A stretch of 64,000 nucleotides of DNA from Macrostomum lignano (taxonomy: Eukaryota). Made by a program: the position numbers and the translations under genes. A model generated the notes under the pieces. That model worked only from the letters and a program-made list of their open reading frames with translations, was not told where the DNA came from and searched no databases. Of this stretch, positions 1-64,000 are shown piece by piece (the first letter of the stretch is position 1; every line of letters begins with the position of its first letter). The stretch lies in assembly GCA_002269645.1 (NCBI GenBank), contig NIVC01000598.1, positions 1 to 64,000 of the forward strand. Reading direction: 5' to 3'.

Positions 1-134
1 TTTATGAATTCACAGTCATTTCTTCACAATAGTGATTTTCTTGAAATCTATTCATAAGGTTATGAATTTCTACTTACTCTTTTATTTAAATTATAACTTT
101 TTTATTTGATTTATTGATATGGCGTTTACTACTT

Positions 135-890
135 GTCTGTGAGTCGCATTCTCCAATGCACGGCTGGTCAATGATTTGTGCTAAGTGGGTGCCACAAGAG
201 CTGACAGAAGAACACAAAAAGCATGGGTGCAATTTTTGGCAGACAACTGGGCTGCATGGAACGAGCTTGGTGATAAGAAGTTCAAGGAGCTTATAATCAC
301 AATGAATGAGACGCCGCTGCCAATGTTTAATCCATTGACAAAGTAGCAGTCAATGCAGTGGGGGCCAAAGAGATGGCTACCACACACAGAGGCCATGAAG
401 TCAGCCTGGACCCAGAAGCCAGAACATCATGTGCATAGTGTGGTTTGATGTGCAAGGCATGTTACTCATTGATTACCTACCGCAAGGCCAGACAATCAAT
501 GCCAACTATGTGATTAACCAGCTCAAGCAACTGCGTGCTGCCATTCTATCCAAGTGCCAAATCATGCGTCAGAAGCCATTTATCCTTTGGGACAATGTGC
601 ATCCGCATGCTGCTACTTGCACTCGCGCCAAGGTAGAAGAGCTGGGCTTTTGTCAGCTAAGTCACCCAGCCTATAGGCCCAACCTCATGATTGCCAATTT
701 CCATCTCTTCGGTCCAATGAAGTTACCAATGCGTGGGCAAGTTTTCACAACATGTCAGGAGGTCATTGATGCCGCTAATGCATTGCTGCACTAGCTGGAC
801 TCTAGCTTCTAGAAGGCTGGGTTTGATAATCTGATTGAATGCTATCAGAAACAGAAATATAGCATTTAATGGTGAATATATGGAGTGCAA
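135..890 (+). pseudogene. Degenerate Tc1/mariner (mariner DD34D-type) transposase remnant
   Basis: Mariner motifs occur in order across frameshifts and stops: CAKWVPQELT (WVPHEL), IITMNET (GDE, first D lost), QSMQW, VWFDVQG, WDNVHPH (HDNARPH), HPAYRPNLMIANFHLF (YSPDLAPSDFHLF), terminal NGEYME. No TIRs identified. Confidence 0.85.
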
Positions 891-2850
891 CAGTGCTAGG
901 CCAGACAGAAAGAATAATATCAGTGATAGTGATAATGATTGGTAGGGATCAATGGCAGCTGGAACTTTGGTATAATGATTTATAGTGAAAGGACACTGAT
1001 TGATTGCAACGTGTTTTAGATTATTGCTTTTTGTTCCACTTGACACTAACAAAACATAATAATGTGTTGCCTTACTGTTTTTGACCAATCATTTTAGAAT
1101 ATTACCAGAAATTTCCCTTGTTATCATTGCATTAAAAAGTTTGCCTACAGGAAATCTAGAAACTTTTGCAATACCCCTTGTAATATATTATACATTTCTT
1201 GACTTGATAGCATTACTGAATATCTATTATTCAATATATAATGGTTTGTCTTCTTGTTTTGGTATTTTCTACACTTGTAAATTACAAGCTTATAATACAT
1301 ATATGCATAGTAAATGAAGGAGAAATTTACTTTACATTCATAATCACGATAATGCCCAACTTTGAAAATTTCATAAAATTTCATACTTAACCAAAACTTT
1401 TTTGCTGATCCAATCTCTAAAATTTTTTTGTATAAAATCCTTGATGCATTCCATGCATACTGACAACATTATATTAACATTGAGACAATAAATAAAAAAA
1501 TCTATTTTAGCTAATAATATATACATACAGGTATAATCAATAAACTATAAAGAAATGAAAAGTTCAAACTTTGAAGATATAAAAAAGTATATTTGAAATC
1601 TCTAGTTGAAATCTGTACTATATATTCACCATATAACCTTTATCTATACAACTATAGATATCATAATAAATGATCTTTAGAGTTTTAGACTTTAGTGTCA
1701 ATATGCTTTTTCTAGACTAGTGAGGCTTCCATATGCAACTCATATTTTTAGGCAAGGCTCTATACTACGCCATACTAATAGAGCTAGAGCTTACAGCTTT
1801 TGATAATACTAATATAACAAGAGCTATTGATTAAAAGACAAAACTAGTAGTTAGTATTATTAATATTAGTAGTGTTAAACTATGTAAATCCTTTTCATTC
1901 TTATCAAACGATTCAAACTGGTACGATTCTGCGCCAAATATTAAATATTAAGCAAGTGTAAGGAAGTGAAGGAAGTGAAGGAAGTGTAAGTGTATTCTAT
2001 CTTAATAAAAAGTCAAGATTTGAAATTAAAGATTTGAAGTTGATATGGCAGCATGGTAATTTAAAATCATGGGTCAAACTTTTTGCAGGAAAACAAACAG
2101 TAAAACAATTTGAATTTTCTTAGCATTGCACGTGATTGTAAACGTTTCTCTATATACTTCCTTTGTGGTGAACTCTTTTTAAAAAGATTACTGAATTGTT
2201 TATTAAGCGTTCAAAGTATTAAGTATTTTTAAAGAACGGTTGTAGATCCATCGTAATCATCGTTTTTTTTTTACTTTTATTGAGCAGCAATGATCGACCA
2301 TTTTTCTAACTTATAAAATCCGAAATAATCCAGAAATAATCGAAACTTTACGGAATAATGTTCATAATTTTTGTCACACTTTTTTACTGCAATGCTATGC
2401 TGATACATGTATGTGTACAGGTGTACGTATGATTACATGATTAAATTTCAAATCAAAGTACATTGTATAGAATTGGCTAATACAAGATTTACATGTACAG
2501 CTAGGTTTGCGAATTAACTTTATAATATATATGAGATCTCAAATATGACATTTCTGACGACGCGATAATTCGTGCATGTCAGTTCACACCTAGGTGTCGA
2601 TATTGTGCTTCGTACGTACATATATATGTATCCATATATGTTGAGTCCGTTTTTTTTCTTTGTGGCTATAGATGGTAGATTGTATCACAGAGTATACTGT
2701 GGATTGTATAATTTTGGACATTAACACGCAACGGCAATTTAAGCAATAACAAAGGGTAAGTTTTCTTTTTTTATGTAGAAAAACATCAAAAACTGTTCAA
2801 CAAAGAAAACGTATTTAATCAGGTAAACTAGGCCTAAATAGAAACGTCAC

Positions 2851-3591
2851 TCAAAAAGAATATCGATCAGATTGCGCCTGCCGCCAATCGTCACTTTCAT
2901 CTTCTTTGACGGAGCAGCCTGCACACGTAGTGCGCCGTTGGTCTGGACAGGCTCTTGATAAACATCCGCAAATTTCTCCAACGTAGCCTCGCTTATTGTG
3001 GTTGGAGTTTGGACGAACTAGCTTAACAATCTTATTGACATTAGTTTCGGAAACTGTATGATTCAGCGCCTGATCCACAGCCAGAGATGCCCTATACAAA
3101 CTGCGATCACGACGCATCGATAAGTAGCGCTTAACAGTTCGCTCACACTTTTGCCCAGTGATGAGCATGATCTCCTGGATAGTCTGGGCAACTCTAGTAA
3201 CTCTAGTTACTCTGCAGCTTAAGAAAATTTGGCAACTGATTAATCTAGATGCAAATAAATGTGTTTACAGAGAAACATTATGAATATGATGGGCAAAAGC
3301 ACAGATCAAACTACCTACCGTATGCAGCGGTTGGTGTACACCCTACTAAGGCCTGCTTTCTCACTGACGTTCTTCATAAACTCATGAAGATAGCTAAAGC
3401 CTCTAGCAGTTTTTCTTGGAGAATCTATAGCGATTCGCTGTAATCTTGACTGTCTACTTGGGCATGAATGACGTGCAAATCAAGTCGAACTCGCCGGATG
3501 TCACTCCTGAAATCTCACCATTCGGCATAGCTCCGTAGTTAAATAGAGGAGGCAGAACTTCTGCCACTGTAGTTGGCTCTGCGTCAGCCAT
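2851..3591 (-). pseudogene. Crypton/DUF3504-like tyrosine recombinase relic with one intron
   Basis: Minus strand reads HEFMKNVSEKAGLSRVYTNRCIR, then a GT..AG intron (3318-3212), then VTRVTRVAQTIQEIMLITGQKCERTVKRYL. This matches the YTNH(S/C)xR...IMxxTGH(K/R)...Y signature, with both catalytic His substituted (H>R, H>Q). Confidence 0.7.
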
Positions 3592-3919
3592 GGCGATTTC
3601 GTTTGCGTAAATGAAAGATGCAAGCAATCAAATCTGCTGTCTTTCTACTCAGCTCTCTTAAACCTTCTGTTTCCCTTTTTATGGGCTCAAAAAACTACAT
3701 ATTAATGTCGATGTGGGCCATAGACTAAAATTTATTTACACCCACACCCCCATTCTCACTCTCCCCCCTCCTCGACTCCTTCCGACGTCAACTAATGCCA
3801 TAGACGAAAGCGCATAGCAATTTATGCTTAAATTTGCTACTGCACTATTTTAGTTCCGCGCGCTACATGTAATAACATTAACACTCAAAAATAGTGCAGA
3901 AGAATATGTATCAGATTAA

Positions 3920-4006
3920 ACATGCCTTTTGAGGGAGTTATTTGTATAAATCACGAGGGCCTGAGGCCCGAGGAATTTATGAAAATAACTCCCGAAAAAG
4001 GCATGT
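3920..4006. repeat. Imperfect ~42-bp-arm palindrome/hairpin
   Basis: ACATGCCTTTTGAGGGAGTTATTTGTATAAATCACGAGGGCC / GGCCCGAGGAATTTATGAAAATAACTCCCGAAAAAGGCATGT are reverse complements with a few mismatches. Confidence 0.85.
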
Positions 4007-4021
4007 GTAATCTCGTATAAA

Positions 4022-4117
4022 CCATAGACATAAAGACTTTATGGGATATTATTGAATATTACCAAATAAAATCCCGGAGAACGCAAATATTGTCACGGAA
4101 AGTCTTTATTTCTATGG
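4022..4117. mobile_element. Tiny inverted-repeat (MITE-like) element
   Basis: The 19-bp ends CCATAGACATAAAGACTTT and AAAGTCTTTATTTCTATGG are inverted with 1 mismatch. Confidence 0.55.
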
Positions 4118-5769
4118 ATTATATCATTATTCCACACTTTTGCGGTCATACGAGTATTAGCCACACAGGCATTATGATGATATGTACTACATACCCGTGT
4201 ACTCACGATATTTAAAATTCGCTTCATTTGATAGCTGTGACAAAGACTGCCGAGGCGCGCTGTTGCGATCGACTGATTCCGCTACTAACCATGCAGCTTA
4301 GTTGTACATGTAAATGTACGTACTTACAATATACATGTAAAATGGACACTCAAATTTAATTTGCGGAAAATTTACATCAGAAACATCGAAAACTCGTCAC
4401 CCTTAGCTAAGTGTGCAAATGACGCCTCTTTCATTTGGCAAGTGACCGAGTTGCTTTTACTTGCAAAAAGCCTGGCGATCAACTTTTAAAATGTTTCTGA
4501 GTATATTTATGGCAAAATCATCTAGATAAGCTTATGGTTTCACAACCAGGTGATTTACTGACAGGATTACGGGAGTTTTAGATTCAGAGTTGGTTTACTT
4601 TGCTGCGGAGAAAAACAAATTATACTTTTGATTGTTCAATCATGCACGGTGTTCAGATGTATTACGCATTTCTCTCAAGGAATTAAAAATACTGCAAGTA
4701 TCACGAAGGCATGGCTTGGCAGTGACCGACCGCTTTGGTGTTTCTAAGGAAGCTTGATTTCAGAAAAAAAGTTTGGACTGGAGGGCACAGTGCTTTTTGC
4801 CTGAACAAGGAAGAATTTTATTTGAAAAAAAGCTGCGGAATACATTTGCCTATGAACATGCGGCCTTCCCCTGATGATGCGGATATTGGAGACAGAGCCT
4901 AGATGATGCTTGTGCGCGAATATTCCAGCTTCCTCTTTAAGACGCGCACATACTCTCCGCCCGCTGCTCTACTGAACACCATGAAGCAGCTGTTGTGGCC
5001 GCTGCTTGTTGTCAGGCAGGACGGATGCATGATCTGATGGGCCAGTAAGATGGGAGGCTGGAGGATTCGACTGCGTTAAAAGTGCGAGGAAGCCAAAAAG
5101 AATCGATAGGTGAGGACCTGCGTTGGGCGGGGGGGGGGGACGAAGGGTGGGTGGGTGAAGATCCAGCCGCCCAGATTGAAGAATGCCTGCCAGAGCCCTG
5201 GCAACTGCCCTCCATCCAGCGGCCTTCAACCCCAAGCCAGCGTTGCGCCAGAATTGCTAAAGTGAACTTTGCAAACCAGGGCTGAGGGCGTGTTCTGGGG
5301 TGCGTGCGTATGCGTTGTTTCAGTGGGTTTGCGCGAGCCTCGCTGGTTGAACAGCAGAGGCGGAACAGGCATCGCGGTGCAGCGGCGCTGTAAAAATTTT
5401 GCTTCCAGGAGGCAAGGAGATGCGGCGCACACCGAACCTCAGATGCTGCATCCAACCCCAGCCTCCGCCAGATACGAAAATTCTTCATAAAAAAAGAGCA
5501 GGCCGATTTTTTAGTGGCGCCCCTATCGCCGCTGGATCCTCTTCAAGATCCCTCGAACTGGTTATCACCCCTGAGACGACCTGACGCCGTTGCCCCACCG
5601 GGAGACACCACGCCCGCCCGCAGGAGAAATCTCCCTGAAGTTCTCATTTAAAGTTTCGCCGCGGCGTCGGGTTCACCGACTGTGAAGCGGGCGGCTGGTC
5701 TGAGTTTGAAGGCTCGCAGCGCCAGTCTGATTTAATTGAGACACCCCAGCAGCTTGAGATCAAGCAGAG

Positions 5770-8700
5770 ATGGCCGCAGTGACTGTTCGCCTCTACAGAG
5801 ATCTCTGCAGACGCCCTGGGGCTTTCGAGTGCAGGGCGGTGCCGATTTTCATACTCCGCTCACCGTGCAGCGCGTGAGTCTCTGCTGGCTGTTGAGCCAG
5901 CTTGCTTTCGTCTCATTTGGACAAACTTGTTTATCATTGATGGAACTTGATAGTTTACACTTCTCCGGCAAGCTAAGACGCCATCTTCGCACTCCTGCTT
6001 CTGAAGATTTATTAGCAGGCTGAGCTTGAATTTCTAATTAGCATGAGCTGAGAAGACGCTTACCATCAGTACGCTGCAAGTTTAGTGTAGACAGAGTTGA
6101 CTTTGTACCAGACGTCTAAGCAGTCCTGGTTTTGGAACTTCTGAAAGTTATGAATTTTAAAATCAATTACACTGAATTCAGTCTGTCATGCTTACCTCTG
6201 ATGCGATGCAGACCACATTCTCAGATGCTTTGGAGGCCACTTCACCAGATTAATCCATTCATTCCTCCCTCATCCAGGTGTTCACCGGCAGCCCGGCGGA
6301 GGGGGAGCTCCATCGGGGCGACACGGTGGTCGGTATCGACAACTACGACGCCACGACCATGCTGCACAGCGAGGCGCAGGATGTCATCAAGAACAGCGGC
6401 GGCACCCTGCTGCTCAACATTCGCAGGTCTGTCGGAAAATCGTTTTCCCCTAGTTTTCAAGCAGGACTGGAAACGCCAAGACACCCTACCCTAGAAAATA
6501 TCCTAGCCGATCATGGCTGTAAATTCAGGGAAGCAGTTTAAAGCAGACATCATGAAGCCATGAAGCTTCTGATTCTGTCCGGTCGTTTGTGATCCTGAGG
6601 GATTCTGAGCAAACTTTGGGTTCTGCTCCAGAGTCCAAGTACATGTAGGAATGAAACTTTCATTTTGTCTCATTGATCCACTGGAAGCGTAAGGAAGGGA
6701 TCTGGATGGGATGCCTCGGCATTTTCTAGTCATCTGATCGGGCAAGTTATCGATTGCGGTAAATTTGGTCCGGAGCTTCAGTTCGGCCTCCATTCCGGCG
6801 CTTAAGTTTCATTTTGACTTTTAGTCTACTTCTCGGGAAATGATGAAGAGAGAGCTGTCAAAATCGATTTCGACCAAAAAGCTTTCTGATATTCATACCA
6901 AAAAACCATGCAACTCACTGAAGATGTGTGCATAATTTGCGGATGTGCCTTTACAAGCGTAGCCTTTCTGCAAAATGCGACCCATTGACACACTGAGACC
7001 AAGCCGTTTTTGTTTCACTGTTAATTTATCTCCTGACACCCTGGCTACACTTCTGACATTTCTCCTTCGCTCCTGACTCTTTTGATCCTGCCACGCTTAG
7101 CTTCTCTGGTTCTTTTTGTTGTTTTTTGTTGACAACCCCACGGCTGACACCAAGCCTTCAACTCGCCTTTCACCTTTGCCCACCTCGCGCCCGCTCCGTC
7201 AGACCGCACGGAGCGGTTCCGCCGTCGCAGTCGAGCCGGGCGATGGCTGCCGTCTCGGCCGCGCCTCCCCACAGCCGGGTACCCTCGCAGCCCACGTGGC
7301 GGCCAAGCGGCCCCCGGCCGGAATTCGGCGTCCAGTACGGCGGCAGCCCGCGTGGCCGCGCCGCCAGCAGCCGGTGATGGCGCCGCAGCATCAGCAGCAC
7401 CAGCAACAGGCTGACAACTACATGATGGATCGGGTGAGATTGAGTTTATGTTCTGTTTTATTTTAATCTGGAAACATCATTTCAGTTTTCGCTACTCTTA
7501 GTAGTTAAGCCGAGATCATAAAGACGTTTTTTAAGGCGAAGAGAAGAAAGATTATGATGCAGTATGGTAGCGCATGACAGTAGAACTACAAGCCATAATG
7601 ACCTTTTCTACCAGGGGTTCTTGGTAGCCAAAGAGAAAAATGAGATTGTTTTCAAAATCTCTCATGAATTTTGCGCAAAGCAGTTTAAAAGTACGCTTGG
7701 TTTCATACTTTATTGCTCAATATGCTTGGCTAAGAACCCCAACCGTAGACTTCGCCGTACTTGGATGAATTAGAATTATTTTTGTACGTTTTTTACTTTA
7801 GCATTTCACGCAAGCCAAACCCGCGGTATGCCGACGCTTGAACCGAATGGGCAAACAAAAAATAGAAAAAATTAGTAAAAAGAGGCACCAGCGAGGAGAG
7901 ACTTCGTGGGCGTCGCTTTCAGCCCGACGCGTACTGTCTGAAGGCTTCTGGGGAATTTTCTCCGGACTATCTACTAACCTCGTAGCGGCAGGATTCAGCG
8001 GCTGACATTTCACAGGAGGCTGGAGGAGGGGAGAGCGGGCGGGGCGGAACTTCGAGTGCAGAAATCAATGGCCTCACACTGGCCGGGCAGGCGGTCCGAA
8101 TCCCCTCTTCCCCTCAGGCGCCCAGCGCTCCAGCAAATGAGGCGCGCTGCTGAAAACCGGCAAGACTAAACACGCCGGAAGCACCCGCGCGTACTATAAA
8201 TTGTCTCGCCGCCTTAGCTGGCTGAGGGAAAATTCCACCCCAGGGTGATACGACTGCAAAGTGGATCACACTACTCACTCTGAGTAGTAGTAAGTAACCA
8301 CTCATGCCGGCGGGAAGCTGCGGCAGTTGCGGCCTTTGTGGTCAATTCTTTGTTGACGATCAACTGTGCGCCCTCCGGCTGGAGGACCTGCCCGGGTTCG
8401 AGCTCCGCGTGCATACGGTGGAGGCCCACCTGCTGCGGGACTTGGGCCGCATTGGCTGCTGCTGCTGCGCCTGCCACGGTGGCTCCGGCCGGCATCGCCG
8501 GGGCGACTCATTTCCCAGCTTCCTTGAGCCGCTTCAACAACAGCTTCTCGTCGTCCCCCGCACTCGCCGATTGCAGGTGAGCCGCTCCCTCGCCACCATG
8601 GACCTGCAGGCCGCGGCGCAGAGGTCCATGGACGACCAGGACGTGGACTACGCCTTCACCCAGCAGAGCGTGGCCGACCGCAGGAAAGCATTCATGCAGC

Positions 8701-11700
8701 CGACCAGCTACGGAAACACCTACCATTCGGGTGAGTTGCTGAGATGAGTGGCCCGCAGCTTCTGACCAAATTAATTGAAGCATTTGCATTTGATCATATA
8801 ATCGGTAGCTATGGTCTCAATTTCACAGGTTTGATTGATACAAACCCAATAAATATTGAAATATCACTGACGCAAACAATTTGCAGGTCTACGCAGAGCA
8901 TTTGACGGTAAATGCGCGACTCATAAATCAAACCAAAAAAATATTTTCTCAAGTTTTGACCCCAGTTCATTCCTGCTCAAGCTGCTGCTGGCTGTTTGAA
9001 AAATCGTTTCATGACTGCCCCATCGCACTGTTATGCAGATTAACTGTAAAGTATTTTTAGAACCAACGCAGAAAGCCTTCCGCTGTGCCGTGTTGACTGT
9101 TTATACCTCATCTACCCCGAATAAGCTGCCTGATTGGACACAGGTGCAAATAATCGCAAAAAATCTGCTTGCAGAAGAAATCTGTCCAGTGCGATCCCTC
9201 CCGAGACAGAAAGAATAAATAAACACAAAATTAGGGCGCAAACTGGTTTAAGAAAGCTAAGACCAGATTTCGGTAATAATTACAAAAAGTGGTTAGAACT
9301 CCCTGGGAAAAGTCTTCTAGAAACTTTGAAAGCGTCACCGCTATTGCGTTGCACTCACCGAACTTCCTTTTGCCCACCAGAGTCGATGCTAACAAAGCGT
9401 GCGTCGGTTTGGCTCTCTGTTCAACCCTAGTGTGTATTGAATAAAACCGTACTGACATTGATCTTTTTTACCATGGATAGCCAAACACGACCCCAAATTC
9501 ACTCCTACAATGCTTCTACAAACCGCACATTGCTATCCGATTACACGCCCCATTGTCTACATGCACTTTCCAAAGAAAAATGCATTTTAAGGCACCCAGA
9601 CGCATTTTAGCAGCCAGTCCAACCTCTCTACTCTGCAGTGCCTCGGCCCAACTCGTCGGGCTCGGCTGCTGCCAACCGGTACCGGCAGAAGCGCCAGCCC
9701 GACCCGGTGCTCGGCCAGCGGGTGCCGGAGTTCGGCTGGACGCCGTCGCCCGATCTTCTGCGCCAGGCGCGCAGAGGCCCCTCATCGGCGGCCTTCGAGC
9801 AGCAGTCGTACCTACCCTCGCAGGGCCAGGGTGTCAGGGAGGACAGCCCGTTCAGGGCCGGTCGAAGCCATGGAGGTCGCGGAGCTCACGGAGATCATGG
9901 AGGCTTCGGAGGCCACGGCGGAGGTCCCGGAGGTCACGTAGGTCATGGAGGCCACGGCGGCGGTCACGGAGGCCACGGCGGCGGTGGCAGGCAGCGCTCG
10001 TCGGCCATGCTCCGTCTAAACAGCACGGGCGGAGGCGCCGAAGATCCGCCGGCGGAGGTGCCGGTGGCGTTCAATAATAAGCAGTACAACACGCCCATCA
10101 ACATGTACTCCAAGCAGAATGTGGCCACGGCTTTTGAGGGCCAGACGGGCATCGCGCTCGGCCCGGGGTGAGTAAAGCCCTGCAGTGAGTCACGACTGAG
10201 TGCATACTGGGTCCAAATGACGTCTCGGGATGGTTTAGCAATTCAGAGGCTTGCATTACTTGCAATATTCGGAACCTTTTGCAATAAAACGGTCAAACGT
10301 GACTGAGGGATTCAGCCTGTAGAGCGGAATAAAAAATCGAGTCAAATTTTACCTATACCTGGGCATGTCAGTCAGTGCGCCAGTCAGATTGCGAGAAAAC
10401 TGTCAATAGCTTCCGAAATGTCTGGATGTATTTTTAAATCAACACATTCTAAGACTACTGCCTGGTTGGAGTCACGCCAGAGGACCAATTATTTAGTATA
10501 GCCAAAAGAACACCGAGCATAAGGTAGAATGCCAAACTTTTCAACTGAAGCTGAAGCCAACAATGCGGCTTCCCGCGGGGCATCTACTTTTTGACCATAG
10601 ACAGCAATCACGCAGAAAGCCCCTTTTCTGCCCTAGAAAGCCTGAATGATTAATATATTCTCACAATTGTCTATGGTAGAGGCCAAATCTGCGACTAAAT
10701 CAAACTTACTTCACCCAGAGGTAAGCAAATTTAGATCAAATATTATACATACACTGGGCCACTCATTAACCACTTATGTGGCCATAGAAGCTAATGTAAA
10801 AAAATTTTGCAACTCGCGACAGCGCGAAAATCAACTACTGAACTTGTTTTCCCCAGTAGTATCGTCACTTTCTCAGTAGTCTCTGCAGTGCATGCACCAT
10901 TCTTTGTTTGATTGAGTAGCTTTTTATTTAATTCATGAAAAGCTCTATCAAATCATACTCAAAAATAGCGTTTATGTCCCTAAGCTATACTAAGCTGTCG
11001 GTTTTTCGCACAAGTGACGAAAAACAGCGGTCGCACTTTCCCTTAAGACTTAAGACGCACTTAAGACGTACCGCAATACAAAGTGGTCTATCTAGAGAAT
11101 ATAAGATCCATGCTTTAGACTAAATACATTTCACTTCGGCCCAAAAACACAGTTAAATGGTATACTAAACAGACTGCTGTCTATGGTCAAATAGTAAATG
11201 CCCGTGAAGCTGCATTATTGGCAATTCAGCTGCAGCTTCAAACTTCGGCATTCTACCTAATGCTTGGAACATAGCCAATGCGCAGTACAAAGTTTGAATT
11301 TCTAATGCCTTCGTTTGTCTGGAACACTGACAAACAAATCTTCTTATTCCTATTTATTTCTTATTCCTGAATTAAACAAACTCGAAAGATGTAGATCTTT
11401 TCTGAAAAATTATAACAACGTCAAGAACAGGTTGGTAAATCAGTGTCTGTCTTCACGTCATCTGAAGCTTTATTCCTGAAGGAGTTCCGCTTCACAGGCA
11501 CCGTTTTTGAGAAGAGATGGGATCCATCACGCACTTGTGTGAGCAGCATTTGAAGTCATAGAAACAATTCCAGCCTTTCCCAAGACAATACATTCTGCAG
11601 GCACTTGAGCAGCCTGCAATCATAAATATGATATGGTTATTCTGTTAATTTTCACTTAGCAATTTATTAATTACGAGCGTAGTCAATTAGTTGAGTAAAA

Positions 11701-12868
11701 AAACTCAAGTTTAGCAAAACTCACCGAGAAGTGTGAGCAGCACAAACAGAACTAGCAGCAGGCTCTTCATCTCGGATCTTGTGATCGTGCGGTCCTCTTA
11801 GTGAGTAAAGTTAAACTGGAGCAGCGTGTAGCTGGTGCTGCGAGGTTTCGGGCTCTGAGGGTTGACTTTCACTCTTAAATCCAGTCAAACCAAGCTCTCC
11901 TGTACCGAAGTATCAACTGAGTTGAATGCTGATGTCTATGGCACAAACTTGCGGGGTATTCGGGGACTACAGGGCCGAAAAGCTTCAATTCAATTGTCTA
12001 TGGCCAGGATGCCAACTCTAGGAACTCTAAACTCTCGATACAGTTAAGTGTTTTCTCAGCCATAATACCATAGACACATCAAAGAGACCAATGATTTTGT
12101 TTAAGGCGGATTTATAGATTTTGTTTCGTTAAAGCTGCACTCACAGGCTTATCAACGTTCATGAAATGCTACCGGAGACTACCAATCAAGCAAATTTCCA
12201 GCTAAATTCCGATAATGCATTAACTTTAAGGAAGACTTTTTTTAAGGACGAGGGACGACTCTTATCTTATCATATAACTTTTTTTCTCGATATACTTGCT
12301 TCGTTTGGGATGTAGAAGTCCAGAAGGCGGGGTATTAGAAATTCAGTGATACAAGAAACAAAAGCTTCTTATGTCGTGAGTGCATTTTGCCGAAAAAAAC
12401 AACCCTTACATGCCGATAAACCGATGAGATGGTATTCAATTGATCATGACATCTTTATAGGTGGACACTATAAAAATACCCTGATTTAAAAGATATCTTA
12501 AGAAACTTTAAAATCTAAACCTTGGAAGATGATGCAGAGTAAGAGTAACTAGAGGCGGAACATCACTAGGCTACACTGGAACTACTGATACGACATCAAC
12601 CAGACAAAAGTCTTAGAACGAGTTGGTTTGGTCTGCGCACTAAGGCGGGTCATCAAAAAGTGACCCCATTTGCCCGGCCAACAGCCAACAGGCGCAGGAG
12701 CCGGCCTACATGCAGTCGCAGGTGTACAAGCTGGTGCACGAGCAGGACAACCAGCGCCAGCGCCAGCGCCACCAGAATCACCACCAGCCGCAGCCGCAGC
12801 CGAAGTCGGCCCCGGCCTGGGTGCGCCAGCAATCCGACGGTGACGAGTTTGGCGTGTCCGAGTTCTGA
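5770..12868 (+). CDS. PDZ + ZM-motif protein (Zasp/ALP/PDLIM family), no LIM exons found
   Basis: Exons with GT-AG and consistent phases: 5770-5873, 6278-6426, 7203-7433, 8577-8730, 9639-10167, 12685-12868 (TGA). PDZ: [36 protein letters not shown]...HSEAQDVIKNSGGTLLLNIRR. ZM motif: NKQYNTPINMYSKQNV, followed by QSQVYKLVHE. Two 1-bp deletions (~5803, ~7360) must be corrected. Confidence 0.88.
8195..8576 (+). promoter_or_regulatory. Putative internal TATA promoter and alternative first exon (PDZ-less isoform)
   Basis: TATAAA at 8195-8200. ATG 8304 opens a GC3-rich frame (MPAGSCGSC...) that runs without a stop into exon 4 (VSRSLATMDL). Confidence 0.45.
10513..11267. mobile_element. MITE-like element with ~95-bp imperfect terminal inverted repeats
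   Basis: 10513-10607 (CCGAGCATAAGGTAGAATGCC...TTGACCATAGACAGCA) is the reverse complement of 11174-11267 (TGCTGTCTATGGTCAA...GGCATTCTACCTAATGCTTGG). No coding interior. Confidence 0.65.
11492..11770 (-). CDS. Secreted cysteine-knot (ICK/knottin-like) peptide, nested antisense in the last intron of the PDZ-ZM gene
   Basis: Exon 1 11770-11725, phase-1 GTGAG..TTGCAG intron, exon 2 11613-11492. Product is 55 aa: MKSLLLVLFVLLTLLGCSSACRMYCLGKGWNCFYDFKCCSHKCVMDPISSQKRCL*. Hydrophobic signal peptide, C-X6-C-X5-CC-X3-C-X10-C spacing, AATAAA at 11474-11469. Confidence 0.85.
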
Positions 12869-14866
12869 GCGAGTCGCCCGGGGTTAACCTGGCAACACAT
12901 TTGACAATCTGTTGCGCTCGCGTTGCGCTGAACGCAACTTTTCTTTTAGTCTTCCCGGATCCCCGTTTTGTTTTTCTTTGAGTTCATTTTCTGTCTGTCC
13001 TGTCACCTAGGTTTTTTTTCGCCACGGAATTTTTGCCTTTGCCACTCTGAGTTGCCGGTCTCTCTCTGTTGCCCTATCGCGGTCCCACTTTATGGTCAGT
13101 CGCAGAATGATTCAAGTTTTCTACCGAGTTTCCTCAAGCGAAAAGGAAGCTCGCACCCGGCAAAAAACCTCCCTGTAGCCAAGCCGCTTGCTTTCTGTGC
13201 AGCCCATCTATTTTAATCCCGGAGCACCGCTCTTACACCAAAGTACTTTTAGCCGTGTTTCGATTGACAGCAGAAAACTTATTTTGACAGATGTTTTTTT
13301 ACAAACGAATCCTCTGCCAAGTTTGGTTTTCGATACGGACTTTTTATTTCTGTCCCGCCCAGTAGCAATTTTAGAATAAATTTTACATACACAGACAGCG
13401 TGGGAGCTGCGCGGCGCCTGGTTCATTTCGTACTACCTGATGCAAGGTTATCAAGTGCATCGAAGTCACAACGGTCTCAGCAAGGCAATATTGGATCCCT
13501 CTGAAGTTTGCAATATATCTGTTTATTCTCATTTTCACCCTTTCTCAGCTGGTGCTTCTCACCTAGCATTGGTCAAAGCTCCAGCTCCTCCATGCTGTGA
13601 TGGGGGAGTATTTTAATTTGATGAACACCCGTATCAGTAGTGAAGCGAGTGCTTTTGGTTTCTAATTGCAGAGGCAAAACTGTCACAATTTTTATGGAAA
13701 AAGTCAGCAATCATTTTAGCATATTCTCCTAATTCATTCGGCTTGCGTTCATTTTACTCATTTCCAGCTGATCAACTCCGAGAAGTCATTTTTACGCTAT
13801 AGTATTCTTGAGTTCTTAGCGATAGGCTTTGCCACCGAATTTGCGTTGAGCCCTGCAGTGCGATTTTCACAGCTAGCCGCAATCCGCCTGATCTCGCGCT
13901 TCCCAGTGTGACCCCGCGCCCAGCCACTGCCGCTTCGAATGCCCCCCCCCGCTGCCGCCGTCTTTTTTATCTTCTAGCCCTCTAAAAATATACGCACGCG
14001 CAACTGATGCCGATGCTCTCAGTAAATCAGTACTTTCAGGCGGAAACTGACTTCGATGTTTGTTGCTGACAGCCGAGTCACCTGCTTCGAATATTGTGAA
14101 TTTCAAGCCAAGGGAGACTTAGTAAAGTTTTTAATAGCGGAACTACAATTGAAGACCTGCGCGGTTGGAAAATATATATTGTAGACACATGGTACATACC
14201 GGCGTATTTAGTGTCTCAGCTATATTCTTGATATTGCATCACAAGAGTTGACTACGAGTATGAAGCTCAATTTTGACCAGAGACAGCAGTCTGGTTGCTG
14301 ACCGACGGTATGAATTCAGTTCTGCTGCAGGCTGCTGGAATTCAATTCAATCTGAAGAAGTTTCTTTCTGCTGATGTTCCGGCTGTCGCATGTCCAACTG
14401 CAAAAGCAAATAAAGTTGAACAGGACGGCTCGCATCTGCCACTCAGTATTCCTTGATCGGGTTCTCGAATTTCTCTTCCAGCTTGCAACGAATAATAATA
14501 ATAATTTGAGTTGAATATCGGGAGAATGCTTCTTTAAAGCGGACGCATCTTTGTATTTTTAAAGAATTGCATCGCATTTAGCCCGAGGAACAGAGCTTTA
14601 CAGGGAATACAGGGAATGCTTTACGGGCAATTCAATGTCATACGAGTACAATGATCAGCGCGTGGGGCTATCAGGAAAACGTCACAACACAACGAAATCA
14701 AGTTTTTTAGCTGCTTTTTGATATCTTAGACGTCATCGAATCTTAGCTAAACAGTTGCAAGCTTATCCGGATTTCTAGGTAGAACTGGACAAGCTTATAT
14801 GGATTTCTAAGTAGAACTAGACAAGCTTATCCTGATTTCTTAGTAGAACTGGACAAGCTTATCCTG

Positions 14867-15172
14867 TGTTCTGGAGCTGCCACTGTCTCGTGGTATTTCT
14901 TAAACTTTTCGTTTGCAATAGCTACATGTACGTTCAATTAGGCTAACATATTTATTTTGCTCATACGTACAGTCCCTAATTATTGATCGCACCACTTTCA
15001 TTCTTCACTGATCGCCCCACCCCACATTACGCTCACGTGTATTGTACGCTTTCACTCAGCTCATTAAATATATCGACCCAGAGCATCTCGCTCAAGAGCC
15101 CCTTTTCGTTTTTCATCGTTTCAATAGCGCAGCATATAGTTTGTCTTTCATCTCGAGTTATTCTAGCAACCA
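14867..15172 (+). repeat. 5' LTR
   Basis: TGTTCTGGAG...TAGCAACCA. No difference from the 3' LTR seen by eye. Confidence 0.95.
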
Positions 15173-15174
15173 TT

Positions 15175-15192
15175 TGGTAGCAGAGCGTGGTT
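15175..15192 (+). other. Primer-binding site complementary to initiator tRNA-Met 3' end
   Basis: TGGTAGCAGAGCGTGGTT lies 2 nt after the 5' LTR. TGGTAGCAGAG...GGTT is the reverse complement of the metazoan tRNA-iMet 3' end. Confidence 0.75.
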
Positions 15193-15236
15193 ACTCAAGC
15201 CACAGTACATCGTGTCCAATAGTCTGTTAGATCAGT

Positions 15237-17036
15237 ATGAGCGACGACGAAAAACAGAAGCAAGCGCCAGAGCCCGATGTTGCTTCGCTGAATGCTCTGA
15301 GGCGACAAAAGACCAAGTTCAAATCTGCGCTGACCAAGAATCGAAATAAACTGGCCTGGCTATTACAAGACGGTTCTGACAAGAGCGAAATTCAGCACCA
15401 ATGCGAAGCCGTAACCGAGATCTTCGAGGGAACAATCGAGGCGCTGTATGAGTTGAGCGACGAGTTGCAACGAAACAACAGCGACGCAGCACAGCACTCT
15501 CGGCTGCTCGATGAAATAGAAACCGTCGAGGAGGACTACCGCGTCAGCATGCGAGAGGTCCAGCGTTTCCTAGCAACTCAGCAGTCACCATCTGCAGCGG
15601 CACAAGTTCCTCAGGAGACAGCGGCAGCGTCGGCAGCAGAGCCGGCGGCAGAGTCGGCGGCAGCGACAGCCCAATCGCTGGGTGCAGTCAATCTAGATCG
15701 GCAAATCGGATTCAGTGTTGCAGAGCCGGACTTCATGCGAGGACAGAGACAGCAGAGGCCCTACAGAGACCTAGGTGAGTTTGGCTACCTGCCTTCTTCA
15801 AATCAGCATGCGGGTTTCGAGATGAGAGCGGAGGATCGAACAAGCTCTTCTGAATCAGTAGACGAATGCAGGCTCGGCAACTCTTCGGAGCAAGAGCTGT
15901 CGAAGGATCTCTGGAAGATGTTGCGCAGAGTGGAGATTCCAACATTCTATGGCGACAAGCAACAGTATGAAGCGTGGAAGGCTGCCTTCATGGCTTGCAT
16001 CGATAGGGCTCCAGCAACACCAGAGTTCAAACTGCTGCAGTTGCGTCAGTATTTGCGTGGATCAGCGCTGAAGGTAATAGAGCACTTGGGTCATTCGGCT
16101 GCTGCCTATCAGGCGGCCAAGGAGAGATTGGAGCGTGAGTACGGCGGCAAGCGACGACAGTTGGCGCACTACTTGGAAGAGCTAGATAGTTTTCCACCCG
16201 TGAAGCAGAATAGTGCCGAGGAGCTGAAGAAATTCGCGAACATCCTCGATGTGGCTGTAATTAATTTGGAAGAAGCTGGTAAGAACTCCGAACTTAGTGA
16301 TGGACTGCTTTATGCTAGATTGCAAAAAAAGTTACCAGAGCCGATGGTCGCAGCATTTCGACGATGGATCTTCGAGAAGGCGAAAGCAGAAGGCGTTAGG
16401 ACCCTTCGAGAGTGGGTTTTGCGTGAGGCAGAGTTCCGGACTGAGGCAGCAGAAATTGTGTACGGGGTGGCCGCATCGAGTCAGGAGCAACCAAGAAAGG
16501 ACAGCAAGCAGAAGGCCTTCCATGTAGCACAGCTAAGCAAGAGCTCAAGCAAGGGGAGCTACTCCTGTGTAGTCTGCAAGGAGGCGCACGATCTATGGAA
16601 GTGTCCCGCATTCGGGAAACTGTCGTCTGAGAACAGATGGAAGGCTGCTCAGGAAGCCAAAGCCTGTTTCCGCTGTCTTGGCCATGGTCACAACGGTATG
16701 AACTGCCGACGAGGTCGAAAGTGCGGCGTTGATGGATGCACCAAATCCCACCATCGTCTGCTGCATTCGACAGCAAGGTCGGAATCGAAAGAGAAGTCAG
16801 AAGTCAAAGTCGGTGCTGAGCAAGAAATGCAGTCGAAGCCGAAAGCTGCAACCGTGACAATGGTCGCTAGAGAAGCCAGTGCGGTTTCACTTCGAACGGT
16901 TCCGGTCATTCTTAAGGCGAATAGGCGAGCGGTGAAGGTCAATGCCTTACTTGATGACGCCAGCACAAAGACCTATTTGAATACGGCGATAGCATCCAAG
17001 CTTGGCCTGCACGGAAAACAGGAATCAATCAGGTAA
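15237..17036 (+). CDS. BEL/Pao Gag + N-terminal part of aspartic protease
   Basis: DUF1759-type IPTFYGDKQQYEAWKAAF region. Three Cys/His knuckles: CVVCKEAHDLWKC, CFRCLGHGHNGMNC, CGVDGCTKSHHRLLH. Protease motif ALLDDAS. Confidence 0.9.
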   Translation: MSDDEKQKQAPEPDVASLNALRRQKTKFKSALTKNRNKLAWLLQDGSDKSEIQHQCEAVTEIFEGTIEALYELSDELQRNNSDAAQHSRLLDEIETVEEDYRVSMREVQRFLATQQSPSAAAQVPQETAAASAAEPAAESAAATAQSLGAVNLDRQIGFSVAEPDFMRGQRQQRPYRDLGEFGYLPSSNQHAGFEMRAEDRTSSSESVDECRLGNSSEQELSKDLWKMLRRVEIPTFYGDKQQYEAWKAAFMACIDRAPATPEFKLLQLRQYLRGSALKVIEHLGHSAAAYQAAKERLEREYGGKRRQLAHYLEELDSFPPVKQNSAEELKKFANILDVAVINLEEAGKNSELSDGLLYARLQKKLPEPMVAAFRRWIFEKAKAEGVRTLREWVLREAEFRTEAAEIVYGVAASSQEQPRKDSKQKAFHVAQLSKSSSKGSYSCVVCKEAHDLWKCPAFGKLSSENRWKAAQEAKACFRCLGHGHNGMNCRRGRKCGVDGCTKSHHRLLHSTARSESKEKSEVKVGAEQEMQSKPKAATVTMVAREASAVSLRTVPVILKANRRAVKVNALLDDASTKTYLNTAIASKLGLHGKQESIR

Positions 17037-17038
17037 AC

Positions 17039-20000
17039 GTGTTGAACGGACAGGTGGAAACCTTCATAACAGCACCAGTGTCATGCACCTTGGAGAGTAC
17101 TGACGGCCAAATAAGCAAGGAGATTACTGCGCTGACGGTAGATAGAGTGACAGGGAACATGGAAGTAGTAGATTGGCAAGAATTGGCGTCGAAATGGTCG
17201 CACTTAGCAAACATTCCGTTTCCAAGAATGCAAACGCCAGCGGAGGTTGACTTGCTGATCGGAGTCGATCACCCAGACTTGCATGCATCACAGTTGGAAG
17301 TGACCGGCGACCCCGGAGATCCGCAAGCGCGGCTGACACCTTTAGGTTGGACTTGTATCGGTAGAGTTGATGGAGCTTCGGAGCACGCGTTGTTTGCAAA
17401 CACGTTCTTCAGCCGAGGCGGGTCTGAGAATCTAGCGCCACTGTTACGCCAGTTTTGGGAAGTAGAAGAGGTGAGAAGCATCGAACCATCTTCATTTACT
17501 AATGCAGAGCAGCTCGCTTTGGAAAGAACTCGATCATCGCTAAAGTTCTTCGATGGGCGATACCAAGTTGGCATTCCGTGGAAACCGGATGTCACGTTTA
17601 ATGATAGCAACTTTGAAATGGCTATCAGGCGGCTTGCAAATACCGAGAAGAGGCTCCGCAAAGATCCGGATCTAGCAAAGCAGTATCAGGACGTCATCAG
17701 TCGCTACGAAAATGTTGGCTACATCAGAAGAGTACTGGAGCATGAGCAACAACCAGCGAACAGGTATCACCTTCCTCATTTCCCAGTGGTTCGAATGGAT
17801 AAGGCAACTACCAAAGTGCGCATCGTCTTTGATGCTTCAGCTGGCGGTGAGGAGTCGTTGAATAGCCTGATGCTGGCAGGACCGAAGCTTCAGAAAGATC
17901 TGGTTGATGTGCTCCTGCGCTTCAGGAGGCATCCAGTGGCGGTTGCTTGCGACATTTCTGAAATGTACTTGCAAATCGCGATCGCACCAGAAGATCGGGC
18001 AGCGCACAGCTTTCTGTGGCGGGACATGGATCCGACAAAGGTACCACAGACATTCGAGTTCAACCGAGTGGTTTTTGGAGCAACGAGCTCACCATTTCTG
18101 GCGCAATTCGTGACTCAGGAGCACGCAAAGAAGCTGAAGCAGGAGTTTCCATCGGCCGCAGAAACAGTGCTCCAGTCAACTTACATGGATGACTGCCTGG
18201 ATTCGAAGAAGACTGATTCAGAGGCTATTCAGTTGTATCAGGAGCTGAGCCAATTGTGGGAGCGAGCTGGTATGCACGCTAGGAAGTGGATTTCAAACTC
18301 GAGAGCATTGCTTGCGTGTGTAGCACCAGAGGATAGAGTCGCGGAGGTGAGCCTGGATGGTCAGCCGTTGCCAGTTTCGAAGACGCTTGGAGTAGTCTGG
18401 AAAAGTGAGGACGATGAATTCACCTTTGTTGCTGATAGCGAGCTGAGACCAGTCAAGTCAAAGAGGATTCTGCTAAAGAGATTGGCTTCAATGTACGATC
18501 CTCTCGGATTGATAGCACCTTTCACCGCGCAGGCAAAGATACTACTGCAGGAGCTCTGGTGCAGCGGCCTTGATTGGGATGAAGCGCCGGACGAGGCTCT
18601 GCAAAGGAGGATTCAAGCATGGTGTGCTGACCTGACGAAGCTGAACTGCTTTCGAGTTTATCGCTGTCTGCAGTTCTCTTGCGTACCTACGCAGTCTCAG
18701 CTTCACTGCTTTGTCGATGCTTCGGAGAAGGCCTACGGAGCAGTGTGTTATCTACGATGCAAGTACACCGACGCCTCGATATCCGTTCGGCTCATCGCTG
18801 CCAAGTCTCGAGTTGCACCCATAGCAACTATGAGCATTCCGAGGCTGGAGCTGATGGCAGCGGTCATTGGGCTGAATCTAGCGGTCAAGATTGCCAAGGC
18901 ACTAGAGATGAACATCAAAGATGCGGTATTCTGGTCGGACAGCATGAACGTTCTGTTTTGGATTCGTGGAAGAGGACGCTTCTTTAAACCGTTCGTTGCG
19001 AATCGCATCGGAGAAATCCAGCAGGCAACTGATCCGAACCAGTGGAGACACGTGCCAACGGCGTGCAATCCTGCCGATCTGCTGTCAAGAGGCGCAACGA
19101 TAACTCAGCTGGCCGAGGATCAGAAATGGAAAAACGGTCCAGAGTTTTTACATCATGACGATTACAAGTGGCCAAGTACCAGGTTGGAGCGACCAGCAGA
19201 CCTGGAGACGAAAGGTTCGGCGAAAGATTCAGTCCCGTCCGAAACGGTCATGTCTGCAACAATGGTCACCAGCGAGCAAAGAAAGCATCAAGTAGAGCGG
19301 CTTGATCCGAGCAAGTTCTCCAGCTGGATGAAATTCCTGAGGGTAAATGCCTGGATTAGCAGATTTTCCAACAATTGTCGCTTCGAACCACAGTACCGAA
19401 CTCGAGGAGAGCTGCAGGCGTCGGAGCTAGAAGACGCGGAGTTAAGAATCATCAAGGATGTGCAGCAAGATGCATTCAGCACGGAGCTTTCCGCCTTGAG
19501 GAAGAACAATAGCGTTTCTGAGAGCAGCAAGCTGGCTAGAATGCATCCCAGACTCGATCCTAGCGACGTTCTTCGCTCAGAGAGTCGTCTACAGTTGGCC
19601 GAAGCATTGCCGGTTAGTATCAGATCACCAATCATCTTGCCAAAGTGCCATCACGTGACAGAATTGATAATCAAGCACCATCACGAAAAAGCGTATCACG
19701 CGGGCACCAATCAAGTACTTGCTGCAGTGACTGCTCGATTTTGGATCCCAGCTGCCCGAGAGGCCATCCGAGCTTGGGAAGTCAAGTGTGCTGAGTGCAG
19801 GAGAAGAAAGGCACAGCCAGCTTCGCAGTTGATGGCACCACTGCCTCCCAGTCGGCTAGAACCGTTGAGAGCATTTACGAAAGTATCAATAGATTTCGGA
19901 GGTCCATTCCTGACGAAACAGGGTCGGGGACGTGTGCGTCAGAAGCGGTACTTTGCGCTCTTCACTTGTATGGCAACGCGTGCAGTTCATTTAGAAATGG

Positions 20001-20770
20001 CGTACGGCCTTGATGCAAGCAGCTTCCTAAACGCGTTGTTTCGCATGATCAATCGCCGAGGTCAAGTTCTGGAAATCTTCTCAGACAATGGAACTAATTT
20101 TGTTGGTGCGGATAGAGAACTAAAGGAGCTGTGCAAGTCGATGGACAAGAACGCATTGCAGTCACGCACATCTCACGTACCGATCAAGTGGCACTTTAAT
20201 CCGCCCGCGGCTCCGCACTTCGGCGGCGTGCATGAGTCAATGATAAAATCAGCAAAGAGAGCGATAAACGCGATCCTGAGATCGGCAGAAGTCAGCGATG
20301 AGCAGCTTGTAACAGCATTTACCGGAGCAGAGTTGCTGCTGAACTCACGGCCTTTGACCTACCAGTCGTCCCATCCTGGTGACGATCCGGTCCTGACGCC
20401 AGCGCACTTCCTGTACGGGCACGTTGGCGGACAGCTGGCACCGGAGATCTCGGCTGACGAGGTGTTCAACCCAACCAAGCGGTGGCGCTACGTGCAGCGG
20501 CTGGTGCAGTCGTTTTGGCGGCGATGGCTTCGAGAGTGGCTGCCCGGCCTCGGTGCGAGAACCAAATGGCGGCGAGAGCAGCCCGACCTCAAGCCTGGGG
20601 ACGTCGTGCTGTATGTCTGTCCGGACAGCCCTCGGGGTCATTGGCCACTGGCTCGAGTCCTGGAGGTGTACCCGGGTCGAGACGGCCATGTTCGAGTAGT
20701 AAAAGTGCAGCTGGCGGACAAGGTTCTGACGCGGCCAATCAACAGACTGTGCCCATTGATTACTGATTGA
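17039..20770 (+). CDS. BEL/Pao Pol (protease C-term, RT, RNase H, integrase, DUF5641-like tail)
   Basis: KVRIVFDAS, YMDD, LHCFVDASEKAYG, HH..H..C..C integrase zinc finger, DFGGPF/SDNGTNF/HESMIK (DDE), WRYVQRLVQSFWRRW. This frame is open from 16958. Confidence 0.93.
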   Translation: MLNGQVETFITAPVSCTLESTDGQISKEITALTVDRVTGNMEVVDWQELASKWSHLANIPFPRMQTPAEVDLLIGVDHPDLHASQLEVTGDPGDPQARLTPLGWTCIGRVDGASEHALFANTFFSRGGSENLAPLLRQFWEVEEVRSIEPSSFTNAEQLALERTRSSLKFFDGRYQVGIPWKPDVTFNDSNFEMAIRRLANTEKRLRKDPDLAKQYQDVISRYENVGYIRRVLEHEQQPANRYHLPHFPVVRMDKATTKVRIVFDASAGGEESLNSLMLAGPKLQKDLVDVLLRFRRHPVAVACDISEMYLQIAIAPEDRAAHSFLWRDMDPTKVPQTFEFNRVVFGATSSPFLAQFVTQEHAKKLKQEFPSAAETVLQSTYMDDCLDSKKTDSEAIQLYQELSQLWERAGMHARKWISNSRALLACVAPEDRVAEVSLDGQPLPVSKTLGVVWKSEDDEFTFVADSELRPVKSKRILLKRLASMYDPLGLIAPFTAQAKILLQELWCSGLDWDEAPDEALQRRIQAWCADLTKLNCFRVYRCLQFSCVPTQSQLHCFVDASEKAYGAVCYLRCKYTDASISVRLIAAKSRVAPIATMSIPRLELMAAVIGLNLAVKIAKALEMNIKDAVFWSDSMNVLFWIRGRGRFFKPFVANRIGEIQQATDPNQWRHVPTACNPADLLSRGATITQLAEDQKWKNGPEFLHHDDYKWPSTRLERPADLETKGSAKDSVPSETVMSATMVTSEQRKHQVERLDPSKFSSWMKFLRVNAWISRFSNNCRFEPQYRTRGELQASELEDAELRIIKDVQQDAFSTELSALRKNNSVSESSKLARMHPRLDPSDVLRSESRLQLAEALPVSIRSPIILPKCHHVTELIIKHHHEKAYHAGTNQVLAAVTARFWIPAAREAIRAWEVKCAECRRRKAQPASQLMAPLPPSRLEPLRAFTKVSIDFGGPFLTKQGRGRVRQKRYFALFTCMATRAVHLEMAYGLDASSFLNALFRMINRRGQVLEIFSDNGTNFVGADRELKELCKSMDKNALQSRTSHVPIKWHFNPPAAPHFGGVHESMIKSAKRAINAILRSAEVSDEQLVTAFTGAELLLNSRPLTYQSSHPGDDPVLTPAHFLYGHVGGQLAPEISADEVFNPTKRWRYVQRLVQSFWRRWLREWLPGLGARTKWRREQPDLKPGDVVLYVCPDSPRGHWPLARVLEVYPGRDGHVRVVKVQLADKVLTRPINRLCPLITD

Positions 20771-21379
20771 AGGCTGACTATGACTCACTGATCGATGGAC
20801 TGTAACTGTTAATCCCTGTGTCGATTCGTATTTTCGTTTTCGTCATTTTGTCATTATCATTTTTGTCGCTTTCTAGACAGTGTTTTTTTCGGTATGCGAA
20901 TGATTACTTAGTTTTATTTTGTTTGTTTGTCAAATACGTTTATTTCAGTCATGTTTAAATTTTGAGTTTGGTGTTTGCCTTCGTAATTTAGGTTGTTAAT
21001 TTTTTGAATCGATTATTATTTATATCGTAATCCAAATTTAACCATGTTGCATCGCGATTTCACGTTGTCCTTTGTCTTGTAATCACATCACTCTCTGGTA
21101 ATGGGTTGATCGTCTTAAAATCTTTTTTCGTGAAATGCTATACAACTGCAGTTTATGTTTTCGAACTCAAGCGCGTTTCTTTTTTTTCTACATTTTTCGT
21201 TACTGTAACAGAGCCCACCAAGACAATTTTGTTTAGTCAAGTTTTGTACAAGTACGAATTGCGTAAGTTCTGCGTTATAACTTTTTCTGCATCTTTATCT
21301 CATAGGTTTTGCTTCCACTGCCACTCATTTTCAAAATTACATTTTTGCATCATTATTTTGTTTTTGCCATAGACATGTC

Positions 21380-21390
21380 AAGGTGGGGGG
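21380..21390 (+). other. Polypurine tract
   Basis: AAGGTGGGGGG lies 2 nt upstream of the 3' LTR. Confidence 0.7.
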
Positions 21391-21392
21391 TA

Positions 21393-21698
21393 TGTTCTGG
21401 AGCTGCCACTGTCTCGTGGTATTTCTTAAACTTTTCGTTTGCAATAGCTACATGTACGTTCAATTAGGCTAACATATTTATTTTGCTCATACGTACAGTC
21501 CCTAATTATTGATCGCACCACTTTCATTCTTCACTGATCGCCCCACCCCACATTACGCTCACGTGTATTGTACGCTTTCACTCAGCTCATTAAATATATC
21601 GACCCAGAGCATCTCGCTCAAGAGCCCCTTTTCGTTTTTCATCGTTTCAATAGCGCAGCATATAGTTTGTCTTTCATCTCGAGTTATTCTAGCAACCA
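21393..21698 (+). repeat. 3' LTR
   Basis: 306-bp copy of the 5' LTR, followed by TSD TCCTG. Confidence 0.95.
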
Positions 21699-23132
21699 TC
21701 CTGATTTCTTAGTAGAACTGGACAAGCTTATCCGGATTTCTTAATAGAACTGGACAAGCTTATCCTGATTTCTTAGTAGAAATGGACAAGCTTATCCGGA
21801 TTTCTTAGTAGAACTGGACAAGCTTATCCGGATTTCTTAGTAGAACTGGACAAGCTTATCCGGATTTCTTAGTAGAACTGGACAAGCTTATCCGGATTTC
21901 TTAGTAGAAATGGACAAGCTTATCCGGATTTCTTAGTAGAACTGGACAAGCTTATCCGGATTTCTTAGTAGAACTGGACAAGCTTATCCGGATTTCTTAG
22001 TAGAACTGGACAAGCTTATCCGGATTTCTTAGTAGAACTGGACAAGCTTATCCGGATTTCTTAGTAGAACTGGACAAGCTTATCCGGATTTCTTAGTAGA
22101 ACTGGACAAGCTTATCCGGATTTCTTAGTAGAAATGGACAAGCTTATCCGGATTTCTTAGTAGAACTGGACAAGCTTATCCGGATTTCTTAGTAGAACTG
22201 GACAAGCTTATCCTGATTTCTTAGTAGAACTGGACAAGCTTATCCGGATTTCTTAATAGAACTGGACAAGCTTATCCTGATTTCTTAGTAGAACTGGACA
22301 AGCTTATCCGGATTTCTTAATAGAACTGGACAAGCTTATCCTGATTTCTTAGTAGAACTGGACAAGCTTATCCGGATTTCTTAATAGAACTGGACAAGCT
22401 TATCCTGATTTCTTAGTAGAAATGGACAAGCTTATCCGGATTTCTTAGTAGAACTGGACAAGCTTATCCGGATTTCTTACTAGTAGTAGTAAAACTGGAC
22501 AAGCTTAACCCGACTTCTTAGTATACAACAGGACAAAGACCCAATTTGTAGCAAAACGCTTTAATAGAAAAAATATGTCGAGACATGTAGAGTAAATAAA
22601 GGAGATTAAAGATGATTACATAGGGAGTATTAAAGCCTAGAGTAATGTATGATGGATAATGTATGCCACACAATAAAAAACTTAAACAAAGGTAAAATTG
22701 TTACAAATTGAGTAAAGTGCACAGCAGGTAATAAGCAGTTAAAAAGAAATGGTTGCCCCAAGAAAAAACTAAAAATAAATTGAACTGATAATTTGCACCT
22801 ATCCATTTTATGCTACTTACAGTAGACAGTAAAACTACCCAGAAGAATTATGCAGAAAACTGGCATTTATTCATTGGATTTTTTCTAACTATCAACTGCT
22901 GAATTTGTCTTATACTGGTGCAGCTGTGCATGGGGTGCGTGCCCTTCACTTCCAGTGCGTCCCTTGCTAGTAGGAAGTGAAACATCTGTTTCTGAGCCAG
23001 CCACTGAGTTGTCATTTATCTAATAAATCTTGGTTCACGATGGGCATTACGAAAGGAAATTATCTATAAAACTTAGCGGTTGTCAGACTACGGTCGTAAG
23101 CTAACATTTCTTAACACTGAGCTCGACTCGGC

Positions 23133-26100
23133 TCAGACTTTACTGTCCTTCACCCGGTACTTTTCCCGCCGCTTGCTGGACTTGTTGGACCCGCTGGCGT
23201 CCGAGGACTGCTGCTGCTGCTGCTGCTGCTGTTGTTGTTGCTGCGACTGCTGCGGATCCTCACTGGTTGAGCCGGCCTCGTTAACCAGCATGGTTTTCAA
23301 GCTGAGGCTGGCGCTCTGCTGCGTCACCCACTGCTGCATGTTGTTGTTCAGCATCCGTGTGGTCTCCTGGATCTGCTGCACGGCTCGGACTAGAGAAAGC
23401 AGAGCCTTCTGATTCTCGCCAATGAGGTCCCGCAGCAGCTGGATCTCCTCCTTGATACGCACATTACCGGCTGCCAGATTGAGCTGGTCGGACTGGGCCT
23501 GTGAGTGAATTTCGTCAGTTTATTGATTTCCCTCCTGCTACTCGGTTTGGTTGCGTTGCGTTTTGGGTTTTCCCTCCTTCCATCTCCCCTTCCCTCTCTC
23601 CTTCTCTCTCTCCTTCCCTTTCTCCTTCCCTCTCTCCTTCTCTCTCTCCTTCCCTTTCTCCTTCCCTCTCTCCTTCTCTCTCTCCTTTCCTCTCTCCTCT
23701 CTCTCCTTCCCTCTCTCCTTCCATCTCCCCTTCCCTCTCTCCTCTCTCTCCTTCCCTTTCTCCTTCTCTCTCTCCTTCTCTCTCTCCTTCCCTCTCTCCT
23801 TCTCTCTCTCCTTCCCTCTCTCCTTCTCTCTCTCCTTCCCTCTCTCCTTCCCTCTCTCCTTCCCACAATTACACGTAGTGTATTGAGGGTGACTTTGTCT
23901 TGGCGAAAGACTTGTTCACACAGGCATCAAATCAGCCATAAATCAAACAATGTGCTAAAATGACGAAAAAGCACGCGAAAATTGGCAATTGTCAGCAGCT
24001 TGCCTGCAAGTTCTGCAACCGCATATCAAGTATCTTCTGTGTCCTCTGAATGCCGTCCAGTTGCGGGATGGCCAGAAACTGCAGCGGCGGAGAGCGCGAG
24101 TCGGCGACGCTCGGGCCGCGGCCTCGAGACGAAGACGACATCGTCTGCCGGTGGCCGGACCGGCGGTTGAAGTTCGACTCGTCAGCGTCTGATGAACGCG
24201 GAGGTGATGGGTGATTTCTTGTTAGTTGGAACGAGTCCCTGATTGAAGTGACAAGAAGATTCAACGTCAATTCTATCTAAATAATAAGTGAAATTTACTC
24301 ATTAAGGCAAGTCAAGGCAGTTGATAAACATTTATTTAGCACGGGGAGTAGAGTAGCGACAGACATTACAGATGTGCATACGCGAGCGACTGTTGGCTGG
24401 AATCAGCTAACATGGGGAGAATGTCCGTGTTGGACAGACTGTGTACCTTGAAAATTATCAATTTGGATTCAGCCACACCCGCGGGTTCCAGTGCCAGTTT
24501 GACGATAATGTAATATTGCAAAACATTTATAACCCGGAAAACAATTAAGTAGTCGAACGGGGGAGAATGTAATCATAGATAAGAATATTTGGGGAGGGCG
24601 GTAATATGAGGAGTGCGCTGAGATCACAATGGCCAGTGTAGGCGCGTGTAAGTATGACCAAGATCGGCCACACTTTCAAAAGAACCCTCTAAACGGATGT
24701 TTCAGAAAAGTACATCCTGCTCTAAGCTGCTGCTCTCCGCAGTGGCTTTCATTACGGCAGCACCGGTGCACCAGCCGGCCAGTGTAGACGCAGAATTTCC
24801 CGGACGCCGTGCGCCTTGGCCCGCCGCTGCCAAAAGGCGACGCGGGCTCCACAACGGCGGCCGCCGCATCGGCGGGTTCGTCCATGCCGATGTCGGCTTC
24901 TGTGAAGGGTTTCGCCCCGGTGCACTTCGCGTGACAGCTTTGTCAGGTAGGCAAATATTATTGTGATTGCCGCACTTTAAGCAAGTCTGCTTGGAGCCTC
25001 AGGTAAGCCGATGCAAATTAAATGAATGGGCTTTGTGAATTTGAATGCGAGGTTATTTGTGATTTCGTGAATACCAACGGTCGTTCATTTTTTCTGCTAG
25101 TTTAGTCATAGCGACATCCTCTCGTAACACTCATTGCCTAAGCGCGCACACATGGTGTCAGCTGTTGTGTTTTGAGACGTTTGCGTGGTGGCCCACACAA
25201 AAGGGACCGTTTAATGATTGGTCGCATGATTGGCCTCCTCTGTGTTCGTTGCAAATAAAACTCTTAGTAGTCTACTGCCAGTCTCAGCATCCTCCTGAGA
25301 CTGGCAGTACAGGAGCGCGCGCACAGTATAATGAACATCTGCGCGCTGTGCTTCTTTTACATGCTTCCTTCGAATAGGTCCAGTTCCCCTTCGAAGAGGT
25401 CCACTGCATGAAATACATAAAGCAAAAGATGCCTTCGCTCGCCCTCTAAGAGCGTGTACTGCCATATCTTTTTACAGATGCTTTTTATAAACAGAACATC
25501 TGCCATCGTGCATATTGACTTCTACCTTCTTGGCCTTCATGGGCGTTCTCTGGAATCGATTTCGGGTTCTTTGGCACAAATTACGAGGTGATGCATCAAA
25601 CTAGCAGCAAAGAAATTAGTTTGGGAAAGCCATATTATCGTCAGAATGCACCGAATTCTTACCAGCAAAATGAACCGCCTTAGAGTCATCTTGAGCGAAT
25701 AATCCCTCCGGACTGGCGCCGATCATGTCCTCGGCTCGGATGCTGATCCCCTCCTTGGGATTCTTCTGGACGTCTGCATTTGAGTGACGTAGCACGTTTC
25801 ATGAGTAACTCGAGGTTCGACCTTAGGTCCATTGGAATTGAGTACCACTCACCCTCGACATCGTTCTCGCGCTCCAGCTTGAACAGATACCGTCGTACCA
25901 GCCGCTGCATAATGTCCGCATAGGATGTGTCCTGGGCCACAATATCCATGCTCTTGCACACGGCGTCTCTGCGAGTCTGTAGTGGCGTGTTTTCAATGAA
26001 GACATTTTGAAGAAAAAGGTCACGTGTCATCCGAGCACCTGTGTTCGTCAGCTTGAAAATAAAAGAATGGCTCTAAAGTCAGCAGCTGCATGGCACAGAA

Positions 26101-29100
26101 GCCGGTGAACCGAATTCTGCGGCTGAGCTCCAGTCGGACAAAAAAAAATTCACCCACCATTGCAAGCCCAGGCCTTCTTGGTGCCTTGTGCTGTTCACTT
26201 CAACTTTCTTGTTGAAAAATCTCCCCCTTTTGTTGCTAAGAGTTTTCTGTTTTTTCAGCCGGAATGAATTTTTTCGTCGTTCAGACGCAGCAAAAACAAA
26301 CGATTAGCAACGCGACGACATCGATTCTAACAAAAACATTTTCGCGCTGTTTTGAACTCCTGTGGCCGGCTGGCAAGCGAATACTTCCAGGTCAAGTGAG
26401 TTGAAACTTGAGCAAAGGCTACTTGAAATTGTCTAAATATTTGTAATGAATTTTCTTAATTCCCGTCTATTGAGATATTTTAGCTCAGAATCGCCCTTTC
26501 TAAATGTTTTTAAATGCTACAAAATTTCGCTATCCAGCTGACCAGTTACTACTTTAAAGTTAATGTCACGCAGCTGTACATGATGCTTACATGCTGCATG
26601 GCACTTGCTTTTTAGTTCAAAGATGATAGAAAATTTTTAGAATTATGCAGAAAAACAAAAGGCAGTAGAGGTTTGAACCAAGGATTGCAATGGCGGCGCA
26701 GGAATCAAACAAAAAATTAATCATAAAAAAATTACTTTGGCATCCCTGATCGCTGAATTTAGCATCCGGACGCGAAACAGAGGCCACCCACCGCACCGAG
26801 AACAGTTGGCATATTTGAATTCTATCTTGCAACTTGGTCTCTCAACGGTCTCTCCTCTGGAAGCGACACTCAAAGCTCAGGTCTACAAGTTTAGTCTCAA
26901 GACTCTGCGTTTGAGGTCATTTGAGCAGTCGAATTTGTTAGGATCAGTGATACAGGACCAAGATCGAAACAATACTTTACTGAGACTAAACTTGCAGACG
27001 TGGGCTGCAGACCAGCAGTATCGCTTCTTGAGTTTCGAGGAGCATAGAGGCTTCCTTAATGACAATTTCGGAAATTCTCTACCAATTCTTCCCCTACTGC
27101 GAAATCGTGTCCAAGGCTATGATGATACAAATTTGACTGCGCAAAGTGCAATAATTTCAAGAAAAATTGTCTTTAAAAAATTGAGCCTCTGTCTGAACAT
27201 CTTTTCCCGGTGGGCGCGGGTATCCCAGCAGCCCAGCGGGGCATAAATATGGGGTAGTATATGTCGCCATAGTATGGGGTTGATGGGTGCGCGTTGGGAA
27301 TGATTTATGTTAATCCAAGTGGCTGGGCAGCTACGCTTTATTTGTCCATTTGGGTACATTAAAATTTGTGCGAGCTGCTCAGTGCGAATTCAGTCAGTGC
27401 TCACATGATGCGTGCGCCTTTGTCGAGCTAGGATCGAGCTCTACATCATCAATTTTTTAATGCTAAAATATATGGGAATAATGTGTCGCTGCCGCGTGGA
27501 TAAACCAAAAACCTGCTATTAACATTGGTTCCGGTGGAATACCTTGAGGCGGACTGCCCTCGCCTCTGCTTCCGCATCCTCATTCCGCAGGCAGCAGCAA
27601 CAGGCCTGGTCGGGTGGACGGCGAGGGCAAGGCAGATGGAGCTTTAGGAACTGAGTACGCTTACATTGCAACCAAATGCACTGGCTTGATGGGTTCCATA
27701 TTCTCACCGAAAACGTTGACCTCTCTACACGTAGTTCAGTTTTAAACACAGCTCATAACCATGCTGTATAGGTTAAGGGTAAGGATTTGGGAGCAAAAAA
27801 GTCGCACATAGTCTTATAATAAAGAGAAGCACTCTACAGACAATCAGACATGCGCATGGACATGGATACTAAAGCACGAAAAGGCCACCGATCTTCACCT
27901 TGATGAAGGCGGTGCTGCGGGTGCTCTCGCTGGCGAAGACGCTCTGGTTGGAGAAGAAACGCCGCACGAATCTGTAGGCCCTGGCAACGCTCTGCGGCGT
28001 TGGCAGAAGATTGTAGGGCACCGGCAGGGTGCTGCCGTTGTCGATGTAGTTCAGCCACAGTTTGGTGCGGGCGAACTTCCACTCAACGTCGCACTCGCTC
28101 TGCATAATAATCGGTTTTTGTATCTCAAAATCCCTTATACTTAAGCTTAAGCCATAGAAAGCATTTTTACCTGAATGTCCTCAAACGAGTGCGACATCAT
28201 GGCAATTAGCATATTAATGAGCACAATAATGATGATCACGTGATAGAAGGCCATGAGGGTCATGCCAACGGTCTCCACCACCTCGGTGGAGGAGTTGGTC
28301 CTGATCATGCCGTCCTTGTACTGGTACTGCACATCGTCGTGGAAATTTGGGTGCTTAATAGGCAGAGAGGCGAGCTGGAAGTTGCTGAACATGGCCCAGA
28401 ACATGGTGAACATGGTGTGGACGAGGCCTTCGAATGGCTCAGAGGCGGGCTCGTCAACGGCAAATGTCTGGTTGCCGATCTCAACGATCTTGGCGATGCG
28501 CTGCAGGCCGTAGTACCAGTACAGGTTGTGCATGCCCACCATGAAGGCGAGCAGAACCTGCGCATTTGAAGTTCGTTGTGGTTGGAGCAACGAGTGGATT
28601 TTCAAAAACGTTGTGCTTAGTGCAATACTTAAAGCAAGTCATACAGAATTAATTAGTGATGCTTTAAATGTGTTCTGCACACGTCAAGAGTCGAACTGTT
28701 AGTGTGGATCGCAGCAGTGGTACTCACCAGCGCGAACAGCACCAGAAAGCGGGCAATGTCGGTGAGCATGCGGCTAAATGAAATCTGCAGCGGGCCGAGC
28801 ACTTCAAAGGCCGGCATGAGAAATATTGTGCGAGCAAAGCTGAGCACGTTGGCTACGGCAAAGAGCACGTCCGACACGATCTCGGGGTCGTGAGCAACCC
28901 ACTTGAACCGAGCTGCAATGCCAATGTTTGTGAGATGCTTTACTCTCTGTAATTTTCACAAAAGTTACAAGAAGGCAGGTACGAGGGGCGCTCACAGGCT
29001 TCCAAGAAGTACATGTACTGCCTGCAGGTGGCGTTGAGTCTCAACTGGAACAGAAAGTTGTTGAATCTCTCCTCCAGGTCCTTCGTCCGTGTGATGTTCA

Positions 29101-32100
29101 TATAGGATATGTTGCGCACTAGGAACTCATTGGCCTGTTGGGTGGCGTTGTAGCAGTGATTGGCCTCCTTGATCTTCAGGTCCACGATTATTCGGATGGT
29201 GTACGAGGCGATGTACAGAGTCAGAATGAAGAAGTTCAGCATGCTGTAGGCGTTGAGAGCCACCTCCTTCAGGCCTTGAAAGTAAACCTGTTTGATCTCC
29301 GACAGCAGGTGTCCTAAAAACAAGACTCAAAATCTCATTAAGCTGGTTTAGTGTAAACCTCAACCTTCATACTCACCAGCCGTCCACAGAATGATGAGTA
29401 TTTGCACAGGCGTGATGACGGTACTCTCCGGTCGCAGCATCTTCTTCAGGAAAAGTTTCCTCTCCTCCGTGCTGGTGCAGTAGTTGTCCCGCACCGCCTC
29501 CTCGGACACGCTGTGCGTCACTGACGAGTCGTCAACGCGGAAAGTGGCAGCGGCGAGCAGGACGAGGAACAGGAAATGGGACACCGTGTGCGTGGCGAAC
29601 TTGGCCGCCGGGCAGCGGAGTCCTTTTGAGACCTGGACGGATTAGAAAGGCGACGGTGGTGGAACAGATTGATTTAGTCGGTTTTTTGGTTACTACTGCT
29701 TTGAGACTGGAAAGAATATCAATAAACGACGGTGACGTGCACGTTATGGTAGAGATAGTGGGAGCTAAAGTTATTCGTAAGATGAATGCAGTCCCAGCCA
29801 GTTAATTAGAGTTGAAAACAAAACAGAGGGGCTTAGGGTCCAAACACCCTTACATTAAATTACTAGGTTGGGGTTAAGTGCAGATAAGAAAAGGAGGGTG
29901 GAATGCGCGAGCGCGACTAAGGAAAGAGGCGAGATTGAACAGCCAATCAGAAGGCAGCGAGGGGGAGAGATAAGAATAACAAGACTTGAACTAGATAGAG
30001 AGGGAGAGAAAACAGAGAAAGTGCAGATGAACTGAAGAAATGATAAGAAAGCCGCGACAGAGACTGCAGTTGTAAGAACCAGCACTCTTGGCCTGGTTCG
30101 TTGGCACAGAAATGTCATCAGACTTCTGTTCAACAAAAAAGACTGACTCTGACACTGACAGAAAGAATTCGGTACCTTTGACGTCGGTAGCACGATGTAC
30201 ACGATGCAGATTAGCGGCAGCAGCGGCGCTGCCACCAGCGAGAGGCCAACTTTGCGCACAAGGCTCCAGGACTGCAGGAAGGCCGTCTCGGAGCCGTACC
30301 AGATGCTGGTGAGGTACTGCTGGCAGTTCGCGTGCCCGACGAACTGCGGAGACGATCAGAATTGTTTGTAGCTCAGAGCCAATTTCAAATTTTGTTGCCA
30401 TGGCAGCAAAGCCTTTAGTCTGACCTTTTTCTCTTCGTATCGAATGGCCATGCGCAGCCGGCCCAGTGGGTCGCGCACATTCGTGCCGCACACCTCGGAC
30501 GCCTCCAGATTATCCGAGATGACCGCCTCCACCTCCTGGGTGCCGCGGCACAGATCCATCATTTCGCAGGCGAAGTTCATGCACTGCTCTACCAGGGTGA
30601 CGTATTCCGTCTGCAAGGAGGAGAACAGGTTGTAGGCAGTGCGACTGATGATATTCCCTTTCTGACGTCGATGAAAAATTACCGGTATATCACTTTATAT
30701 TTTCGGTTCCAAATCTCGAAGCAGGTTCGTCAATTCGCCTTAAGTCTCATTGTCGATATTGACTCAGTGTTTCATATTGGATTCTCCAATGACAGTGTAG
30801 ATATGATTATGACAGTGTAGGTAGGATTATGACAATGTAGCTATGATTATGACATTGTAGATACAGTGTAGATTTAATTATGATAGTGTAGATATGATTA
30901 TGACAGTTTTTTTAATAAGGTCTTGAATCGCATTCCAAAATGCCTCCTTCCATTCTCAGACTGCTGAACTCCCACAGTCCTACAAGTCAAAGCTGCTCTC
31001 ACTCCAGCCTCACCTTGAACTCCTTCTCTACCTCGGCCAGCTTCATCATCTCCTGGCGCAGCTCGAAGGTGGTCATGATGGGGTCGGGGCTGCTCAGCGC
31101 CATGTAGGCCGGGCTGGCCAGGGCTCGGTAGGCATTCAGGCGAGACCGGGACCGCTTGAGCGAGTCGTAATTCTGCTTAATCTGACAGTCCTCGCACAGG
31201 CAGGTGATCACGTGCGGCTTCTCGATGGTGTGGTTGCGCGCCAGGAACATCTGGATCATCTCGTGGTTGTTGTAGTGCGCAGCCAGAATCAGCGGAGTGA
31301 TGTCCGGCGAGAATTGCGACTTCTCCTCCGTGCTGAGGGCGGGAAAATTCGCTGTGGTAGTGCCGTGCAGTGCTGGGGCATTGGGGAGCTTTGTTGATGG
31401 GGACTGCGCCACTGAATCGGCTGAAATTCCCACAGGGGGAAGCGAACTTGGGATCGCAACGGGGGGGACGCTTCTGAAAAATTCACGCTCAGGACTCTGT
31501 GATTGACAGGCTTTGTGCCGAAGTATAATTGAAGTCCGCATTTGAATGGCATGTTGATGAGATCAATGCTGATTAAGTTGCAGTGCGGCTGGCTCGTACT
31601 TTGAATACGAACGATGGAGCACAATATTTATGGCTCTCTAAGGGCACGAAAGTAGTGAGGCCAACAAGGTCACAGCAGTTTGATGGCTCATAGGGCAAGG
31701 AATTGGCTCAATTGAGTGTCAGTTCAGTCCGTTCAAATGGAATCCTTTGCGAATTTTACTGCATCTAATATACCGAATCTAGAACTATAAATCTTTAGAG
31801 ATTTCCTTCACCAGATTGTGCCTCCAACCAGCGCCTAACCCAAATTGTGACGGCAAGCGACCTTTTTAATTCGCGCTCCCACAAGCCCCAGGCAAGCAGT
31901 CGAAGCCTCACCGGAAGAAGGCATTGTTGTAGTCCATCCGCTTGATCTTGTCCTCGCCAGCCATGTAGTTGGGGTGCTCGATCACCACACGGACGATCTT
32001 GGTCAGGCCCTTGCTAATGGCGTGCAGCAGCGCCTCCTCGATGCACTCGAAGCTGAGCTTGTCGCAGAGCAGTTCGATGCAGTCCATGTTTTCCGAGTCC

Positions 32101-35100
32101 ACGGCCAGGTGCAGCGCGTTGCGGCCCATGTAGTCCACGCAGTTGGCGTTGAACTGCGGGTTGTCCACCTCCTCCAGCGACTGCCGGATGACGCCGACGT
32201 CCCCAATGCCCGCGGCCTGCAGGTACACTCGCTCCTCGTCTGTCAGCTGAAAAGCGAAAGCGCATTCGTTCCACATTTCCGCTTCCCGATGTCGGCACAG
32301 ATGGTGCTGCTGCTGCTGATGCTGCTGCAGCTGGTGGTGCTGCTGCTGCACCCGGCTGCTGCAGTCAGACATGTAGCTGATGGTGCGGGCGATGCCGCCC
32401 AAGCTCTCCCGCTCGATGATCGACTCCAAGTCAGTCATTTTCCGACTGTACGGGACCCGGGCTGGGGTTATCTTTGCGGCCAGACTGAGAGGCAGAGCCA
32501 GCCCAGGGTGGGCGACTTTTATACTGGCATTGCTGCTGCTTCTAGGGGAAGCGCGTAGGCGGCAGGGTGAAGCGGAGCCAGAATAATGGGTAACTTCGAC
32601 GAGAATTGGTTAACAATGACTTCGGGATTTCCTGCTCAACCGCAGGCAGAGTGAGGAAGGGCCGTTGGGTTTGCATTCTGGGCCCCAAAACTGTTGCATT
32701 CCAATAGGACAATGGGAGAGGAAGAAGAAGTTTTCTGAGTTTAATTGTGCTGATTCAAAATCTCGGATTCTTTTATCAGGAGTTTTTTTAAAAATGGCCA
32801 TCCTGATTCGGTCCGCTCCTGCTCTGCTAAATATTTTCTTTTTTCTTCCCAATGGTAACGCATAAACAGAGCGATCCAAAGAATATTTTAGCCAGTTTAG
32901 TCAAATTCAAGCACGCAATCGCAATTGGCAGTGACGACCTCAGTGTGCCTCTTTTGCGGCTCTGGCGGTCTTCACGAAGTTCAAATTGATCCTTAGATTT
33001 AGCATCACCCTATCGATTAACTTACCCTCAGACCAGTTTCATTCTACTATGCAGTCTGTCACAGTCTTAGGTCGGCCTGTCACTCACCCGCACGTCCTCG
33101 AAATTGGTGAACAGCGCGCCGCTGCAGTTGCCCTGCTTTGAGCTGATGTTCGTCTTGCGCATGTCGCCAGTCGAGTATTGAAATGTCTGGTAGAAACTGT
33201 TCACAGGAATGGCGGTTGGCGAGGGTTCATTGTCAGTGAGTAAGGAGCATCATATCATTAGCAAGCGATTGGACAATTTTTCTCTGGTCTGTGATAAAGT
33301 GTCTGTGATTCTCTAGCTACTGAACTCTGTTCGTCAGTAGGTGCTGCAGCGTATTTTGCATGTATTGTATTGATGGATTGGGCTGGGTCTGGAGCGCAGG
33401 GTTACATCGCTGCTTTCTCATGGTGCAAGCCTCGGGGGTGATATTAATGAGGCCTGTGGAGTCCGGGAACTTCGGCCACCCTGGCCAACTTATCTATTCG
33501 TAGCGGGCGACACGCGATGTGCACGGAGTCTCAGCTGAGCTAATCCTCTCCTGATTAGGCCTGATGCCGCAGCGGGAGCGGTGATTCCCCTCCCACCCGC
33601 ACCCATTCGCCTGATTCCCGCCGAACTCCGCGGCCATCCGTCAAGCCGGGGTCCGCCGCTGCAGTTGTTTGCAGTGGCTTGCAGGAGCAGAGGGGGGGGT
33701 AGCAAAGGCAAAACTGAGTGAGCGGCGCTGTGTTTCAGGGAGAAGCCGGGACCGGAGATGGACACAATTTCATTACAGCTGTGTCACTTGGCAGCACCGG
33801 CCGCATGGATCAAGGACCTGCTCCTTCTCCCTCGGCCGCCCTGCATAAATCGCTGACATGGAAAATAGAGAATTGGGCGGAGGAGAAAGAGAGACATGAC
33901 AAATTGGCCTTCTCAGAGCCGCTGAGTGGGCATGCTGAGGCCTCCAGCTGGGGGAAGCTGAGGCTGCAGCCTCCCACGCAAGCAGTTGAGTTCACCTTTT
34001 GCCTCCTGAGGGACAAACAATTTTCACGTGACCTGAAGAGGTTGGAAACTCCCATGCATGCTGAGGCTCGTCCCGATGTCCCGAATCCTGCACAATAATC
34101 TTCATTCTACTGAGATTATACAGAAATATGCTTTGAACATTTTCGCTTACAGAAATTTGCATAGATTTGATATCATATTCGACTGTTCTTGGATGCACTT
34201 AAGAAGAATTTTGGTTTATTTGGCTTGAGAGCTGTATGATTGTGTTTGACAGCTCTATGATTGTGTTTGAGAGCTCTATGATTGTGTTTGAGAGCTCTAT
34301 GATTGTGTTTGAGAGCTGTATGATTGTGTTTGAGAGCTCTATGATTGTGTTTGAGAGCTCTATGATTGTGTTTGAGAGCTCTATGATTGTGTTTGACGGC
34401 TCTATGATTGTGTTTGAGAGCTGTATGATTGTGTTTGAGAGCTGTATGATTGTGTTTGAGAGCTCTATGATTGTGTTTGAGAGCTGTCTGATTGTGTTTG
34501 AGAGCTCTATGATTGTGTTTGAGAGCTCTATGATTGTGTTTGAGAGCTCTATGATTGTGTTTGAGAGCTGTATGATTGTGTTTGAGAGCTCTATGATTGT
34601 GTTTGAGAGCTGTCTGATTGTGTTTGAGAGCTCTATGATTGTGTTTGAGAGCTCTATGATTGTGTTTGAGAGCTCTATGATTGTGTTTGAGAGCTGTATG
34701 ATTGTGTTTGAGAGCTCTATGATTGTGTTTGAGAGCTGTATGATTGTGTTTGAGAGCTGTATGATTGTGTTTGAGAGCTCTATGATTGTGTTTGAGAGCT
34801 CTATGATTGTGTTTGAGAGCTGTATGATTGTGTTTGAGAGCTGTATGATTGTGTTTGAGAGCCGTCTGATTGTGTTTGACAGCTCTATGATTGTGTTTGA
34901 GAGCTGTATGATTGTGTTTGAGAGCTCTATGATTGTGTTTGAGAGCTCCATGATTGTGTTTGAGAGCTGTCTGATTGGGTTTGAGAGCTCCATGATTGTG
35001 TTTGAGAGCTGTCTGATTGTTTGAGAGCTCTATGATTGTGTTTGAGAGCTCCATGATTGTGTTTGAGAGCTGTCTGATTGTGTTTGAGAGCTGTATGATT

Positions 35101-38100
35101 GTGTTTGAGAGCTGTCTGATTGTTTGAGAGCTCTATGATTGTGTTTGAGAGCTCCATGATTGTGTTTGAGAGCTGTCTGATTGTTTGAGAGCTGTATGAT
35201 TGTGTTTGAGAGCTCTATGATTGTGTTTGACAGCTCTATGATTGTGTTTGAGAGCTGTATGATTGTGTTTGAGAGCTCTATGATTGTGTTTGAGAGCTCT
35301 ATGATTGTGTTTGAGAGCTGTCTGATTGTGTTTGAGAGCTCTATGATTGTGTTTGAGAGCTGTATGATTGTGTTTGAGAGCTGTATGATTGTGTTTGAGA
35401 GCTCTATGATTGTGTTTGAGAGCTCTATGATTGTGTTTGAGAGCTCTATGATTGTGTTTGAGAGCTGTATGATTGTGTTTGAGAGCTCTATGATTGTGTT
35501 TGAGAGCTGTCTGATTGTGTTTGAGAGCTGTCTGATTGTGTTTGAGAGCTGTCTGATTGTGTTTGACAGCTCTATGATTGTGTTTGAGAGCTGTATGATT
35601 GTGTTTGAGAGCTCTATGATTGTGTTTGAGAGCTCCATGATTGTGTTTGAGAGCTGTCTGATTGGGTTTGAGAGCTCCATGATTGTGTTTGAGAGCTGTC
35701 TGATTGTTTGAGAGCTCTATGATTGTGTTTGAGAGCTCCATGATTGTGTTTGAGAGCTGTCTGATTGTGTTTGAGAGCTGTATGATTGTGTTTGAGAGCT
35801 GTCTGATTGTTTGAGAGCTCTATGATTGTGTTTGAGAGCTCCATGATTGTGTTTGAGAGCTGTCTGATTGTTTGAGAGCTGTCTGATTGTGTTTGAGAGC
35901 TCTATGATTGTGTTTGAGAGCTGTATGATTGTGTTTGAGAGCTGTCTGATTGTGTTTGAGAGCTCTATGATTGTGTTTGAGAGCTGTATGATTGTGTTTG
36001 AGATCTCTATGATTGTGTTTGAGAGCTCTATGATTGTGTTTGAGAGCTCTATGATTGTGTTTGAGAGCTGTATGATTGTGTTTGAGAGCTGTATGATTGT
36101 GTTTGAGAGCTCTATGATTGTGTTTGAGAGCTCTATGATTGTGTTTGAGAGCTGTATGATTGTGTTTGAGAGCTGTCTGATTGTGTTTGAGAGCTGTCTG
36201 ATTGTGTTTGAGAGCTGTCTGATTGTGTTTGAGAGCTCTATGATTGTGTTTGAGAGCTGTATGATTGTGTTTGAGAGCTGTATGATTGTGTTTGAGAGCT
36301 CTATGATTGTGTTTGAGAGCTGTCTGATTGTGTTTGAGAGCTCTATGATTGTGTTTGAGAGCTGTATGATTGTGTTTGAGAGCTCTATGATTGTGTTTGA
36401 GAGCTCTATGATTGTGTTTGAGAGCTCTATGATTGTGTTTGAGAGCTCTATGATTGTGTTTGAGAGCTGTCTGATTGTGTTTGAGAGCTCTATGATTGTG
36501 TTTGAGAGCTGTATGATTGTGTTTGAGAGCTGTATGATTGTGTTTGAGAGCTCTATGATTGTGTTTGAGAGCTGTATGATTGTGTTTGAGAGCTCTATGA
36601 TTGTGTTTGAGAGCTGTATGATTGTGTTTGAGAGCTCTATGATTGTGTTTGAGAGCTGTCTGGTTGTGTTTGAGAGCTCTATGATTGTGTTTGAGAGCTC
36701 CATGATTGTGTTTGAGAGCTGTATGATTGTGTTTGAGAGCTCTATGATTGTGTTTGAGAGCTGTCTGATTGTGTTTGAGAGCTCTATGATTGTGTTTGAG
36801 AGCTCTATGATTGTGTTTGAGAGCTCTATGATTGTGTTTGAGAGCTGTATGATTGTGTTTGAGAGCTCTATGATTGTGTTTGAGAGCTGTCTGATTGTGT
36901 TTGAGAGCTGTATGATTGTGTTTGAGAGCTGTCTGATTGTGTTTGAGAGCTGTCTGATTGTGTTTGACAGCTCTATGATTGTGTTTGAGAGCTGTATGAT
37001 TGTGTTTGAGAGCTCTATGATTGTGTTTGAGAGCTCTCTGATTGTGTTTGACAGCTCTATGATTGTGTTTGAGAGCTGTATGATTGTGTTTGAGAGCTCT
37101 ATGATTGTGTTTGAGAGCTCCATGATTGTGTTTGAGAGCTGTCTGATTGTGTTTGAGAGCTCCATGATTGTGTTTGAGAGCTGTCTGATTGTTTGAGAGC
37201 TCTATGATTGTGTTTGAGAGCTCTATGATTGTGTTTGAGAGCTGTATGATTGTGTTTGAGAGCTGTATGATTGTGTTTGAGAGCTCTATGGTTGTGTTTG
37301 AGAGCTGTCTGATTGTGTTTGAGAGCTCTATGATTGTGTTTGAGAGCTCTATGATTGTGTTTGAGAGCTCTATGATTGTGTTTGAGAGCTGTCTGATTGT
37401 GTTTGAGAGCTCTATGATTGTGTTTGAGAGCTCTATGATTGTGTTTGAGAGCTGTATGATTGTGTTTGAGAGCTCTATGATTGTGTTTGAGAGCTGTCTG
37501 ATTGTGTTTGAGAGCTGTATGATTGTGTTTGAGAGCTCTATGATTGTGTTTGAGAGCTCTATGATTGTGTTTGAGAGCTCTATGATTGTGTTTGAGAGCT
37601 GTATGATTGTGTTTGAGAGCTCTATGGTTGTGTTTGAGAGCTCTATGATTGTGTTTGAGAGCTCTATGATTGTGTTTGAGAGCTCTATGATTGTGTTTGA
37701 GAGCTCTATGATTGTGTTTGAGAGCTCTATGATTGTGTTTGAGAGCTCTATGATTGTGTTTGAGAGCTCTATGATTGTGTTTGAGAGCTCTATGATTGTG
37801 TTTGAGAGCTCTATGATTGTGTTTGAGAGCTGTCTGATTGTGTTTGAGAGCTCTATGATTGTGTTTGAGAGCTGTATGATTGTGTTTGAGAGCTGTCTGA
37901 TTGTGTTTGAGAGCTCTATGATTGTGTTTGAGAGCTCTATGATTGTGTTTGAGAGCTGTCTGATTGTGTTTGAGAGCTCTATGATTGTGTTTGAGAGCTG
38001 TATGATTGTGTTTGAGAGCTGTATGATTGTGTTTGAGAGCTCTATGATTGTGTTTGAGAGCTGTATGATTGTGTTTGAGAGCTCTATGATTGTGTTTGAG

Positions 38101-41100
38101 AGCTGTATGATTGTGTTTGAGAGCTCTATGATTGTGTTTGAGAGCTGTCTGGTTGTGTTTGAGAGCTCTATGATTGTGTTTGAGAGCTCCATGATTGTGT
38201 TTGAGAGCTGTATGATTGTGTTTGAGAGCTCTATGATTGTGTTTGAGAGCTGTCTGATTGTGTTTGAGAGCTCTATGATTGTGTTTGAGAGCTCTATGAT
38301 TGTGTTTGAGAGCTCTATGATTGTGTTTGAGAGCTGTATGATTGTGTTTGAGAGCTCTATGATTGTGTTTGAGAGCTGTCTGATTGTGTTTGAGAGCTGT
38401 ATGATTGTGTTTGAGAGCTGTCTGATTGTGTTTGAGAGCTGTCTGATTGTGTTTGACAGCTCTATGATTGTGTTTGAGAGCTCTATGATTGTGTTTGAGA
38501 GCTCTATGATTGTGTTTGAGAGCTCTCTGATTGTGTTTGACAGCTCTATGATTGTGTTTGAGAGCTGTATGATTGTGTTTGAGAGCTCTATGATTGTGTT
38601 TGAGAGCTCCATGATTGTGTTTGAGAGCTGTCTGATTGTGTTTGAGAGCTCCATGATTGTGTTTGAGAGCTGTCTGATTGTTTGAGAGCTCTATGATTGT
38701 GTTTGAGAGCTCTATGATTGTGTTTGAGAGCTGTATGATTGTGTTTGAGAGCTGTATGATTGTGTTTGAGAGCTCTATGGTTGTGTTTGAGAGCTGTCTG
38801 ATTGTGTTTGAGAGCTCTATGATTGTGTTTGAGAGCTCTATGATTGTGTTTGAGAGCTCTATGATTGTGTTTGAGAGCTGTCTGATTGTGTTTGAGAGCT
38901 CTATGATTGTGTTTGAGAGCTCTATGATTGTGTTTGAGAGCTGTATGATTGTGTTTGAGAGCTCTATGATTGTGTTTGAGAGCTGTCTGATTGTGTTTGA
39001 GAGCTGTATGATTGTGTTTGAGAGCTCTATGATTGTGTTTGAGAGCTCTATGATTGTGTTTGAGAGCTCTATGATTGTGTTTGAGAGCTGTATGATTGTG
39101 TTTGAGAGCTCTATGGTTGTGTTTGAGAGCTCTATGATTGTGTTTGAGAGCTCTATGATTGTGTTTGAGAGCTCTATGATTGTGTTTGAGAGCTCTATGA
39201 TTGTGTTTGAGAGCTCTATGATTGTGTTTGAGAGCTCTATGATTGTGTTTGAGAGCTCTATGATTGTGTTTGAGAGCTCTATGATTGTGTTTGAGAGCTC
39301 TATGATTGTGTTTGAGAGCTGTCTGATTGTGTTTGAGAGCTCTATGATTGTGTTTGAGAGCTGTATGATTGTGTTTGAGAGCAGTCTGATTGTGTTTGAG
39401 AGCTCTATGATTGTGTTTGAGAGCTCTATGATTGTGTTTGAGAGCTCTATGATTGTGTTTGAGAGCTCCATGATTGTGTTTGAGAGCTCTATGATTGTGT
39501 TTGAGAGCTGTCTGATTGTGTTTGAGAGCTCTATGATTGTGTTTGAGAGCTCTATGATTGTGTTTGAGAGCTGTATGATTGTGTTTGAGAGCTCTATGAT
39601 TGTGTTTGAGAGCTGTCTGATTGTGTTTGAGAGCTGTCTGATTGTGTTTGAGAGCTGTCTGATTGTGTTTGACAGCTCTATGATTGTGTTTGAGAGCTGT
39701 ATGATTGTGTTTGAGAGCTCTATGATTGTGTTTGAGAGCTGTCTGATTGTGTTTGAGAGCTCTATGATTGTGTTTGAGAGCTCTATGATTGTGTTTGAGA
39801 GCTGTATGATTGTGTTTGAGAGCTCTATGATTGTGTTTGAGAGCTGTATGATTGTGTTTGACGGCTCTATGATTGTGTTTGAGAGCTCTATGATTGTGTT
39901 TGAGAGCTCTCAGCAAATGTTTAGAGATTGTGTTTGAGAGCTCTATGATTGTGTTTGAGAGCTGTATGATTGTGTTTGAGAGCTCTATGATTGTGTTTGA
40001 CAGCTCTATGATTGTGTTTGAGAGCTCTATGATTGTGTTTGACAGCTCTATGATTGTGTTTGAGAGCTCTATGATTGTGTTTGAGAGCTCTATGATTGTG
40101 TTTGAGAGCTCTATGATTGTGTTTGACAGCTCTATGATTGTGTTTGAGAGCTGTATGATTGTGTTTGAGAGCTCTCAGCAAATGTTTAGAGATTGTGTTT
40201 GAGAGCTCTATGATTGTGTTTGAGAGCTCTATGATTGTGTTTGAGAGCTCTATGATTGTGTTTGACAGCTCTCAGTAAATGTTTAGAGATTGTGTTTGAG
40301 AGCTCTATGATTGTGTTTGACAGCTCTCAGTAAATGTTTAGAGATTGTGTTTGAGAGCTCTATGATTATGTTCGAGCGCTCTAAACTTGTGCTGAGAGCT
40401 CTATGGATTGTTTTTGAGAACTCTATGATTTTGCTGGGAGCTTAAGGACTCTGCTGAGGGCTCTAAGATTCTGCTGAGGGCTCTAGGATTCTGCTGAGGG
40501 CTCTAGGATTCTGCTGAGGGCTCTAGGATTCTGCTGAGGGCTCTAAGATTCTGCTGAGGACTCCAGGATTCTGCTGAGGGCTCTAGGATTCTGCTGAGGG
40601 CTCTAGGATTCTGCTGAGGGCTCTAGGATTCTGCTGAGGGCTCTAAGATTCTGCTGAGGGCTCTAGGATTCTGCTGAGGGCTCTAGGATTCTGCTGAGGG
40701 CTCTAGGATTCTGCTGAGGGCTCTAGGATTCTGCTGAGGGCTCTAGGATTCTGCTGAGGGCTCTAGGATTCTGCTAAGGGCTCCAGGATTCTGCTAAGGG
40801 CTCTAAAAGTTTGCTTCAACAAACTTTTGAACCAACTGCTCAAGAAGACTCGGGACGCAGAAGAAAGCACTGGGCCAGCTTCAAAAATGTGAAACCTCAC
40901 AATTTTAAAGTGCCACGAGTCTTCTGGCCGCCCTAGCGGGGTCTCTGACAGCCTGGCGGTCGCTCACCTGTTCAGCAGGCCGACCCCGACCGGGTCCGCG
41001 GCCGCCAGGGCCGGTCCGGCAAACAGATCCGGCCAGTTTCGGCCGGACGGCCGGACTGCCTGACTGCCGCTGCCGCCCGCCCTTCGCTGCTGCTGCTGGC

Positions 41101-43721
41101 GCTGCTGGCGCTTGGCCCCCTGGTCTGGCATGGCTGCGGGCTGGCTGGCTTTGCTCAGCCATTTCTGCCTCAACTGGCTTCAATTTATCCCCTGCATGGG
41201 CCCGCTTCTTCCCCGAGCGCAATGCACCTCTGTCAGCGGCGGGCCAGAGAGAAAGGGACTCTAACCGAGTTACGTCAGGACTCGCAGCTACTCTCTGAGA
41301 CAATTATTTGGGGATGAAACGGATGAGTCTGCGACTTTTTTCTTTGCGCTCCTTTTTTGGGCGTAAAGAAATGCGCAAATTCGATTCCCCGCCAACTCGA
41401 TCTGTGAGGGACGGCGGCCGGAGAAAAGAACTTGGGGACTTTTCTGCGCTTCTTGTGTTTTTTGCTTTGTAAGGCCGAAGGAAATTTGAAAGATCGAATT
41501 TGCCGCTCATAATTGACTTTCTGCGTCAGTGGGTGACGAGCCGTCAATCGGACTGACTCTCGAATTTCACCGAATCTTTCACTGTCGATTGGTTGGCTTG
41601 GAATTTTGGTTCCGTTCTAACTAATACTTTCTCTCATTTTATTCTAGATTACTGCAGGCTTTTTGCATGGTGATCGATAAACAAGTGAGTCAGTGCGTTA
41701 AGCAGAATTGGACACGGTTAATACGCAGTTGAATAGGCTGTTCGCAACCACCACCAACTCAAGGCAGCTGCAGTTGAGCAAATGGTCAATCAAGTTGAAC
41801 TCCAACTCACCCTGCTGTGATTGGGCAGCAGTTCTGAGCTGCAGTTCACTCTGCTGTGATTGGGCAGCAGCTCTGAGCTGCAGTTCACTCTGCTGTGATT
41901 GGGCAGCAGCTCTGAGCTGCAGTTCACCCTGCTGTGATTGGGCAGCAGCTCTGAGCTGCAGTTCACTCTGCTGTGATTGGGCAGCAGCTCTGAGCTGCAG
42001 TTCACTCTGCTGTGATTGGGAAGCAGCTCTGAGCTGCAGTTCACCCTGCTGTGATTGGGCAGCAGCTCTGAGCTGCAGTTCACCCTGCTGTGATTGGGTG
42101 GCAGCTCTAAGAGGAGACACTATGGCTCCAATGTCAGTGCACCTGTACTCAGGAGACACTATGGCTCCAATGTCAGTGCACCTGTACTCAGGAGACACTA
42201 TGGCTCGAATGTCAGTGCACCTGTACTCAGGAGACACTATGGCTCCAATGTCAGTGCACCTGTACTCAGGAGACACTATGGCTCCCAATGTAAATGCACC
42301 TGTACTCAGGAGACACTATGGCTCCCAATGTCAATGCACCTGTACTCAGGAGACACTATGGCTCGAATGTCAGTGCACCTGTACTCAGGAGACAGTATGG
42401 CTCCAATGTCAGTGCACCTGTACTCAGGAGACACTATGGCTCCAATGTCAGTGCACCTTTCGTACTGAGTGGATCTAAGCAACCCCAAGGTACTGTCAAC
42501 TTACGAGTCCATTCTCTTGTAGTCAGCCGCCATGCTTTTCCACCTTTGCTCCCCTGGCCGCCGAATATTTGCAGTCTGCCGCAGAAATCGTGATCTTCCC
42601 TAATCTACACAATCTTCTTTCTGGGGAGGTGCTTAAAAAGAAGCAGAGCAGAGCAGAGCGTTTTTCTGGAAAGCTGTCGGAAGCCATTGGCTGGGACGGC
42701 GGCCTCTGCTTGTCCCTCCGAAAGAGTTCCAGATTTGCCATCGAATCACTGGGAGCAAGTTCACCATTTTTTTCCCGATTGCCAGTTCATTAAAATTTTG
42801 TGATTCCATGAAAAAATTTAGCTGGTATTACTCGCACTAAACTACTAGCGAGTAGAAATTCGAAAATTCAAGAAAATTCAGTTTGTTACATATGATGAAT
42901 TTCATATGGAACTCATCTTTAATTGACTGGTCTGAGCTATACCTTGTCCTGGGTTGAGTCCTGTATGGCAGAATGTATAGCTGTATAGAGTCAGAATATA
43001 GGTAAATGAAAAATCAGTTCTTACTACTTAATCTGGCCGTGGAGTTGGATAAATGAATATAAATCCCTGATTCGCCTGCCTGCAGAGAAGCTGTCGTCTC
43101 AGATATTGATGAAAATATCACGTGACAGCTGTGCTCTGCCCTCGTTGAGTAATATTTTCGCAGAAATCAGCATTTCAAAAAGCTTCTTTCTTTTAGAAAT
43201 ATTTACCTTTATCACGTTTCATTTACTGTCTTATTTTGTTGAAACTATGTTGGACTAGGAAGTTAACTCAGGGCTCACTTCACGAGTAGGCTTGCATGAA
43301 ACTCTGCTAGCACAGGGGTTGTAGCCTAGTGGTTAGAACGTCCGACTCACGGCTGAAACGTCTGGGGTTCGATTTTCGACCCACTCTGCATTGCTTCAGT
43401 TCACCCAGCCGTAAAATGGGTGCCAGCATTAGCTGGGGTAGTTGAGGGTGTGTGGCGACCACCCAGTCTTGGCTAACTGAATAGTAATCAATTATTATTA
43501 TTAGTTATGCATCACAGTGCACTTCAGAATAGTTTGATCCAGAAATCTAGGAGCAACACGCTTGGGATTTAAGAACTAAATGTAGAGCCGTTTGAAAGCA
43601 GCTTTTGAAAAGCCATTGCAGCAGGCTCACGGATACTCGTAGATGCAGATATTGCAGGCAGCGGCAGCGGCACTGCTTGATTGATTCTGGCTGAGTTCGG
43701 GATCTCCACTCTTGCCCTGAG

Positions 43722-43804
<83 letters not shown>

Positions 43805-46800
43805 AATTCCGCTACCGACTCCGCCAAAGCAAGCAGGCATGCGTGCTCGATTCCCGCCGCATGACCAGCTTTCACTCTTGCACTCTGAAGGCTGGTCGGA
43901 GTTGGCTGGCGCTTTTCCTTGACTCCACTTCGATTCTATTCTGTATTTGCATTCATTTTTGCGCAACTTTTTCTCCTGGCTAAACAGGCACGGCGCTGAC
44001 GAATTGGTCCGGTCCGTCATGGATTTATTGACAAGCCTAGATGGGGGGCCCGCAACTTTCACTGACTGTAGGGGAGACCATCAGGACCTGCTGGTTCATC
44101 GGAGGGGTCAATCAGAGGGGCATTCTTGGCAAAGCAATGTTGTTGTTGTTGGCTGGCAATTATTGACCCATTGACTATGACTTTGAGATGAGTCTTGCGG
44201 TAATGCTAAATCAGCCGACAGATACCCCTGGGCTGTTGACTCGAAGCAGTCTAACGTGTTTCAGCCTCTAAAATTTAACAACTCAGTCTGAGACAGTGTA
44301 GAAACATCAGAGCCCTGACCCGTAGCAAAACCAAAGCCAAGGGTTTTGTGCAGCTGATGCAGTGCTGGCTCTGCGGGGGTTGCAGTTCCCTATCTTGTTT
44401 CTACAGAAGCTCAGAACTGCCACCCAATCACAGCAGGGTGAACTGCAGCCCAGAGCTGCTGCCCAATCACAGCAGAGTGAACTGCAGCCCAGAGCTGCTG
44501 CCCAATCACAGCAGAGTGAACTGCAGCTCAGAGCTGCTGCCCAATCACAGCAGGGTGAACTGCAGCTCAGAACTGCCACCCAATCACAGCAGGGTGAACT
44601 GCAGCCCAGAGCTGCTGCCCAGTCACAGCAGAGTGAACTGCAGCTCAGAGCTGCTGCCCAATCACAGCAGAGTGAACTGCAGCTCAGAGCTGCTGCCCAA
44701 TCACAGCAGGGTGAACTACAGCTCAGAACTGCCACCCAATCACAGCAGGGTGAACTGCAGCCCAGAGCTGCTGCCCAATCACAGCAGAGTGAACTGCAGC
44801 CCAGAGCTGCTGCCCAATCACAGCAGAGTGAACTGCAGCCCAGAGCTGCTGCCCAATCACAGCAGGGTGAACTGCAACTCAGAAATGCCACCCAATCACA
44901 CCAGGGTGAACTGCAGCCCAGAGCTGCTGCCCAATCACAGCAGAGTGAACTGCAGCTCAGCTTGGTTGACCACTTGCTCATTGTGGCCGCTCTTGAGGCA
45001 TGACCAAAGCAGCCTCTTCATCTGCATACTAACCCCGGCAAACTCTGCTTAACTTGCAGCACTGACTGCAAATGCGCTAGCTCTTAGGCTGTCCCGTAGA
45101 CAACACATAGTATAAATATCGATTAATTACTCGTTCATCACTAGATTGATTTCGAATTGGAAAATCTGGTAGCGTTAATGATGAATTGAGAGCAGGTAGA
45201 TGATCAATTACCTTTTAACTTCGGGTTATCCCAGTAACAAGCCAAGAATTTGACTGTAAAAGTGCAGGAGAAATATTGCTCTTTAACAACTTGGTCCCTC
45301 CCCCAGCTGACAGCCGGGCCGGGCTGAGCCGCAGTTTGCACAGGGCAAAGCCTGCGCTGGGCTCGAGTTTCGCGGAGTTCCTGTTTCAGCCGAGGAGGAA
45401 GCGGCCGGCCAGTTGCTGCGGGGCCCCAATTTGCCGTTGTGTCAAGCGACCGGCCTCGATGACTGATTGCTGCGTTTTTTCAATCTCCAAACAAGAGCGG
45501 GTGGGGCCGGTGCCAAGCTGAGTTTGTCTAACCGCTCCTGGCAGGGAAAGCGGCCGGCCCCTCCCCTATTATACAGAGACAATGAGGCCAAGTGGACAGG
45601 CGGATTAACTGCAAAAACTTTTCCCGATTGGCTACGCCACAGAATCAGAGATCTCTGCCATTGCTCTCATCTCTGCTGGAGAAAGATTTGAGGCGGCGGG
45701 GAACAGAGTGAAAGAGAGTTTTATTGCCGACCCCGGGGCTATCAGCAGCCTCCCTCCCTGTTCTCCCATTATGCTATTGGCAGCACTTAGGCGGCAGGGA
45801 AATCATTTTATTATGTGGAGGAGGCCGCCACCTCAGATAGGCCTTAATAACTGTCCGACTCGCAGCATCCCGCCGCATTCATGCTTTGGCAACCATTTGG
45901 GCGGCTTCCGGCATCCTCGCGCCGAGAGCTGAGGCAGGGTCGGAGACTGCGTGCTCTGCACAAAAGTGATTTATGATTTCTGGCTCCGAGCTGCGGTATC
46001 TTTCCTAAGGACTGGAGAGGCATTAGGAAAGCAATTTCGTAATGAGATACAGAAGCTCCGCTAGGACCGGCCAGAAGAATCAGAAGAATCAGATTCCCGC
46101 GTCGGTCAGGCTTGGGTTGTAGCTTGGGATTTCAAGGCGGACCGGGTGCAGATTTTCAGGTACACTGAAGCTCTGCAGTCCATGGAGCAGTGGTGGCTAA
46201 GGGAGAGGCTCTCTGCAGTCCATGGAGCAGTGGTGGCTAAGGGAGAGGCTCTCTGCAGTCCATGGAGCAGTGGTGGCTAAGGGAGAGGCTCTCTGCAGTC
46301 CATGGAGCAGTGGTGGCTAAGGGAGAGGCTCTCTGCAGTCCATGGAGCAGTGGTGGCTAAGGGAGAGGCTCTCTGCAGTCCATGGGGCAGTGGTGGCTAA
46401 GGGAGAGGCTCTCTGCAGTCCATGGGGCAGTGGTGGCTAAGGGAGAGGCTCTCTGCAGTCCATGGGGCAGTGGTGGCTAAGGGAGAGGCTCTCTGCAGTC
46501 CATGGGGCAGTGTTGGCTAAGGAAGAGGCTCTCTGCAGTCCATGGGGCAGTGGTGGCTAAGGAAGAGGCTCTCTGCAGTCCATGGGGCAGTGGTGGCTAA
46601 GGGAGAGGCTCTCTGCAGTCCATGGGGCAGTGGTGGCTAAGGAAGAGGCTCTCTGCAGTCCATGGAGCAGTGGTGGCTAAGGGAGAGGCTCTCTGCAGTC
46701 CATGGAGCAGTGGTGGCTAAGGGAGAGGCTCTCTGCAGTCCATGGGGCAGTGGTGGCTAAGGGAGAGGCTCTCTGCAGTCCATGGGGCAGTGGTGGCTAA

Positions 46801-47808
46801 GGGAGAGGCTCTCTGCAGTCCATGGAGCAGTGGTGGCTAAGGAAGAGGCTCTCTGCAGTCCATGGGGCAGTGGTGGCTAAGGGAGAGGCTCTCTGCAGTC
46901 CATGGGGCAGTGGTGGCTAAGGAAGAGGCTCTCTGCAGTCCATGGAGCAGTGGTGGCTAAGGGAGAGGCTCTCTGCAGTCCATGGGGCAGTGGTGGCTAA
47001 GGGAGAGGCTCTCTGCAGTCCATGGAGCAGTGGTGGCTAAGGGAGAGGCTCTCTGCAGTCCATGGGGCAGTGGTGGCTAAGGAAGAGGCTCTCTGCAGTC
47101 CATGGAGCAGTGGTGGCTAAGGGAGAGGCTCTCTGCAGTCTATGGAGCAGTGGTGGCTAAGGAAGAGGCTCTCTGCAGTCCATGGGGCAGTGGTGGCTAA
47201 GGGAGAGGCTCTCTGCAGTCCATGGGGCAGTGGTGGCTAAGGGAGAGGCTCTCTGCAGTCCATGGAGCAGTGGTGGCTAAGGGAGAGGCTCTCTGCAGTC
47301 CATGGGGCAGTGGTGGCTAAGGAAGAGGCTCTCTGCAGTCCATGGGGCAGTGGTGGCTAAGGGAGAGGCTCTCTGCAGTCCATGGGGCAGTCGTTCTGGT
47401 AGTTCTGGAGTCTGGTCTGCGGTTCCAAGGAAGCATGTGCATGAAGCAACTACATGCAAGCCAACAAGAAGCCATATTCTTGGCCGCAGCTCACTCTTCA
47501 TCGTCTTCGTCAGCGTGGGTAAAGTCGATCCGCGGCACCGACTGCTTCCTGCCGTCAGCTGACGGGTTCCGCAGCACCGCGCAGCCACCGCCGCCGCCGC
47601 CGCTCTGCCGTCGGCCGAAGCTGAACCGACGCGGCTGATAATGTCGCTGATGATGCTGATTTGAAGCCGGCGGCTGCTGCTGATGATGTCGCTGCGGAGT
47701 TCGCTGGATGAGCGGCTGCTCAGCTAGGTCGATGTCCACCTCGGCGGCCTCCGCAATCGGCGAGGCGAAGGGCGACGCCGGCGGTCGGGACTGAGAGCGC
47801 AGCAGCAT
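23133..47808 (-). CDS. TRPC: Canonical transient receptor potential (TRPC-family) cation channel
   Basis: Phase-consistent exons: 47808-47495, 41229-40968, 33186-33088, 32246-31912, 31332-31014, 30610-30425, 30343-30176, 29632-29377, 29313-28996, 28912-28728, 28557-28171, 28099-27899, 25976-25853, 25773-25663, (24899-24756 optional), 24188-24004, 23498-23133. Ankyrin repeats (GRNALHLAV, ITPLILAAH), CLCEDC, RLNAYRALASPAY, six TM segments, NMLIAMMSHSF, TRP box EWKFAR, C-terminal coiled coil. The core (32246-25853) is firm; the distal 5' exons are less certain. Confidence 0.93.
23565..23865. repeat. Polypyrimidine/polypurine ~12-bp repeat (TCCCTCTCTCCT)n
   Basis: About 300 bp of nearly pure C/T in the last TRPC intron. 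Confidence 0.9.
30820..30905. repeat. 20-bp tandem repeat (GACAGTGTAGATATGATTAT), ~4 degenerate copies
   Basis: Read directly from the sequence. Confidence 0.7.
32247..32523 (-). promoter_or_regulatory. Putative internal TATA promoter and alternative TRPC first exon
   Basis: TATAAAA (minus) at 32523-32517. ATG 32438 is in frame through a Q/H-rich tract into LTDEERVYL. Confidence 0.55.
34225..40400. repeat. ~6.2-kb 21-bp satellite (ATGATTGTGTTTGAGAGCTCT), ~290 units, intronic
   Basis: Continuous array with variants ctgt/tgtct/ctcc and higher-order duplicated blocks. Confidence 0.97.
40440..40805. repeat. 20-bp tandem array (CTCTAGGATTCTGCTGAGGG), ~18 units
   Basis: Adjoins the 21-bp array. 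Confidence 0.92.
41813..42108 (+). repeat. 39-bp tandem array (TGCTGTGATTGGGCAGCAGCTCTGAGCTGCAGTTCACTC), ~8 units
   Basis: Read directly; an inverted copy lies at 44405-44960. Confidence 0.92.
42110..42458. repeat. 39-bp tandem array (AGGAGACACTATGGCTCCAATGTCAGTGCACCTGTACTC), ~9 units
   Basis: Read directly; abuts the previous array. Confidence 0.92.
43315..43503 (+). mobile_element. tRNA-derived SINE
   Basis: Pol III A box TAGCCTAGTGG and B box GGTTCGATT, non-tRNA body (TTCACCCAGCCGTAAAATGGGTGCC), (ATT)n tail. Confidence 0.75.
43725..43798. repeat. (CT)n microsatellite
   Basis: About 37 perfect units. Confidence 0.97.
44405..44960 (-). repeat. 39-bp tandem array, reverse complement of 41813-42108, ~14 units
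   Basis: Unit CAGAGCTGCTGCCCAATCACAGCAGAGTGAACTGCAGCT. Confidence 0.92.
46170..47392. repeat. 40-bp tandem array (CTCTGCAGTCCATGGAGCAGTGGTGGCTAAGGGAGAGGCT), ~30 units
   Basis: Read directly; lies ~100 nt into the first TRPC intron. Confidence 0.95.
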
Positions 47809-48784
47809 TCGGTGATGCGGCGGACCCGTCTGATGCAGCTCGAACTTGTCAGGCTGGAGCCTCCCAGAGCCCTGATATGCGGATTGAAGGGGCCGGTAGC
47901 CGGTCTTAACGAAATTTCTGGCTCAGTATTGAGTTAGTGCCGTCTCTCTTTGCATTGTATTTATCTCGCGTCGGCGCTCAAACGAAGCGTCTCGCTGCTC
48001 CGCCCTCCGCCGCTTATGAGGTCTCAGAAAAAGTGTACGAGACGCGAAATTTTCCCTCGCCTCGCCTTGCCTTTTCCTGCCTTCCGCCCAAAAACTTTAC
48101 CGGCCGAGCGGGGTAACAGAGACGGCAGGCCGGGTGAAAAAGGATCCCCCCTTTTATTTCAAGGATGGCTGAGGACTTTCTGCTGTTGCCCCCGAGGCGG
48201 AGAGGAGGCGGGGGAAAACCGGAAAAGGAGAAGCCAGCCGGGAGAGGAAGAGTGAGAATAGGGGAGGAGGGCAAACTTCTCAGGACTGGCATCACCCCCC
48301 CGCATCGGTGGTTTCGGTTGGTGGCTGGCCGCTCTGGCGTCTCCTGCTTTCCCGCCGGCCGAATCGAATTACACAGGAGGCCTCCGAGAGCTACGCGGCC
48401 TCTTCAAGCCGGACGCACGCAGTTATGGCGCCGCGGAGTTTCGCTTAATTCTGTCGCCACTCGATTGCGCACACACTGGCAGCGGCGGCGCCCACATTGG
48501 GGATCTCACGGGGGCCCGCCGCGAGTGATGAATTCTTGCCGGTCACCGCCGCCTCTCCATCCCACTTTCCAGCACTTCTGCTGCAGTGCAAAGCTGTCTG
48601 ATGGCTGCGGCTAAGGTGCACTGCGGGACTGGGTAGAGCAGGATCAAGAGAGCGGAGAGGAGGATGTAGATGAACCTGGGGAAAGCATGATTTCTCATTA
48701 TTTTCTCTGTCGTCTTTGGAAGCCACCTTCATGTCCCCATCGCAGCAGAGCCCCTGTGTCTTCTGGGTCTTTTGGCACCTTTTC

Positions 48785-49535
48785 TGAGAACACCTTGGTC
48801 TTCTGGCACATTTTAAAGCACATCTTGTTCTTCTGGCACCTTTTATAGCGCACCTGTGTCTTCTGGAACCTTTTCTAGCGCACCTGTGTCTTCTGGCACC
48901 TTTTCTAGCACACCTGTGTCTTCTGGCACCTTTTCTAGCGCACCTGTGTCTTCTGGCACCTTTTCTAGCACACCTGTGTCTTCTGGCACCTTTTCTAGCG
49001 CACCTGTGTCTTCTGGCACCTTTTCTAGCACACCTGTGTCTTCTGGCACCTTTTCTAGCGCACCTGTGTCTTCTGGCACCTTTTCTAGCACACCTGTGTC
49101 TTCTGGCACCTTTTCTAGCGCACCTGTGTCTTCTGGCACCTTTTCTAGCACACCTTGGTCCTCTGGCACCTTTCCTATCGCACCTTGGTCTTCTGGCACC
49201 TTTTCTATCGCACCTTGGTCTTCTGGCACCTTTTCTATCGCACCTTGGTCTTCTGGAAACTTTCCTAGCATAACTTGGTCTTCTGGCACCTTTTCTAAGC
49301 ACACGTTGGTCCTCCGGCACCTCTTCAAGCGCACCTGTGTCTTCTGGCACCTCTTCAAGCGCCCCTAAGTCTTCTGGCACCTCTTCAAGCGCCCCTAAGT
49401 CTTCTGGCACCTTTTTTAGCGCCTCCGAGTCTTCTGGCACCTTTTCTATCGCACCTTGGTCTTCTGGAAACTTTTCTAGCACACCTTGGTCCTCTGGCAC
49501 CTTTTCTAGCGCACCTGTGTCTTGTGGCACCTTTT
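48785..49535. repeat. 30-bp tandem array (CACCTGTGTCTTCTGGCACCTTTTCTAGCG), ~25 units
   Basis: Central units alternate GCG/GCA (60-bp higher order). The minus strand reads EKVPEDTGAL repeats. Confidence 0.93.
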
Positions 49536-49988
49536 CTAGCGGCTTTCAGCATGCTCTGCTGTGCTCCGCCCGCTCCCTTACAGCGCTTCCTTCTTCCTGA
49601 CGCAGAACCGGCTCACAGTCCGCGGCCCTTGCAGCGACCAGGGCAAGAGAACTTTGAACTCAGCTTCTCCTGGAAGCAATAATTTTTCCTAACTTGGAAA
49701 TGCAAATGATGTTGTGCTTTTTTCTTGTTGATACGGGACTGCCAGGCTCCCTGAGCTGTCGATTAAAATCAGAAAGTGAAGATCTCAAGCTTCAGCATAG
49801 CAGCTTCATCTCCAGCTTCTCAGTCGCTCAGTGCTGGAGTGTTTTTTCAAGGACTTGCTGAATTGAGGAAGTTCCTGCCCTGGTTATAATGGCACTGAGG
49901 TCACTTTTGGCTGCATCGTTCATTAATTATTCAGAGATAAAATTTCAGGTATAATACTGACCCCAGGATTCATGACATTCAATGAAGA

Positions 49989-50886
49989 CTGACTCATTTG
50001 GTGACACCTGACTCATTTGGTGCCACCTGACTCATTTAGTGCCACCTGACTCATTTGGTGCCACCTGACTCATTTGGTGACACCTGACTCATTTGGTGAC
50101 ATCTGACTCATTTAGTGCCACCTGACTCATTTGGTGCCACCTGACTCATTTGGTGACACCTGACTCATTTGGTGACATCTGACTCATTTAGTGCCACCTG
50201 ACTAATTTGCTGACACCTGACTCATTTGGTGACACCTGACTCATTTGGTGACATCTGACTCATTTAGTGCCACCTGACTAATTTGCTGACACCTGACTAA
50301 TTTGGTGACACCTGACTCATTTGGTGACATCTGACTCATTTGGTGACATCTGACTCATTTAGTGCCACCTGACTAATTTGCTGACACCTGACTCATTTGG
50401 TGACACCTGACTCATTTGGTGACACCTGACTCATTTGGTGACACCTGACTCATTTGGTGACATCTGACTCATTTGGTGACACCTGACTCATTTGCTGACA
50501 CCTGACTCATTCCGTGACACCTGACTCATTTGGTGACACCTGACTCATTTGGTGACATCTGACTCATTTGCTGACACCTGACTCATTTGCTGACACCTGA
50601 CTCATTCCGTGACACCTGACTCATTTGCTGACACCTGACTCATTTGGTGACACCTGACTCATTTGCTGACACCTGACTCATTTGGTGACACCTGACTCAT
50701 TTGGTGACATCTGACTCATTTGCTGACACCTGACTCATTTGCTGACACCTGACTCATTCCGTGACACCTGACTCATTTGCTGACACCTGACTCATTTGGT
50801 GCCACCTGACTCATTTGCTGACACCTGACTCATTTGCTGACACCTGACTCATTCGGTGACACCTGACTGACTCATTTGCTGACACC
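49989..50886. repeat. 19-bp tandem array (CTGACTCATTTGGTGACAC), ~47 units
   Basis: Read directly; the unit carries TGACTCA and CA(C/T)CTG. Confidence 0.95.
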
Positions 50887-51214
50887 TTACTTCTTTGTCT
50901 GAATTAGATGAATGACCATCAAAAATTACTTTGTGTCGTTCTACAAATAATTTGTACATGTTCAATTTCCTACTATAAGTACTATTCTCTAAATAGCAAT
51001 CAAATCCACTTCTACTTATTTCCCTACGCTGCAAAACCGATGGAGTAAAATTCACCATGACTGCCGATGAGGTACATTTTCATGAAAAAACAGGCAGATA
51101 TTGACCAAAACGCAAAATCAAAGAAACTTTCTGAGGTGATCTCCATAAAAATATGATATGAATAGTAAGGCAGATCAAGATGTCGGTTGCCATGGGACTT
51201 GGTCTTGGTCAGCA

Positions 51215-51572
51215 GGTCATGTGCTGGAATTAATTGGTCATGTGTTGGAATCAGTAGGTCATGTGTTGGAATCAGCAGGTCATGTGTTGGAATCAGTAGG
51301 TCATGTGTTAGAATCAGCAGGTCATGTGTTGGAATCAGCAGGTCATGTGTTGGAATCAGCAGGTCATGCGTTTGAATCAGTAGGTCATGTGTTGGAATCA
51401 GCAGGTCATGTGTTGGAATCAGCAGGTCATGTGTTGGAATCAGCAGGTCATGTGTTGGAATCAGCAGGTTATGTGTTGAGTCGGACAGCCAGCTGAGTCG
51501 GACAGCCAGCTGAGTCAGACAGCCAGCTGAGTTGGACAGCCAGCTGAGTCGGACAGCCAGCTGAGTCGGACA
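51215..51572. repeat. 21-bp array (GGTCATGTGTTGGAATCAGCA), ~12 units, followed by 17-bp array (TCGGACAGCCAGCTGAG), ~5 units
   Basis: Read directly; same 21-mer as 58960-60150. Confidence 0.92.
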
Positions 51573-52319
51573 CCTAGAGTAATACAGCGAGATTTTGAGG
51601 CAGAATGATGAGGATGAGGAGAATTTCAGGATAAAAATTTTTCCCTTAGAAAACTTTGAGTTCTCAGCAGCCCTACAGAAAAGAGAGACTCGCATTGTTC
51701 CATAATTCATGGTCTGGTGGTTTGCCGGGACGATGCCGGGGGCGAGCGGCTCTTAAGCTTGAGCAGGGACCGACCAGGCCGCTCCAGTATGCCATTGTGG
51801 CTAGGGAGTGAGACTGAGAACTCAGGAAGCTCTCGAGATTAACAGTGATTGAATACATGCATGAGGCTATAACTGATGCAGCGTCTCGGACTGCTGAGCA
51901 CATGCAGAAACTGGAGTTGAGGATTCCTGATAGGCTGGCATGAACTCAGCTTTATCAGTGCATCAATAGCATCCGTATGAAGGCCTAAGTAGAGTGCTGG
52001 CGTCACTTCTGCCCGTTGGAAACGCACACAATCGCACCAACCGTGAGTTGCCGTTACTTCCGTTCCTTTTAGAAGAGGCCCAAGAAGAAGGCAATAATAT
52101 AATCCCGGACGGAGTTCTCAGCAGCGCCATGGAGAAGCTGAGCCGGGCCAAGACAGGAAATAATTTGAGGAGCCTCCAGTTTGGTGCAGATCTGGCCGCC
52201 AGAACCACGCTTCATCCGTTTCCAGCATCCAGGTAAGATAAGGGCTGCTCGTGTTAAAGTGCACTTCGATGGTTAACAATAATTTGTGTAGGCACTGAGG
52301 CCCCTTCAAGGATATGGTT

Positions 52320-52865
52320 CACAGCCGGTAAGAAGACATCTTGCCTGAGCAGTCGCGGTCTCAAAGCCGGTGAGAAGACATCTTGCCTGATCAGGGGCGG
52401 TCTCACAGCCGATGAAAAGACATCTTGCCTGATCAGGGGCGGTCTCACAGCCGGTGAGAAGACATCTTGCCTGATCAGGGGCGGTCTCACAGCCGGTGAG
52501 AAGACATCTTGCCTGAGCAGTCGCGGTCTCACAGCCGGTGAGGAGACATCTTGCCTGAGCAGGGGCGGTCTCACAGCCGGTGAGAAGATATCTTGCCTGA
52601 TCAGGGGCGGTCTCACAGCCGGTGAGAAGACATCTTGCCTGATCAGGGGCGGTCTCACAGCCGGTGAGGAGACATCTTGCCTGAGCAGTCGCGGTCTCAC
52701 AGCCGGTGAGAAGACATCTTGCCTGATCAGGGGCGGTCTCACAGCCGGTGAGAAGATATCTTGCCTGATCAGGGGCGGTCTCACAGCCGGTGATGAGACA
52801 TCTTGCCTGAGCAGGCGAGGTCTCACAGCCGGTGAGGAGGCATCTTGCCTGAGCAGGTCTCACAG
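52320..52865. repeat. 42-bp tandem array (TCACAGCCGGTGAGAAGACATCTTGCCTGATCAGGGGCGGTC), ~13 units
   Basis: Read directly from the sequence. Confidence 0.93.
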
Positions 52866-53567
52866 CAGGTCTTACACAGGGTCATCAGGCATGTACAAGC
52901 TCTACATGCTCTCTCTATAATTGTGGGCACTCCGGGAATCGAGCCTCGGACCTCCAGGAACCGCTGACTAGATTGCCTGTCAGACAAGCAAATTATTATC
53001 TAGTTAATTAAGTTATGGTCACAGAGTCCCAGAGTCAGCAGAGGAGAAGGCAATTTGATGTGCGAGCCGTTTTAATTATCCATTTAATTATGTTTGCGTG
53101 GCTTAAGGTTCGCTAAAACTTAAACTTGAGTGCATTTTTTCGCAAAACAGGCAAGATCAAAATATTCGAAGCAAGAGTGCGCCTCAGAGGCAGCTTCTCC
53201 GCTTCGCTCTACTCAATGCTGCTCAGTTCTCTTCATCTCTAGCTCAATAGTGCCTGTCTGGGGTTTTGGCTACACCTGAGCTGCCCTCTCACCGTCCCAG
53301 CCCCCGCTCCTGCCTGCTTTACAGTAAAACTGCCTCATAGAGGTATTTATTAGACAAGAGTCTGCTTGGCAGTCTCAGAGAGTTCACGCAAACTGGTCCA
53401 GACACCGCTGCGGTGCGCTCGGAGAAAATACCAGTCTAGAGGAGAGATAAAATAATTTTTATTCGACCATAAATGTCCCGCAAGAGTATTACCGCTAGGT
53501 AATGTATTAGCTTCATTTTACTCGAAATTTACGGCATAATAATTGAGACTGACAGTGAAATTCAGCC

Positions 53568-55725
53568 ATGGCAACTCAAAATTGCAGCTCGCGCAGGTCA
53601 GCGGACTGGAGCGCCGCGGCGGCTCGTCGGCCAGACAGCGGCTTGCTCATGAGGAGCGTGGAAGTCCAGAGAAACTATTGGGTGAGTACGTGCTATTATG
53701 AGTACATGCAGTTGTCAACGAATCACTACTCCATGGATTTTCAATCTAACACTGTCTACCTATTTAACCATCAAATTTGTCAACGTTACAGAGAAACTAT
53801 TGGGTAAGCCGGCTGTGTAAGTCTTCTGCCTCTAGGAGAAGGCATCTCTACAGCTTTGCTGAAAGTGGATGTCCTGTAGAATTAAATTCTATCAGACTTT
53901 AAAGCTGTCTTCCTTGTGCTATCACCGCTTTGTTACCGTTTTGTTTTGTCATTTTGTTCCTTTTGAATTGTAAATTTAAAATGTCCTTCACGGAGTCTCA
54001 CTGTCTCTCATGGAGTCTCATTGTCTCTCACGGAGTCTCATTGTCTCTCATGGAGTCTCATTGTCTCTCATGGAGTCTCACTGTCTCTCATGGAGTCTCA
54101 CTGTCTCTCATGGAGTCTCATTGTCTCTCATGGAGTCTCACTGTCTCTCATGGAGTCTCACTGTCTCTCATGGAGTCTCACTGTCTCTCATGGAGTCTCA
54201 TTGTCTCTCATGGAGTCTCACTGTCTCTCATGGAGTCTCACTGTCTCTCATGGAGTCTCACTGTCTCTCATGGAGTCTCATTGTCTCTCATGGAGTCTCA
54301 CTGTCTCTCATGGAGTCTCATTGTCTCTCATGGAGTCTCACTGTCTCTCATGGAGTCTCACTGTCTCTCATGGAGTCTCACTGTCTCTCAAGGAGTCTCA
54401 CTGTCTCTTATGGAGTCTCACTGTCTCTCATAGACTCTCACCGTCTCTCATAGAGTCTCACTGTCTCTCATAGAGTCTCACTGTCTCTCATGGAGTCTCA
54501 CTGTCTCTCATGGAGTCTCACTGTCTCTCATGGAGTCTCACTGTCTCTCATGGAGTCTCATCATCGAGTCTCAGTAGCTTACAGGAATCCTTCCCGACCC
54601 CGCAGACGGACTCCCCAAGTCACGCATTCGGTGAGTACCAGGACGCCTACGAGGTGCTGGCCGACAGGGGCGGCGGCGGTCACTCCAGCTGCTACCCCGA
54701 CGACGGGTCGGAGACGGCAGCGAACGCCTGGCAGGCGGCCTACTCGACTAGCCAGCAGCTGCCCGGATACCACGGACTGCCCGTGACACAGCCCGTTCGC
54801 TTCCTGAACCCCTACGGCAAGACTGTCACGCTTGGGCCGCTGCCAGCCTCCGTCCCGGCCGCGCCCAAGGACGGCAGTCAGGCGGCTTTTTATCGCGCCG
54901 GCCGAGTCGGCAGCAACTGGCGTCACGTGACCCAGTGCACCGGCAACCTTGGCAACCACATGGTCTATATTAACGGTGAGGAATGGGACGCGTCCTGAAT
55001 GGTCAAGAAAATGAAGATAGATGGCTGGAAAAGTCAGGGAGTGTGGAAAGGCGGTGTGGGTGGATGGAAAAGTCAGAGGTGGAGAAAGGCGGTGTGGAGT
55101 GGCTGGAAAAGTCAGGGAGTGGGAAAAGGCGGTGTGGGGTGGCTGGAAAAGTCAGGGAGTGGGAAAAGGCGGTGTGGGGTGGATGGAAAAGTCAGGGGTG
55201 GAGAAAGGCGGTGTGGAGTGGATGGAAAAGTCAGAGGTGGAGAAAGGCGGTGTGGAGTGGCTGGAAAAGTCAGGGAGTGGGAAAAGGCGGTGTGGGGTGG
55301 CTGGAAAAGTCAGGGAGTGGGAAAAGGCGGTGTGGGGTGGATGGAAAAGTCAGGGAGTGTGGAAAGGCGGTGTGGGGTGGCTGGAAAAGTCAGGGAGTGT
55401 GAAAGGCGATGTGGGGTGGATGGAAAAGTCTGGGAGTGTGGAAAGGCGCTGTGGGGTGGCTTGAAATTCCCGACGGCGCTTATCTCGACGATCAACAAAT
55501 CACCGCCCGCAGCCGGAGTGACGTCAGACTGTCAGCGCTTTCCGTCGCACGGCCTTTCGCCCAGCTGCAGCCTCGGCGCGCAGGCAGTGCCGGCCGCCGG
55601 TCTCCGGCCGCAGGCGACCCCGCGGCGGCCGGCCACGGGGCTGCAGCAGCAGCGAAGCTCGAAGGCGCTGCAGCGCGCCCGAGCCGGCAACAAGTACTGG
55701 TTCGAGGACAAGCGACCTCCCACCT
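53568..55725 (+). CDS. Uncharacterised spliced protein-coding gene (3' end not resolved)
   Basis: Exons 53568-53681 (GCCATGG...QRNYW|GTGAGT), 54585-54975 (ESFPTPQ...RFLNPYGKTVTLGPLP...HMVYING|GTGAGG), 55513-55725 (...GNKYWFEDKRPPT|GTGAGT). Phases are consistent and codons are GC3-rich. No family recognised. Confidence 0.6.
53992..54560. repeat. 20-bp tandem array (CTGTCTCTCATGGAGTCTCA), ~28 units
   Basis: Read directly; ends ~25 nt before the predicted acceptor at 54584. Confidence 0.95.
55019..55462. repeat. ~40-bp G-rich tandem array (GGAAAAGTCAGGGAGTGGGAAAAGGCGGTGTGGGGTGGCT), ~11 units
   Basis: Read directly; intronic. Confidence 0.92.
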
Positions 55726-56329
55726 GTGAGTAATCAAGCCCAGAGACTGCCAGGGTTCACTGTTCACTGCGGTCGGACGTCACCAGTTGCACAGATTCTT
55801 CGGATGAGTTCAATTGAGTAGTTGAACTATTTAGCAATGCATGTAACAGTAGGAATACCAAGCCATTTTCCGCCCGTCGAACTACTAAGAGAAATTCGCA
55901 TCAGGATGTTCATAGTCCCCTGGTGCCACCTGTTGAAGGTCCAGAAGCTCCGCCTGTGTGAAGGCCAGTGACCAAGTCATAGCTGATGCAGACACATGTT
56001 GTCGATGTGTTGATGAAATTTGGAGGCTTGGCAAGGCTGCACTGAGGTGCAGTGCTGATTGGCGCACAGGGGTGTACTGAAATGCACCGACTTTATGTCA
56101 GAATCGTCGAATATCTCGACGGTCCGGTAGGCTGGCGACTTGATTCTTGTTTGAGAAGGCGCGCAACAAAAAGTTAGCCCGTGTTCTTGAATTTCGTGTG
56201 CCTGCGTTGCTCCACTCCGGCGCAGCAAAAAAATTGTCAGGGGGATTTCCCCCCCCCTCAATTGTTCTTCTTCATAATCAGTCATGCGAATGATATTGCA
56301 AATCGTTTGAATACCGTAAAATATGTTAG

Positions 56330-56758
56330 CGCTGTGAATGATGCGAATAATGTAAATATTTTGAATGCTGTGAATAGTGTGAATGCTGTGAATAGTGTGA
56401 CTGCTGTGAATAGTGTGACTGCTGTGAATAGTGTGACTGCTGTGAATAGTGTGACTGCTGTGAATAGTGTGACTGCTGTGAATAGTGTGAATGCTGTGAA
56501 TAGTGTGACCTGCTGTGAATAGTGTGAATGCTGTGAATAGTGTGAATGCTGTGAATAGTGTGAATGCTGTGAATAGTGTGAATGCTGTGAATAGTGTGAA
56601 TGCTGTGAATAGTGTGAATGCTGTGAATAGTGTGAATGCTGTGAATAGTGTGAATGCTGTGAATAGTGTGAATGCTGTGAATAGTGTGAATGCTGTGAAT
56701 AGTGTGAATGCTGTGAATAGTGTGAATGCTGTGAATAGTGTGACTGTTGTGAATAGTG
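56330..56758. repeat. 18-bp tandem array (GCTGTGAATAGTGTGAAT), ~23 units
   Basis: Read directly from the sequence. Confidence 0.95.
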
Positions 56759-57164
56759 CTAGTTGTGTACATTCGCAAGGCTGATTATTTGCATTGGAAA
56801 CACAGCCTGACTTAAATTATCTGCCTCTGTTGCGCCAGCGACCTCCTGGAAGTGCACCTTCGGCAGCCGCGGCTCCTGCCTGGGAGTTGCCGGCACCGCC
56901 ATCTCGGGTGGATTCTGAGTGCGCTGGTAAAATGCTGGCTTCATCATAAATATTATGCTGCTTTATCGGACTCAGCACCAGTCACCAATGCGTACTCACT
57001 GATTTTACCTGGGAATTTTATTTGCCTTCGTCCATTGTAGCGCGCGTCATTACTATGCATGAGCTTGTTAATTATGAAACAGTACTGTGACAATACTTAA
57101 GTATAGAGATTGTGATTTCTACACTTCTGTAGGGCTTAAATACATAAAATATGAGGTATCCTGA

Positions 57165-57497
57165 CCCATTGGGTATACTCAGAGTGACATACCCAGTGTG
57201 ACATACCAAGAGTGACATACCCAGTGTGACATACCCAGTGTGACATACCCAGTGTGACATACCCAGTGTGACATACCCAGTGTGACATACCCAAGTTGAC
57301 ATACCCATTGTGACATACCCAGTGTGACATACCCAGTGTGACATACCCAGTGTGACATACGCAATGTGACAAACTCAATATGACATACCCTAATGTTGCA
57401 TAAGCAGTGTGATATACCCAGTGTGACATACCCAGTGTGATATACCCAGTGTGACATACCCAGTGTGATATACCCAGTGTGACATACCTTAGTGTGA
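57165..57497. repeat. 14-bp tandem array (GTGACATACCCAGT), ~23 units
   Basis: Read directly from the sequence. Confidence 0.93.
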
Positions 57498-57716
57498 CGT
57501 AAGCCTTTTCAAAATTTCAATATGCATTGCTAGTGCGAATATTTTTAGAATTTTCATTGCATATTTTGTTTTTTTCTTGTCCTTTAGAAACCCCATCACT
57601 TTTCTAGTGCACACCATGGACAGCTAAACTTTAAAGTACAAGGACGCTACAGTCTCAAGCCGTGCAGATTTTGCTGGAGGCCGCCGGGTTTCGCTGCAAA
57701 ACGCACTGGTTGGAAG

Positions 57717-57952
57717 TTTCCAGATTATTTTAGCACTGTAATCCCAATATCTCAGGTTTGGCCATAGACAATTCAATCGAGAAAACTTAAAGAACTTTGC
57801 GTGCTTGCCGGTCTCCGGTAGCAATTCATGAAAAATAGTTTCATAAATTTGTGATTGCACATTGGAAAGAGTACATATTTGCTTCATTTTTAGTTCGGAA
57901 CCGGAAGTCCAGAAGTTGAGATATTGGGAGTTTAGTGCTCAAAAACTGGAAA
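57717..57952. mobile_element. Small inverted-repeat (MITE-like) element
   Basis: TTTCCAGATTATTTTAGCACTGTAATCCCAATATCTCA vs TGAGATATTGGGAGTTTAGTGCTCAAAAACTGGAAA (imperfect inverted pair). Confidence 0.45.
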
Positions 57953-58959
57953 GCTCCTGTCTCGTTAATTTACACGAGTTTCGAGTGCAGTAACCTGCTG
58001 TAGAAGTAATCGGCCATGTTTCACACTAGTACACCTTAATCATACCTGTAGTAACCTCCATAGAATTTGTTTACGCATTTCGTCCTCTTGTCTGCACTTC
58101 TACCCTGTCTACACACTGCCCATGTCTGTTCAACTTGGCTAACCCTTGCTTATCTAATCTAACCTTGCCTCATTCTGATTGGCTCTCACTTCGTCTCTCT
58201 CTCTCTCTCTGTGACATTTTTCCATTTCTCTCTCTTTACAACCTTCTGACTGAGGCCAATGCTGCATTCTTATCAACACCGCCACCCCCTCCCTCAATTA
58301 AAACTGTTATAATCAGACATCACATTACAATCCTTAATTATGGTTTTCGCAATTATCAAACATTATTTGTAATCAGTTCAAAAATGCCTATTATTAATAT
58401 TATACAGTTAAAATATCGATAATAATTTTATAAAGTGTACTTTTCCGCATTCCAGTGACCCCCAGCACCATCCAGGGCCGCATCATGAAGTCCGGTTCCG
58501 CCTACTGAGGCTGTCAACCTGAAGCTGGCCCCTGAAGTTGGCCTGAAGTGCAAAAATGCACTTACTGATGACTCTTTATAGCAAAACAACTACATGTACC
58601 TTTACACTCGGCTTGCTAAGTTGTCACTATTTGTTTCTAATCTAAATCTTAAATTAAAAGTACTTGCTGTAGTTTGCGGAATGCTGCTATTGAAAACTGT
58701 TTCACTGGAACTATTTGCTTTGAAGCAAGTCAATAAGAAAGAGTGCCACTTTTAACCACAGATTTACTTGTTGATGCCGGATTTTACTGATGCTCTGCAT
58801 GTCATGGCTGCATTCCAGAAGCTTTCGATTATATACTGCTGTTTCTGATAGCTGCATCAGCAGTTTTCTTCTGATTGGATTGCACCGATTCAAATTTCAC
58901 TCCTCAGCATCTTGTCTCATTATCTTTCTTTCTGGGATGCATGTATTTTGTATATTAAG

Positions 58960-60150
58960 TGTTGGAATTATTAGATCATGTGTTGGAATCAGTAGGTCAC
59001 GTGTTGGAATCAGCAGGTCACGTGTTGGAATCAGCAGATCATGTGTTGGAATCAGTAGGTCATGTGTTGGAATCAGTAGGTCATGTGTTGGAATCAGTAG
59101 GTCATGTGTTGGAATCAGTAGGTCACGTGTTGGAATCAGCAGGTCATGTGTTGGAATCAGTAGGTCATGTGTTGGAATCAGTAGGTCATGTGTTGGAATC
59201 AGCAGGTCATGTGTTGGAATCAGTAGGTCACGTGTTGGAATCAGCAGGTCATGTGTTGGAATCAGTAGGTCATGTGTTGGAATCAGCATGTCATGTGTTG
59301 GAATCAGCAGATCATGTGTTGGAATCAGTAGGTCACGTGTTGGAATCAGCAGGTCACGTGTTGGAATCAGCAGATCATGTGTTGGAATCAGTAGGTCATG
59401 TGTTGGAATCAGTAGGTCATGTGTTGGAATCAGTAGGTCATGTGTTGGAATCAGTAGGTCACGTGTTGGAATCAGCAGGTCATGTGTTGGAATCAGTAGG
59501 TCATGTGTTGGAATCAGCATGTCATGTGTTGGAATCAGCAGATCATGTGTTGGAATCAGTAGGTCATGTGTTGGAATCAGTAGGTCATGTGTTGGAATCA
59601 GTAGGTCATGTGTTGGAATCAGCAGGTCATGTGTTGGAATCAGTAAGTCATGTGTTGGAATCAGCAGGTCATGCGTTGGAATCAGTAGGTCATGTGTTGG
59701 AATCAGTAGGTCATGTGTTGGAATCAGCAGGTCATGTGTTGGAATCAGTAGGTCATGTGTTTGGAATCAGTAGGTCATGTGTTGGAATCAGTAGGTCATG
59801 TGTTGGAATCAGTAGGTCATGTGTTGGAATCAGCAGGTCACGTGTTGGAATCAGCAGGTCATGTGTTGGAATCAGTAGGTCATGTGTTGGAATCAGTAGG
59901 TCATGTGTTGGAATCAGTAGGTCATGTGTTGGAATCAGTAGGTCATGTGTTTGGAATCAGTAGGTCATGTGTTGGAATCAGTAGGTCATGTGTTGGAATC
60001 AGCAGGTCATGTGTTGGAATCAGTAGGTCATGTGTTGGAATCAGCAGGTCATGCGTTGGAATCAGTAGGTCATGTGTTGGAATCAGCAGGTCATATGTTG
60101 GAATCAGCAGGTCATGTGTTGGAATCAGTAGGTCATGTGTTGGAATCATG
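58960..60150. repeat. 21-bp tandem array (GGTCATGTGTTGGAATCAGTA), ~56 units
   Basis: Read directly; same family as 51215-51480. Confidence 0.96.
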
Positions 60151-60343
60151 CTGAATTAAGCAGATTCGGACAGCCAGCAGCCCACAACGCACTGTTTGCT
60201 TATTCTTCTTCCTTGTCAGGATCACTGAACACAGCGGAGGAAGTTCCGAGCTCTGTTGGTGTATTTTCCTAAATCACAAACATTTGAGTTCGACCATTTC
60301 ACAGCGGTTTATTCAATATCTGTTCATAGATTGTCGAAGCCGA

Positions 60344-61293
60344 TCAGCCGACCTTCATCATCTGGTAGAGATTCTGGATCTGCTTCATCGACATTGTGCC
60401 TGAGTGCCGCTTCCTGGCCAGGTGCTGCTGCAGCAGGCGGCGCAGCAGCTGTTCCCATTCCTGCTGCTGGAGAGTGGGAGAGAAGCTGACGTTGATCATT
60501 CAGGTTGTAAAGATCTTACTGTGCTACTCTCGAGTAGCGAATAGAGAGAATTTTTTCAAGCAGCAGAACGATGCTTCTTGCGAAACATTTGCTAATCAGT
60601 AATTATTAATTTGCTTCAGTTTGCTATTTTCTATTGCATATAGCGGCTGGCTCAACAAAAGGATTTACAATAAATTCTGATATTTTTTCTAAGGCTCATT
60701 AAAATAATTATACATTCTATTGTAATAATAATAATTCATATGCAGGATAGACGGGAGGTGAGGCAATTCTGCTCATTCCGCTCAGTCCCCGTGAGCACAT
60801 ACTCATACAAGCGCGCCAACACTAGCGCAGGCACGCTAAACGATTTGGAAGATGCGATTCAAGACATGAGATTTCAGCTGATGAATTACGGGGAATGGAA
60901 TTTTGGCGATAGGAGTTCTTCCCCTTTCTCCTCCGAAGGAGGAGTTCCACTCGTATGATAAAAATCCTCTGTCTGCAATTGATTTCTCAGTGTCTATATT
61001 CACTACTAGCTAGTAGGCGGGTCTGCGCATGGCTGCGATTTCTTTCTTTCTTTCATGGGTGCGATGCAGATGTTTCATACAAATCTTACGCTAATGCGCC
61101 TGTCCTCATCATCCAGGGTCGGGGCGGCAAACGCCTCATCGGCAGCTGCGCCAGCTTCATCCTCGGCGGCCTCCGGCATGGACTCGGGCGCCAGAGCGGC
61201 TTCGGCCTCGGCAACGGACTTTGAAGGCGCGGCCGCGGCAGCGAGAACCAGCGGCAGCAGCAGCAGCAGCGAGCGGCAGGTTGGCTTCAGCAT
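60344..61293 (-). CDS. Neuropeptide precursor (signal peptide, acidic spacer, RKR, amidated PDF/cerebrin-like peptide)
   Basis: Exon 1 61293-61090 (MLKPTCRSLLLLLPLVLAAAAA...DDEDRRIS|GTAAGA). Exon 2 60466-60344, after a pyrimidine-rich CTCCAG acceptor: QQEWEQLLRRLLQQHLARKRHSGTMSMKQIQNLYQMMKVG*. Total 108 aa. AATAAA at 60313-60308. Confidence 0.8.
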
Positions 61294-61779
61294 TGCCGAT
61301 CTCGAATTGGGGATTTGGGGGTCTGTGGCTCAGCGTGGTTCCGAGTTCGAATCGCGTCAGGATCAATCGCACCAAAACACAACACCATCGTTCCAGTCTG
61401 CATCACCGCCCAGCTTCAGCAAGTCTCCCCTAATCGATACTTGGAGATGCAAAAGAAAAGCAATTTGGGAAGTGGAGCTCATTTCCAACAGAAGCAATGG
61501 TAATTGATTGAATCCGCTGAAAGGGGCAACTGTTTGATTCTCTTTGATCTTCTCTATCGGCTGAGCAGCTGGATCGACCTTCACTTGTAGTTTTACTACT
61601 TCGGATCCACAGGCCTTCCAGATTTTTTTCTTTTTTTCTTTTTCCAGATTTTGTCTGCACATTGTTCCATCTCAATTATACCAAGTCTAAAATATCCCTC
61701 GTTCCTTATCCCTTATCTCTACCCCTATTTTCGATCCCTTTATCCCTATTTTGAATCTCTTATCCCATATTCCTGATCC

Positions 61780-61950
61780 CCAATCCCATATCCATTATCC
61801 CATATCCCATATCCCATATCCCATATCCCATATCCCATATCCCATATCCCATATCCAATATCCCATATCCCTTATCCCATATCCCTTATCCCATAGCCAA
61901 TATCCCATATCCATTATCCGATATCCTTATCCTATATCCCTTATACTTTA
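61780..61950. repeat. 7-bp tandem repeat (CCCATAT)n
   Basis: Read directly; degenerate edges. Confidence 0.85.
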
Positions 61951-62689
61951 TTCCTGGTTCGCTGTCTCCCTCCTGTTTCCATTGCAGCATCACTAATGCG
62001 ACCCCTAGAGCACCTCCGACCTACAAGCCACGCAGATTCCAAATGCAAATCTTTGATTCGGTCTGTCCGAACTTTGAACAGTGGAGCACCGGCATGCCCG
62101 CAGCTTGTGCAGTCAAAGCGAACATTTCCAAGAAAGAGTAATTGGAATTCTGGCTGGCAGAATTCGTTGCTGAAGCTCTTCTTCGTGAATGTTACCCGAG
62201 GTGCCAAGCCCCAAGCCCCCAGGCGCGTCTGTGTGTGCTTTGCAAAGTCGAATAAAAGACCTCCTGTCTCAAAGACTTACCAGGAAAGTTTAACCCGTCA
62301 AGAATTACGATTTCTTCAGAGCTGCTTGAGAAGACGGGGATCCTGACTCTCGGGATTCTTAGCAAATTCTTCGGAGCAGAAGAGAGAGACAGAAATGCCT
62401 CTCAATTTCAGCTTTTATGCGGAATTTTAGAGACGTCAGTCGGCTCCTCTGCTGACCAATCAGAGGCCAGTTGGGTCCGTCGGGTTTTCAGTTTTCCTTC
62501 TGCTAAAAATGTGAAGTCGAACTTCGGCGCCACCTAATCTGTCACTGTCGGGTAGGTTTTAGCAGCAAATATTGACTGGGACCGCACCGTTCCAGCCCTC
62601 CAGCTGCTCAGCTGATGCGGCTGCTTAGCGAAGGATGAACTGCTGCTCGTCTTGGAGCGAATTATGAGGGCGAAAAATGAGAGGATGAG

Positions 62690-63350
62690 AATGAAGGGAG
62701 GACGGTGAAGAATGAAGGGAGCACAGGGAAGAATGAAGGGAGCACAGAGAAGAATGAAGGAAGCACAGAGAAGAATGAAGGGAGGACAGTGAAGAATGAA
62801 GGAAAGACAGGGAAGAATGAAGGAAGGATGGTGAAGAATGAAGGGAGCACAGAGAAGAATGAAGGGAGCACAGGGAAGAATGACGGAAGCACAGGGAAGA
62901 ATGAAGGGAGGATGGTGAAGAATGAAGGGAAGATGGTGAAGAATGAAGAGAGGATGGTGAAGAATGAAGGGAGGATGGTGAAGAATGAAGGGAGCACAGA
63001 GAAGAATGAAGGGAGCGCAGGGAAGAATGACGGAAGCACAGGGAAGAATGAAGGGAGGACGGTGAAGAATGAAGGGAGCACAGGGAAGAATGAAGGGAGC
63101 ACAGGGAAGAATGAAGGGAGGACAGTGAAGAATGAAGGAAAGACAGGGAAGAATGAAGGGAGCACAGGGAAGAATGAAGGGAGCACAGAGAAGAATGAAG
63201 GGAGCACAGGGAAGAATGAAGGGAGCACAGGGAAGAATGAAGGGAGCACAGGGAAGAATGAAGGGAGGATGGTGAAGAATGAAGAGAGGATGGTGAAGAA
63301 TGAAGGGAGGATGGTGAAGAATGAAGGGAGGACAGGGAAGAATGAATGGA
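62690..63350. repeat. 21-bp purine-rich tandem array (GAAGAATGAAGGGAGCACAGG), ~31 units
   Basis: Read directly from the sequence. Confidence 0.94.
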
Positions 63351-63415
63351 GTTCGAATAAGGGAGTCCGGTAAAAAATACTCGCAGGACTTGACTTTCTA
63401 ATCGTCAGGCATGTA

Positions 63416-63418
<3 letters not shown>

Positions 63419-63483
<65 letters not shown>
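63419..63483. repeat. (CT)n microsatellite
   Basis: About 32 units. Confidence 0.97.
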
Positions 63484-63485
<2 letters not shown>

Positions 63486-64000
63486 GCGTTTATTGCTGAG
63501 CTGCTAGAACGCGAGAGAATAAAGGGCTGCTGGTTATGATCAGCAGAGTTCTAATCAGGCTGGATTGCCAAAGCCGCTCCATCGAGTTGAGAGGAACTTC
63601 GGCACTCAGCTCGGAATGTCAGGCAGCGCGCATTGTATCATGTCTAAACAGGCCTGGCCTCTCTCTAGGCAAGCAGTGCGGCCGATTCGAAACCAACTGT
63701 TTGCTCTGGCCTCACTATTTCATTTGCTGCCTGAATTGCTGGCTGGCTTTGTCTTCTGCTTCCAGAGAGTCTGGGCCTCAATGATGAAGGAATGAGTGGA
63801 AAGTTTACACTGCCACCCATTTGTCCAATTTGTCCCCATTTGTCCCCCTTGTCCACGAGGCTCTCATTGTCTAGCTCTGCTCCAGCCCGATCCTTCCTTG
63901 GCAACGAGTGGATGAAGAAATTCCCGCCCCAGCAGCCTGAATCGACTTGGCAAACACAGGCCTCATTCTCGCCTGACAATGGGCCCTGCATGTTTTTTTC

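What the first reader, a model, noticed from the sequence alone, without database searches (positions are those of the whole stretch)
11492..11770. Intron-nested antisense gene for a secreted inhibitor-cystine-knot (toxin/defence-like) peptide
Seen: a clean two-exon gene inside the last intron of the Zasp-like gene on the opposite strand, invisible to the ORF track. It has a signal peptide separated from the mature region by a phase-1 intron, a mature C-X6-C-X5-CC-X3-C-X10-C region and AATAAA ~18 nt after the stop. Established: C-C-CC-C-C is the knottin/ICK framework of conotoxin framework VI/VII, spider toxins and antimicrobial knottins. Inference: it may be an ion-channel-active venom/predation, antimicrobial or reproductive-gland peptide. 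Cleavage after SAC leaves exactly 6 Cys; cleavage after SSA leaves an odd seventh Cys available for dimerisation.
Basis: partly seen in the sequence, partly recalled or inferred. Interest (0 to 1): 0.85.

Follow-up and report, generated by a model that had tools for sequence, protein, structure and literature searches.

The report
Unannotated knottin-like secreted peptide gene
A small two-exon gene hidden on the opposite strand inside an intron of a muscle PDZ (Zasp-like) gene very probably encodes a secreted, cationic, six-cysteine peptide predicted to fold as a cystine knot, but it has no detectable relatives and nothing here shows that it is expressed or what it does.

Summary
On the minus strand, an ATG exon (11770-11725) encoding a signal-peptide-like segment ends at a consensus GTGAGT donor. 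A 111-nt AT-rich intron in phase 1 follows, then an exon (11613-11492) with the framework C-X6-C-X5-CC-X3-C-X10-C, a stop codon, and AATAAA starting 18 nt after the stop.

The cysteine pattern alone is not rare: a loose version occurs 0.19 times per shuffled window. The full conjunction is rare, about 2-7e-6 per window by my estimate.

AlphaFold2 on the single sequence gives the 34-residue six-cysteine form a mean pLDDT of 87. All 17 Foldseek PDB matches to that model are knottins, though none has a significant E-value.

Pfam and PDB sequence searches give only sub-threshold hits, all to knottin families: flatworm UPF0506, conotoxin I2 and omega-atracotoxin. Exhaustive protein searches, a metagenome scan and three related loci found no homologue or paralogue.

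Third-position GC is 0.60, above the surroundings (0.40) but far below neighbouring genes (0.81-0.92).

Verdict: probably a real, lineage-specific knottin-like peptide gene in a spiralian genome. Toxin or ion-channel function, expression and the "last intron" claim remain unproven. It is a new member of a known kind, of moderate interest.

The parts
11725..11770 (-). Exon 1 coding part: ATG plus 15 codons and 1 base. It encodes MKSLLLVLFVLLTLL(G), the n- and h-regions of a signal peptide.
   Evidence: Mean Kyte-Doolittle hydropathy of the best 11-residue window is 3.37, and it is one of only two such ATG + GTRAGT exons in the window. An in-frame TAA lies 10 codons upstream, at 11800-11798.
11614..11724 (-). 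Phase-1 intron of 111 nt, GTGAGT...TTAAC...TGATTGCAG. It splits codon Gly16, 4-5 residues before the likely signal cleavage site.
   Evidence: Read. GC is 0.28, against 0.48 for the CDS. Retention gives a stop after 19 codons.
11492..11613 (-). Exon 2 coding part: (G)CSSAC + RMYCLGKGWNCFYDFKCCSHKCVMDPISSQKRCL + TGA. It holds the signal c-region and the six-cysteine knottin-like domain.
   Evidence: It is the only ICK-pattern match in six frames of the window. AF2 pLDDT is 87 for the 34-aa form, and all Foldseek hits are knottins.
11469..11474 (-). AATAAA polyadenylation signal, starting 18 nt after the stop codon. T/GT-rich sequence follows about 40-60 nt downstream.
   Evidence: AATAAA frequency in the window is 5e-4 per nt.
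11873..11879 (-). Weak TATA-like TTTAAGA about 105 nt upstream of the ATG. It is a possible core promoter element and a speculative assignment.
   Evidence: Read only; not tested.
9611..10167 (+). Upstream flanking exon of the host Zasp-like gene. The frame is open from 9611; the ZM-type motif 'QYNTPINMYS' is at about 10080-10110; the donor GG|GTGAGT follows 10167. The 5' boundary was not determined.
12656..12868 (+). Downstream flanking exon of the host gene (DPICPANSQQ...QVYKLVHEQ...DEFGVSEF*). It is phase-compatible with the 10167 donor and ends in a TGA.
   Evidence: GC3 is 0.91.

Best explanation
This is a real but unannotated, lineage-specific protein-coding gene. It is transcribed antisense from within an intron of a PDZ/ZM (Zasp-like) gene.

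Proposed sequence of events:
1. The 111-nt phase-1 intron is spliced out.
2. The 55-residue precursor enters the secretory pathway through a roughly 20-residue signal peptide.
3. Signal peptidase cuts around SSA|C or SAC|R. There is no propeptide.
4. The 34-35-residue product (about 4.05 kDa, net charge about +4, aromatic cluster W/F/Y/F) oxidises into a three-disulfide inhibitor-cystine-knot fold with a C-terminal beta-hairpin.
5. The stable, cationic, amphipathic mini-protein most probably acts outside the cell by binding a membrane target, either an ion channel or receptor or the membrane itself.

What is shown: the sequence anatomy, the improbability that the conjunction arose by chance, and the predicted knottin fold.

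What is inferred: expression, the cleavage site, the disulfide connectivity and the target.
For: - The gene model is complete and consistent: ATG, upstream in-frame stop, GTGAGT donor, AG acceptor, phase match, stop codon and AATAAA.
- The joint chance of these features is about 2-7e-6 per 64-kb window.
- Exon and intron differ sharply in GC (0.48 versus 0.28). GC3 is 0.60 against flanks of 0.40, and the excess of GC3 over GC1/2 has an empirical p of 0.045.
- AF2 single-sequence pLDDT is 87.0 for the six-Cys form, with strands at 3-5, 15-17, 22-25 and 30-33.
- All 17 Foldseek PDB matches are knottins, including DkTx, psalmotoxin-1, SOTI-III, omega-agatoxin and omega-atracotoxin, with TM-score up to 0.71 and rmsd about 2 A.
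- The best PDB sequence hit is omega-atracotoxin-Hv1, with identical loop lengths 1-3 (E 0.2). The pairwise comparison gives 8/21 identities.
- The only Pfam hits to the mature peptide are knottin families: UPF0506 16.4 bits, Conotoxin_I2 16.2 and Omega-toxin 12.9. Seventeen shuffles with the Cys positions fixed never exceeded 15.0 bits and never hit UPF0506 or Omega-toxin.
- UPF0506 is described as a knottin fold of flatworm parasites that is found in a cestode secretome (PMC8400842). The window's TRPC-like gene matches flatworm proteins best, at 80-82%.
- Net charge is +3.8 and pI 8.9.
Against: - There is no transcript evidence of any kind.
- No homologue was found among 1.84 billion representative proteins, in the word-index search or in JGI metagenome contigs. 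There is no paralogue in the window.
- GC3 of 0.60 is far below the 0.81-0.92 of the window's bona fide exons.
- The polypyrimidine tract and the TATA-like element are weak.
- All family hits are below their curated thresholds, and 4 of 17 Cys-fixed shuffles also gave weak knottin-family hits. Much of that signal is therefore the cysteine spacing itself.
- Foldseek E-values are 3.6-8.1.
- Only 2 of the 5 AF2 models were confident. No Cys-fixed shuffle control could be folded.
- The most canonical signal cleavage (SSA|C) leaves an odd, seventh Cys.
Confidence: 0.6

Rival explanations
1. Chance conjunction. The region is ordinary intronic DNA that happens to contain a Cys-rich open frame, a hydrophobic ATG stretch, splice-like signals and an AATAAA. 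No gene product is made.
For: - Loose ICK patterns arise by chance 0.19 times per shuffled window.
- More than 20 other stop-free segments in the window have at least 6 Cys in 35 residues.
- No homologue was found anywhere.
- GC3 is 0.60 against 0.88 for real exons.
Against: - The joint probability is about 2-7e-6 per window. That corresponds to about 0.04-0.1 expected in a 1-Gb genome.
- The sequence folds confidently into a knottin in silico.
- It scores above 17 Cys-fixed shuffles against knottin families.
- Intron GC is 0.28 against exon GC of 0.48.
Confidence: 0.2
2. The gene is real and the peptide is a secreted knottin, but it serves host defence or host interaction rather than acting as a neurotoxin or ion-channel ligand. 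It could be an antimicrobial or membrane-active peptide, or, if the animal is a parasitic flatworm, a secretome factor like the UPF0506 proteins.
For: - The mature peptide is cationic (+3.8) with an aromatic cluster.
- The best Pfam score is to UPF0506, a flatworm knottin family found in the Schistocephalus secretome and expressed in schistosome parenchyma.
- There is no propeptide and no local gene expansion of the kind typical of venom families.
- The window's conserved gene matches flatworms best.
Against: - The UPF0506 score (16.4-16.7 bits) is below the gathering score of 23.2, and the match covers only profile positions 33-55 of 59.
- The closest solved sequences and structures are ion-channel toxins.
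- The organism was not identified.
Confidence: 0.3
3. Decaying or very young locus. It could be a pseudogenised copy or a retro- or transposon-carried fragment of a knottin gene whose functional paralogues lie elsewhere. It could also be a de novo ORF that is not yet under selection.
For: - Codon usage is intermediate (GC3 0.60, the same as the retrotransposon pol).
- A MITE-like inverted repeat lies about 200 nt away (10513-10609 / 11172-11267), and the intron is TE-rich.
- The host gene's first exon shows a frame inconsistency, so local sequence quality or decay is an issue.
Against: - The reading frame, all six framework cysteines, both splice sites, the stop and the poly(A) signal are intact.
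- The gene segment itself is unique within the window.
Confidence: 0.12

Closest known systems
Omega-hexatoxin / omega-atracotoxin-Hv1 family (Pfam PF06357; PDB 1AXH), insect calcium-channel blockers of funnel-web spiders
   Same: - The framework is the same, with identical lengths for loops 1-3 (C-X6-C-X5-CC-X3-C).
- Gly in loop 1, Tyr in loop 2, 'CCS' and the terminal 'KRC' are shared.
- It is the best PDB sequence hit (E 0.2), with 8/21 identities in the pairwise comparison.
- 1AXH is among the Foldseek matches.
- Both have a C-terminal beta-hairpin between Cys V and Cys VI.
   Different: - The Pfam score is 12.9 bits against a gathering score of 22.
- The last loop is 10 residues rather than 13.
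- The source is a spiralian, not a spider.
- There is no propeptide, and the gene has a phase-1 intron. Spider ICK genes are commonly intronless and encode propeptides (background knowledge).
- The resemblance is most likely convergent or framework-driven.
UPF0506 (Pfam PF11703), knottin-fold secreted proteins of parasitic flatworms
   Same: - It gives the best Pfam score (16.4-16.7 bits, E about 0.01). The match covers the C-X6-C-X5-CC-X3-C core, and none of 17 Cys-fixed shuffles reproduced it.
- The family is described as a knottin fold in Schistosoma and in the Schistocephalus secretome.
- The window's TRPC-like gene matches flatworms best.
   Different: - The score is below the gathering score (23.2).
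- Only profile positions 33-55 of 59 are matched, so the N-terminal half of the domain is absent.
- The last loop is not aligned.
- No UPF0506 member sequence could be retrieved for a direct alignment.
Conotoxins with framework VI/VII (O-superfamilies) and the I2 superfamily
   Same: - The cysteine framework is C-C-CC-C-C.
- The size is similar (about 30-35 residues) and the precursor is secreted.
- Weak Pfam hits were obtained to Conotoxin_I2 (16.2 bits) and Toxin_18 (8.9 bits).
   Different: - All scores are far below the gathering scores (27 and 24.3).
- A Cys-fixed shuffle reached 15.0 bits on Conotoxin_I2, so that hit reflects the cysteine framework only.
- There is no propeptide and no conserved O-superfamily signal sequence.
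- The gene has two exons, whereas conotoxin genes typically have three exons (signal, pro, mature) (background knowledge).
Alpha-nemertides (ICK sodium-channel toxins of ribbon worms; PMC5864730)
   Same: - The source is also a spiralian.
- As I recall nemertide alpha-1 (from memory, not tested here), loops 1-3 have the same lengths: C-X6-C-X5-CC-X3-C.
- They are epidermal or mucus-secreted knottins (abstract).
   Different: - The last loop is 5 residues rather than 10.
- The nemertide precursor has a pro-region (legend).
- No sequence comparison could be run, and there is no evidence that the window comes from a nemertean.

Membership tests
Inhibitor cystine knot (knottin) fold | Six cysteines in a C-C-CC-C-C arrangement within about 25-40 residues | tested here: met
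   The framework C-X6-C-X5-CC-X3-C-X10-C is at 11587-11498 on the minus strand.
Inhibitor cystine knot (knottin) fold | Disulfide connectivity I-IV, II-V, III-VI, with the third bond threading the ring | not testable with these tools
   Model coordinates are not exposed. Only pLDDT, secondary structure and Foldseek matches are available.
Inhibitor cystine knot (knottin) fold | Compact fold with an antiparallel beta-sheet or hairpin that superposes on solved knottins | tested here: met
   The AF2 34-aa model has pLDDT 87. All 17 of 17 Foldseek PDB matches are knottins, with TM-score up to 0.71 and rmsd 1.8-2.3 A for the best. E-values are 3.6-8.1, so none is individually significant. The 39-aa form with 8 Cys had pLDDT 68.9 and no Foldseek match.
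Secreted peptide precursor | N-terminal signal peptide: basic n-region, hydrophobic h-region, and small residues at -3 and -1 | tested here: inconclusive
   Lys2 is basic, the 13-residue h-region has mean hydropathy 3.37, and SSA|C or SAC|R satisfies the -3/-1 rule by inspection. No SignalP-type predictor was available.
UPF0506 (PF11703) | Score at or above the Pfam gathering score (23.2 bits) over the 59-position domain | tested here: not met
   The score is 16.7 bits for the precursor and 16.4 for the mature peptide. Only profile positions 32/35-54/55 are matched.
Omega-atracotoxin (PF06357) | Score at or above the Pfam gathering score (22 bits) | tested here: not met
   The score is 12.9 bits, E 0.098. 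PDB 1AXH gives E 0.2.
Conotoxin O-superfamily / I2 (PF02950, PF08087, PF17557) | Score at or above the gathering score; conserved superfamily signal sequence; propeptide between signal and toxin | tested here: not met
   Conotoxin_I2 scores 16.2 against 27, and Toxin_18 scores 8.9 against 24.3. PF02950 was not hit by the real sequence. The mature region follows the signal directly, so there is no pro-region.
Expanded venom/toxin gene family | Tandem or dispersed paralogues | tested here: inconclusive
   There is none within the 64-kb window. The rest of the genome was not available.

The most novel reading that the evidence does not exclude
The gene founds, or is the first recognised member of, a previously undescribed spiralian (possibly flatworm) knottin family. 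It may be a minimal, single-domain offshoot related to the functionally uncharacterised UPF0506 knottins. Its product would be a potent ion-channel or receptor ligand used in predation, defence or host manipulation. Because it is encoded antisense inside a muscle Z-disc gene, its transcription could be coupled to, or interfere with, the host gene.
Probability: 0.2. Interest if true: 0.55.

Novelty: new member of a known kind. Interest (0 to 1): 0.35.

Why it matters
If the gene is real, it is an example of the small, fast-evolving, cysteine-rich secreted peptides that standard annotation and ORF tracks miss. The causes here are a 43-aa longest unspliced ORF, the split signal peptide and the absence of homologues.

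Knottins are stable scaffolds with a record as ion-channel probes, insecticides and drug leads. A spiralian or flatworm knottin with omega-hexatoxin-like loop geometry would be a cheap candidate for synthesis and screening. It could also give a first functional handle on the uncharacterised UPF0506-type knottins of flatworms.

The finding does not change any concept. Knottin-like peptides and intron-nested antisense genes are both common.

Tried and rejected
Homology and literature searches that found nothing:
- The word-index homologue search of the precursor found nothing.
- The exhaustive HMMER search of 1.84 billion representatives gave one hit, P0001. It is a 321-aa internally repeated protein that scores through four summed stretches and has no knottin framework, so I rejected it as spurious.
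- The JGI metagenome scan had 600 pattern matches, none confirmed by tblastn.
- A full-text literature search for the peptide's own sequence strings gave 0 papers.
- An Rfam scan of the whole window at gathering thresholds gave 0 matches.

Synteny:
- I fetched loci around TRPC homologues in Hymenolepis diminuta (L001) and an ENA assembly (L002), and the JGI contig with the best PDZ hit (L003).
- L001 and L002 were screened and showed no adjacent Zasp-like exon and no ICK-like ORF. L003 was fetched and its gene table read, but it was not screened.
- No relative closer than about 85% TRPC identity or 57% PDZ identity exists in the databases. Orthologous introns could therefore not be examined.

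Host gene:
None is in the window.

Structure:
- The Foldseek search with the 39-aa model gave no hits.

Transposon hypothesis for the peptide gene:
- Self-BLAST shows that the gene segment is unique in the window. Only a neighbouring inverted repeat was found.

Nemertide comparison:
- The nemertide sequences are in figures, not in the searchable text.
Full report
**1. What is in the sequence**

All features below are on the minus strand.

- The ATG is at 11770, in the context GAG-ATG-A. An in-frame TAA lies ten codons upstream.
- The ATG opens 46 coding bases, MKSLLLVLFVLLTLL + G(1/3). These run directly into a consensus donor, GTGAGT, starting at 11724.
- The intron is 111 nt (11724-11614). 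It contains a TTAAC branch-like site and ends in TGATTGCAG.
- Exon 2 (11613-11492) completes Gly16 and continues CSSACRMYCLGKGWNCFYDFKCCSHKCVMDPISSQKRCL, then TGA.
- AATAAA is at 11474-11469 and starts 18 nt after the stop.

If the intron is retained, the frame stops after 19 codons. The knottin-like part can therefore be coupled to the signal sequence only by this splice.

The precursor has eight cysteines.

**2. Is it more than chance?**

The cysteine framework alone is not significant.
- A permissive ICK regular expression matches 0.19 times per dinucleotide-shuffled window, with at least one match in 26 of 150 shuffles. The exact framework never matched.
- The real window holds more than 20 other stop-free segments with at least six Cys in 35 residues, mostly in GC-rich repeats.

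The weight lies in the conjunction of features.
- Only two ATG-initiated, signal-peptide-like stretches followed by GTRAGT exist on both strands of the 64 kb. The candidate is the more hydrophobic of the two.
- One of them lies 111 nt upstream of the only ICK-pattern ORF in the window, in a compatible phase.
- The ORF stops one residue after the last Cys, and AATAAA (5e-4 per nt in this window) follows within 18 nt.
- Multiplying the empirical frequencies gives about 2-7e-6 per window. That is about 0.04-0.1 expected in a gigabase genome.

Composition points the same way, though not strongly.
- Exons have GC 0.48, the intron 0.28 and the flanks 0.40.
- GC3 is 0.60 against GC1 and GC2 of 0.42. 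An excess of that size is seen in 4.5% of stop-free non-coding segments.
- The neighbouring bona fide exons (Zasp-like and TRPC-like) have GC3 of 0.81-0.92. The candidate does not share the codon bias of conserved genes. This is the main intrinsic argument against it, or for its being young or weakly selected.

**3. Context**

*Host gene on the plus strand.*
- It has PDZ exons at about 5811-5875 and 6279-6427.
- A Gly/His-rich exon carries a ZM-type motif (QYNTPINMYS) and ends at the donor after 10167.
- A further exon runs 12656-12868. It joins the previous one in frame and ends in TGA.
- The peptide gene lies between these last two exons, on the opposite strand, so the nested antisense arrangement is confirmed.
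- 'Last intron' is not confirmed. No LIM-domain exon exists anywhere in the window. Either this is a LIM-less isoform or gene, or its 3' exons lie beyond the window.

*Organism.*
- The host PDZ region finds only distant relatives: 57% to a JGI contig, 52% to Pinctada and 46% to a fly Zasp.
- A TRPC-like gene on the minus strand (28.1-32.4 kb) matches flatworm TRPCs best, at 80-82% (Hymenolepis, Cichlidogyrus, Schistosoma, Sparganum, Fasciola). Molluscs follow at 76-78% and an annelid at 74%. Arthropods and vertebrates are at about 43%.
- The source is therefore a spiralian, possibly a flatworm, whose proteome is not in the databases.

*The gene segment.* It is unique within the window.

**4. 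What the peptide resembles**

*Homology searches.* No homologue was detectable.
- The word-index search found nothing.
- The exhaustive HMMER search of 1.84 billion representatives gave only a spurious repeat protein.
- The JGI metagenome scan found no relative.
- A literature search for the sequence strings found nothing.

*Sub-threshold family matches.* All of them are to knottin families.
- The precursor hits UPF0506 at E 0.0097 and 16.7 bits.
- The 34-residue form hits UPF0506 at 16.4 bits (gathering score 23.2), Conotoxin_I2 at 16.2 (27) and Omega-toxin at 12.9 (22).

*Shuffle control.* Seventeen shuffles with the cysteines held in place gave weak knottin-family hits in four cases. The best was 15.0 bits, and none hit UPF0506 or Omega-toxin. 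Most of the signal is therefore the cysteine spacing, with a small contribution from other residues.

*Solved structures.*
- Against PDB sequences the best match is omega-atracotoxin-Hv1 (1AXH, E 0.2). Loop lengths 1-3 are identical, and Gly, Tyr and CCS are shared.
- The pairwise comparison gives 8/21 identities.
- Both peptides also end in KRC-x. For the spider toxin this rests on my recollection of the full 1AXH sequence.

*Literature on UPF0506.* It is described as a knottin fold generally found in Schistosoma and was detected in the secretome of the cestode Schistocephalus solidus (PMC8400842). A upf0506 gene is a parenchyma marker in S. mansoni. Given the flatworm-leaning TRPC result, this is the most interesting lead, but membership is not demonstrated.

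**5. Predicted structure**

- AlphaFold2 without an alignment gave the 39-residue exon-2 product (eight Cys) a mean pLDDT of 68.9. Foldseek found no match for that model.
- The 34-residue six-Cys form reached a mean pLDDT of 87.0. Two of the five models were above 80. Strands are at 3-5, 15-17, 22-25 and 30-33, which amounts to a hairpin between Cys V and Cys VI plus a third strand at Cys III.
- Foldseek against the PDB returned 17 matches, every one a knottin. They include DkTx, PaurTx-3, omega-agatoxin, U4-agatoxin, spinach trypsin inhibitor SOTI-III, a remipede double-ICK toxin, psalmotoxin-1, GsMTx-4, omega-atracotoxin-Hv1 and robustoxin.
- TM-scores reach 0.71, with rmsd about 2 A over 32-34 residues. 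E-values of 3.6-8.1 are uninformative at this length.

Three caveats apply.
- AF2 may respond mainly to the cysteine framework.

**6. Most likely mechanism**

The gene most probably yields a secreted mini-protein of about 4 kDa.
- It is cationic (net +3.8, pI 8.9).
- It has an aromatic cluster (W9, F12, Y13, F15 in the 34-mer).
- It would be stabilised by three disulfides in a cystine knot.
- There is no propeptide, and the intron near the end of the signal sequence is in phase 1.

Such peptides act extracellularly by binding ion channels or receptors or by perturbing membranes. Which of these applies here is inference only.

Confidence estimates:
- About 0.6 that it is a real gene for a secreted knottin-fold peptide.
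- Much lower, about 0.2-0.3, for any specific target class.

Rival explanations:
- A chance conjunction (about 0.2).
- A defence or host-interaction role rather than neurotoxicity (about 0.3; this overlaps the main explanation on gene reality).
- A decaying or very young locus (about 0.12).

**7. Novelty and score**

Knottin-like secreted peptides are known from many animal phyla, plants and fungi, and nested antisense genes in introns are common. This is best filed as a new, orphan member of a known kind, not as a member of any named toxin family, because every family threshold tested was missed.

Interest is moderate (0.35). It is a good example of a gene that annotation would miss, and a cheap candidate for synthesis. 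Without expression or conservation data it stays a prediction.

Noticed in passing
window 5771-5875 (+): In the host Zasp-like gene's first coding exon, the ATG at 5771 opens '[11 protein letters not shown]...' in one frame. The PDZ start '[21 protein letters not shown]' is in a different frame, with no intron between them. One extra C in the CCC run would give [24 protein letters not shown]. This points to an assembly indel or a pseudogenising frameshift, or else to use of an upstream first exon with the acceptor ...tctctgcag|acg.
   Followed up: partly
window ~14867-21692 (+): LTR retrotransposon (BEL/Pao- or Gypsy-like by eye) with 100% identical LTR segments (14867-15166 and 21393-21692). 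The gag (15237-17036) and pol (17039-20770) ORFs are intact. It is apparently a very recent insertion into a 32-nt minisatellite (21698-22483).
   Followed up: partly
window 34225-40770: A 6.5-kb minisatellite of a 21-nt unit (TTGAGAGCTCTATGATTGTGT, about 270 copies, 93% matches). Strand asymmetry is strong, with GC skew about +0.5 and AT skew about -0.4.
   Followed up: no
window 41800-63350: The density of further minisatellite arrays is unusually high. Periods are 14-42 nt, for example at 46171-47391 (40 nt), 48763-49541 (30 nt), 49989-50868 (19 nt), 58959-60148 (21 nt) and 62688-63351 (21 nt). Some units recur at distant sites, for example the GHVLES-coding 21-mer at 51.2 kb and 59-60 kb.
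   Followed up: no
window 28147-32438 (-): TRPC-type cation channel gene, with ankyrin, TRP_2 and pore-region exons. The best named hits are flatworm TRPCs at 80-82% identity. GC3 is 0.81-0.92.
   Followed up: partly
window 10513-10609 and 11172-11267: Inverted repeat (81% over 99 nt) bounding a segment of about 755 bp in the same host intron, about 200 nt beyond the peptide gene's poly(A) signal. It may be a MITE-like element.
   Followed up: no
window-wide; exons listed: Codon bias is extreme. GC3 is 0.81-0.92 in conserved exons against about 0.40 GC in adjacent introns. The retrotransposon pol and the candidate peptide gene both sit at GC3 of about 0.60.
   Followed up: partly
window 114-794 (+): Fragmented mariner/Tc1-like transposase reading frames, for example '...WDNVHPHAATCTRAKVEELGFCQLSHPAYRPNLMIANFHLFGPMK'. 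They were recognised by eye only.
   Followed up: no
window 22866-22821 (-): The only other signal-peptide-like ATG stretch followed by GTRAGT in the window (MPVFCIILLGSFTVY). It is consistent with the chance background and was not examined further.
   Followed up: no
window ~9840-9990 (+): A Gly/His-rich low-complexity stretch (HGGFGGHGGGPGGHVGHGGHGGGHGGHGGGG) lies in the open frame of the host exon, upstream of the ZM-type motif.
   Followed up: no

What the first reader, a model, noticed from the sequence alone, without database searches (positions are those of the whole stretch)
60344..61293. Hidden neuropeptide precursor yielding an amidated PDF/cerebrin-like peptide HSGTMSMKQIQNLYQMMKV-NH2
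Seen: a two-exon minus-strand ORF with canonical splice sites, a hydrophobic N-terminus, an acidic/Ala spacer, RR and RKR basic sites, a terminal Gly-stop and a nearby AATAAA. The ORF track shows only exon 1. Established: basic sites are prohormone convertase cut sites, and a C-terminal Gly is the PAM amidation donor. Inference: the predicted 19-mer resembles Aplysia cerebrin (NGGTADALYNLPDLEKI-amide, recalled from memory) at both ends (xxGT; NL-x-x-hydrophobic-x-K-(I/V)-G), with a two-residue-longer middle. It may be a divergent PDF/cerebrin family member in this lineage.
Basis: partly seen in the sequence, partly recalled or inferred. Interest (0 to 1): 0.85.

Follow-up and report, generated by a model that had tools for sequence, protein, structure and literature searches.

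The report
Flatworm cerebrin/PDF-like neuropeptide precursor gene
A small two-exon gene of the flatworm Macrostomum lignano, already in GenBank as a "hypothetical protein", looks like a neuropeptide precursor and is probably a very diverged relative of the cerebrin/PDF hormone family, which has no reported ligand in flatworms in the papers I could read.

Summary
A minus-strand, two-exon ORF (61293..61090 and 60466..60344) encodes 108 aa: signal peptide, acidic/Ala spacer, RKR site, 19-mer, Gly-stop, with AATAAA 30 nt downstream.

It is not hidden. The identical 108-aa protein is annotated in GenBank as hypothetical protein BOX15_Mlig002683g1 of Macrostomum lignano. That annotation comes from RNA-seq, and the assembly holds three identical copies. 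No homologue outside M. lignano was found, and Pfam gives nothing.

The cerebrin/PDF idea is partly supported:
- Standard tools are inconclusive. Local HMM scores do not beat decoy precursors, and hhalign gives 18.7% probability.
- A whole-length alignment to a 53-column spiralian cerebrin profile scores 14.8 bits. The best of 56 precursors from 10 other families scores 2.9, and no shuffle reaches it.
Mactra has IDDEDRRDI…ARILKIVV.
- The single phase-0 intron lies 2 residues from the conserved cerebrin intron (ERQ|EI), seen in four bivalves and one nemertean.

Against: the peptide's conserved core (DSL…LP) is lost. No receptor, expression or peptide data were available.

Verdict: a real gene, probably a divergent cerebrin/PDF-type precursor (about 0.55). 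Interest is moderate.

The parts
61090..61293 (-). Coding exon 1 (204 nt, aa 1-68): signal peptide, acidic/Ala spacer and the TLDDEDRRIS motif. Ends at a GTAAGA donor, phase 0.
   Evidence: identical to the GenBank CDS; GC 0.69
61228..61293 (-). Predicted signal peptide MLKPTCRSLLLLLPLVLAAAAA. It has an n-region (K3, R7), a 15-residue h-region and an Ala-rich c-region. The exact cleavage site is uncertain (residues 19-26).
   Evidence: for the sequence; mean Kyte-Doolittle 2.49 for residues 8-22. This is a heuristic; SignalP was not available.
61123..61227 (-). Acidic, Ala/Glu-rich spacer (aa 23-57).
61090..61119 (-). Propeptide motif TLDDEDRRIS (aa 59-68). It aligns to the conserved cerebrin propeptide motif [SI]-[ILV]-D-D-[KE]-[ED]-R-[QR]-[ED]-I. 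DDEDRR is identical to Mactra antiquata cerebrin.
60467..61089 (-). Single intron, 623 nt, GT..AG, phase 0, GC 0.41. It lies 2 residues downstream of the conserved phase-0 intron of spiralian cerebrin genes.
   Evidence: comparison
60344..60466 (-). Coding exon 2 (aa 69-108 plus TGA).
60416..60466 (-). Basic amphipathic helix segment QQEWEQLLRRLLQQHLA (aa 69-85). QLLRRLL aligns to the [RK]-I-[LI]-[RK]-I-[AV]-[LM] helix of the cerebrin/PDF-associated propeptide.
   Evidence: muH 0.44 (not significant against shuffles, P about 0.09)
60407..60415 (-). RKR (aa 86-88): predicted prohormone-convertase site. It aligns to the nearly invariant KR of the family.
60350..60406 (-). Predicted mature peptide HSGTMSMKQIQNLYQMMKV (19 aa). 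If amidated, monoisotopic [M+H]+ is 2254.096.
   Evidence: alignment to cerebrins
60344..60349 (-). Gly108 (amidation donor) followed directly by TGA.
60308..60313 (-). AATAAA polyadenylation signal, 30 nt after the stop.

Best explanation
This is a real, transcribed two-exon gene of Macrostomum lignano, GenBank hypothetical protein BOX15_Mlig002683g1. The window is the first 64 kb of contig NIVC01000598.1.

**What the sequence shows.** The gene encodes a 108-aa secretory prepropeptide.

**Inferred processing.**
- The signal peptide (about aa 1-22) is removed in the ER.
- The propeptide is cut at R86-K87-R88 by a prohormone convertase.
- The C-terminal Gly108 is used by peptidylglycine alpha-amidating monooxygenase.
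- This releases one copy of HSGTMSMKQIQNLYQMMKV-NH2.
- RR65-66 and RR77-78 are probably not cleaved. In my alignment they sit inside a propeptide motif and helix that is conserved and uncleaved in cerebrin precursors.

**Evolutionary origin.** The precursor is most likely a strongly diverged member of the spiralian cerebrin/PDF family. It keeps the same order of parts as that family:
- signal peptide and spacer;
- a DDxxR(Q/R)xI motif;
- a basic amphipathic helix;
- KR;
- a peptide of the form xxGT...NL...(K)(V/I)G at the extreme C-terminus.

Its one phase-0 intron sits next to the conserved position. If so, the peptide would act on a class-B PDF-type GPCR (Gs/cAMP). That step is inference only.

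**Sub-confidences.** Gene real and expressed, about 0.9. Secreted amidated bioactive-peptide precursor, about 0.75. Cerebrin/PDF homologue, about 0.55.
For: **Gene**
- ORF, splice sites and poly(A) signal are present.
- The identical CDS is annotated on three contigs of GCA_002269645.1.
- That annotation is RNA-seq-derived (PMC5730564).
- Exon GC is 0.69/0.59 against 0.41 for the intron, and GC3 is 0.79.

**Family, profile evidence**
- I built a profile from 17 spiralian cerebrin precursors. They come from Thiel 2021, PMC8557429 and bivalve proteins P0004, P0005 and P0007.
- In whole-profile alignment Mlig scores 14.8 bits. The maximum is 2.9 for 56 real precursors of 10 other families.
- With KR and G held fixed, 0 of 1000 shuffles reach it (mean -19.6, sd 5.2).
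- Both halves contribute. With only the propeptide shuffled, 0 of 1000 reach it. With only the peptide shuffled, 1 of 1000 does.
- With an earlier 55-column profile Mlig scored 7.9, and 877 six-frame ORFs reached at most -7.2.
- hhalign gives the same peptide alignment independently (P=0.0013).
- Mactra antiquata cerebrin has IDDEDRRDIANLAARILKIVV. Mlig has LDDEDRRISQQEWEQLLRRLL.

**Family, intron evidence**
- Four bivalve genes and one nemertean gene have a phase-0 intron at ERQ|EI or DRR|DI.
- Mlig has a phase-0 intron at DRRIS|QQ.

**Calibration and context**
- Against the spiralian mature-peptide profile, Mlig scores -5.0. That is like crustacean beta-PDH (-4.6) and better than C. elegans PDF-1 (-13.0) and PDF-2 (-15.8). 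Those sequences were recalled from memory.
- The only secretin-family GPCR of Fasciola hepatica is most similar to a PDF receptor (PMC6114109).
- No canonical cerebrin was found in any flatworm, nor in the planarian prohormone list.
Against: - No homologue outside M. lignano was found in 1.8e9 representative proteins or 5.8e9 proteins. There is therefore no conservation evidence.
- The three genomic copies are identical across the gene, intron and flanks (locus 9450-11986), so they say nothing about selection.
- Pfam gives no PDH/PDF hit.
- Local HMMER scores are matched by decoys. With the full-length model, a DH44 precursor scores 16.4 against Mlig 13.1. With the model lacking the signal peptide, Mlig scores 6.8 against 5.7 for a decoy. 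With the mature-only model, Mlig scores -1.1 and is not in the top 10.
- hhalign probability is only 18.7%.
- Of the invariant or nearly invariant family columns, Mlig keeps K, R, L82 and G. It loses D77, L79, P83 and A48.
- The peptide needs a 2-residue insertion to align.
- The intron is offset by 2 residues, not identical.
- A helix like the propeptide helix also occurs in unrelated precursors (Tubulanus DH44, Hemithiris pedal peptide), so that part is not family-specific.
- My glocal scorer is custom, and the decoy panel is small (10 families).
- The signal peptide and cleavage are predicted by rule of thumb only.
- I did not look for a PDF receptor in M. lignano.
Confidence: 0.55

Rival explanations
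1. It is a lineage-restricted (orphan) neuropeptide or peptide-hormone precursor of Macrostomum with no PDF/cerebrin ancestry. The resemblance would reflect features common to small helical amidated-peptide precursors: an acidic spacer, an amphipathic pro-helix, KR and G.
For: - No homologue was found anywhere outside M. lignano.
- Standard profile tools are non-significant.
- Decoy precursors of other families reach similar local scores and carry similar pro-helices.
- The conserved DSL..LP core is absent.
Against: - The whole-length profile score is 12 bits above the best of 56 real decoys and beyond all shuffles.
- Independent signal comes from both the propeptide and the peptide halves.
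- DDEDRR is identical to the Mactra motif in the equivalent place.
- The phase-0 intron lies 2 residues from the family's conserved intron.
Confidence: 0.25
2. It is a secreted small protein or peptide that is not a neuropeptide, for example a gland, reproductive or antimicrobial product. The terminal Gly and basic sites would then be incidental, or processing would serve another role.
For: - Only generic secretory features are actually shown.
- No expression site is known.
- From my own knowledge, M. lignano has many lineage-specific secreted genes of reproductive and adhesive glands.
Against: - The combination of a tribasic site, a single C-terminal 19-mer and Gly-stop is the classic amidated-peptide layout.
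- The alignment to cerebrin precursors is co-linear.
Confidence: 0.1
3. It is a non-functional or fortuitous ORF on a transcript from a repeat-rich region. The annotation would be a TransDecoder call without biological meaning.
For: - The gene sits between minisatellite arrays (58959-60148, 61761-61944).
- There is no cross-species conservation.
- It is annotated only as hypothetical.
Against: - There is a strong exon/intron GC contrast and GC3 is 0.79.
- Splice and poly(A) signals are canonical.
- The signal peptide, processing and amidation elements all occur in the correct order.
- Similarity to cerebrin precursors is order-specific.
- The GenBank set excluded transcripts overlapping repeat annotations (PMC5730564).
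Confidence: 0.07
4. It belongs to another family. Three options were considered. (a) A single EF-hand protein, as the UniRef name 'EF-hand domain-containing' suggests. (b) A 41-residue CRF/DH44/ELH-type peptide, ISQQ...MMKV-NH2, released at RR65-66. (c) A secretin/VIP/PACAP-like peptide, given the His-Ser N-terminus and Val-amide C-terminus.
For: - (a) Pfam EF-hand_6 gives weak hits of 12.5-13.4 bits on residues 62-78.
- (b) The fragment is 41 residues long, begins with Ile-Ser as Aplysia ELH does (from memory), and contains LLRRLL, resembling the HQRLLRL-amide ends of nemertean DH44/ELH.
- (c) HSGT resembles HS(D/Q)GT of secretin and glucagon (from memory).
Against: - (a) The hits are below the 25-bit cut-off. 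The loop lacks the usual Asp/Asn/Ser at position 5, Gly at 6 and Ile at 8, and there is only one unpaired motif, downstream of a signal peptide.
- (b) The nemertean DH44 HMM gives 1.6 bits. An internal RKR would have to stay uncut.
- (c) There is no Pfam Hormone_2 or CRF hit at E<=10. At 19 aa it is well short of the 27 or more residues of that family. Secretin-superfamily ligands were not found in protostomes (PMC7251081).
Confidence: 0.03

Closest known systems
Spiralian cerebrin/PDF prohormones. Examples are Aplysia cerebrin, the 'cerebrin prohormone-like' proteins of bivalves (P0004, P0005, P0007, P0008), and the nemertean, brachiopod and phoronid PDF/cerebrin precursors of Thiel et al. 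2021 (PMC8557429).
   Same: - It is a small precursor (108 aa, against 72-171 aa in the family).
- One peptide copy sits at the extreme C-terminus, after KR and before an amidation Gly.
- The C-terminal residue is aliphatic (V), preceded by K as in Aplysia and Phoronis.
- Gly-Thr occupies peptide positions 3-4, and there is an Asn-Leu pair.
- The upstream D-D-x-x-R-(Q/R)-x-I motif is followed by a basic amphipathic helix.
- One phase-0 intron lies within or next to that motif.
   Different: - The mature core is not conserved: Asp to Ser, L-P to L-Y, D-L to Q-M.
- The peptide is 2 residues longer.
- The N-terminus is His-Ser rather than Asn/Gly.
- Gly is followed by the stop codon, without trailing basic residues.
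- The acidic Ala-rich spacer is longer.
- The intron is shifted by 2 codons.
- The family's 'ERQ' is 'DRR', as in Mactra, and the helix carries RR.
- Standard HMM and HH tools do not reach significance.
Ecdysozoan pigment-dispersing factor/hormone (Pfam PF06324; Drosophila PDF, crustacean beta-PDH, C. elegans PDF-1/2)
   Same: - It is an 18-22 aa amidated peptide at the C-terminus of a roughly 100-aa precursor, after KR.
- Its similarity to spiralian cerebrins is about the same as theirs. Mature-profile scores are Mlig -5.0, beta-PDH -4.6, Drosophila +8.5 and C. elegans -13 and -16 (the ecdysozoan sequences were recalled from memory).
   Different: - Pfam gives no hit.
- There is no NSE(L/I)INS start and no L-P.
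- Receptor pharmacology, which defines the nematode members, is unknown here.
DH44/ELH/CRF-type and DH31/calcitonin-type precursors (other class-B GPCR ligands)
   Same: The layout is signal peptide, amphipathic pro-helix, KR, then an amidated helical peptide. One nemertean DH44 precursor and one DH31 precursor are the highest-scoring decoys against cerebrin profiles.
   Different: HMMs of these families give Mlig only 1.0-1.6 bits. Peptide length and C-terminal motifs differ: there is no Pro-amide and no HQRLLRL-amide.

Membership tests
Generic amidated neuropeptide/peptide-hormone precursor | N-terminal signal peptide | tested here: met
   K3 and R7, then a 15-residue hydrophobic core (mean KD 2.49) and an Ala-rich c-region. 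This is a heuristic only; SignalP was not available.
Generic amidated neuropeptide/peptide-hormone precursor | Di- or tribasic convertase site flanking the peptide, and a C-terminal Gly for amidation | tested here: met
   R86-K87-R88 directly precedes the 19-mer, and Gly108 is followed by TGA.
Generic amidated neuropeptide/peptide-hormone precursor | Spliced, polyadenylated transcript exists | tested here: met
   Indirect. The identical CDS is in the GenBank annotation of Mlig_3_7, which is derived only from RNA-seq and transcriptome assemblies (PMC5730564). AATAAA lies 30 nt after the stop. Reads were not inspected.
Generic amidated neuropeptide/peptide-hormone precursor | Conservation of the peptide in related species | tested here: not met
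   No homologue outside M. lignano was found. It is unclear whether the libraries hold other Macrostomum transcriptomes (none turned up), so this is weak negative evidence.
Generic amidated neuropeptide/peptide-hormone precursor | Neuronal or endocrine expression, and detection of the processed peptide | not testable with these tools
   This needs in situ hybridisation and LC-MS/MS (predicted [M+H]+ 2254.096).
PDF/cerebrin | Single peptide at the extreme C-terminus of a short precursor: KR-peptide-G(+basic), with an aliphatic amidated end | tested here: met
   KR, then the 19-mer, then VG-stop. Family members end in (I/V)G(K/R)n.
PDF/cerebrin | Conserved mature-peptide core x-x-G-[TV]-[IV]-D-S-L-[YWF]-N-L-P-[DN]-L-x-x-[VI] | tested here: not met
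   Only G3, T4, N-L and V-G are kept. The invariant Asp and the nearly invariant Leu79 and Pro83 are replaced, and a 2-residue insertion is needed. The mature-only HMM gives -1.1 bits in local mode and -5.0 in glocal mode. One of 40 decoys scores higher.
PDF/cerebrin | Propeptide (PAP) motif [ILV]-D-[DE]-[KE]-[ED]-R-[QR]-[ED]-I followed by the helix A-A-[RK]-I-[LI]-[RK]-I-[AV]-[LM] | tested here: inconclusive
   Mlig has L-D-D-E-D-R-R-I and Q-L-L-R-R-L-L in register. The order-specific shuffle test gives 2 of 2000. However, one DH31 decoy scores higher on this part alone (2.6 against 0.15). Similar helices also occur in DH44 and pedal-peptide precursors.
PDF/cerebrin | Phase-0 intron between ERQ and EI of the propeptide motif (seen here in 4 bivalves and 1 nemertean) | tested here: inconclusive
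   The Mlig intron is phase 0, but it lies after DRRIS, 2 residues downstream.
PDF/cerebrin | Statistically significant profile match | tested here: inconclusive
   - Pfam PF06324 gives no hit.
- hhalign gives probability 18.7% and P 0.0013.
- The local HMM is within the decoy range.
- My custom whole-profile alignment gives 14.8 bits, against at most 2.9 for 56 decoys and 0 of 1000 shuffles.
PDF/cerebrin | Activates a PDF-receptor-clade class-B GPCR, and such a receptor is present in the species | not tested
   Only literature context is available. The single secretin-type GPCR of Fasciola is most similar to PDFR (PMC6114109). Those of Schistosoma and planarians were called diuretic-hormone-receptor-like (PMC3261222). 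M. lignano receptors were not searched.
EF-hand (UniRef name of the protein) | Pfam/PROSITE EF-hand match above threshold, with a canonical 12-residue Ca-binding loop | tested here: not met
   EF-hand_6 gives 12.5-13.4 bits against a cut-off of 25. The loop lacks the ligand at position 5, Gly6 and Ile8 (read from the sequence).
Secretin/VIP/PACAP/glucagon superfamily and CRF/DH44 | Pfam Hormone_2 or CRF profile match; peptide length 27-44 aa | tested here: not met
   No hit at E<=10 for the 20-, 25-, 42- or 87-residue fragments. The nemertean DH44 HMM gives 1.6 bits.

The most novel reading that the evidence does not exclude
The His-Ser-initiated, Val-amidated helical 19-mer could be a flatworm class-B-receptor ligand that bridges PDF/cerebrin peptides and the secretin/VIP/PACAP-type peptides. 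That would imply that the 'chordate-only' secretin superfamily and protostome PDF share a common ancestor. A more modest version, which is my best explanation, is that it is the missing ligand of the PDFR-like receptor of flatworms, remodelled almost beyond recognition.
Probability: 0.03. Interest if true: 0.8.

Novelty: new member of a known kind. Interest (0 to 1): 0.4.

Why it matters
PDF/cerebrin signalling is an ancient protostome system. In insects it drives clock output, and in Aplysia it modulates feeding.

I found no flatworm ligand in the papers and databases I could search. Yet a PDFR-like class-B receptor is reported in a fluke (PMC6114109).

If this gene is the flatworm ligand, three things follow:
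- It gives a concrete peptide with which to deorphanise that receptor, in a transgenic, regenerating model worm.
- It adds another 'hidden orthologue' in fast-evolving flatworms.
- It shows that precursor-level characters can recover orthology when the mature peptide has drifted. Those characters are the propeptide motif and the intron position, which I found conserved between bivalves and a nemertean.

If it is not, it is still an unannotated candidate neuropeptide for M. lignano.

Tried and rejected
**Searches that found nothing**
- phmmer of the 108-aa protein against 1.8e9 representatives, and a word-indexed search of 5.8e9 proteins. Only M. lignano itself came back. That includes P0002, apparently a frame-shifted model of the same sequence; I did not check its source assembly.
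- Pfam on the full protein and four fragments. The only result was a sub-threshold EF-hand_6 hit.
- A cerebrin-profile search of 5.8e9 proteins for a canonical flatworm cerebrin. It found only bivalve, brachiopod and nemertean hits.
- A search of the planarian prohormone tables for NLPD, KRHS and similar strings.
- A full-text search for the locus tag Mlig002683.

**Analyses that were uninformative**
- Local hmmsearch with 14- and 18-sequence cerebrin HMMs. This was rejected as a discriminator because DH44 and DH31 decoys score as high. About half of the full-length score comes from the signal peptide.
- Comparing the three genomic copies for selection. They are identical across the gene, intron and flanks (locus 9450-11986), so nothing can be learned.
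- Hydrophobic-moment tests of the 19-mer and the pro-helix. Neither is significant (P about 0.1).

**Alternative family readings examined and rejected**
- CRF/DH44/ELH 41-mer, secretin-like peptide, and EF-hand.

**Not attempted**
- A PDF-receptor search in M. lignano. I expected hits from other phyla to crowd out flatworm hits in the listing.
- An all-family panel of about 72 families. The look-up cap on supplementary files prevented it.
Full report
**1. What is there**

On the minus strand, an ATG at 61293 opens a 204-nt exon. It is the first start after an in-frame TGA 39 nt upstream. The exon ends at 61090 before GTAAGA. A 623-nt AT-richer intron ends in ...CTCTCCAG. A 123-nt second exon (60466..60344) closes with GGC TGA.

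The spliced CDS (327 nt, intron in phase 0) gives 108 aa:

MLKPTCRSLLLLLPLVLAAAAA / PSKSV...AFAAP (acidic, Ala-rich) / TLDDEDRRIS|QQEWEQLLRRLLQQHLA / RKR / HSGTMSMKQIQNLYQMMKV / G*

AATAAA lies 30 nt after the stop, at 60313..60308. Exon GC is 0.69 and 0.59, against 0.41 for the intron and 0.44 for the flanks. GC3 is 0.79.

**2. Where the window comes from, and whether the gene is hidden**

The protein is 100% identical over its full length to NCBI 'hypothetical protein BOX15_Mlig002683g1 [Macrostomum lignano]'. It is annotated on three contigs of GCA_002269645.1. On NIVC01000598.1 the gene span is 60344-61293, so the window is the first 64 kb of that contig.

The three copies are identical across the gene, its intron and more than 500 bp of flank on each side. 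This fits the known redundancy of the DV1 assembly, but it gives no information on selection.

Wudarski et al. 2017 state how the GenBank annotation was made. It is a genome-guided transcriptome (StringTie/TACO on RNA-seq plus a de novo assembly). ORFs were called by TransDecoder, and transcripts overlapping repeat annotations were removed (PMC5730564). The splice junction is therefore supported, indirectly, by transcript data.

The gene is unnamed rather than hidden. UniRef's label 'EF-hand domain-containing' rests on a sub-threshold resemblance: Pfam EF-hand_6 gives 12.5-13.4 bits against a cut-off of 25. The putative loop lacks the usual ligand at position 5, Gly6 and Ile8.

**3. Homologues**

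phmmer against 1.8e9 representative proteins, and the word-indexed search of 5.8e9 proteins, found nothing beyond M. lignano itself. P0002 appears to be a frame-shifted model of the same sequence; I did not check which assembly it came from. Pfam has no PDH, CRF or Hormone_2 match for the protein or its fragments.

**4. Testing the cerebrin/PDF idea with real family members**

Sequences used:
- 14 nemertean, brachiopod and phoronid PDF/cerebrin precursors from Thiel et al. 2021 (PMC8557429, supplement).
- Four bivalve 'cerebrin prohormone-like' proteins found with their profile.
- 56 precursors of 10 other families as decoys (NPY/F, CCWamide, CLCCY, corazonin, DH31, DH44/ELH, F[VLI]amide, FxRIamide, pedal peptide), from the same supplement.

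Standard local searches do not discriminate:
- The full-length HMM gives Mlig 13.1 bits, but a DH44 decoy gets 16.4. About half of the Mlig score comes from the signal peptide.
- The model without the signal peptide puts Mlig first by only about 1 bit (6.8 against 5.7).
- The mature-only model gives -1.1 bits.
Probability is only 18.7% and P is 0.0013.

**5.

(a) Cerebrin precursors share a propeptide motif upstream of the KR site. It reads ...[ILV]-D-D-[KE]-E-R-Q-E-I-x-x-x-A-A-[RK]-I-L-[RK]-I-A-L....
- Mlig has T-L-D-D-E-D-R-R-I-S-Q-Q-E-W-E-Q-L-L-R-R-L-L.
- Mactra antiquata has S-I-D-D-E-D-R-R-D-I-A-N-L-A-A-R-I-L-K-I-V-V.
- The shared features are six identical residues followed by the basic helix in register.

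(b) I wrote a Viterbi scorer that forces the whole 53-column profile (motif, helix, KR, peptide, amidation Gly) to align.
- Mlig scores 14.8 bits.
- The 56 real decoys reach at most 2.9.
- Shuffles that keep KR and G give mean -19.6, sd 5.2 and maximum 2.0 (0 of 1000).
- Shuffling only the propeptide gives 0 of 1000. Shuffling only the peptide gives 1 of 1000.
- With an earlier 55-column profile Mlig scored 7.9, and 877 six-frame ORFs from the loci I held reached at most -7.2.

The alignment is:

RSIDDKERQEIAASAA.RILRIVLAESEKQAMNEKRNAGVVDS..LYNLPDLEKVG
PTLDDEDRR-ISQQEWeQLLRRLLQQH----LARKRHSGTMSMkqIQNLYQMMKVG

(c) Gene structure.
- In four bivalve cerebrin genes the only intron within the precursor region aligned here is phase 0 and lies between ERQ/DRR and EI/DI. 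The same holds in a nemertean gene that happens to lie on a JGI 'metagenome' contig.
- The Mlig intron is also phase 0, but it lies after DRRIS, 2 residues downstream. This is near-coincidence, not identity.

(d) Calibration. Against the spiralian mature-peptide profile, accepted but distant family members score as follows:
- Drosophila PDF +8.5.
- beta-PDH -4.6.
- C. elegans PDF-1a -13.0 and PDF-2 -15.8.
- Mlig -5.0.

**6. Caveats**

- My scorer is home-made, and the decoy panel covers only 10 of about 72 spiralian families.
- Each half taken alone is matched by one decoy in 40. A DH31 precursor scores higher on the propeptide part, and a DH44 precursor scores higher on the peptide part.
- Helices like the propeptide helix occur in a Tubulanus DH44 precursor and a Hemithiris pedal-peptide precursor.
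- The hallmark residues of the mature peptide are not kept. These are the invariant Asp, and Leu79 and Pro83 of the DSL..LP core.
- The hypothesis was chosen after seeing the peptide. Only the propeptide motif and the intron are truly independent tests.

**7. Context**

- A profile search found no canonical cerebrin in any flatworm, and the planarian prohormone tables contain none.
- The single secretin-family GPCR of Fasciola hepatica is most similar to a PDF receptor (PMC6114109).
- Schistosome and planarian class-B receptors were described as diuretic-hormone-receptor-like and PTH-like (PMC3261222).
- Secretin-superfamily ligands were not found in protostomes (PMC7251081).
- A divergent ligand in flatworms is thus plausible, but I did not examine M. 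lignano receptors.

**8. Mechanism**

The sequence shows the order of the elements. The rest is inferred from standard prohormone processing:
- Signal-peptidase cleavage occurs near Ala22.
- A convertase cuts after RKR88, and carboxypeptidase trims the propeptide.
- Gly108 is converted by PAM to give HSGTMSMKQIQNLYQMMKV-NH2 ([M+H]+ 2254.096, four oxidisable Met).
- In my alignment the two RR pairs fall on residues that are not cleavage sites in the cerebrin precursors. I therefore predict a single bioactive product plus an associated propeptide.
- Action through a PDFR-type class-B GPCR is an extrapolation from family membership.

**9. Verdict**

- Observation: confirmed.
- Interpretation: partly supported. 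It is a neuropeptide-type precursor, and cerebrin/PDF ancestry is more likely than not (about 0.55) but unproven. 'Hidden' is wrong.
- Novelty: a new, very divergent member of a known kind.
- Interest: moderate (0.4). It offers a testable candidate ligand for flatworm PDF-type signalling, but it is not a surprise in kind.

Noticed in passing
L004-L008 (bivalve and nemertean cerebrin loci): Spiralian cerebrin/PDF genes share a phase-0 intron exactly between ERQ (DRR in Mactra) and EI/DI of the propeptide motif. I saw it in Mactra, Ruditapes, Mercenaria, Ylistrum and a heteronemertean-like contig. Ruditapes and Mercenaria also split the last Arg codon onto a further exon. I did not check whether this conserved intron is described in the literature.
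   Followed up: partly
L008 (JGI sample 3300040954, contig Ga0451425_149732, 4855 bp): A 'metagenome' contig carries a complete two-exon nemertean-type cerebrin gene. Exon 1 ends ...NSIDDKERQ|GTAGG and exon 2 begins with EIMASAAKILRIAL.... Animal DNA is therefore present in that sample. The prokaryotic gene caller reported only exon 2, with a spurious 'MFQ' start.
   Followed up: partly
Decoy precursors from PMC8557429 (Tubulanus DH44: ...KVAQIAKMVLNRGK...; Hemithiris pedal peptide: ...ELRALRIALNQ...): A basic amphipathic helix of the form [RK]-I-[LA]-[RK]-[IM]-[AV]-L occurs upstream of the peptides in precursors of unrelated families. It may be a general sorting or processing element of spiralian propeptides rather than a cerebrin-specific character.
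   Followed up: no
window 15237-20770 (+): This is an apparently intact BEL/Pao-type LTR retrotransposon coding region. It has a 599-aa gag-like ORF (DUF1759), followed immediately by a 1243-aa pol ORF (RVT_1, Peptidase_A17, Integrase_H2C2, DUF5641). The LTRs were not sought.
   Followed up: partly
window 34225-40770, and many other arrays (21698-22483, 46171-47391, 49989-50868, 58959-60148, 61761-61944, 62688-63351): The window is packed with minisatellites of 7-42 bp units. The largest is a 6.5-kb array of a 21-bp unit, which produces long spurious ORFs in several frames and spurious coiled-coil Pfam hits. The peptide gene is bracketed by a 21-bp array about 200 bp past its stop codon and a 7-bp TATCCCA array about 470 bp upstream of the ATG. 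The 21-bp unit at 58959-60148 recurs in inverted orientation at 51209-51478.
   Followed up: partly
window about 53568-58508 (+), from the gene table of L001: The neighbouring annotated gene (245-aa product, no Pfam hit on record) converges on the 3' end of the peptide gene and overlaps several minisatellite arrays. I did not examine it.
   Followed up: no
P0001 / P0002 (database records): UniRef names the protein 'EF-hand domain-containing' on what is a sub-threshold match. A second M. lignano entry (A0A1I8FCY7, 65 aa) looks like the same sequence read out of frame across exon 2 and back into frame at TMSMK. That points to indels in its source assembly, but I did not check this at DNA level.
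   Followed up: partly
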